From: Bugula neritina
Taxonomy: Eukaryota > Animalia > Bryozoa
Assembly: GCA_964035545.1 (NCBI GenBank)
Contig: OZ037766.1
Coordinates: forward strand, 28,937,673-29,001,672
Direction of reading: 5' to 3'
DNA length: 64,000 bases
Position 1 is the stretch's first letter. Every line of letters begins with the position of its first letter. Positions 1 to 64,000 of the stretch are shown piece after piece. Position numbers and translations under genes: made by a program. The notes under the pieces were generated by a model. That model was not told the origin of the DNA. It saw only the letters and a list, made by a program, of their open reading frames with translations, and ran no database searches.

Positions 1-143
1 TTACATTGCTGATGGTCTTTGCGAGATTTACTTTACAGACTGTTCTCTTTCTAGCACACGTCTTCTCATTTACAGTTCAACTCACTATGAACTCTAACAT
101 ACTACACCATCATATCAAGACGCATGACATATTTGTGTTGTAG

Positions 144-718
144 AAAAGTTCCGTTAGCAATGACGTTTGACTCAAAGCATAAAGTCACTTGCGTTGATAT
201 TGATGAGCGAAAGAAGAAATTACTCACCGTTGGTACTAACCGTATTATAAAGGTAAGTGTTTAGTATAATCTGTGTTCTGTAGGTAGTACCCATCTGTAG
301 AGAGTAGATACATCTATTATATCTAAACTTTCTAAGAAGTATTGTTATGTGGTTTTTTATTATATTTTACTTTTTTATAACTAGCAAATATAAATAAAGT
401 TTAAACAATTATTTTATTTGAATCTTTTATTTTCAGTTATGTTTTCATTTATTATTTATTTACTCATAACTAACCAATTTAATTGAAGTTTTAACATCAA
501 CTTGATTGAATATTTTACTTTTAATTATGCTAGTTAGATGCTATAGAAGCATTTAGTGCCAACTGAATGATTTGTCCTCTTTTTCTGAGACTTCATGCAT
601 TCATGTCATTCAGTCTTGTGGTATCTTTCCTTTTTTATTTTTGAAAGTGTTTCTGTGCAAACCTTAGCAATGCATTTTACTGTTTTAGATTTGGGATATA
701 TCTCCAATCTTAGCCTAA
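144..718 (+). CDS. WDFY2: 3' end (last two coding exons) of WD repeat and FYVE domain-containing protein 1/2 orthologue
   Basis: Exons 144-252 (tgtag|...AAG|gtaagt) and 689-718 (ttttag|ATTTGGGAT...TAA) splice to KVPLAMTFDSKHKVTCVDIDERKKKLLTVGTNRIIK-IWDISPILA*. This matches the remembered C-terminal WD40 of WDFY2 (..DSKHNIV..LLTSGTDKVIKLWDMTPVVS). Not in the ORF track because both exons are short. Confidence 0.85.
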
Positions 719-2229
719 GGCCCAAGATAGACTCCACCCTTCCTGTTAGTCACACGTATACTTACTGCTCTGCTGCATAGCGCTTCTCCAATCTCACCCG
801 GAATGGCTGGACGCCGCTTCGACTCTATTGTAACTGAAGTCACACCCCCTTCTAGTTGGTACCAGTGCTGTTTATTTATAATTGTATAATTTTATACATT
901 TTATTTTTAAGACCTGACTTTGCATTTAAACTTATGTGAGATTTTAAATCATGTTAATAGAGTTTTTGTAGCCGATTTATATCTGGTCCAACACTCACAC
1001 CCATCTATTGCCTCTGCCCACATGCTGATTAGTTTTATAGTTGAGTTCCTGTTTTTAACTTTACATCACTGCAGATTACCTCTGCAGGTAGCATTTGATT
1101 CAATGCCAGATTTTATGCTGTCGTAGTCTGTTCAACTAATATGCGCTCATTAATTGGCTTGAAAGGGGAATCTTATTAGCTAGCATTGTAATAGGAAGCA
1201 AAGCAAAACTTAATTTCAATCCGGAATTTATAGTTATTAAACCAAAAGCTAAAGTTACTTGAACTATTTTTTAAAGAAATAGTTATTGGGTGTTGGCCTG
1301 AAGAGGTCATAGGTCAGTGTAGTGTTGACCTGAAGAGGTCAGAGGTCGGTGTGGGTGTTAGAGCTTCTAAAGTAACCTCATGACCAGAGTGCATCAGTCT
1401 ACTGTATCTTCGTGCTGCTTTTTAATGCAAATTCTATTTTAAGTAATTTATTAGATATATATTTTGAATTGTTGAACAAATAGTTTATACTAGTGTTTTT
1501 TAATGTTATATACTTAATTACATAGTAATTCATGAAATATATGTATTAGTTTGTATATTACTCTTTGTGTTGTTGTTACTAACTCTGACTTTAAGTTAGA
1601 GTTTAAATAACGTCAGTACCAGAGAACATATAACAAAACTTTCAAAGATTGAATTCATGTTCATTCCTACTATCTTTTAGTCATTTTATCAACTTTTGAA
1701 GCACTTGTTTGATTTGCTAATGCTTGTCTTATTATTAAAGTTTATGAAACAAAATAATGGTAATCTTATAGACTAAGAACAAAGTGTAACTACTTTAACA
1801 TATAGCTGGTTGTAATATCTCTTTGAAATAGGTGAGGTGGAGTCATGGTTGGTAGATAACACCAATCTTATCTCAAAACACTGCAGCTTTATTTTTATTA
1901 AAACCTCATTATATTTCGTAGTTGAGGTGAACATTCAGGACTCCATTTTTACCCTGCTTCTAACTTTAAATGTTGCAAAAACAAAGTTCTTCTTTTCACC
2001 CAGCGTCTACAATAAACATATTGTCCATATGATTTGTATTAATGGTTCTATCTTTCACTATAATAATATTAGATGAGATATTACTAACTGCCAATAATAT
2101 TCTGATATATTAGTTTCTAATTCTCCAAAGTTATTGACGTCCAATATTTATTTTTGCTTATTTATTCTTTCAAGTACTAAACTACAGTTATACTCATTTT
2201 TCTGCTTTTCTTGTCATTTATAAATCATA

Positions 2230-2451
2230 AAAACTCACTCACTCAAGTTTATAGCTGCTATCCCTGTGAAAAACCCCTGATGGAAGGGTTTTTGTTAAAT
2301 TGGGCTAAGGGCTTGTTCAGATGAGGCACAGGAGCAATAATGACTGGAGGCTTTTCCTAAAATCACTAATGGCCTTTGTCTGGGTTCAAACCCATGACTT
2401 GTGTTCACTAAGCAAACACTCTAACCCGTAGACCACTAGACCCTAGACCCT
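2230..2451 (-). mobile_element. tRNA-derived SINE with 14-bp target-site duplication
   Basis: Flanked by the direct repeat ATTTATAAATCATA (2216-2229 and 2452-2465). The minus-strand head has A-box-like TGGTCTACGGG and B-box-like GGTTTGAACCC. The tail is (TGAG)3 plus a T-run. Confidence 0.75.
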
Positions 2452-3379
2452 ATTTATAAATCATAGTATAGGCTTAGTGACTAACTATTCAGATTTTGAT
2501 AATGAATTTTTTTCAATAGGAAGTACAAGTTTTGCAAGTTAAATCTGTTTCTTCAGACTTGTGAATGTAAAAATCTTTCATGGTATTACCCACTAATTAT
2601 TCTTTACCAATTATATAACACATAATTACTAAAATATTCTCTATCACATTTGACATTTAAAGACTGTTTTTCACCATTAGCCTTTGCCAGTTGTTTGCAT
2701 TCTCTCGCAGATGATAACCGTAATCAATGTTATCAAGTTTACCAAAGTAAACACCTTAGTGAATTTAATGATAACTGACAATCAAAGTCTACATTCTTTT
2801 AGCTTGAGCTCCATGAATTGAGTTAATAGCATGCAGTACTCTTGATGTTTGCAGGTAATTAAAAGGTATTACAATGTTAAAATTAGTTACAATTTATTTA
2901 CTAGGGAATGAATGCATGAACAGTACTTTTTTAAACTAGCATTTTGAAGGTACTGCATGTATATAGTAGCGCTATTGTTATTGATTATCCATACTCAGTC
3001 ACATAAAATGTCTGTATTTTTCTCTAAGTTTGTTTTCAGAGCACTTCCTACTGGGCATATGTTATCCTGGTGTCCTAAACACACGGATGACTGTAAGTTT
3101 TTATGAAGTGTAAAATGGTAACTCACATCTGTGAAGACAACGCAGTTTACAATTGAAATATTTTGTCCTTCTCTAATATTATAATGTGTGGCACAAAACT
3201 TAACTATGGAATGCTGAATCAATTGACCTGAGGCTAAATGTAAGATGATAGAGCTTTCAGAACCTATTCTAACAATGTGCTAGCATCGACGATGTTATAT
3301 AAAGGATTATCATTGCTGCGTTGATAAGACTGTGTACACAGGCAAACTTTGGTCATACTGCCTCTTCCAGTTTTACAAA

Positions 3380-14266
<10,887 letters not shown>

Positions 14267-15236
14267 GTAAGTTTAGTTATGTGCCTTGTCTGACAAATTG
14301 ACAATTATAGTTTATTACACAACTGATATTTGCATCTACACTTAAGAATATAGACATTGTCACACTGATATGCTATACTGATGATATATAATTGTAGTTG
14401 GGTGCCACAAGGACGACCCCAAATGCTAGATATTCCATATCCAGGTTCAAGATTTCAAGTTATCAAGTCTTCTTAAAATCTTATTATATATTCATCAACA
14501 ATAAATTATTTTGCTTTAATGATTGTTTTCACTCTTAAACTCGATGCTGTGATTTAAAATATATGCTTTGAAAAGACCATCAACTCTTCATAATTTGGTT
14601 TTCTTTCTAATTTTTCAATCAGCAACTGTGATTTTATTTTCAACCTAACAATAAATATTTTTATATCCACAATAAATCGTTATAGACAATAATTATATTA
14701 GATGGTAGTGCATCAAACACACATTTCTCTAATATACTGTGATTTAAGCAATAATAATGACAGTCTATAAACTACTATACCATCAGTCTGGGTAGGCTGC
14801 AAACAAACATCCCAATAAAAGTTTCTTCATATTTTTACCTTAAAGCAAGTATATTGTGACTAGCCAATTAACATCTACATATAGCTTTACCATATACAGC
14901 ATTTACATAATCAGCACAGCACTCTATTGATTGGTGTTGACTTGGCAAGTGGTGTGTCTAGTTAGTAGTCCTGTAAATGTTGTAGCTATGGCTGGTGTGT
15001 GTGTGTGTGTGTGCTCTAGCACGCTCGCGCATGTGCGTGCGTGCTTATTTTAATAAAAAAAGGATTTGTCATTTTTCTTCGAAAATAATGCCGTGTTGCT
15101 AATTAATGAAACTTTTAATAACTGAATGAAGACATAAGCTTATTTAGTTATTTTTTAACATAGCATTTCTGTAAGTTCTTGACATTACAAATGATGACAG
15201 TGTAAAACATATACATCCAGGTGTTTCTATTAAATT

Positions 15237-15437
15237 AGACTGTATATTAAGGTATTTAGTTGAAGAAGGAAGTTCCTAGTTCATGCCAGCTCATAGAATA
15301 ACTAATAAGCATCAGTATTCAGTCACATTCAGTGTTATCTGATTCAATCATCAGTTCTGAGTACAAGTTTAATATCAGAATAATAGGAATATTTTATTCT
15401 TTTCATATTAACTCATGTAAATTAACTTTAGGTATGC
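15237..15437. other. Conserved ~200-bp non-coding element, one copy downstream of every collagen gene (10 copies)
   Basis: AGACTGTATATTGAGGTATTCAGTTTAAGAAGGAAGTTCC..CATCAGTATTCAGTCACATTCAGTGTTATCTGATTCAATCATCAGTTCTGAGTACAAG..GGTATGC starts at ~15237, 20183, 24988, 31137, 35770, 41854, 46227, 52441, 57358 and 63479. Confidence 0.9.
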
Positions 15438-16505
15438 TTAACTTTTATATCATCTATAATATATATCTAATGTAATAGCTCAACAAATATATTGACTGAG
15501 CTTTGCAATGGAAATATGTTGGACTCTCTTGTTGGCAGTTTGCTAAGACTAATTTTCTTTTGCCTGTATAGGTATATTTTTGCTAACTAAGAATTGTTAC
15601 ACATAAACACAAGTTGGAGATGAAGTTTAGGAGTTTCTAATACATGCAGCCACACATAACGTCATGGGAGCTCTAAATAATAATAGTAGTTTGAAGTAAG
15701 AAGCTGTTTAAAAGTGGACATCAATTTGAAGTAAATATTGGCATTGAGACCGATAGTTGAAGCAAGAAGAATTCAGAGTAGGAACATGTTGATTGAATGA
15801 ATTATTTGCTATATATGTATTTGCAAATATTTAGTACTAGTATGTGTCTGCAATCTTCAACCAATTTCTAAGCTGCTAACAAATTTAGCACAAATTGAAC
15901 ACATTTTACATTCTTAGTGTACAACGTTTTATTTTTAAATTTGGCATTATATTATCTTAATTTGCACTTTTTTACAAACTTGAGACAAAAATGTTGATTT
16001 AGAAGAATAAAAATCTATAGAATTATTAATTTTTGAAAGCCTCTTTTCTTTAACCTTTGCTACAATATGTAACCTATGTTTCTTACAATGCTCACATTAT
16101 ATATAATAATGAACTATACTTGTGTAAATGTTTTACAAATCAATACAGTCTTGGCTTTAACAAGTAGTAAGTTTGTTTGGTCATATCAACAAAAAACGTT
16201 GAATAAATTTTCAAATTTTGTTTATTCAAATTTTAGAATATATTATAATTAGAATTGGAAAAACCATGCTAAAAACCTACCACGTTAAACAAGCAGAAAG
16301 TGTTATAATATATAAATAAGATTGCACATAATATGTGGTAATCTTGAAAATTTGAATTTAGTACTTTATGTCACCATTGCTGCTCGTTTGCTGAATAGAT
16401 TGATTAAATAGGTAATATAATATGTTATCTCATGTTAGGGAATTTGTAGCTCAATTATCAGCTAAATTAGTAGCTTACAAGTCTAGTTGAATTAAGTACA
16501 CATAA

Positions 16506-19301
16506 TTATTTAGAACAAACAACACAAGTTAGCTGTTTCTTGTCATGATATGGTAGACATTGTCCAGTATTTCCACTTCCTGAACAGTCAGCTCTGATAA
16601 AGTAAAACAAAGCTCCATCCGTGTTAGCACTCATCCCAGGGATATACTCAGGATATTGATCTACACACTCATATGTAGTTGGGTGAGGATTATCATAGCG
16701 TTGAGTCATCAAGTATCCTGAAAAAAGGATTTATAAATTACTACATATTGATTTTTTAAAATTGCAAAATATTCATTTATATAACAAGCTTTATCATCTA
16801 ATAAAATTTTATTTGATTAGATTTATCAGCATTAAAACAGATAAAAAATATACTAGTTTTATGGCAATTAAAAGTTTCATTTTAAAGAATCTGTATTTAT
16901 ACTGTTCTAATAAACCTTTGTAGTTTAAAGAGATTGTGTTTTTAATGTTGCACGTATACCTTCATATTCTTCTGTCCACCCAGATGGACAAGATCTCTTA
17001 GCTGGAATCATCAACAGAGCTGGTCTGTTCTCTGTATAACATCTGGCACATGGTACATTCTGGTTATACGCTGTACTGGGGAATATTCCAAAGTGAGTTT
17101 GAGATTGATATTCTGCTCCAGCCATTAGAGAGCCAGGGAAATTATCACCAGTGTACACTCTGTTATACTGTGGATCATGTGGGAGACACTGGTAGTTCAC
17201 TCCACCTCCAGTGTGCATGTAATTTGTACCTCCAGCAAATCCTATAGCACCGGAAAATGTAGATAAAAATAATACTCTGTAACATCTAATAAGTAAATGT
17301 GTAAACTCAAGTAGAGCGAGGTACATCATACTTTCTCTGTTGCTAAGCAACTAGTATAGTTATACACAAACTTATTAGAATATAATTCGTAGTTTAAAGT
17401 TAAATAATTTTATGAATAACACACCTTTGTATAGTCTAATTGAGCCAGCACCGCAAGATGTTCTCCCCCATCTAGTGTACACAGCACCTCCTTCAAAATT
17501 AATTCCTGGTACTCCACGAGCACCAGTTGCTCCTCTTAAACCAGTTGCTCCTGTGTTACCAGTGTTTCCTTTTAAACCTGTTGGACCTACAACTCCGCGG
17601 TCTCCTTTAATACCTTTCACTCCAACAGCACCCTGCACTCCTTTAGCACCAGGTTTTCCCTTTTCACCATCAATGCCAGGGTTCCCTTGAGGTCCTTGTA
17701 CTCCTTTATCTCCTCTAAGTCCGGCTAGACCTGGTGAACCTCTATCACCTTTAGGTCCAGGCTCTCCCTCTGGTCCCAGAGCACCTTTCAGTCCAGGAGC
17801 ACCTGGTAAACCCGGTGTTCCATCTCTGCCTGTAAAAATTCAATAATCAAATCTTTTTAAGAAAGTTTTTACGGTTTTTTGTTGCTAATGATTGCCATCA
17901 AAAGAATTTTTTCTAGTAATAATTATTGCATTATAGCTGTATTTTCTGCACTAAAACAATGTTAACAGCTGGCATTGCAACAATTTCAAAGTTAATTTTT
18001 GTTTCAATAATATAAGATGCATGGTTGCTACAAATATTGCATGTTAAACTAAGCTGTGATAAATGAACATTTTCAGTAACTATATGTATGTGACTACTTT
18101 TTTGAATAATTTCTGTATATAAATTAATTAAACCTTTATTAAAACTTTTTTTGTTGATCATTATTTTTCTATACCAATTTTATATTTGGCACCAATTTTT
18201 TTACGTTTTATTTTAATGTGTTTCAATTTTACCATCACGTCCATTTAGCCCATCTTTTCCATCTCTTCCATCTCTGCCATCACTACCATCTTTTCCATCA
18301 ACTCCGTTGATACCTCGGACACCTGATTAAATCTTGAAATTACTTTTGTGTCTGTTTATACATAAATAAACTATTTTATGTCATTTTCTGCTACCTGGTA
18401 AGCATTTACACTGACTTGAACTATGAAAAGATTTAAAAGGTTATGAGAAATGTGCACACTAACGCAAAAGCTTGCAAAAACTACTTTAAAAACTACAAAT
18501 TAAGTACAAAATAGTAGAATTTGCTTAATCATGGTCATCCTGGTGGGGTCATAGCAGCGATGGCAGCAGCAGCAGCAGCAAAGCAACAAAATATTTCAAC
18601 TGGGCAAAAATTTAGTTGCTATGTGGTGTCTAGGTTATAAGTTATAAGTTATAAGCTTTTGAACCCCGAAGCTGTATTCATAATTGGAAAGAAGTGCTTA
18701 CCAAAAATGCAGATCTGTTCCAGCAAACCGGAAACCTTGTCTTTTTCATTTTCTCCAAAATTTTCTATTTTAGGCAATTCTCCAGTGAGCAGCTTCAAGA
18801 GGTGAATATTCATAGAAAGTTCATAAAATGTGAGTTTTTTCATCACTTCACATTATATAATACATTATTTCATTAACTTATTGTAACACCACAATGCAGC
18901 TTTTGAAACTTACCATTTCGGTTTTGGCAAACGGTGACAAAATTTAAAAAAACCAGCGTTCATTTTTACTTTGAAACTTGTTCACATTTTCTCTAAAGAA
19001 CAACTATATTATAGCCACTATATTTCTAACTTACAGCTTTGAGTAAGGAGTAAAATTTTGCCTGTAGTTCTTCATTAGCTTTCTGTTGAAGCTCCAGTTC
19101 TTGCAGTACAACTTTCATTTGTTGCTGATGTGTTTCATTCTGTTGCTTTAGAATAACAGTCAGTTCTTTTAGTTCTTCTTTTAGCTTTTCCTGTTGTTCT
19201 GCCAGCAACTCTCTAACACCCTCTACATCATAACTTCCAACACCAGCTGAGTATCCAATCAGAGAACAGAGTATGACCAAAGTTACCAATAGAGCACGCA
19301 T
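16506..19301 (-). CDS. Short-chain collagen C4-like (spongin-related) protein, copy A; intact, ~448 aa
   Basis: Exons 19301-19035 (signal + Q/E/L coiled coil), 18792-18702 (LLTGELPK..ICIFG), 18322-18233 (GVRGINGVDGKDG..GRDG), 17829-17425 (Gly-X-Y + [12 protein letters not shown]), 17241-16960 ([27 protein letters not shown]), 16717-16506 ([16 protein letters not shown]). All junctions are GT-AG and in phase. The C-terminal motifs are those of the spongin short-chain collagen NC1-like domain. Confidence 0.92.
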
Positions 19302-19438
19302 CTTTGTGTTTTTTTAACATTAAACTACTATAAAATCAAAGCACAAGGATACACTGAAACTGTCTATATTACTTTCTTAGAACTTCTTTTTAGCGAAATC
19401 CTTTGACTTATGTCTAGCATACTATGATCAGAACAGAA

Positions 19439-19491
19439 TTTATACAACTTTTATATTTACAAGAAGCCAATGATCAAGTCACATCTATTGG
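19439..19491 (-). promoter_or_regulatory. Putative core promoter of A/C-type collagen genes (TATAAA plus CCAAT boxes)
   Basis: Minus-strand TATAAA at 19444-19439, about 140 bp upstream of the ATG, with CCAAT at 19467 and ATTGG at 19487. A homologous TATA/CCAAT block precedes every C copy (~30231, 41086, 51535, 62624). Confidence 0.5.
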
Positions 19492-20692
19492 CTGTGACCC
19501 AGCTGCTGTGTAATCAATCTCTCAACTCTCTCTATTCAGTTTGCTCATCCCGTAAAAATGAATCTTGTGTTACATTATGATAAAATTTACATTTTATTGT
19601 CATTTTATTTTGTACTGTGCCTATTATCTTTCCAAAATAGTATGATGCAGTTTCTTCTTTAGTGAATAATTTGCTTTTTAACTTTTAAACTGCTAATATA
19701 CTTGTTCAAAGATTTTGGTTGCTTATAGGATTCTTATATATATATATAGGCTATTGTGTTACTGTTTTCCATCACTACCGATGGTTATAGTGTGTTGCTG
19801 TCTGCTATCCCTATATTGTTATTGCATACTATCACTACCCTGCTATTGATCATCAACACTATACTACAGTTTTTCATTTGACTAATGTGTTATTTTCTGG
19901 CACTATAATTAGTGATGCACTTTAATTTTCATTGACTTTAAAACTTTGTTTTGCTCATAGACTGTGTACCATAACTAGATGTAAGTTAAAGTTATCATTT
20001 TTTATAAAATCACCTATAACTTAACCCACACCTAACCAGACTAACCTACCCCATTCAATTTTGGTATAAAGAGGAAGTTATTAGAATTCATTTTGACTAA
20101 CATCAGTATTTAAATCCCTGAAAGACTCAACATTCCAATCTTATCATCTCATAGAAAACACTGAGTTTAAGAATTAATTATGGACTGTATATTGAGGTAT
20201 TCAGCTTAAGAAGGAAGTTCCTGGTTCATATATCAGCTCATAGAATAACTAATAATCATCAGTATTCAGTCACATTCAGTGTTATCTGATTCAATCATCA
20301 GTTCTGAGTACAAGTTTATTATCAGAATAATAGAAATATTTCATTCTTTTCAAGTAAACTCATGCATACTAATTTTAGGTATGCTTTGCTTTTATGTCGT
20401 TTCTCTTTTATCTGAATTTTTTTATAAAAAGCATTACCAGCTTTTACTTACTAACAGCATACCAGCTGTTTAATTTGCTTTTTTTCTATGAGAACTAAAA
20501 TACTTTACAATGGAAATATATTACACTTTTATTGCGACTTAAGCTATAGATAATGTTGTGGCTGAGATAACATTTTGTGTAATATAAAATGATATATTCT
20601 GATGAAGTAGTGAAAAATTAAAAACGAGTGTCACAGATTATATTGTTCACAAGTGATTGAAACTGTTGCACTTTTGCAATAATAAATGCTGT

Positions 20693-23600
20693 TTATTTAG
20701 AACAAACAACACAAGTGAGCTGTCTCTTGTCATCATATGGTGGACAGTGTCCAGTAGTCCCCTGCCCTGAACAGTCAGCTCTGACAAAGTAAAACAGCGC
20801 TCCATTTGTATTGGCACTCAGTCCTGTGATATACTCAGGATATTGATCTACGCACTCATATGTAGTTGGTTTATAATCATGTTTTGAAGTCATAAGGTAT
20901 CCTGAAAACACAAGCATATAAAACGTTGTAAAGGAATTTAGACATGGGCAGTTTCTGTGAGCTTAAAGCAGTCAATAATGTGCCAGCCGGCAACAATGAA
21001 ACTAGTAGTTGATATTATGTAATATAAACCTATAATCACACCATTGTCTATACTACCATCTTTTATACATACATTTCTAATTATCAGCTGCTATAGAGCT
21101 ACAGTACCTTCATACTCCTTACTCCACCCAGTAGGACAAGATCTCTTAGCTGGAATCATCATAAGAGCTGGTCGGTTCTCTGTATAACATCTGGCACATG
21201 GTACATTCTGGTCATGAGATGTATTAGAGAATATTCCATAATGTCTTTGAGAGTGATATTCTGCTCCGCCCATGAAAGAGCCAGAAAAATCATCACCAGT
21301 GTATCCTCTGTTATATTGTGGATCAGGGGGCATGCATTGGTAGTTGACTCCGCCTCCACTGTGGGTATAGTGTGATCCTCCAGCAAATCCTATATGTTTA
21401 CAAATGTAAAAACATAATGTGTATGTGTGTGTATGTGTGTGTATGTGTGTATGTGTGTGTATGTGTGTGTATGTGTGTGTGTGTGTGTGCGTGTATGTAT
21501 GTGTGTATGTGTGTGTATGAGTGTGTATGGTGTGTATGGTGTGTATGGTGTGTGTATGTGTGTGCATGTATGTATGTGTGTATGTGTGTGTATGTGTGTG
21601 TATGTGCGTGTGTGTGTGTGTGTGTGCAGTTGTTTTTAACACTCAACCTTTATATAATAAAGTTGATTCTGCAATGCAGCTAGTTCTTCCCCATCTTGTA
21701 TAAACAGCACCTTCTTCAACTTTATCAGATGGTGAACCTTTGATACCCTTTTCTCCTTTGCTCCCTGTTAAACCTTTCAAACCAACTTGTCCAGGTAATC
21801 CTGCTCTGCCAGTAGCTCCTTTTTGTCCAACAGCTCCTTTTTGTCCAACAGCTCCTTTTGTTCCTTTCAGGCCTGGTGCACCAACTTCACCTTCTGAGCC
21901 TTTATCTCCCTTTGAACCTTGAGAACCTGGAAATCCAGCATTTCCAGGTAAACCAGTAATACCCATATCTCCTTTGAGACCCTTTGGACCCATTAGGCCA
22001 GGTGCACCAGGAACTCCATCTCTGCCTGTATGAAGCAAAACGTAATTCAAAAGTAAAACCTACAGGAACGGATTTTCATAAATACTTACACTATGTTGTC
22101 TGTTATGAGAACAGCAACACTAAACTATTACCAACCACTAACACTGAGATATACTATGTACATGCATGTATCTTACCATCACGACCAGCAGCTCCATCTC
22201 TTCCATCTCTGCCATTGCTACCATCTTTACCACTCAACCCCCTAACACCTTAAAAGCAAAGTATGCATGATATATTATAGGTCGCTGTTTTCTCACTTTT
22301 TGAAAGCAAACCAATGAATTAATGCGCAATTAAAAACTGCGTGAATAACAGCTTTTGCAAAGTTATACTCTAGAGCTTGAATAAATACAAATATAATTAA
22401 AATTGGGGTGCATGAAGGTGCAATTAGGCGTACTTTAGTTTGAATGAAAAACTTTGAACAAATATGTTCAGGACAATTAGAAAAAAACTTTTACAAATTT
22501 AAGCAAATCACTTTCTAAACTATGTTTACCAAAGATGCAAATTTTCTCAACCAGATCACTTAAATCTCCTTCTTCTAGTCTTTCAATGTTTGTTTCTTTT
22601 GGCAATTTCCCATTCAATAACTAAAAAAAGCAGATGGTATTTTAGTAATCATATTCTTGCTAGTGCAAATTTTTCTAAAACTACATCTATAGTAACACAA
22701 TATAAGTATTGTATTATCTCATAATGTTATAGTATAACAATAGCTGCATTATTTCAAAAATCATGAAAAAGGATCAATTAGTACTTATGTTGTTCAACAA
22801 AGCTAAATGCTAAAATCTAAAGACTAACTGCTTTATGTTGAATTGGCATTCAGATGCACATTTGGAAAGCAAAGATTGTTCATTATACAATGTAAATTAT
22901 ATTTTACGTTGTATAGCACAATTCAGTTCAATGATACCAAGTTTAAGCTGGGTTGACCTTTTACAACATTCACTGCACTTTAATTACAGTAAGTTCTGCT
23001 AAAATACAACAAAGAAAAGGCATCCTTTGTAAATACTTACAGCGTTGAGCAATGAATACACAGTGTCTTGTAGCATTTCAATTTTTTTATCTTGCAGTTC
23101 TATCTGCTGCTGCTGGGCTTCTGTCTGCTGTTTGACAACTTCAAATATTGTTGCTTCCAGCTTTTGCTGTTGCTCTTCTAATAACTTTTTGAATTCTTCC
23201 CCATTTCCACTCACCAGATTTGCAGGAAAGCAAGCAAGTAATATGATGCAGAGTGCAGTTACTAAAAATATTATAAGTAAATAACTAAATGAGTCATACA
23301 TAGAACTGTAATACATTACATTTTGTAAGTTGACATATAATACTTGTATATAGCAATTTAATTATGTTAAATTCTAGTTATATTATAATTGCAATTTGTA
23401 TAACATATAAAAACATTACTTTATTAAGATTTGAAATACTTTACATAAGATATTTTATTGGCATTGCTACATTTTTATTCCATTCATTTTGTTAAAGTTT
23501 ACATTATAGTTCAAAGCAGAATAATCTAAAATACTGCAACCATATTTGTAGGATTATATTACATAGTTTTTTCTCAACTATATTGCTAAGAGCCTAGTAG

Positions 23601-23902
23601 CAAGAGTAGGACATAAACATTGTTATTTATAGCATCACAGAAATTGAATCTAATTTTTCCATACCTTATAAACAATTCATTACTTTTTTCAGTCTTAGAA
23701 ATGTATGTTATATTACTAAATATTATTTCTTACCTATCTCCACTTTGTCCTGCTTGAGTAGCAGGACTACCAAATATTAACACTCAATAAAACAATTGGA
23801 TTGAAAGTATTAATTTGATAATTTGCTATAGCCACCAAACTGTCAGCTTTTAAATAGAAGATGGAAACATTAATTCTTACCTTCAGAATAATAAACCTTC
23901 AT
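20693..23902 (-). CDS. Short-chain collagen C4-like protein, copy B1; intact, ~424 aa
   Basis: Exons 23902-23881 (MKVYYSE), 23261-23041 ([12 protein letters not shown]..coiled coil), 22620-22530 ([13 protein letters not shown]), 22248-22177 (GVRG..GRDG), 22025-21648, 21389-21108, 20901-20693. In phase with no stops. Confidence 0.9.
21418..21626. repeat. Compound (TG)n/(TGTA)n microsatellite in the B-type intron (copies at 32380-32731, 42658-42840, 53695-53953)
   Basis: Directly visible. Length differs between copies; source of the HT/CV ORFs. Confidence 0.95.
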
Positions 23903-26900
23903 CTCTACCTTTTAAATGTAAATGAAAGACATGAAATCTACGAAATGAATTGTTGGTAATAAATTGATTACATTCCTTGTCTAAACTAATCCAATCAATG
24001 GAGAGCTTTTTATTGCTGCTATAGATCCATGAACATACGATAAATAGATTAAAGAAAGAGAATATAATTTCTTTTATCTTTTTTGTCATTCGACTCTCAA
24101 TTGAAAACTCAATGTTACTAGTTTGCATTTCAAATCAGATTATATATAATTATTTTGTGTTACATTTTTGTTATATTGCAAAGAAAACTTGTTAACCACT
24201 GTTTAAACTATAAATAAGTAAACCTAAATATATACCAAAACTTGCTTATACATAGCAACCCCAACCAGTGACCTATTGAAATATATTAGCACATTTAAAT
24301 TGCTAAAATATTAAAAATTTAACAGTTAACTTTATCATGTTTGTGGAAAAGCATTTGAATAACTTCAAGGTAGTTTATTTATATGTATGTGTATATGTAT
24401 ATGTATATTCATGCTAGAATGTAGATATGTGTTCACATAGGTAAATGTTGCAATTTTTTCACCAGTAAAAATGCTTTAAAAGATATTTTCGACAACACCT
24501 GCTATAAATTAGAGGTGGGCATAAGTTGAATTGAATATATATATATGCATGCATTTTGAAAAGTACAATAAGTTGCATAGCTACAGGTTAAGTAACACTA
24601 CGCAAAGCTATAGCAGAGAAAAAAGGTTGATTAAACAAAACCATAAAACTTAGCTGTAATTTCTTTCAACATCTGTGTACATGTATACAATGCCTGTACG
24701 TGTGTCTGCGTGTGTATTATATATGTGCATGCATACATGTGCACTTCTCTAACAAAGAGTTTGTAGCTGTTTTATGGAAACTAATTTTATGTTATACTCA
24801 AGAAAAACAATTCTGATTGCTTAATAAAAATTAAAAATACTGCCTGAAAAAGATGTAAACCTAATTTGCTCATGTAAACTGTGCTTTTAAGCTTGCAAAA
24901 CTTTTCTACGACAAAATTATATAACAATGTAACTATTCCATTACAAAAGACAGTTTATAAAATGTATACCCAAATGTTTTTATTTTTAGACTGTATATTG
25001 AGGTATTCAGTTTAAGAAGGAAGTTCCTGGTTCACATCAGCTCATAGAATAACTTATAATCATCAGTATTCAGTCACATTCAGTGTTATCTGATTCAATC
25101 ATCAGCTCTGAGTACAACTTTATTATCAGAATACAAAAAAAGAATTTAGTTGTTTTATATTAACTCATGTAAATTAACTTAAGGTATGCTTTACTTTTAA
25201 ATAGTTTCTCTTTTACCAGAATAATAAAAATATTTTATTCTCCTTATATAAACCCATGTTTTAGGTATGCTGAGTTTTTATGTCATTGCTCTTGTGACTA
25301 ATTTTTTTGATGGTAGGAAATAGCTGCATATTTAATTTGTAACAATATTACAATACTGCACACCATGGCACTTGCACTGTCATAAGTGTACAATAAGTGA
25401 GTGGTGAGTTAGTGAAATCTAAATATTGAATTACAGATAAATTTGCTGGTAGAACAGGCTGTGTTCTTTGACAGTGTCCAAGCTGGAACTCATAGACAAA
25501 GACTATATATGCTCAAAGATGAAGTTTTCTGCACCCAAACTAATTTAAATTTGTGCAGTTGATCATGGCTGTACTTATTTTTAGCATAATGTAATGCTTA
25601 GTATATAATACTGTTTGCTATTCAAAATAGCAAGTGGTAACTGAATGAGAAATGCATTTACCACATTGTCATATGCTATAACCATATTACAGTTGAATGC
25701 TATAAGTAGAATCAAGCAAAAATTTACACTTTATTTAAATTTGCCACAGTACATATGCACCTGAAATAATTTGCTTGCTTTAACTTCCTGCAGTAAGTTA
25801 TGAGGTGCTCAGAATAAAATTCAACAAGAACCGTCATTAAGTTTTCAAGGCCAAGAGTTGACTTTTCTGACATCACAACTGTCTGATTTCTGAATGCAGT
25901 ATAGTCCAGTTTGCGCAATGTGACGTTGAAGCTATTCGCTAGCATCTAGCAAAAAACTGGTTGAGAGTTCAGTAAGTATTCTGAACATTGCATTAGTGCT
26001 TATCTATGTGAGTCTGAATATTTCACAGCTTTGTTCCAGACTACAGAGTCAAAATAGTCTAAAGTTAATTTCTACAATGTCTAATATTGCCAACATATGT
26101 AGATTTACTTGGCATACAAAAACTGCTTAAGTCTAGACTTTCAAGTTATTAAAAATGAAAATAAATAGCGAAATTATATTTGCTAAAACTTGATTTAGTA
26201 TACCCATATTTTTTTAAAAGAATAGGATTATTAATTTTATCTTTGCTATATTTTTTACAAGCTGCAAGAAATGTTTTGAATGCAGCTTTTTAGCAAAATT
26301 AGACGACTGAGGTATATTTTGCTTTTATTTTGCTACTGAAAACTCATATATATTGTATTGTAGTTTATTAGTAGTATATCATTATAAACACAGTATATGA
26401 CACCATCCTTTGAGCAAACAGGCTCTCTTATTATAGCAAGCAAGGCATAAATCAAAGCACAATCTAAAGTCGCATTCATATCTTCACAGTCTCCAGTCCG
26501 AAACCCAATTTGGCCGAGTTGAAATTTTACTAAGTTGCATTGGACTCTAAAAGCTTTTTGCTACTGACCAGAATTAGCACTCAACTGATATCTGCTATAG
26601 CCAATAACTATAATATTCTAGTTGATTGGTAATATATCAATATATACTTAGCATGATGTGGCATCATCCGTTAAACAGGATGAAATGATAGAAGGCTTCT
26701 GTGTAACGAGCAAGGTGTAAACCAAAGCGCAATCAATCTAAAGAGAATGTGTGGTGTGAGCAAGTTAGAGTCAAGGTAGAACCAATGAACATATTTTAGA
26801 TTATCTTACTCAGAATTTAATTCTATAACAATGACTCCACAAAACGTGACATAGCCTTTGCTTTTGTGAAAATCACTCTCCTTATATATTATAATGCACA

Positions 26901-27310
26901 ATACTGTCATTAAATTGTGTGTATTAAAGCCTAGTGTAGTGTATGAGCTACATTCTGTAAAATTAAAGTAAACAAAAATAAACGTATTATTAACAAGGCT
27001 TATAGCCACTTTCTTCTTCAGTTAAGGGGTTTTTAATTAGGAATCTATTGTACCAAAATTAAAGATTTGATTAATACAATTTTATAACAGAGTAAGTAAA
27101 TTAAAGAAAATAGAAATTTATAAATAGTGCAGCTTGAAAATTTATTTTGCTTCGCAATTTAAATAGTTTCTCAACATAAATTATTTAAAAATGTTATTCT
27201 TACAAAAGCTTTATAATAAAATACAATAAAATATGTTAGTCATACATTTTAGTATTAGATTGAAAAATCAATGGTAGCACACTATTCTACTTTTGTTAGC
27301 ACAAAGCTAT

Positions 27311-30088
27311 TTACTTAGAACAAACAACACAAGTAAGCTGTTTGTTTGCATCATATGGTGTACATTGTCCAGTAGTTCCCTGCCCTGAACAATCAGTTCT
27401 GACAAAGTAGAACAGAGCTCCATCTGAATTACTACTCATCCCTGTGAGGTACTCAGGATACTGATCTACACACTCATATGTAGCTGGATGGGCATGGATA
27501 TCACGCTCAGTCATTAGGTAACCTAAAAAGTATATAGAGGGAAGTTGAACTCCACTGTAAATACTAATTATAGCAACATTATATCTTTGTATGTTGTGGC
27601 AAGTTATATCATAATTCTTTGCTAAATTTTATAGGATAGCACTACTTCACCAAGCATGGTAATGGCAAATACATGAGTGGCGTATATTTAGCTTTTCAAA
27701 CTCTAACCTATAAATAATTCATAAGAAGAACTTTAAAACAAGTTGGCAAGAAACTCACAAATTATGATTAAATGATCTTACGCATTGAATGTACTACTCC
27801 TAATAATAAGTTCAATAATTATAGTTCATAATTTCTAAAAGCAATGTCAACATTTAGTAGATTGTATATTAATTATTGCCAACTTTCAAGAAAAATTAAT
27901 CTCAATTACCTTCATACTCCTTTGTCCACCCAGATGGACAAGATCTCTTAGCTGGAATCATCATAAGAGCTGGTCTGTTCTCTGTATAACATCTGGCACA
28001 TGGTACATTTTGGTTAAAGGTTGAAGTTGAAAAGATTCCATAACTATAAGATTGATATTCTGCACCATTTATAGCAGAGCCTCTAAACTCGCCATTAGTG
28101 TAAGCTTTGTTATATTGTGGATCAAAGGGCATACACTGGTAGTTAACTCCACCTCCAGTTTTTCCAGAATATTCACCACCAGCGAATCCTGACAAAATAT
28201 AACTGTCTTAATGGTATAAATGGTTGTACATATCATTAGTAAACATTACCTAATCAGTTTAACACTTAATTAGTTAGTTTACTTTGTGCTTAATAGCTAG
28301 TACGCTACTTAGAGGTAATAGCTGATCTATATTATTGTCATATTTTTCATATATAACTAAACTGTGATGTAAAATTATAATGATCAAATTCACCTTCATA
28401 AAGTACAGTTGATTGAGAGCCACAAGACTTTCTTCCCCATCTTACATAAACAACACCTCCTTCAACATGTGCCACATTGCCTGGAGCACCTTTTACTCCT
28501 TTCATGCCAGAAGCACCTTTCATTCCTTTAGGACCAGCTGCACCTGTAGCACCTTTTATGCCAGGATTCCCATTTTTTCCAGGTATTCCAGAAGCTCCTC
28601 GAGTTCCATTGACACCAGGCAAGCCAGAAATACCAGGTGATCCTAAATCTCCTTTAGCTCCTTTAAACCCAGGAACCCCTGTTGGACCTGTAAGTCCGGG
28701 ACTACCGGGTAATCCATCTCTTCCTATTTATTAAAAGTAACTAAAAGCTGCAGTTATACGCAGAACAGTATTCGCTAAAATGACATATAGGACACTTGTA
28801 ATCTGATGTAAATTTTAATTGATGAGTTAAGTTTCTCTCACCTTCACGACCATTTGCACCATCTTTACCATCATCTCCATCGCTACCATCTCTACCATCT
28901 CTACCATCTCTACCATCTTTACCAGAAACACCTCTAACCCCTAACACACATTGAGAACACATGATGACAAAATTAAGAATATAGCCTTTTAATGTCCTAC
29001 ACGTGTTAATGCATATAGCACCTTTAATGTGAAAATACAAGTCCTTGCAACAGCATGGAATTTTACAAAATTTAGGTCTTACAAACATTTACAGCCGTAT
29101 TATTCAATAAAAAATACAAACACCTACAAACTCAGTATTCACTAATATTCTTGGAAATACAATAAATTATGCAACTGGTAGTGGTTAAGTGCATGGTTCA
29201 TATAGTATTATTGGCTGCGCTAGCAATAGCTCTCATATTAGTAGCATCAGTACAAATAGTATTTATAGTAGAAGTGATAGTGGTAGTGGTAGTGGCAGTG
29301 ATAGTGGTAGTGATAGTGGCAGTGGTAGTGGTAGTGATAGTAGCAGTAGTAGCTGTGGTGGCAACATGAGCACCTATAAATTATAAAAGTCAAGTTTTTA
29401 CCGAAAATACAAAACCGAAAACTTTTTTCCGTCACTTTCACTAAAACTTTTCGTTTTAGGCAATTCTCCAGTCAACAGCTTGAAAAAAAAGAAAATGTAG
29501 CAGATAGAGCTGTCACTTTATACTTAAATCTACTCATTGAGTACATTATTATATGCATGCATTGTATTTTATATATTATTGTATAGTATTGCATGTTATT
29601 GTAGTAAATAAAATAGCAACACCGCACACATGAAGTCTTTATAAAGCTTCCAAACCCCTTTCTGACAAATAAATACAAAATTTAAATGTTTAAAGTATTC
29701 TTTGAGTAAAATATAATTACTTCTTGAGAGCTCTAGGCAATCCCAAAACAACTATAGCTGATATATAGTTCTAACTTACAGCTTTGAGTAAGGAGTAAAC
29801 TGTTGCTTGTAACTCTACAATAGTTTTCTGTTGAGTTTCAGATTCTTGCTGTTGAAGCTCTAATTCTTGCTGTAAAGCTTTATCTTTTAGCTGTAAGACT
29901 TCAACTTGCTGCTGTAAAACTCTCTTTTGTTGCTGATGCGTTTTGTTCTGTTGTTTGAGAATAACAATCAGTTCTTCTCTTTGCTCTGCCAGCAACTCTC
30001 TAACACCCTCTACATCATAACTTCCAACACCAGTTGAGTATCCAATCAGAGAACAGAGTGTGACCAAAGTTACTACTGGAACACGCAT
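27311..30088 (-). pseudogene. Short-chain collagen C4-like copy C1; frameshifted
   Basis: Exons 30088-29780, 29478-29402, 28940-28842, 28723-28394, 28188-27910, 27522-27311. Exon 2 is 77 nt instead of 91 nt (lacks CTGGAACAAATATG, a 14-bp deletion near 29410), which shifts the frame before the collagen region. Confidence 0.82.
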
Positions 30089-30527
30089 CTTTTATGGTGT
30101 TCTTTTACCAAAACTTTTATGAAATCAAAGCACAAGGACACATTCGAACTGTCTATAACACTTTCTTCTCGGGACCTCGTTTAGTAAAGCCTTCTGACTC
30201 ACCTCTAGCACACTATGATTAGAAACAGAGTTTATACAACTTTAATATTCACGAAGAGCCAATGATTAAGTCACATCTGTTAGCTGGACCCAGCTGCTGT
30301 GTAATCAATCTCTCTACTTTATTCAGTTTGCTCATGAGATAGGAATAAGTCTTTTGTTACATTATTATAAAATATACATTTTATTGCCATTTGGTTTTGT
30401 ACTGTACCTATTATCTTTCCAAAATAATACACAGTTTCTTCTTTTTTATTTAATTTGAATAATTTGCTCTTTAATTTTTAAACTGAAAATACTTGTTCAA
30501 AGATTCTGGTTGCTTATAGGATTCTTA

Positions 30528-30790
30528 TATACATTGTTATTGTCTACTATCACTATAATATTGTTATTGTTTACTATCATTATATTGTCATTGTTTACTA
30601 TCAATATATTGTTATTGTTTACTATCACTATATTGTTATTGTTTACTATCAATATATTGTTATTGTTTACTATCACTATATTGTTATTGTTTACTATCAC
30701 TAAATTATTATTGTTTACTATCACTATATTGTTATTGTTTACTATCACCATATTGTTATTGTTTACTATCGCTACCCTGTTATTTTTTAT
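30528..30790. repeat. 24-bp minisatellite (ACTATCACTATATTGTTATTGTTT)n upstream of C-type genes
   Basis: About 11 units here, ~4 at 41388-41500, ~11 at 51836-52090 and ~9 at 62927-63130, with a degenerate version at 19752-19860. Source of the IVIVNNNN ORFs. Confidence 0.93.
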
Positions 30791-31644
30791 CAATATTATA
30801 GGCCTACTATAGTTTTCATTTGGCTATTTTGTTATTTTCTGGCACTTGGTGATGCACTTTATTTTTGATTATGAACGTCATCACTATAGCTTTAAAACTT
30901 TGTTTTACTTATAGAATGTGTACCATAACTTATAGCTGCACATTAAACTTATTATTTTTATAAAGTCACACGCCTAACCCAACACCTAACCAACCTAACC
31001 TTAACCTACCCCCTCCAACTTTGGTGTAAAGAAGAAGTTATTAGAATTCCCTTTGACATCAGTATTTATATATTTGAAAAACTCAACATTCTGATCTTAT
31101 CATCTCATAGAAAAACTCAGTTTAAGAATTTTTTATAGACTGTATATTGAGGTATTCAGTTTAAGAAGGAAGTTCCTAGTTCATATCAGCTCATAAAATA
31201 ACTAATAATCATCAGTATTCAGTCACATTCAGTGTTATCTGATTCAATCATCAGTTCTGAGTACAAGTTTATTATCAGAATAATAGAAATATTTCATTTT
31301 TTTTAAGTAAACTCATGCATACTAATTTTAGGTATGCTTTGCTTTTATGTCATTTCTCTTTTACCTAAATTTTTTTATAAAAAGCAGTACCAGCTTTTAC
31401 TTACTAACAGCATCCCAGCTGTTTTATTTGCTTTTTTCTATGAGAACTAAAATGTTTTACAATAAAAATATATTACACTTTTTATTGCGACTAAAGTTAT
31501 AGATAATGTTGTGGCTGAGATAACATTTTGTGTAATATAAAATGATATATTCTGATGAAGTAGTGAAAAATTGAAAGCCAATGTCACAGACTTCATTGCT
31601 TACAAGTGATAGAAACTGTTGCACTTTTGCAATAGCAAGCCTGC

Positions 31645-32656
31645 TTATTTAGAACAAACAACACAAGTTAGCTGCTTCTTGTCATCATATGGTGGACAGT
31701 GTCCAGTAGTTCCCTCTCCAGAGCAATCAGCTCTGATAAAGTAAAACAGAGCTCCATTTGTATTACCACTCAGTCCTGTTATGTACTCAGGATTTTGATC
31801 TACACACTCATATGTAGTTGGTTTATGATCATGTCTTGAAGTCATAAGGTATCCTGAAAACACAAGCATATAAAACATTTTAAAGGAATTTAGACATGGG
31901 CAGTTTCTGTGAGCTTAAAGCAGTCAATAATGTGCCAGCCGGCAACAATGAAACTAGTAGTTGATATTATGTAATATAAACCTATAATCACACCATTGTC
32001 TATACTACCATCTTCTATACATACATTTCTAATTATCTGCTGCTATAGAGCTACAGTACCTTCATATTCTTTTGTCCACCCAGATAAACAAGATCTCTTA
32101 GCTGGAATCATCATAAGAGCTGGTCTGTTCTCTGTATAACATCTGGCACATGGTACATTCTGGTCATGAGCTGTATTAGAGAATATTCCATAATGTCTTT
32201 TAGATTGATATTCTGCTCCGCCCATGAAAGAGCCAGAAAAATCATCACCAGTGTACACTCTGTTATACTGTGGGTCAGGGGGCATGCATTGGTAGTTGAC
32301 TCCACCTCCACTGTGGGTATAATGTGATCCTCCAGCAAATCCTGTATGTTTACAAATGTAAAAACATAATGTGTTTGGGTGAATGTGAGTGCATGTGTGT
32401 ATGTATGTGTGTGTATGTGTGTGTATGTGTGTGCATGTATGTATGTGTGTATGTGTGTGTATGAGTGTGTATGATGTGTATGGTGTGTGTATGTGTGTAT
32501 GTTTGTATGGGTGTATGTATGTGGGTGTATGTATGTGGGTGTATGTATGTGCGTGTATGTGTGTGCATGTATGTATGTGTGCATGTGTGTGTATGTGTGC
32601 ATGTGTGTGTCTGTGTGTGTCTGTGTGTGTATGTGTGTGTATGTGTGTGTATGTGT

Positions 32657-32719
<63 letters not shown>

Positions 32720-34677
32720 CGCGTGCGTGTGCAGTTGTTTTCAACACCCAACCTTTATATAATAAAGTTGATTCTGCAATGCAGCTAGTTCTTCCCCATC
32801 TTGTATAAACAGCACCTTCTTCAACTTTATCAGATGGTGAACCTTTGATACTCTTTTCTCCTTTGCTCCCTGTTAAACCTTTCAAACCAACTTGTCCAGG
32901 TAATCCTGCTCTGCCAGTGGCTCCTTTTTGTCCAACAGCTCCTTTTGTTCCTTTCAGGCCTGGTGCACCAACTTCACCTTCTGAGCCTTTATCTCCCTTT
33001 AAACCTTGAGAACCGGGAAATCCAGCATTTCCAGGTAAACCAGTAATACCCACATCTCCTTTGAAACCCTTTGGACCCATTAAGCCAGGTGCACCAGGAA
33101 CTCCATCTCTGCCTGTATGAAGCAAAGCTTAATTCAAAAGTAAAACCTACAGGAACGGATTTCCTTAAATACTTACACTATGTTGTCTGTTATGAGAACA
33201 GCAACACTAAACTATTACCCACCACTAACACTGAGATATACTACGTACATGCATGTATCTTACCATCACGACCAGCAGCTCCATCTCTTCCATCTCTGCC
33301 ATTGCTACCATCTTTACCACTCAACCCCCTAACACCTTAAAAGCAAAGTATGCATGATATATTATAGGTCGCTGCTTTCTCACTTTTTGAAAGCAAACCA
33401 ATGAATTAATGCGTCATTCAAAACTGTGCGAATAACAGCTTTTGCAAAATTATACTCTAGAGCTTGAATAAATACAAATATAATTAAAATTGGGGTGCAT
33501 GAAGGTGCAATTAGGCTTACTTTAGTTTGGATGAAAAACTTTGAACAAATATGTTCAGGACAATTTGAAAAAAACTTTTACAAATTTAAGCAAATCACTT
33601 TCTAAACTATGTTTACCAAAGATGCAAATTTTCTCAACCAAATCACTTAAATCTCCTTCTTTTGGTCTTTCAATGTTTGTTTCTTTTGGCAATTTTCCAG
33701 TCAATAACTAAAAAAACAGATTGTATTTCAGTAATCATATTCTTGCGAGTGCAAATTTTTCTAAAACTACATCTATAGTAACACAATATAAGTATTGTAT
33801 TATCTCATAATACACAGTGTCTTGTAGCATTTCAATTTTTTTCTCTTGCAGTTCTATCTGCTGCTGCTGGGCTTCTGTCTGCTGTTTGACAACTTCAAAT
33901 ATTGTTGCTTCCAGCTTTTGCTGTTGCTCTTCTAATAACTTTTTAAATTCTTCCCCATTTCCACTGACCAGATTTGCAGGTAAGCAAGCGAGTAATAAGA
34001 TGCAGAGTGCAGTTACTAAAAATATTATAAGTAGATAACCAAATGAGTCATACATAGAACTGTTATACATTACATTTTGTAAGTTGACATATAATACTTG
34101 TATAGCAATTTAATTATGTTAAATTCTAGTTATATTATAATTGCAATTTGTATAACAAATTAAAAAGCATTACTTTATTAGGATTTGAAATACTTTACAT
34201 AAGATATTTTATTGGCATTGCTACATTTTTATTCCATTCATTTTGTTAAAGTTTACATTATAGTTCAAAGCAGAATAATCTAAAATACTGCAACCATGCA
34301 TATTTGTAGGATTATATTACATAGTTTTTCCTCAACTATATTGCTAAGAGCCTAATAGCAAGAGCAGGACATAAACATTAATGTTATTTATAGCATCACA
34401 GAAATTGAGTCTAATCTTTTCATTCCTTATAAACAATTCATTACTTTTATCAGTCTTAGAAATGTATGTATATTACTAAATATTAATTCTTACCTATCTC
34501 AATTTTGTCCTGTTTGAGTAGCAGGACTACCAAATATTAATACTCAATCAATATTCATCAATGAAAACAACTAGATTAAAAGTAATAATTTAAATGTTTG
34601 TAGCAGCTACTGAACTGTCAGCTTTTAAATAGAAGATGGAAACATCCATTCTTACCTTCAGAATAAGAAACCTTCAT
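31645..34677 (-). pseudogene. Short-chain collagen C4-like copy B2; exon-2 donor deleted
   Basis: Relative to B1, a ~332-bp deletion at ~33810 (AAT microhomology) removes the SLLNA codons and the GTAAGT donor, so the reading frame runs into a stop at 33735. There is also a Gly->Ser change in the triple helix (GEKSIKG). Confidence 0.75.
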
Positions 34678-37600
34678 CTCTATCTCTTAAATGCACATGG
34701 CAGATGCGAAATCTATAATGAAATGAATTGTTGGTATATAATAAATTGGTTACATTCAAATTGTCTAAACTAATCCAATCAATGGAGAGCTTTTTATTGC
34801 TGCTATAGATCCATGAACATACGATAAATAGATTAAAGAAAGAGTATATAACTTCTTTTATCTTTTTTGTCATTCGACTCTCAATTGAAAACTCAATGTT
34901 ACTAGTTTGCATTTCAAACCAGGTTATATATTATTTTGTGCTACATTTTTGTTATATTGCAAAGAAAACTTGTTAAACCACTGTTTAATCTATAAATACA
35001 TAAACCTAAATATATACCAAAACTTGCTTATACATAGCAACCCCAACCAGTGACCTATTGAAATATATTAGCACATTTAAATTGCTAAAATATTAAAAAT
35101 TTAACAGTTAACTTTATCATGTTTGTGGAAAAGCATTTGAATAACTTCAAGGTAGTTTATTTATATGTATGTGTATATGTATATGTATATTCATGCTAGA
35201 ATGTAGATATGTGTTCACATAGGTAAATGTTGCAATTTTTTCACCAGTAAAAATGCTTTAAAAGATATTTTCGACAACACCTGCTATAAATTAGAGGTGG
35301 GCATAAGTTGAATTGAATATATATATATGCATGCATTTTGAAAAGTACAATAAGTTGCATAGCTACAGGTTAAGTAACACTACGCAAAGCTATAGCAGAG
35401 AAAAAAGGTTGATTAAACAAAACCATAAAACTTAGCTGTAATTTCTTTCAACATCTGTGTACATGTATACAATGCCTGTACGTGTGTCTGCGTGTGTATT
35501 ATATATGTGCATGCATACATGTGCACTTCTCTAACAAAGAGTTTGTAGCTGTTTTATGGAAACTAATTTTATGTTATACTCAAGAAAAACAATTCTGATT
35601 GCTTAATAAAAATTAAAAATACTGCCTGAAAAAGATGTAAACCTAATTTGCTCATGTAAACTGTGCTTTTAAGCTTGCAAAACTTTTCTACGACAAAATT
35701 ATATAACAATGTAACTATTCCATTACAAAAGACAGTTTATAAAATGTATACCCAAATGTTTTTATTTTTAGACTGTATATTGAGGTATTCAGTTTAAGAA
35801 GGAAGTTCCTGGTTCACATCAGCTCATAGAATAACTAATAATCATCAGTATTCAGTCACATTCAGTGTTATCTGATTCAATCATCAGCTCTGAGTACAAC
35901 TTTATTATCAGAATACAAAAAAAGAATTTAGTTGTTTTATATTAACTCATGTAAATTAACTTAAGGTATGCTTTACTTTTAAATAGTTTCTCTTTTACCA
36001 GAATAATAAAAATATTTTATTCTCCTTATATAAACCCATGTTTTAGGTATGCTGAGTTTTTATGTCATTGCTCTTGTGACTAATTTTTTTGATGGTAGGA
36101 AATAGCTGCATATTTAATTTGTAACAATATTACAATACTGCACACCATGGCACTTTTACTGTCATAAGTGTACAATAAGTGAGTGGTGAGTAATTAGTGA
36201 AATCTAAGTATTGGATTTCAGATAAAGTTGCTGGTGGAATAGGCTGTGTTCTTTGACAGTGTCCAAGCTGGAACTCATAGACAAAGACTATATATATGCT
36301 CAAAAATGAAGTTTTCTGCACCCAAACTAATTTACATTTGTGCAGTTAATCACGGCTGTACTTATTTTTAGCATAATGTAATGCTTAGTATATAATACTG
36401 TTTGCTATTCAAAATAGCATGTGGTAACTGAATGAAAAATGCATTTACCACATCGTCATATGCTACCATATTACGGTTGAATACTATAAGTAGAATCAAG
36501 CAAAAATTTAGACTTTATTTAAATTTGCTACAGTATATATGCACCTGAAATAATTTGCTTGCTTTAACTTCCTGCAGTAAGTTATGAGGTGCTCAGAATA
36601 AAATTCAACAAGAACCGTCATTAAGTTTTCAAGGCCAAGAGTTGACTTTTCTGACATCATAACTGTCTGATTGCTGAATGCAGTATAGTCCAGTTTGTGC
36701 AATGTGGCGTTGAAGCTATTTGCTAGCATCTCGAAAAACTTGTTGAGAGTTCAGTAAGTATTCTGAATATGGCATTAGTGCTTATCTATATGAGTCTGAA
36801 TATTTCACAACTATGTTCCAGACTACAGAGTCAAAATAGTCTAAAGTTAACCACACAATGTCTAATATTGCCAACATAATATGTAGATTTACCTGGCATA
36901 CAAAAACTGCTTAAGTCTGGACCTTCAAGTTATTAAAAATGAAAATAAATAGCGAAATTATATTTGCTAAAACTTGATTTAGTATACCTATATTTTCTTA
37001 AAAGAATAGGATTATTAATTTTATCTGTGCTATATTTTTTACAAGCTGCAAGAAATGTCTTGAATGCAGCTTTTCAGCAAAATTAGTTGACTGAGGTATA
37101 TTTTGCTTTTATTTTGCTACTGAAAACTCATATCTGCTATATATTGTATTGTAGTTTATTAGTAGGCTAGTATATCATTATAAACACAGTATATGACACC
37201 ATCCTTTGACCAAAAAGACTTTCTTATTATAGCAAGCAAGGCATAAATCAAAGCACAATCTGAAGTTGCATTCATATCTTCACAGTCTCCAGTCCGAAAC
37301 TCAATTTGGCCGAGTTGAAATTTTAATAAGTTGCATTGGACTCTAAAAGCTTTTTGCTACTGACCAAAATTATCCCTTAACTGATATCTGCTATAGCCAG
37401 TAACTATAATATTTTAGTTGATTGGTAATATATCAATATATACTTAGCATGATGTGGCATCATCCGTTAAACAGGATGAAATGATAGAAGGATTCTGTGT
37501 AACGAGCAAGGTATAAATCAAAGCACAATCAATCTAAAGAGAATGTGTGGTGTGAGCAAGTTAGAGTCAAGGTAGAACCAATGAACATATTTTAGATTAT

Positions 37601-38125
37601 CTAACTCAGAATTTAGTTTTATAGCAATGACTCCACAAAACGTGACATATGCCTTTGCTTTTGTGAAAATCACTCTCCTTATATATTATAATGCACAATA
37701 CTGTCATTAAATTGCATGCTATAAAATTAAAGTAAACCAAGATAACATAAATTAACAAGGCTTAACCACTTTCTTCTTCAGTTAAGGGGTTTTTAATTAG
37801 GAATCTATAATGGTACCAAAAACCAAAGGTGTGATTAATACAATTTTATAACAGAGTAAGTAAATTAAAGAAATCAGAAATTAATAAATAGTGCAGCTTG
37901 AAAATTTGTTTTGCTTTGCAATTTAAATAGTTTCTCGACATAAATTATTTAAACATGTTATTCTTACAAAGAGCTTAATTATAATAAAATACAATAAAAT
38001 ATATTAGTCATAGCTACTTGACTTAACTGTCTTACATTTTAGTATTAGATTAAAAAATCAATGGTAGCACACTATACTTAATTAAAACTATAAACACTAT
38101 TCTACTTTTGTTAGCACAAAGCTAT

Positions 38126-40948
38126 TTACTTAGAACAAACAACACAAGTAAGCTGTTTGTTTGCATCATATGGTGTACATTGTCCAGTATTTCCTAACCC
38201 TGAACAATCAGTTCTGACAAAGTAAAACATAGCTCCATCTGTGTTATCACCCAGTCCTGTAAGGTACTCAGGATATTGATCTACACACTCATATGTAGCT
38301 GGATGAGCATTGATATCACGCTGAGTCATTAGGTAACCTGAAAAAGTATATAGAGAGATGTTGAACTCCACTAAAAACATTACTTATAGCAACATAATAT
38401 CTTTACATATTGTGGCAAGTTTTATCATAATCCTTTGTCTAACCTTTATAGGATAGCACTACTTCAGCAAGCATGGTAATGGCAAATACACTAGTGGCAT
38501 ATATTTAGCTTTTCAAACTCTGATCTATAAATGATTCCTAAGAAGAACTTTGAAACACGTTGGCAAGAAACTCACAAATTCTGATTTAATGATATTTGGC
38601 ATTGAATATACAACTCCTAATAAGTTCAATAATTCTAGTTCATAATTTCTAAACGCAATGTCAATATTTAGTAGATTATATATTAATCATTGCCAACTTT
38701 CAAGAAAAATTAATGTCAATTACCTTCATACTCCTTTGTCCACCCAGATGGACAAGATCTCTTAGCTGGAATCATCATAAGAGCTGGTCTGGTCTCTGTA
38801 TAACATCTGGCACATGGTACATTCCGGTTAAAGGTTGAAGTTGAAAAGATTCCATAACTATAAGATTGATATTCTGCACCATTCATAGCAGAGCCTCTAA
38901 ACTCGCCGCTAGTGTATACTCTGTTATATTGGGGGTCAGGGGGCATGCACTGGTAGTTGACTCCACCTCCAGTGTTTGTATAATATTCACCACCAGCGAA
39001 TCCTGACAAAATATAACTGTTTTATTAGTATAAATGGTTGCACATATGATTAGTAAACATCACTTAATCATGCAGTTCAACACCTAATAAGTTAATTTAC
39101 TTTGCGTTAGCTAGTACACTTTTTAGAGGTAATAGCTGATCTACATTGTCATATTTTTCATATATAACTAAACCTATACTGTGATGTATAATAATGATGA
39201 TCAAATTTACCTTCATAAAGTAAAGTTGATTGAGAACCACAAGATTTTCTTCCCCATCTTACATAAACAGCTCCTCCTTCAACATGTGCCACATTGCCAG
39301 GAGCACCTTTTATTCCTTTCATACCAGAAGCACCTGTAGCACCTTTTGCTCCAGGATTCCTATTTTTTCCAGGTATTCCAGAAGCCCCTTGAGTTCCATT
39401 GACACCAGGCAAACCAGAAATACCAGGTGATCCCGAATCTCCTTTAGCTCCTTTAAACCCAGTAGCCCCTGTTGGACTTGTAAGTCCGGGACTACCGGAT
39501 AATCCATCTCTCCCTATTTATTGAAAATAACTAAAAGCTGTTATACACAAAACAGTATTTGTTAAAATGACATAAAGATGCTTGTAATATGATGTAAATG
39601 TGAATTGAAGAGTTAAGTTTTGCTGTCCATCTTTACCATCTCTGCCATCTTTACCATCATCTCCATCTTTACCATCTTTACCATCTTTACCATCTTCTCC
39701 ATCTTTACCATCTTCTCCATCTTTACCATCTTTATCATCTTTACCATCTTTACCATCTTGGCCATTTTTACCATCTGCACCATCCTTACCAGCAACACCT
39801 CTAACCCCTAACACACATTGAGAACACATGATGACAAAATTAAGAATATAGCCTTTTAATGTCCTACATGTGTTAATGCATATAGCACCTTTATTGTGGG
39901 AATACAAGTCTTTGCAACAGCATGGAATTTAACAAAATTTAGATCTTACAAACATTTACAGCCGTATTATTCAATGAAATATACAAACACCTACAAACTA
40001 AGTATTCACTAATATTCTTGGAAATACAATAAATTGTACAACTGGTTGTGGTTGAGTGCATGGTTAGTATATAATATTATTGGCTGCGCTAGCAATAGCT
40101 CTCATATTAGTAGTATCAGTACAAATAGTATTTATAGTAGCAGTGATAGTGGTATAGTGGTAGTAGCAGTGATAGTGGTAGTGATAGTAGCAGTAGTAGC
40201 TGTGGTGGCAACATGAGCACCTATAAACTATAAAAGTCAAGTTTTTACCAAAAATACATATTTGTTCCAGCAAAAACGAAAACTTTTCTCCATCACTTTC
40301 ACTAAAACTTTTCGTTTTAGGCAATTCTCCAGTCAACAGCTTGAAAAAAAAGAAAATGTAGCAGAGAGAGCTGTTACTTTATACTCAAATCTACTCATTG
40401 AGTACATTATTATATGCATGCATTGTATTTTATATATTATTGTATAGTATTGCATGTTATTGTAGTAAATAAAATAGCAACACCGCACACATGAAGTTTT
40501 TATAAAGCTTCCAAACCCCTTTCTGACAAATAAATACAAAATTTAAATGTTTAAAGTATTCTTTGAGTAAAATATAATTACTTCTTCAGAGCTCTAGGCA
40601 ATCCCAAAACAACTATAGCTGATATATAGTTCTAACTTACAGCTTTGAGTAAGGAGTAAACTGTTGCTTGTAACTCTACAATAGTTTTCTGTTGAGTTTC
40701 AGATTCTTGCTGTTGAAGCTCTAATTCTTGCTGTAAAGCTTTATCTTTTAGCTGTAAGACTTCAACTTGCTGCTGTAAAACTCTCTTTTTTGCTAATGCG
40801 TTTTATTTTGTTGTTTGAGAATAACAATCAGTTCTTCTCTTTGCTCTGCCAGCAACTCTCTAACACTCTCTACATCATAACTTCCAACACCAGCTGAGTA
40901 TCCAATCAGATAACAGAGTGTGACCAAAGTTACTACTGGAACACGCAT
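38126..40948 (-). pseudogene. Short-chain collagen C4-like copy C2; multiply inactivated
   Basis: Exon 1 has CAG->TAG (40795-40793) plus a 1-bp deletion. The exon-3 donor is deleted at ~39620, and there is a Gly->Arg change in the helix (GKNRNPG). Head exons are still open. Confidence 0.88.
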
Positions 40949-42361
40949 CTTTGTGTTTTTTTAACTAAGCTTTTACAAACTCAGATCACAAGGACACATT
41001 AACACTGTCTATAACACTTTCTTCTTGGGACCTCGTTTAGTAAAGCCTTCTGACTCACCTCTAGCACACTATGATTAGAAACAGAGTTTATACAACTTTA
41101 ATATTCACGAAGAGCCAATGATTAAGTCACATCTATTAGCTGGACCCAGCTGCTGTGTAATCAATCTCTCTACTTTAATCAGTTTGCTCATGAGATAGGA
41201 ATAAGTCTTTTGTTCCATTATTATAAAATATGCATTTTATTGCCATTTGGTTTTGTACTGTACCTATTATCTTTCCAAAATAATACACAGTTTCTTCTTT
41301 TTTATTTAATTTGAATAATTTGCTTTTTAATTTTTAAACTGCAAATACTTGTTCAAAGATTCTGGTTGCTTATAGGATCCTTATATACATTGTTATTGTT
41401 TACTATCACTATATTGTTATTGTTTACTATCACTATATATTGTTATTGTTTACTATCATTATATTTTTATTGTTTACTAGCTATCACTATACCCTGTTAT
41501 TTTTCATCGATATTATAGGCCTACTATAGTTTTAATTTGGCTATTTTGTTATTTTCTGGCACTTAGTGATGCACTTTATTTTTGATTATGAACGTCATCA
41601 CTATAGCTTTAAAACTTTGTTTTACTTATAGAATGTGTACCATAACTTACAGCTGCACATTTAACTTATTATTTTTATAAAGTCACACGCCTAACCCAAC
41701 ACCTAACCAACCTAACCTTAACCTAACCCATCCAACTTTGATGTAAAAAGGAAGTTATTAGAATTCCCTTTGACATCAGTATTTATATATTTGAAAAACT
41801 CAACATTCTGATCTTATCATCTCATAGAAAAACTCAGTTTAAAAATTTTTTATAGACTGTATATTGAGGTATTCAGTTTAAGAAGGAAGTTCCTGGTTCA
41901 TATCAGCTCATAAAATAACTAATAATCATCAGTATTCAGTCGCATTCAGTGTTATCTGATTCAATCATCAGTTCTGAGTACAAGTTTATTATCAGAATAA
42001 TAGAAATATTTCATTCTTTTTAAGTAAACTCATGCATACTAATTTTAGGTATGCTTTGCTTTTATGTCATTTCTCTTTTACCTGAATTTTTTTATAAAAA
42101 GCATTACCAGCTTTTACTTACTAACAGCATACCAGCTGTTTAATTTGCTTTTTTCTATGAGAACTAAAATGTTTTACAATAAAAATATATTACACTTTTT
42201 ATTGCGACTAAAGTTATAGATAATGTTGTGGCTGAGATAACATTTTGTGTAACATAAAATGATATATTCTGATGAAGTAGTGAAAAATTGAAAGCCAGTG
42301 TCACAGACTTCATTGCTTACAAGTGATAGAAACTGTTGCACTTTTGCAATAGCAAGCCTGC

Positions 42362-45116
42362 TTATTTAGAACAAACAACACAAGTAAGCTGTTTCTTGTC
42401 ATCATATGGTGGACAATGTCCAGTACTTCCATACCCTGAACAGTCAGCTCTGATAAAGTAAAACAGAGCTCCATTTGTGCTACCACTCAGTCCTGTAATG
42501 TACTCAGGATATTGATCTACGCACTCATATGTAGTTGGTTTAAAATCATGTCTTGAAGTCATAAGGTATCCTGAAAACACAAGCATATAAAACATTTTAA
42601 AGGAATTTAGACATGGGCAGTTTCTGTGAGCTTAAAGCAGTGAATAATGTGCCAGCCGTGTATGTGTGTGTGTGTATGGTGTGTGTGCGTGTGTGCGTGT
42701 ATGTGTGTGCATGTATGTATGTGTGCATGTGTGTGTATGTGTGCATGTGTGTGTCTGTGTGTGTCTGTGTGTGTATGTGTGTGTGTGTGTGTATGTGTGT
42801 GTGTGCGTGTATGTGTGTGTATGTGTGTGTATGTGTGTGCAGTTGTTTTTAACACTCAACCTTTATATAATAAAGTTGATTCTGCAATGCAGCTAGTTCT
42901 TCCCCATCTTGTATAAACAGCACCTTCTTCCACCTTATCAGATGGTGAACCTTTGATACCCTTTTCTCCTTTGCTCCCTGTTAAACCTTTCAAACCAACT
43001 TGTCCAGGTAATCCTGCTCTGCCAGTAGCTCCTTTTTGTCCAACAGCTCCTTTTGTTCCTTTCAGGCCTGGTGCACCAACTTCACCTTCTGAGCCTTTAT
43101 CTCCCTTTGAACCTTGAGAACCTGGAAATCCAGCATTTCCAGGTAAACCAGTAATACCCATATCTCCTTTGAGACCCTTTGGACCCATTAGGCCAGGTGC
43201 ACCAGGAACTCCATCTCTGCCTGTATGAAGCAAAACGTAATTCAAAAGTAAAACCTACAGGAACGGATTTTCATAAATACTTACACTATGTTGTCTGTTA
43301 TGAGAACAGCAACACTAAACTATTACCAACCACTAACACTGAGATATACTATGTACATGCATGTATCTTACCATCACGACCAGCAGCTCCATCTCTTCCA
43401 TCTCTGCCATTGCTACCATCTTTACCACTCAACCCCCTAACACCTTAAAAGCAAAGTATGCATGATATATTATAGGTCGCTGTTTTCTCACTTTTTGAAA
43501 GCAAACCAATGAATTAATGCGCAATTAAAAACTGCGTGAATAACAGCTTTTGCAAAGTTATACTCTAGAGCTTGAATAAATACAAATATAATTAAAATTG
43601 GGGTGCATGAAGGTGCAATTAGGCTTACTTTAGTTTGAATGAAAAACTTTGAACAAATATGTTCAGGACAATTAGAAAAAAACTTTTACAAATTTAAGCA
43701 AATCACTTTCTAAACTATGTTTACCAAAGATGCAAATTTTCTCAACCAGATCACTTAAATCTCCTTCTTCTAGTCTTTCAATGTTTGTTTCTTTTGGCAA
43801 TTTCCCATTCAATAACTAAAAAAAGCAGATGGTATTTTAGTAATCATATTCTTGCTAGTGCAAATTTTTCTAAAACTACATCTATAGTAACACAATATAA
43901 GTATTGTATTATCTCATAATATTATAGTATAACAATAGCTGCATTATTTCAAAAATCATGAAAAAGGATCAATTAGTACTTATGTTGTTCAACAAAGCTA
44001 AATGCTAAAATCTAAAGACTAACTGCTTTATGTTGAATTGGCATTCAAATGCACGTTTGAAAAGCAAATATTGTTCATTATAATATAATGTAAATTATAT
44101 TTTACATTGTATAGCACAATTCAGTTCAATGATACCAAGTTTAAGCTGGGTTGACTTTTTACAACATTCACTGCACTTTAATTACAGTAAGTTCTGCTAA
44201 AATACAACAAAGAAAAGGCATCCTTTGTAAATACTTACAGCGTTGAGCAATGAATACACAGTGTCTTGTAGCATTTCAATTTTTTTCTCCTGCAGTTCTA
44301 TCTGCTGCTGCTGGGCTTCTGTCTGCTGTCTGACAACTTCAAGTATTGTTGCTTCCAGCTTTTGCTGTTGCTCTTCTAATAACTTTTTGAATTCTTCCCC
44401 ATTTCCACTCACCAGATTTGCAGGAAAGCAAGCAAGTAATAAGATGCAGAGTGCAGTTACTAAAAATATTATAAGTAAATAACTAAATGAGTCATACATA
44501 GAACTGTAATACATTACATTTTGTAAGTTGACATATAATACTTGTATATAGCAATTTAATTATGCTAAATTCTAGTTATATTATAATTGCAATTTGTATA
44601 ACAAATTAAAAAGCATTACTTTATTAGGATTTGAAATACTTTACATAAGATATTTTATTGGCATTGCTACATTTTTATTCCATTCATTTTGTTAAAGTTT
44701 ACATTATAGTTCAAAGCAGAATAATCTAAAATACTGCAACCATATTTGTACGATTATATATTACATAGTTTTTCCTAAACTCTATTGCTAAGAGCCTAGT
44801 AGCAAGAGTAGGACATAAACATTGTTATTTATAGCATCACAGAAATTGAATCTAATTTTTCCATACCTTATAAACAATTCATTACTTTTATCAGTCTTAG
44901 AAATGTATGTATATTACTAAATATTAATTCTTACCTATCTCCACTTTGTCCTGTTTGGGTAGCAAGACTACCAAATATTAATGCTCAATCAATATTCATC
45001 AATGAAAACAATTGGATTGAAAATATTAATTTGATAATTTGCTAGCCACCAAACTGTCAGCTTTTAAATAGAAGATGGAAACATTAATTCTTACCTTCAG
45101 AATAATAAACCTTCAT
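42362..45116 (-). CDS. Short-chain collagen C4-like copy B3; lacks the 282-nt middle head exon (in-frame deletion variant or pseudogene)
   Basis: The junction at ~42658 joins the last intron directly to the (TG)n tract. The remaining exons are open, and the missing exon is phase 1-1, so LYKG|YLMTSRH splices in frame. Confidence 0.7.
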
Positions 45117-48100
45117 CTCTACCTTTTAAATGTAAATGAAAGACATGAAATCTACGAAATGAATTGTTGGTAATAAATTGATTACATTCCTTGTCTAAAC
45201 TAATCCAATCAATGGAGAGCTTTTTATTGCTGCTATAGATCCATGAACATAAGATAAATAGATTAAAGAAAGAGTACATATAATTTCTTTTATCTTTTTT
45301 GTCATTCGACTCTCAATTGAAAACTCAATTTTACTAGTTTGCATTTCAAATCAGATTATATATTATTTTGTGCTACATTTTTGTTATATTGCAAAGAAAA
45401 CTTGTTAAACCACTGTTTAATCTATAAATACATAAACCTAAATATATACCAAAACTTGCTTAACAGCCCCAACCAGTGACCTGCATGATAAAAATTGTAA
45501 AAGAGGTTTTTATTGAAATATATTAGCACATTAAAATAGCTAAAATATTAAAAAGTTAGATGTTAACTTTATCATGTTTCTGAAAAAGCATTTGAATTTA
45601 CTACTTCAACTAGATAGTTGGCTTATATGTATGTATATGTATATGTATATGCATGCCCGGATGTGGATATGTGTGCACATATAGGTAAATTTTGCAGTGG
45701 TTATGTCAGAAAAAATGCTTTGAAAGATATATTTTTGAAAACACACGCTATAAATTAGAGGTGGGCATGAGTTGAATTGAATATATATATATGCATTTTG
45801 AAAAGTACAATAAGTTGCATAGCTACAGATTAGGTAACGCTATGCAAAGCTAGCAAAGAAAAGGATGATTAAACAAAATCATAAAACTTAGCTGTAATTT
45901 CTTTCAACATCTGTGTACATGTATACAATGCCTGTACGTGTGTCTGTGCGTATATATACAAGTATGTGCATGCATACATGTGCACTTCTCTAACAAAGAG
46001 TTTGTATAGCTGTTTTATGGAAACTAATTTTATGTTATACTCAAGAAAAACATTTCTGATTGCTTAATAAAAATTAAAAATACTGCCTGAAAAAGATGTA
46101 AACCTAATTTGCTCATGTAAACTGTGCTTTTAAGCTTGCAAAACTTTTCTACGATGAAATTAACAATGTAATTATTCCATTACAAAAGACAGTTTATAAA
46201 ATGTATACCCAAGTGTTTTTATTATTAGACTGTATATTGAGGCAGTCAATTTAAGAAGGAAGTTCCTGGTTCACATCAGCTCATAGAATAACTAATAATC
46301 ATCAGTATTCAGTCACATTCAGTGTTATCTGATTCAACCATCAGCTCTCAGTACAAGTTTATTATCGAAATAATAAAAAAAAATTAGTCGTTTTATATTA
46401 ACTCATGTAAATTAACTTAAGGTATGCTTTACTTTTAAATAGTTTCTCTTTTACCAGAATAATAAAAATATTTTATTTTCCTTATATAAACGCATGTTTT
46501 AGGTATGCTGAGTTTTTACGTCATTGCTCTTGTGACCAATTTTTTTGATGGTAGGAAATAGCTGCATATTTAATTTGTAACAATATTACAATACTGCACA
46601 CCATGGCACTTGCACTGTCATAAGTGTACAATAAGTGGGTGGGGAGTTAGTGAAATCTAAATATTGGATTACAGATAAATTTGCTGGTGGAATAGGCTGT
46701 GTTCTTTGACAGTGTCCAAGCTGGAACTCATATAGACAAAGACTATACATGCTCAAAAATGAAGTTTTCTGCACCCAAACTAATTTACATTTGTGCAGTT
46801 GATCACGGCTGTATTTATTTTTAGCATAATGTAATGCTTAGTATATAATACTGTTTGCTATTCAAAATAGCAAGTGGTAACTGAATGAGAAATGCATTTA
46901 CCACATTGTCATATGCTACCATATTACAGTTGAATGCTATAAGTAGAATCAAGCAAAAATTTAGACTTTATTTAAATTTGCTACACTATATGCACCTGAA
47001 ATAATTTGCTTGCTTTAACTTCCTGCAGTAAGTTATGAGGTGCTTAGAATAAAATTCAACAAGAACCGTCATCAAGTTTTCAAGGCCAAGAGTTGACTTT
47101 TCTGACATCACAACTGTCTGATTGCTGAATGCAGTATAGTCCAGTTTGTGCAATGTGGCGTTGAAGCTATTTGCTAGCACCTCGAAAAACTCGTTGAGAG
47201 TTCAGTAAGTATTCTGAACATTGTGTTAGTGCTTATCTATATGAGTCTGAATATTTCACAACTTTGTTCCAGACTATAACAGAGTCAAAATAGTCTAAAT
47301 TAAATCTCCACAATGTCTAATATTGCCAACATATGTATATGTATATGTATAGATTTACCTGGCATACAAAAACTGCTTAAAGTCTGGACCTTCAAGTTAT
47401 TAAAAAAAAATATAATGGCGAAATTATATTTGCTAAAACTTGATTTAGTATACCCATATTTTCTTAAAAGAATAGGATTATTAATTTTATTTTTGCTATA
47501 TTTTTACAAGCTGCAAGAAATGTTTTGAATGCAGCTTTTTAGTTAAATTAGACGACTGAGGTATATTTTGCTGCTGAAAACTCATGTCTGCTATATATTG
47601 TATTGTAGTTTATTAGTAGTATATTGTTATAAACACAGTATATGACATCATCCTTTGAGCAAACAGGCTCTCTTATTATAGCAAGCAAGGCATAAATCAA
47701 AGCACAATCAAAAGTCGCATTCATATCTTCACAGTCTCCAGTCCGAAACTCAATTTGGCCGAGTTGAAATTTTACTAAGTTGCATTGGACTCTAAAAGCT
47801 TTTTGCTACTGACCAGAATTAGCACTCAACTGATATCTGCTATAGCCAATAACTATAATATTCTAGTTGATTGGTAATATATCAATACATACTTAGCATG
47901 ATGTGGCATCATCCGTTAAACAGGATGAAATGATAGAAGGCTTCTGTGTAACGAGCAAGGTGTAAACCAAAGCACAATCAATCTAAAGAGAATGTGTGGT
48001 GTGAGCAAGTTAGAGTCAAGGTAGAACCAATGGACATATTCCAAATTATCTTACTCAGAATTTAATTCTATAGCAATGACTCCACAAAACGTGACATACC

Positions 48101-48606
48101 CGTTTGCTTTTGTGAAAATCACTCTCCTTATATATTATAATGCACAATACTGTCATTAAATTGTTTGTATTAAAGCCTAGTGTAGTGTATGAGCTACATT
48201 CTGTAAAATTAAAGTAAACAAAAATAAACGTATTATAAACAAGGCTTAGCCACTTTCTTCTTCAGGTAAGGGGTTTTTAATTAGGAATCTATGGTACCAA
48301 AAACTAAAGGTTTGATTTATACAATTTTATAACAGAGTAAGTAAATTAAAGAAAACAGAAATTTATAAATAGTGCAGCTTGAAAATTTATTTTGCTTTGC
48401 AATTTAAATAGTTTATCGACATAAATTATTTAAACATGTTATTCTTACAAAGAGCTTTATAATAAAATACAATAAATTATTATATTAATTATAGCTACTT
48501 GACTTAACTGTCTTACATTTTAGTACTAGATTGAAAAACCAATGGTAACACACTAAACTTATTAAAAAATATAAAAACTATTCTACTTTTGTTAGCACAA
48601 AGCTAT

Positions 48607-51392
48607 TTACTTAGAACAAACAACACAAGTAAGCTGTTTGTTTGCATCATATGGTGTACATTGTCCAGTAGTTCCCTGCCCTGAAAAATCAGTTCTGACA
48701 AAGTAGAACAGAGCTCCATCTGAATTACTACCCAGTCCTGTTATGTACTCAGGATATTGATCTACACACGCATATGTAGCTGGGTAAGCATGGACATCAC
48801 GCTCAGTCATTAGGTAACCTGAAAAGTATATAGAGGGATGTTGAACTCCCCTGTAAATACTATTTATAGCAACATTATATCTTTGTATGTTGTGGCAAGT
48901 TTTTTCATAATTCTTTGCTAACTTTTATAGGATAGCACTACTTCACCAAGCATGGTAATGACAAATACACGAGTGGCATATATTTAACTTTTCAAACTCT
49001 AATCTATAAATAATTCATAAGAAGAACTCTGGAACAAGTTGGCAAGAAACCCACAAATTATGATTAAATGATCTTAGGCATTGAATATACAACTCCTAAT
49101 AAGTTCAATAATTCTAGTTCATAATTTCTAAAAGCAATGTCAACATTTAGTAGATTGTATATTAATTATTGCCAACTTTCAAGAAAAATTAATCTCAATT
49201 ACCTTCATACTCCTTAGTCCACCCAGATGGACAAGATCTCTTAGCTGGAATCATCATAAGAGCTAGTCTGGTCTCTGTATAACATCTGGCACATGGTACA
49301 TTTTAGTTAAAGGTTGAAGTTGAAAAGATTCCATAACTATAAGATTGATATTCTGCACCATTCATAGCAGAGCCTCTAAACTCGCCGCTAGTGTAAGCTT
49401 TGTTATATTGTAGATCAAAGGGCATACACTGGTAGTTAACTCCACCTCCAGTTTTTCCAGAATATTCACCACCAGCGAATCCTGACAAAATATAACTGTC
49501 TTAATGGTATAAATGGTTGTATATACAATGGTTGTATACATATGATTAGTAAACATTACCTAATCAGTTTAACACTTAATTAGTTAGTTTACTTTGTGTT
49601 TAATAGCTAGTACGCTTCTTAGAGGTAATAGCTGATCTATATTATTGTCTTATTTTTCATGTATAACTAAACTGTGATGTAAAATAATAATGATCAAATT
49701 CACCTTCATAAAGTAAAGTTGATTGAGAACCACAAGATTTTCTTCCCCATTTTACGTAAACAGCACCTCCTTCAACATGTGCCACATTGCCAGAAGCACC
49801 TTTTACTCCTTTCATGCCAGAAGCACCTTTCATTCCTGTAGGACCAGCTGCACCTGTAGCACCTTTTATGCCAGGATTCCCATTTTTTCCAGGTATTCCA
49901 GAAGCTCCTCGAGTTCCATTGACACCAGGCAAGCCAGAAATACCAGGTGATCCTAAATCTCCTTTAGCTCCTTTAAACCCAGGAGCCCCTGTTGGACCTG
50001 TAAGTCCGGGACTACCGGGTACTCCATCTCTCCCTATTTATTAAAAGTAACTAAAAGCTGCAGTTATACGCAGAACAGTATTCGCTAAAATGACATATAG
50101 GACACTTGTAATCTGATGTAAATTGAATTGATGAGTTAAGTTTCTCTCACCTTCACGACCATTTGCACCATCTTTACCATCTTTACCATCATCTCCATCT
50201 TTACCATCTCTACCATCTCTACCATCTTTACCAGAAACACCTCTAACCCCTAACACACATTGAGAACACATGATGACAAAATTAAGAATATAGCCTTTTA
50301 ATGTCCTACACGTGTTAATGCATATAGCACCTTTTATAGTGTGGAAATACAAGTCCTTGCAACAGCATAGAATTTTACAAAATTTAGGCCTTACAAAAAT
50401 TTACAGCCGTATTATTCAATAAAAAATACAAACACCTATAAACTCAGTATTCACTAATATTTTTGGAAATACAATAAATTGTACAACTGGTAGTGGTTGA
50501 GTGCATGGTTAGTATTATATTATTGGCTGCGCTAGCAATGGCTCTCATATTAGTAGCATCAGTACAAATAGTATTTATAGTAGCAGTGATAGTGGTAGTG
50601 GTAGTGGCAGTGATAGTGGTAGTGATAGTAGCAGTAGTAGCTGTGGTGGCAACATGAGCACCTATAAATTATAAAAGTCAAGTTTTTACCGAAAATACAT
50701 ATTTGTTCCAGCAAAAACGAAAACTTTTCTCCGTCACTTTCACTAAAACTTTTCGTTTTAGGCAATTCTCCAGTCAACAGCTTGAAAAGAAAGAAAATGT
50801 AGCAGATAGAGCTGTTACTTTATACTTAAATCTACTCATTGAGTACATTATTATATGCATGCATTGCATTTTATATATTATTGTATAGTATTGCATGTTA
50901 CTGTATAGTAAATAAAATAGCAACACCGCACACATGAAGTTTTTATAAAGCTTCCAATCCCAATTCTGACAAATCGATACAAAATTTAAATGTTTAAAGT
51001 ATTCTTTGAGTAAAATATAATTACTTCTTGAGAGCTCTAGGCAATCCCAAAACAACTATAGCTGATATATAGTTCTAACTTACAGCTTTGAGTAAGGAGT
51101 AAACTGTTGCTTGTAACTCTACAATAGCTTTCTGTTGAGTTTCAGATTCTTGCTGTTGAAGCTCTAATTCTTGCTGTAAAGCTTTATCTTTTAGCTGTAA
51201 GACTTCAACTTGCTGCTGTAAAACTCTCTTTTGTTGCTGATTCGTTTTATTCTGTTGTTTGAGAATAACCATCAGTTCTTCTCTTTGCTCTGCCAGCAAC
51301 TCTCTAACACCCTCTACATCATAACTTCCAACACCAGTTGAGTATCCAATCAGAGAACAGAGTGTGACCAAAGTTACTACTGGAACACGCAT
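48607..51392 (-). pseudogene. Short-chain collagen C4-like copy C3; premature stop in head domain
   Basis: CAA->TAA at 49305-49303 (STFN*). A conserved Cys is also lost (TDFSG vs TDCSG), and YECVD is changed to YACVD. Confidence 0.85.
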
Positions 51393-52947
51393 CTTTTATG
51401 GTGTTATTTTACCAAAACTTTTATGAAATCAAAGCACAAGGACACATTCGAACTGTCTATAACACTTTCTTCTTGGGACCTCGTTTAGTAAAGCCTTCTG
51501 ACTCACCTCTAGCACACTATGATTAGAAACAGAGTTTATACAACTTTAATATTCACGAAGAGCCAATGATTAAGTCACATCTGTTAGCTGGACCCAGCTG
51601 CTGTGTAATCAATCTCTCTACTTTATTCAGTTTGCTCATGAGATAGGAATAAGTCTTTTGTTACATTATTATAAAATTTACATTTTATTGCCATTTGGTT
51701 TTGTACTGTACCTATTATCTTTCCAAAATAATACACAGTTTCTTCTTTTTTATTTAATTTGAATAATTTGCTTTTTAATTTTTAAACTGCAAATACTTGT
51801 TCAAAGATTCTGGTTGCTTATAGGATTCTTATATACATTGTTATTGTCTACTATCACTATAATATTGTTATTGTTTACTATCACTATATTATTATTGTTT
51901 AATATCAATATATTGTTATTGTTTACTATCACTATATTGTTATTGTTTACTATCAATATATTGTTATTGTTTACTATCACTATATTGTTATTGTTTACTA
52001 TCACTATATTATTATTGTTTACTATCACTATATTGTTATTGTTTACTATCACCATATTGTTATTGTTTACTATCACTACCCTGTTATTTTTTATCAATAT
52101 TATAGGCCTACTATAGTTTTCATTTGGCTATTTTGTTATTTTCTGGCACTTGGTGATGCACTTTATTTTTGATTATGAACGTCATCACTATAGCTTTAAA
52201 ACTTTGTTTTACTTATAGAATGTGTACCATAACTTATAGCTGCACATTAAACTTATTATTTTTATAAAGTCACACGCCTAACCCAACACCTAACCAACCT
52301 AACCTTAACCTACCCCCTCCAACTTTGGTGTAAAGAAGAAGTTATTAGAATTCCCTTTGACATCAGTACTTATATATTTGAAAAACTCAACATTCTGATC
52401 TTATCATCTCATAGAAAAACTCAGTTTAAGAATTTTTTATAGACTGTATATTGAGGTATTCAGTTTAAGAAGGAAGTTCCTGGTTCATATCAGCTCATAA
52501 AATAACTAATAGTCATCAGTATTCAGTCACATTCAGTGTTATCTGATTCAATCATCAGTTCTGAGTACAAGTTTATTATCAGAATAATAGAAATATTTCA
52601 TTCTTTTTAAGTAAACTCATGCATACTAATTTTAGGTATGCTTTGCTTTTATGTCATTTCTCTTTTACCTAAATTTTTTTATAAAAAGTAGTACCAGCTT
52701 TTACTTACTAACAGCATCCCAGCTGTTTTATTTGCTTTTTTCTATGAGAACTAAAATGTTTTACAATAAAAATATATTACACTTTTATTGCGACTAAAGT
52801 TATAGATAATGTTGTGGCTGAGATAACATTTTGTGTAATATAAAATGATATATTCTAATGAAGTAGTGAAAAATTGAAAGCCAATGTCACAGACTTCATT
52901 GCTTACAAGTGATAGAAACTGTTGCACTTTTGCAATAGCAAGCCTGC

Positions 52948-53915
52948 TTATTTAGAACAAACAACACAAGTTAGCTGCTTCTTGTCATCATATGGTGGAC
53001 AGTGTCCAGTAGTTCCCTCTCCAGAGCAATCAGCTCTGATAAAGTAAAACAGAGCTCCATTTGTATTACCACTCAGTCCTGTTATGTACTCAGGATTTTG
53101 ATCTACACACTCATATGTAGTTGGTTTATGATCATGTCTTGAAGTCATAAGGTATCCTGAAAACACAAGCATATAAAACATTTTAAAGGAATTTAGACAT
53201 GGGCAGTTTCTGTGAGCTTAAAGCAGTCAATAATGTGCCAGCCGGCAACAATGAAACTAGTAGTTGATATTATGTAATATAAACCTATAATCACACCATT
53301 GTCTATACTACCATCTTTTATACATACATTTCTAATTATCTGCTGCTATAGAGCTACAGTACCTTCATATTCTTTTGTCCACCCAGATAAACAAGATCTC
53401 TTAGCTGGAATCATCATAAGAGCTGGTCTGTTCTCTGTATAACATCTGGCACATGGTACATTCTGGTCATGAGCTGTATTAGAGAATATTCCATAATGTC
53501 TTTTAGATTGATATTCTGCTCCGCCCATGAAAGAGCCAGAAAAATCATCACCAGTGTATCCTCTGTTATACTGTGGGTCAGGGGGCATACACTGGTAGTT
53601 GACTCCACCTCCACTGTGGGTATAATGTGATCCTCCAGCAAATCCTGTATGTTTACAAATGTAAAAACATAATGTGTTTGGGTGAATGTGAGTGCATGTG
53701 TGTATGTATGTGTATGGGTGTGTATGGTGTGTATGGTGTGTATGTTTGTATGGGTGTATGTATGTGGGTGTATGTATGTGGGTGTATGTATGTGGGTGTA
53801 TGTGTGTGGGTGTATGTATGTGCGTGTATGTGTGTGCATGTATGTATGTGTGCATGTGTGTGTATGTGTGCATGTGTGTGTCTGTGTGTGTCTGTGTGTG
53901 TATGTGTGTGTGTGT

Positions 53916-53955
<40 letters not shown>

Positions 53956-56246
53956 TTGTTTTTAACACTCAACCTTTATATAATAAAGTTGATTCTGCAA
54001 TGCAGCTAGTTCTTCCCCATCTTGTATAAACAGCACCTTCTTCAACTTTATCAGATGGTGAACCTTTGATACCCTTTTCTCCTTTGCTCCCTGTTAAACC
54101 TTTCAAACCAACTTGTCCAGGTAATCCTGCTCTGCCAGTAGCTCCTTTTTGTCCAACAGCTCCTTTTTGTCCAACAGCTCCTTTTGTTCCTTTCAGGCCT
54201 GGTGCACCAACTTCACCTTCTGAGCCTTTATCTCCCTTTAAACCTTGAGAACCGGGAAATCCAGCATTTCCAGGTAAACCAGTAATACCCATATCTCCTT
54301 TGAGACCCTTTGGACCCATTAAGCCAGGTGCACCAGGAACTCCATCTCTGCCTGTATGAAGCAAAGCTTAATTCAAAAGTAAAACCTACAGGAACGGATT
54401 TCCTTAAATACTTACACTATGTTGTCTGTTATGAGAACAGCAACACTAAACTATTACCCACCACTAACACTGAGATATACTACGTACATGCATGTATCTT
54501 ACCATCACGACCAGCAGCTCCATCTCTTCCATCTCTGCCATTGCTACCATCTTTACCACTCAACCCCCTAACACCTTAAAAGCAAAGTATGCATGATATA
54601 TTATAGGTCGCTGTTTTCTCACTTTTTGAAAGCAAACCAATGAATTAATGCGCAATTAAAAACTGCGTGAATAACAGCTTTTGCAAAGTTATACTCTAGA
54701 GCTTGAATAAATACAAATATAATTAAAATTGGGGTGCATGAAGGTGCAATTAGGCTTACTTTAGTTTGAATGAAAAACTTTGAACAAATATGTTCAGGAC
54801 AATTAGAAAAAAACTTTTACAAATTTAAGCAAATCACTTTCTAAACTATGTTTACCAAAGATGCAAATTTTCTCAACCAGATCACTTAAATCTCCTTCTT
54901 CTAGTCTTTCAATGTTTGTTTCTTTTGGCAATTTCCCATTCAATAACTAAAAAAAGCAGATGGTATTTTAGTAATCATATTCTTGCTAGTGCAAATTTTT
55001 CTAAAACTACATCTATAGTAACACAATATAAGTATTGTATTATCTCATAATGTTATAGTATAACAATAGCTGCATTATTTCAAAAATCATGAAAAAGGAT
55101 CAATTAGTATACTTATGTTGTTCAACAAAGCTAAATGCTAAAATCTAAAGACTAACTGCTTTATGTTGAATTGGCATTCAAATGCACGTTTGAAAAGCAA
55201 AGATTGTTCATTATATAATGTAAATTATATTTTACATTGTATAGCACAATTCAGTTCAATGATACCAAGTTTAAGCTGGGTTGACCTTTTACAACATTCA
55301 CTGCACTTTAATTACAGTAAGTTCTGCTAAAATACAACAAAGAAAAGGCATCCTTTGTAAATACTTACAGCGTTGAGCAATGAATACACAGTGTCTTGTA
55401 GCATTTCAATTTTTTTCTCTTGCAGTTCTATCTGCTGCTGCTGGGCTTCTGTCTGCTGTTTGACAACTTCAAATATTGTTGCTTCCAGCTTTTGCTGTTG
55501 CTCTTCTAATAACTTTTTGAATTCTTCCCCATTTCCACTGACCAGATTTGCAGGTAAGCAAGCGAGTAATAAGATGCAGAGTGCAGTTACTAAAAATATT
55601 ATAAGTAGATAACCAAATGAGTCATACATAGAACTGTTATACATTACATTTTGTAAGTTGACATATAATACTTGTATTGCAATTTAATTATGTTAAATTC
55701 TAGTTATATTATAATTGCAATTTGTATAACATATAAATACATTACTTTATTAAGATTTGAAATACTTTACATAAGATATTTTATTGGCATTGTTACATTT
55801 TTATTCCATTCATTTTGTTAAAGTTTACATTATAGTTCAAAGCAGAATAATCTAAAATACTGCAACCATATTTGTAGGATTATATTACATAGTTTTTCCT
55901 CAACTATATTGCTAAGAGCCTAGTAGCAAGAGTAGGACATAAACATTGTTATATTTATAGCATCACAGAAATTGAGTCTAATTTTTCCATACCTTATAAA
56001 CAATTCATTACTTTTATCAGTCTTAGAAATTATGTATGTTATATTACTAAATATTATTTCTTACCTATCTCCACTTTGTCCTGCTTGGGTAGCAGGACTA
56101 CCAAATCTTAACACTCAATCAATATTCATCAATGAAAACAATTGGATTGAAAGTATTAATTTGATAATTTGCTAGCCACCAAACTGTCAGCTTTTAAATA
56201 GAAGATGGAAACATTAATTCTTACCTTCAGAATAATAAACCTTCAT
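52948..56246 (-). CDS. Short-chain collagen C4-like protein, copy B4; apparently intact
   Basis: All seven B-type exons are present with GT-AG sites and open frames (ATG 56246; ORF-track pieces 55327-55644, 53969-54364, 53346-53972, 52948-53181). Confidence 0.87.
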
Positions 56247-59200
56247 CTCTACCTTTTAAATGTAAATGAAAGACATGAAATCTACGAAATGAATTGTTGG
56301 TAATAAATTGATTACATTCCTTGTCTAAACTAATCCAATCAATGGAGAGCTTTTTATTGCTGCTATAGATCCATGAACATACGATAAATAGATTAAAGAA
56401 CGAGTATATAATTTCTTTTATCTTTTTTGTCATTTGACTCTCAATTGAAAACTCCATGTTACTAGTTTGCATTTCAAATCAGATTATATATAATTATTTT
56501 GTGTTACATTTTTGTTATATTGCAAAGAAAACTTGTTAAACCACTGTTTAATCTATAAATAAATAAACCTAAATATATACCAAAACTTGCTTTATAGCAG
56601 CCCCAAGCAGTGACCTGCATAATAAAAATTGTAAAAGAGGTTTTTATTGAAATATATTAGCACATTTAAATAGCTAAAATATTAAAAAGTTAGATGTTAA
56701 CTTTATCATGTTTGTGAAAAAGCATTTGAATTTACTACTTCAACTAGATAGTTGGCTTATATGTATGTATATGTATATGTATATGCATGCTCGGATGTGG
56801 ATATGTGTGCACATATAGGTAAATTTTGCAGTTGTTATGTCAGAAAAAATGCTTTGAAAGATATATTTTTGAAAACACACGCTATAAATTAGAAGTGGGC
56901 ATAAGTTGAATTGAATATATATATATATATATATGCATTTTGACAAGTACAATAAGTTGCATAGCTACAGATTAGGTAACGCTACGCAAAGCTAGCAAAG
57001 AAAAGGATGATTAAACAAAATCATAAAACTTAGCTGTAATTTCTTTCAACATCTGTGTACATGTATACAATGCCTGTACGTGTGTCTGCGTGTGTATATA
57101 TGTGCATGCATACGTGTGCACTTCTCTAACAAAGAGTTTGTAGCTGTTTTATGGAAACTAATTTTAAGTTATATTCAAGAAAAACATTTCTGGTTGCTTA
57201 ATAAAAATTAAAAATACTGCCTGAAAAAGATGTAAACCTAATTTGCTCATGTAAACTGTGCTTTTAAGCTTGCAAAACTTTTCTACGACGAAATTAACAA
57301 TGTAACTATTTCATTACAAAAGACAGTTTAGAAAATGTATACCCAAGTGTTTTTATTAGACTGTATATTGAGGTAGTCAATTTAAGAAGGAAGTTCCTGG
57401 TTCACATCAGCTCATAGATTAACTAATAATCATCAGTATTCAGTCACACTCAGTGTTATCTGATTCAACCATCAGCTCTCAGTACAAGTTTATTATCAGA
57501 ATAATAAAAAAAAATTAGTCGTTTTATATTAACTCATGTAAATTAACTTAAGGTATGCTTTACTTTTAAATAGTTTCTCTTTTACCAGAATAATAAAAAT
57601 ATTTTATTCTCCTTATATAAACTCATGTTTTAGGTATGCTGAGTTTTTATGTCATTGCTCTTGTGACTAATTTTTTTGATGGTAGGAAATAGCTGCATAT
57701 TTAATTTGTAACAATATTACAATACTGCACACCATGGCACTTGCACTGTCATAAGTGTACAATAAGTGAGTGGTGAGTGAAATCTAAGTATTGGATTACA
57801 GATAAAGCTGCTGGTGGAATAGGCTGTGTTCTTTGACAGTGTCCAAGCTAAGCTGGAACTCATAGACAAAGACTATATATGCTCAAAAATGAAGTTTTCT
57901 GCACCCAAACTAATTTACATTTGTCCAGTTGATCACGGCTGTACTTATTTTTAGCATAATGTAATGCTCAGTATATAATACTGTTTGCTATTCAAAATAG
58001 CAAGTGGTAACTGAATGAGAAATGCATTTACCACATCGTCATATGCTACCATGTTACGGTTGAATGCTATAAGTAGAATCAAGCAAAAATTTAGACTTTA
58101 TTTAAATTTGCCACACTATATGCACCTGAAATAATTTGCTTGCTTTAACTTCCTGCAGTAAGTTATGAGGTGCTCAGAATAAAATTCAACAAGAACCGTC
58201 ATCAAGTTTTCAAGGCCAAGAGTTGACTTTTTCTGATATCACAAATGTCTGATTGCTGAATGCAGTATATAGTCCAGTTTGTGCAATGTGACGTTGAAGC
58301 TATTTGCTAGCATTTCGAAAAACCCGTTGAGAGTTCAGTAAGTATTCTGAATATTGCATTAGTGCTTATCTATATGAGTCTGAATATTTCACAACTATGT
58401 TCCAGACTACAGAGTCAAAATAGTCTAAAGTAAATCTCCACAATGTCTAATATTGCCAACACATGTATATGTATATGTATAGATTTACCCGGCATACAAA
58501 AACTGCTTAAGTCTGGACCTTCAAGTTATTAAAAATAAAAATAAATAGCAAAATTATATTTGCTAAAACTTGATTTAGTATACCCATATTTTTTTAAAAG
58601 AATATAGGATTATTAATTTTATCTTTGCTATATTTTTTACAAGCTGCAAAAAATGCCTTGAATGCAGCTTTTCAGTAAAATTAGTTGACTGAGGTATATT
58701 TTGCTTTTATTTTGCTGCTGAAAACTCATATCTGCTATATATTGTATTGTAGTTTATTAGTAGTATATCATTATACACACAGTATATGACACCATCCTTT
58801 GAGCAAAAAGACTTTCTTATTATAGCAAGCAAGGCATAAATCAAAGCACAATCTAAAGTCGCATTCATATCTTCACAGTCTCCAGTCCGAAACTCAATTT
58901 GGCCGAGTTGAAATTTTACTAAGTTGCATTGCACTCTAAAAGCTTTTTGCTGGTGACCAGAATTAGCACTCAACTGATATCTGCTATAGCCAATAACTAT
59001 AATCTTTTAGTTGATTGGTAATATATCAATATATACTTAGCATGATGTGGCATCATCCGTTAAACAGGATGAAATGATAAAAGGCTTCTGCGTAACGAGC
59101 AAGGTGTAAGCCAAAGCACAATCAATCTAAAAAGAATCTGTGGTGTGAGCAAGTTAGAGTCAAGGTAGAACCAACGAACATATTTTAGATTATCTTACTC

Positions 59201-59728
59201 AGAATTTAATTCTATAGCAATGACTCCACCAAACGTGACATACGCCTTTGCTTTTGTGAAAATCACTCTCCTTATATATTATAATGCACAATACTGTCAT
59301 TAAATTGCATGCTATAAAATTAAAGTAAACCAAGATAAACATAAACTAACAAGGCTTAGTCACTTTCTTTTTCAATTAAGAGGGTTTTGATTAAGAATCT
59401 ATGGTACCAAAAACCAAAGGTGTGATTAATACAATTTTATAACAGAGTAAGTAAATTAAAGAAAACAGAAATTTATAAATAGTGCAGCTTGAAAATTTAT
59501 TTTGCTTTGCAATTTAAATAGTTTCTCGACATAAATTATTTAAACATGTTATTCTTACAAAGAGCTTTATAATAAAATACAATAAAATATATTAGTTATA
59601 TATAACTAATATATAGCTACTTGACTTAACTGTCTTACATTTTAGTATTAGATTAAAAAATCAATGGTAGCATTCTATACTTAATTAAAACTATAAACAC
59701 TATTCTACTTTTGTTAGCACAAAGCTAT

Positions 59729-62482
59729 TTACTTGGAACAAACAACACAAGTAAGCTGTTTGTTTGCATCATATGGTGTACATTGCCCAGTATTTCCTAA
59801 CCTTGAACAATCAGTTCTGACAAAGTAAAACAGAGCTCCATTTGTGTCACCACTCAGTCCTGTGATGTACTCAGGATATTGATCTACACACTCATATGTA
59901 GTTGGGTGAGGATTGATATCACGCTGAGTCATTATAGGTATCCTAAAAAAAGTATATAGAGAGATGTTGAACTCCACTAAAAATATTACTTATAGCAACA
60001 TTATATCTTTACATATTGTGGCAAGTTTTATCATAATCCTTTGTCTAACCTTTATAGGATAGCACTACTTCAGCAAGCATGGCAATGGCAAATACACTAG
60101 TGGCATATATTTAGCTTTTCAAACTCTGATCTATAAATGATTCATAAGAAAAGCTTTGAAACACGTTGGCAAGAAACTCACAAATTCTGATTTAATGATC
60201 TTAGGCATTGGATGTACAACTCCTAATAAGTTCAATAATTCTAGTTCATAATTTCTAAAAGCAATGTCAACATTTAGTAGATTATATATTAATTATTGCT
60301 AACTTTCAAGAAAAAATAATGTCAATTACCTTCATACTCCTTAGTCCACCCAGATGGGCAAGATCTCTTAGCTGGTATCATCATAAGAGCTGGTCTGGTC
60401 TCTGTATAACATCTGGCACATGGTACATTCCGGTTAAAAGTTGAAGCTGAAAAGATTCCATAACTATAAGATTGATATTCTGCACCATTCATAGCAGAGC
60501 CTCTAAACTCGCCGCTAGTGTAAGCTTTGTTGTATTGTGGATCAAATGGCATACACTGGTAGTTAACTCCACCTCCAGTTTTTCCAGAATATTCACCACC
60601 AGCGAATCCTGACAAAATATAACTGTCTTAATGGTATAAATGGTTGTATACAATGGTTGTATACATATGATTAGTAAACATTACCTAATCAGCTTAACAC
60701 CTAATTAGTTAGTTTACTTTGTGTTTAATAGCTAGTAGGCTTCTTAGAGGTAATAGCTGATCTATATTATTGTCATATTTTTCATATATAACTAAACTGT
60801 GATGTAAAATAATAATGATCAAATTCACCTTCATAAAGTACAGTTGATTGAGAACCACAAGATTTTCTTCCCCATCTTACGTAAACAGCATCTCCTTCAA
60901 CATGTGCCACATTGTCAGGAGCACCTTTTACTCCTTTCATCCCAGAAGCACCTTTCATTCCTGTAGGACCAGCTGCACCTGTAGCACCTTTTGCTCCCGG
61001 ATTTCCATTTTTCCCAGGTGTTCCAGAAGCTCCTTGAGTTCCATTGACACCAGGCAAGCCAGAAATACCAGGTGATCCTAAATCTCCTTTAGCTCCTTTA
61101 AACCCATGCAGGAACCCCTGTTGGACCTGTAAGTCCAGGACTACCGGGTAATCCATCTCTTCCTATTTATTAAAAGTAACTAAAAGCTGCAGTTATACGC
61201 AGAACAGGATTCGCTAAAATGGCATATAGACACTTGTAATCTGATGTAAATGTTAATTGATGTGTTAAGTTTCTCTCACCTTCACGACCATTTGCACCAT
61301 CTTTACCATCTCTACCATCTCTACCATCTCTACCATCTTTACCAGAAACACCTCTAACCCCTAACACACATTGAGAACACATGATGACAAAATTAAGAAT
61401 ATAGCCTTTTAATGTCCTACACGTGTTAATGCATATAGCACCTTTATTGTGGGAATACAAGTCTTTGCAACAGCATGGAATTTTACAAAATTTAGATCTT
61501 ACAAACATTTACAGCCGTATTATTCAATGAAAAATACCAACACCTACAAACTCAGTATTCACTAATATCTTTGGAAATACAATAAATTATGCAACTGGTA
61601 GTGGTTGAGTGCATGGTTAGTATTATATTATTGGCTGCGCTAGCAATAGCTCTCATATTAGTAGCATCAGTACAAATAGTATTTATAGTAGCAGTGATAG
61701 TGGTAGTGATAGTAGCAGTAGTAGCTGTGGTGGCAACATGAGCACCTATAAACTATAAAAGTCAAGTTTTTACCAAAAATACATATTTGTTCCAGCAAAA
61801 ACGAAAACTTTTCTCCGTCACTTTCACTAAAACTTTTCGTTTTAGGCAATTCTCCAGTCAACAGCTTGAAAAGAAAGAAAATGTAGCAGATATATAGAGC
61901 TGTTACTTTATACTTAAATCTACTCATTGAGTACAGTATTATATATGCATGCATTGTATTTTATATATTATTGTATATAGTATTGCATGTTATTGTAGTA
62001 AATAAAATAGCAACACCGCACACATGAAGTTTTTATAAAGCTTCCAAACCCCTTTCTGACAAATAAATACAAAATTTAAATGTTTAAAGTATTCTTTGAG
62101 TAAAATATAATTACTTCTTGAGAGCTCTAGGCAATCCCAAAACAACTATAGCTGATATATAGTTCTAACATACAGCTTTGAGTAAGGAGTAAACTGTTGC
62201 TTGTAACTCTACAATAGTTTTCTGTTGAGTTTCAGATTCTTGCTGTTGAAGCTCTAATTCTTGCTGTAAAGCTTTATCTTTTAGGTGTAAGACTTCAACT
62301 TGCTGCTGTAAAACTCTCTTTTGTTGATGATGCGTTTTATTCTGTTGTTTTAGAATAACAATCAGTTCTTCTCTTTGCTCTGCCAGCAACTCTCTAACAC
62401 CCTCTACATCATAACTTCCAACACCAGCTGAGTATCCAATCAGACAACAGAGTGTGACCAAGGTTGCTACTGGAACACGCAT
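59729..62482 (-). pseudogene. Short-chain collagen C4-like copy C4; frameshifted
   Basis: A 4-bp insertion at ~61106-61109 in the collagen exon gives GTT CCT GCA TGG GTT TAA. A second, 2-bp insertion lies at the start of the last exon (~59934). Confidence 0.83.
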
Positions 62483-63982
62483 TTTTATGGTGTTCTTTTA
62501 ACAAAACTTTTATGAAATCAAAGCACAAGGACACATTCGAACTGTCTATAACACTTTCTTCTCGGGACCTCGTTAAGTAAAGCCTTCTGACTCACCTCTA
62601 GCACACTATGATTAGAAACAGAGTTTATACAACTTTAATATTCACGAAGAGCCAATGATTAAGTCACATCTATTAGCTGGACCCAGCTGCTGTGTAATCA
62701 ATCTCTCTACTTTATTCAGTTTGCTCATGAGATAGGAATAAGTCTTTTGTTACATTATTATAAAATATACATTTTATTGCCATTTGGTTTTGTACTGTAC
62801 CTATTATCTTTCCAAAATAATACACAGTTTCTTCTTTTTTATTTAATTTGAATAATTTGCTTTTTAATTTTTAAACTGCAAATACTTGTTCAAAGATTCT
62901 GGTTGCTTATAGGATTCTTATATACATTGTTATTGTCTACTATCACTATATTGTTATTGTTTACTATCAATATATTGTTATTGTTTACTATCACTATATT
63001 GTTATTGTTTACTATCACTATATTATTATTGTTTACTATCACTATATTATTATTGTTTACTATCACTATATTGTTATTGTTTACTATCACCATATTGTTA
63101 TTGTTTACTATCGCTACCCTGTTATTTTTTATCAATATTATAGGCCTACTATAGTTTTCATTTGGCTATTTTGTTATTTTCTGGCACTTGGTGATGCACT
63201 TTATTTTTGATTATGAACGTCATCACTATAGCTTTAAAACTATGTTTTACTTATAGAATGTGTACCATAACTTATAGCTGCACATTAAACTTATTATTTT
63301 TATAAAGTCACACGCCTAACCCAACACCTAACCAACCTAACCTTAACCTACCCCATCCAACTTTGGTGTAAAGAGGAAGTTATTAGAATTCCCTTTGACA
63401 TCAGTATTTATATATTTGAAAAACTCAACATTCTGATCTTATCATCTCATAGAAAAACTCAGTTTAAGAATTTTTTATAGACTGTATATTGAGGTATTCA
63501 GTTTAAGAAGGAAGTTCCTAGTTCATATCAGCTCATAGAATAAATAATAATCATCAGTATTCAGTCACATTCAGTGTTATCTGATTCAATCATCAGTTCT
63601 GAGTACAAGTTTATTATCAGAATAATAGAAATATTTTATTCTTTTTAAGTAAACTCATGCATACTAATTTTAGGTATGCTTTGCTGTTATGTCATTTCTC
63701 TTTTACCTGAATTTAATGAAAAGCATTACCTGCTTTTACTTACTAACAGCATCCCAGCTGTTTTATTTGCTTTTTTCTATGAAAACTAAAATACTTTACA
63801 GTGGAAATATATTACACTTTTATTGCGACTAAAGCTATGGATAATGTTGTGTTTGAGATAACATTTTGTGTAACATAAAATGATATATTCTGATGAAGTA
63901 GTGAAAAATTGAAAGCCAGTGTCACAGACTTCATTGCTTACAAGTGATAAAAACTGTTGCACTTTTGCAATAGCAAGCTTGC

Positions 63983-64000
63983 TTATTTAGAACAAACAAC
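63983..64000 (-). CDS. Last codons (VVCSK*) of a further B-type copy (B5); the array continues beyond the window
   Basis: TTATTTAGAACAAACAAC preceded by the B-type 3' flank. Confidence 0.8.
   Translation of the reverse strand, partial: VVCSK

Follow-up and report, generated by a model that had tools for sequence, protein, structure and literature searches.

In MHC class I and class II genes, introns are homogenised and the old peptide-binding exons are reshuffled by short conversions; dN exceeds dS at the binding sites, and the differences concern alleles. Divergence peaks between tandem duplicates under gene conversion have been described for exon 5 of the red and green opsin genes and for RHCE/RHD (PMC3924837). 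Interlocus conversion with mosaic divergence in tandem paralogues has also been reported for HMA4 of Arabidopsis halleri, in the accessible part of that report (bioRxiv 10.1101/2025.10.29.685298). The locus analysed here lies in a window of 64,000 nucleotides from the bryozoan Bugula neritina (contig OZ037766.1), and its main feature is:

20042–63341, minus strand: four full tandem units of 10.6–11.0 kb each, with one B and one A spongin-type collagen gene per unit

MAFFT alignment of the full units placed their bounds at 20042–30999 (U1), 31000–41716 (U2), 41717–52303 (U3), and 52304–63341 (U4). A hybrid fifth unit begins at 63342, and window positions 1–20041 hold a neighbouring gene (U0). 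As in opsin exon 5 and RHCE/RHD, an exon of this array is far more divergent than the homogenised introns, and silent and replacement sites are both raised. Similarly to the MHC, exons are older than introns, and motifs that several copies share are combined as mosaics. The likeness to HMA4, as far as the accessible part of that report describes it, is that effective conversion is uneven along the tandem copies, so that stretches of high and low divergence form a mosaic. The pattern is of a known kind, copying between gene copies, and is not fast adaptive mutation.

The genes were assigned to a family from their exons, which were searched and aligned one by one rather than as a joined spliced protein. 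The exons of the second B gene (B2) are as follows:

33816–34070, minus strand: exon 1 (E1), signal or membrane anchor and coiled coil
32753–33112, minus strand: exon 5 (E5), Gly-X-Y repeats and the start of the head, with a Pfam Collagen match
32060–32341, minus strand: penultimate exon (E6), 282 nt or 94 codons, middle part of the head (copies: B1 21108–21389, B4 53363–53644)
31645–31853, minus strand: last exon (E7), C-terminal part of the head including the stop codon; acceptor and phase were read from the sequence, and the translation is intact

Pfam PF01391 (Collagen) matched the exon-5 reading frame with E = 5e-17, showing a short Gly-X-Y domain, and Gly-X-Y was present in the translations of every copy. 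The top database match was "short-chain collagen C4-like [Watersipora subatra]", a bryozoan protein with 60% identity, followed by an amphioxus "collagen alpha-4(IV) chain-like". Three true relatives were recovered by a word search with the read-through ORF 32043–33125, the results of which were swamped by translations of a TG microsatellite. The closest named relatives thus fall within the spongin-type short-chain collagen family (Exposito 1991 and Aouacheria 2006, as cited in PMC5395295). Like spongin short-chain collagens, the genes encode a short Gly-X-Y stalk, here with a putative collagen-IV-NC1-like head. Spongin heads carry seven cysteines shared with collagen IV plus three that are spongin-specific, and the HSQ motif is absent (PMC5395295). 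The head analysed here, counted in translations alone, has ten cysteines (end of E5, E6, and E7) and no HSQ motif, a total that would fit "7 shared plus 3 spongin-specific". Unlike in spongin short-chain collagens, however, the Pfam C4 profile (PF01413) gave no match on single exon pieces or on the homologues P0001–P0003, so that no NC1/C4-like head was detectable by profile in them. A Pfam search of single head exons gave no match, and a search of the PDB returned only chance matches by sequence and none by profile. The sole support for a C4-like head came from the Atlas feature search, in which the top-ranked clusters carried C4 (scores 0.97 and 0.93). When AlphaFold was given a 9-row alignment of the head, pLDDT averaged 33, and the model was unusable. 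A tandem array with discordance between exon and flank was not found in the spongin short-chain collagen literature that was searched.

Next, the last exon of B2 was compared with those of the other B genes and with adjacent DNA, using the following features:

42362–42570, minus strand: E7 of B3, 17 differences from B2
20693–20901, minus strand: E7 of B1, 19 differences from B2 and 17 from B3
52948–53156: E7 of B4, 0/209 differences from B2
31441–31644, minus strand: near 3′ flank of B2 (U3 homologue 42158–42361)
31854–32059, minus strand: intron 6 of B2, of which B3 retains only the first 88 nt (42571–42658)

Between B2 and B3, E7 differed at 17/209 positions (10 synonymous and 7 non-synonymous), amounting to 5 amino-acid changes with dS 0.27, dN 0.045, and dN/dS 0.17. 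The near 3′ flank differed at 2/204 and the remaining intron (31854–31941) at 1/88, so the MAFFT alignment reproduced the counts of the sequence-only reading. The exon differed significantly from flank plus intron (3/292; Fisher's exact test, p = 8e-5). All exon differences fell within 42386–42544, that is, inside E7, with 87 and 97 identical bases beyond them. The far 3′ flank (31000–31440) differed at 13/441, and the fair local contrast is therefore 8.1% in E7 against 2.2% in its surroundings (16/733), about 3.7-fold (p = 1.6e-4). Thus, of the eightfold contrast claimed previously, the exon excess is real, but the ratio is a local extreme: non-coding divergence over the whole U2–U3 unit is 5.5%, and the raw E7 divergence is only about 1.5 times that value. 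The low-divergence surroundings belong to a block of about 1 kb that has been homogenised locally. Homogenised flanks from which the exon escaped, an outcome that had been named as undoing the claim, may therefore be the case here. The silent-site difference in E7 (10/44, 0.226) is 4.1 times the unit-wide non-coding value (p = 1e-4). The near 3′ flank differed from B1 at 21/203 positions and is therefore not constrained sequence. A constrained 3′ UTR or intron behind the low flank values was ruled out, as B1 shows 10% divergence in the flank, and B5 and B6 show 7–11% in the intron. Among B1–B4, intron 6 is only 1–2% divergent. For B1 and B2, E7 differed at 19/209 and E6 at 18/282 (silent-site difference 0.16), with 4/206 in the intron between them (p = 0.003).

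Silent sites were then compared between head exons and control exons of both genes. The A-gene head exons are:

38126–38337, minus strand: E7 of A2 (copies: A1 27311–27522, A3 48607–48818, A4 59729–59942, frameshifted)
38724–39002, minus strand: E6 of A2 (copies: A1 27910–28188, A3 49203–49481, with a stop codon, A4 60330–60608)

The silent-site difference in the head exons (E6 and E7 of B and of A) was 0.11–0.27, which is 2–6 times the non-coding baseline of the same unit pair, compared with 0.3–2.2 times for the control exons E5 and E1 of gene B. The excess that the sequence-only reading had proposed to check in E6 and E7 was therefore confirmed in both genes. Exon 5 of gene B showed 0.01–0.06, at or below baseline, and A-gene E7 showed 0.09–0.22 among the A copies. 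The mean for B-gene E7 (0.195) lay above all non-coding windows of 209 nt, the highest of which reached 0.10 (empirical p = 1e-4), and dN/dS in this exon was 0.14–0.28 across copies. This silent-site excess is a stronger signal than the raw ratio of exon to flank. Because silent divergence is 4–6 times the non-coding value and dN/dS is about 0.17, selection on point mutations cannot be its source, as argued previously, and E7 has an ancestry different from, and older than, that of its flanks. A generally raised mutation rate at silent sites was ruled out by E5 and E1, which belong to the same gene and are at baseline, and positive selection on point mutations by the dN/dS of about 0.17.

Exchange among the units was evident in the array. 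Identical tracts between units ran for 460–836 nt, or 1155 nt with one mismatch, compared with 120–170 nt expected under uniform divergence. The longest is an example of recent long-tract exchange:

35001–36155, no strand: intergenic exchange block, 1/1155 differences between U1 and U2, both 8–14% from U3 and U4

Site patterns over the four units supported the splits 13|24 (101 sites), 12|34 (73), and 14|23 (21), grouped in blocks. Pairwise distances conflicted segment by segment, and unit similarity alternated with a period of two. Quartet topologies were interleaved in E7 (4:2:3), and in the flank one dominated (5:1:0); a star tree with homoplasy roughly predicts the observed quartet counts, which runs against import into the exon. 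The array is a recombinational patchwork in which non-allelic exchange clearly operates, and these data support gene-conversion mosaicism.

The array lies in a 330-kb cluster with about 25 other genes of the family, which was covered by 3.2–3.5-kb loci around each E7 and by alternate 10-kb stretches. E6 and E7 were the only array segments still alignable to these genes, and blastn of B2 against the U0 gene gave matches in E6 and E7 only. When 28 paralogues of the cluster were compared, how similar genes were in the 3′ part of E7 bore no relation to flank identity (Spearman 0.05); identity in this part averaged 84% where the flanks were unalignable. The 3′ part of E7 in B2 was 89.7% identical to that of two cluster loci (L007 and L011) and 91.4% identical to that of B3. 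Median dS was 0.38 between genes with unalignable flanks and 0.24–0.39 among B1, B2, B3, and B5. The distance between head exons is thus as great inside the array as it is among the other genes of the family. Furthermore, the last 48–75 nt of E6 were nearly invariant across more than 20 paralogues, silent sites included, and E6 dS was 0.16 in the 3′ part versus 0.55 in the 5′ part. This near-invariant end and the split in dS point to family-wide homogenisation of head-exon segments.

As for the source of the B3 states, 15 of the 17 were present in other paralogues and 2 were unique, although shared constraint leaves few positions free to vary, which inflates this shared-state count. No single donor among the paralogues accounted for B3 E7, and the PHI test within E7 was not significant (p = 0.07). 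The E7 tree was a near-polytomy in which B3 grouped with B1 and B5 (support 83/85), and AU tests rejected neither monophyly of the B type (p = 0.35) nor B2 and B3 as sisters (p = 0.18). A2, a neighbouring gene and candidate donor, had the fewest silent differences from B3 (3.5, where the mean was about 11), but this value was not significant after correction for 88 comparisons. Of the proposal that tracts were imported from diverged paralogues, exchange within the array stands, and import itself is plausible. B2 and B4, identical in E7 with flanks that differ at 0.5–1%, show no import at all, and the A-gene intron is about as divergent as the adjacent exon (7.7% vs 8.7%); both observations run against import.

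We consider family-wide exchange of short tracts among head exons, inside an array that is a recombinational patchwork, to be the best explanation, with a chance of being correct that we judge to be about even. Introns, spacers, and the collagen and signal exons are specific to the units; they would find pairing partners in no more than the four or five sister units, and long-tract non-allelic conversion or unequal exchange would hold them 2–6% apart. E6 and E7 would carry a much older, net-like ancestry, with a family resemblance that extends to the A gene 4 kb away, and short tracts would be swapped among head exons throughout the family. The U3 block (about 31000–31941 in U2 coordinates) may recently have turned U2/U4-like while holding a 160-bp patch of foreign states within E7. 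As donors would be functional genes, the changes would be mostly silent or conservative (dN/dS about 0.17). We infer from these patterns that transfer was directed into the exon, that the tracts were short, and that homology limits confined them to the exon. However, 9 of the 17 B3 states equal those of B1, whose flank is alignable, and homology limits therefore fail to explain the confinement to the exon in that case.

Import into the exon was preferred over selective shielding from homogenisation, which is possible but rather unlikely. Under shielding, which is the model used for opsin exon 5 and RHCE/RHD, the B genes would be old duplicates, the units would have been homogenised, conversions that overwrite the head would have been purged by selection favouring distinct heads, and linked silent sites would have stayed old. 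As shielding predicts, homogenisation over long tracts demonstrably takes place, both genes peak at their head exons between low flanks with flat collagen and signal exons, B3 groups with B1 and B5 (83/85), and monophyly of the B type is unrejected. Nevertheless, the peak is very sharp, the identical sequence reaching to about 25 nt from either end of the exon, and the observed exchange tracts of 0.5–1.2 kb should have broadened a selected peak. With dN/dS of 0.17 and only 5 amino-acid changes, B2 and B3 gave no sign of divergent or positive selection, nor did B-gene E7 generally (0.14–0.28), and identical heads are tolerated in B2 and B4. Current selective protection is impossible where B3 is without E6 and A3 and A4 are dead, and shielding offers no reason why depth within the array equals depth across the family.

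Head exons might also act as exchangeable cassettes, a doubtful extension in which germline micro-conversion of 10–40-nt tracts among many spongin-type genes, with the dead B3, A3, A4, and B6 copies as reservoirs, would continually renew head-loop combinations and so tune either the specificity of chain assembly or the binding of ligands. Such a process would parallel, in the germline, the way antibodies are diversified from pseudogene templates.

It is improbable that the pattern is a neutral mosaic of scattered old and young blocks in which an old patch coincides with E7 and no exon-specific process acts. Non-coding blocks of 8–15% divergence do exist (e.g., 35000–36200 and 34400–34900), and the raw E7 divergence (8%) is below that of the highest U2–U3 window; however, all four head exons show a silent-site excess in most unit pairs (empirical p from 1e-4 to 0.024), E5 and E1 of gene B do not, and both patch boundaries lie inside the exon. 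Still less probable is an assembly or polishing artefact, in which misplaced reads of paralogous exons or collapsed units would yield false exon variants and false near-identical flanks. E7 is the only part common to many paralogues, as mis-mapping would target, but its variants preserve the frame and are mostly silent, the units are 4–5% apart overall with many indels and easily resolved by long reads, and the pattern is repeated in several exons and pairs. In addition, one sequencing run, which may be of the assembly's own sample, holds 71% of the 31-mers sampled from the B3 stretch. Hypermutation aimed at the exon, or positive selection acting on newly arisen point mutations of the head, is hardly credible: some changes do lie in a family-variable loop between two cysteines, but dN/dS is 0.14–0.28 with 10 silent changes, 15/17 states already occur in paralogues with only 2 unique, and E5 and E1 of the same transcript show no excess.

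Returning to import into the head exons, the array differs from the opsin and RH systems in that its peak is narrower (about 160 bp) and recurs: two genes each have it in two exons, and the family has at least 30 members. The peak comes without the sign of a few selected replacements, and several copies are pseudogenes. Relative to the opsin/RH model, import from family members is here at least as likely as selective protection. In contrast to the MHC, dN/dS is well below 1, and paralogues within one assembly were compared. HMA4, in the accessible part of that report, involves three copies with positive selection on a new copy; here the family is large and exons are the divergent parts. Exon distances in this array are unsuitable for dating duplications, and an "accelerated" head exon is no proof of adaptive evolution, showing how divergence misleads in a large, little-studied family of invertebrate matrix proteins. 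At present the array is a clear, well-controlled example of a known phenomenon; a new mechanism is not claimed. If family-wide exchange of head exons is true, exons would belong to a family-wide pool and introns to a local pool only, the array would offer a compact natural setting in which to measure homology limits on non-allelic conversion tracts, and spongin heads could be tested for an assembly or recognition code.

Broken copies are also found in the array. A3 has a stop codon in E6, E7 of A4 is frameshifted, and B6 is broken as well. From B3 the entire E6 is missing, together with part of intron 5 and part of intron 6; the deletion ends in the TG microsatellite of intron 5, and B3 keeps the following remnant:

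42571–42860, minus strand: remnant intron of B3 from E5 to E7 (alignment gap in U2 from 31942 to about 32550)

E5 and E7 of B3 are in the same phase, and the reading frame would therefore survive E5-to-E7 splicing.

The region from 20042 to 63341 contained four complete tandem units (U1 to U4), each 10.6-11.0 kb long, and a fifth unit began at 63342, which could be aligned to the others only up to the penultimate exon of gene B. Each unit carried two genes, B and A, both on the minus strand; hereafter, B2 denotes gene B of U2, and so on. The products of both genes consisted of an N-terminal signal or anchor with a coiled coil, a short Gly-X-Y stalk, and a cysteine-rich head of ~185 residues, which was spread over the end of exon 5 (E5), the penultimate exon (E6) and the last exon (E7).

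Tandem units, and exons of U2 (window positions)
20042-30999, unit U1
31000-41716, unit U2
41717-52303, unit U3
52304-63341, unit U4
31645-31853, minus strand, gene B E7
31854-32059, minus strand, gene B intron 6
32060-32341, minus strand, gene B E6
32753-33112, minus strand, gene B E5 (collagen)
33264-33335, minus strand, gene B E4
33816-34070, minus strand, gene B E1 (signal and coiled coil)
38126-38337, minus strand, gene A E7
38724-39002, minus strand, gene A E6
39211-39513, minus strand, gene A E5
39637-39807, minus strand, gene A E4

The fifth unit (63342-64000, continued in locus L041) was a hybrid, whose match to the B units was limited to the stretch between the 3′ flank and exon 6; beyond this, it resembled an A-type gene (77% identity), and in E6 it was 15% divergent from the remaining B copies.

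Exons were searched and aligned one by one, by reference. The Gly-X-Y stalk matched Pfam Collagen (E = 5e-17). Among database proteins, the closest relative, at 60% identity, was a "short-chain collagen C4-like" protein of the bryozoan Watersipora subatra; an amphioxus "collagen alpha-4(IV)-like" protein ranked next, and an Atlas feature search placed E6 beside clusters bearing the Pfam C4 domain. Pfam C4 itself did not score against the heads, a PDB profile search with the head gave no match, and the head structure predicted from a shallow alignment (pLDDT 33) was unusable. Ten cysteines were counted in the head and the HSQ motif was absent, which is compatible with the published description of the head of spongin short-chain collagens (PMC5395295). 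The named homologues, domain layout and cysteine count suggest that the array genes encode spongin-type short-chain collagens. A DNA search of the 216-Mb assembly with E7 and its flanks gave 41 matches, 30 of which were on the window's contig at 28.75-29.07 Mb; the window itself occupies 28937673-29001672 of this contig.

Next, B2 and B3 were compared. The four-unit alignment reproduced exactly the counts of the sequence-only reading, with differences at 17/209 positions in E7, 2/204 in the near 3′ flank and 1/88 in the intron 6 remnant (Fisher's exact p = 8e-5 for exon against adjacent non-coding DNA). Ten of the 17 changes were synonymous and seven non-synonymous, resulting in five amino-acid differences (dS 0.27, dN 0.045, dN/dS 0.17). 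All were within 31669-31827; beyond this patch, the two copies were identical over 87 bases towards the flank and over 97 towards the intron. The near 3′ flank was not a constrained element, since B1 and B2 differed there at 21/203 positions; intron 6 divergence reached 7% in B5 and 11% in B6, two further B-type copies. As the far flank (31000-31440) differed at 13/441 positions, counting it in gave a local non-coding divergence of 2.2% and an exon contrast of ~3.7-fold (p = 1.6e-4). Across the whole unit, U2-U3 non-coding divergence was 5.5%, and the raw divergence of E7 was only ~1.5-fold this average; E7 was located inside a ~1-kb block of unusually high similarity, and some non-coding 209-nt windows showed 13-15% divergence in single pairs. 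Thus, the exon was more divergent than adjacent DNA as claimed, but the proposed eightfold excess was not retained on these wider scales. The true anomaly was the silent-site difference of E7 rather than its raw divergence: 10/44 (0.226), or 4.1-fold the non-coding baseline of the same pair (p = 1e-4). The exon-over-flank divergence is genuine and has sound statistical support, and silent sites reveal it more strongly and more generally.

The silent-site difference of each exon was then compared with the non-coding baseline of the same unit pair (3.7% to 5.5%).

Silent-site difference relative to the non-coding baseline
Gene B E7: 4.1-6.2x in five of six pairs; B2 and B4 identical
Gene B E6: 3.5-4.0x, B1 against B2 and B4
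Gene A E7: 2.0-4.8x
Gene A E6: 0.8-4.2x
Gene B E5: 0.3-1.2x
Gene B E1: 0.4-2.2x

The head exons were high in most unit pairs and gene B E5 and E1 were flat, and this per-exon comparison thereby ruled out a general excess of silent-site mutation as the cause. On average, silent sites of gene B E7 differed by 0.195, which is more than any non-coding 209-nt window reached in mean divergence (maximum 0.10). When 44 sites were drawn at random from non-coding windows, the resulting empirical p values were 1e-4 for gene B E7, 0.003 for gene A E7, 0.007 for gene B E6 and 0.024 for gene A E6. Between B1 and B2, E7 differed at 19/209 and E6 at 18/282 positions, compared with only 4/206 in the intervening intron (p = 0.003). 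The exon-intron contrast was weaker in gene A because its neighbouring introns were themselves 6-10% divergent.

The surrounding array was a patchwork. Parsimony-informative sites occurred in blocks: 101 grouped U1+U3 against U2+U4, 73 grouped U1+U2 against U3+U4 (nearly all within 35000-36200), and 21 supported the third split. The dominant signal was a two-unit periodicity, as though a duplication of a U1-U2 pair had occurred. Fully identical runs between units reached 460-836 nt, compared with 120-170 nt expected under uniform divergence, and U1 and U2 differed at 1/1155 bases in 35001-36155. An 18-nt duplication in gene B E5 (one extra GAVGQK) was present in U1 and U4 (21814-21859 and 54140-54185) but not in U2 and U3 (compare 32900-32950 and 43010-43060), in conflict with the dominant grouping. 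The block-wise patterns, long identical runs and shared E5 indel together indicate that non-allelic exchange by long tracts is active and recent. The B3 3′ flank had derived states in common with U2 and U4, with B1, B5 and B6 retaining the other states; in E7, nine sites placed B3 with B1 against B2 and B4.

Intron 5 of every B gene also contained a 180-340-nt imperfect (TG)n microsatellite (21418-21626, 32394-32731, 53673-53954 and, in the B3 remnant intron, 42653-42846). It stands just upstream of the head exons, between these deeply divergent exons and the homogenised collagen exon, and may be a recombination hotspot or boundary.

Head exons were further compared across the family. Flanks could be aligned with B2 in only six copies (B1-B6), the other cluster copies matching in the exon alone; within gene B, blastn of U2 against the neighbouring gene region (1-20041) gave no match outside E6 and E7. 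Across the 3′ 175 columns of E7, copies with unalignable flanks were on average 84% identical (73-92%), and E7 identity showed no relation to flank identity (Spearman 0.05). E7 of B2 was 89.7% identical to the cluster loci L007 and L011 and 91.4% to B3. Median E7 dS was 0.38 in distant pairs with unalignable flanks and 0.24-0.39 among B1, B2, B3 and B5. The E7 tree was nearly a star, in which B3 grouped weakly with B1 and B5 (83/85) and B2 was unplaced. The last 48-75 nt of E6 (32061-32135) were nearly invariant in >20 paralogues (L007-L028), including silent sites, and the adjoining introns were unalignable between paralogues; the 3′ third of E6 had a dS of 0.16, against 0.55 elsewhere in the exon. 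This invariance would be hard to explain other than by family-wide homogenisation of head-exon segments or by nucleotide-level constraint, for example on splicing.

Several copies were broken; in U3 and U4 this applied to three genes out of four. B3 (42571-42860; compare U2 31942-32550) had lost the entire 282-nt penultimate exon, the deletion ending in the intron 5 TG microsatellite. Because its E5 and E7 have the same phase, a putative E5-to-E7 transcript would stay in frame, lacking 94 head residues including four cysteines. A3 contained a stop codon in E6 (49203-49481) and, in E7, a Cys-to-Phe replacement; A4 contained frameshifts in E7 (59729-59942, 214 nt) and E5 (60829-61162, 334 nt). 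In B6 (locus L006), E7 carried a 2-nt insertion and E6 was interrupted by a stop codon, and locus L010 likewise had a stop codon in E6.

The sequence-only reading had proposed import from diverged paralogues. Its broader element, a mosaic ancestry produced by copying between paralogues, be it of the exon or of its surroundings, is supported by these comparisons. We give an even chance to the import of short tracts into the head exons: the U3 block would have been converted to a U2/U4-like state, and E7, or E7 of the B2/B4 ancestor, would later have been changed by short tracts copied from elsewhere in the family. Such tracts would be confined to the exon because the exon alone is homologous to most donors. 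Import would explain why the patch has sharp edges and why, in gene B, the excess is restricted to E6 and E7; it would also account for the star-like shape of the E7 tree, for a within-array depth equal to the family-wide depth, and for the signature of purifying selection. However, a search for the donor of B3 E7 identified none, the PHI test gave p = 0.07, and the E7 quartet counts (4:2:3; flank, 5:1:0) were close to the expectation for a star tree with homoplasy. Furthermore, nine B3 E7 states were B1-like, the B1 flank being alignable, and a silent-site closeness of B3 to A2 (3.5 differences against a mean near 11) was lost after correction for 88 comparisons.

Alternatively, the whole unit may have been homogenised apart from head exons shielded by selection, similar to the selection-maintained divergence peak modelled for opsin exon 5 (PMC3924837), where the exon likewise stands amid homogenised DNA. 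Homogenisation is demonstrably active in the array and B-type monophyly was not rejected (AU p = 0.35), but the observed tracts of 0.5-1.2 kb would give a broad peak rather than one of 160 bp, identical heads are tolerated in B2 and B4, and B3 without E6, A3 with its E6 stop codon and A4 with its two frameshifts cannot now be under such selection. We consider this explanation rather unlikely. Neutral coincidence is improbable. An assembly or polishing artefact is highly improbable; one sequencing run, possibly from the assembly's own sample, contained 71% of the words sampled from the B3 stretch. Point-mutation selection or targeted hypermutation of the exon is scarcely credible, given the low dN/dS, the ten silent changes, the flat E5 and E1, and the occurrence of 15 of the 17 B3 states in other paralogues (only two were unique), and the earlier argument against such selection held.

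Interlocus gene conversion is known to leave tandem paralogues with mosaic divergence, or divergence peaks, and this array provides a new, well-controlled instance in a known family, the spongin-type short-chain collagens.

Repeats were also observed in the array. Exon 4 of gene A was a 9-nt (Gly-Lys/Arg-Asp) repeat, 72 to 171 nt long depending on the unit. A 24-nt minisatellite was located in the spacer separating each A gene from the B gene of the following unit, with 8.6-10.6 copies in three spacers and 3.7 in the U2-U3 spacer. A dispersed repeat of ~230-300 nt (61-100% identity) occurred twice per unit, one copy lying ~0.5 kb beyond the 3′ end of each B gene and the other in the B-A spacer.

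Repeats (window positions)
28851-28940, 39637-39807, 50160-50249, 61289-61360: gene A exon 4 repeat, per unit
30533-30789, 41389-41479, 51837-52093, 62926-63131: 24-nt minisatellite
15229, 20176, 24980, 31129, 35762, 41846, 46219, 52433, 57350, 63471: dispersed repeat, each ~300 nt
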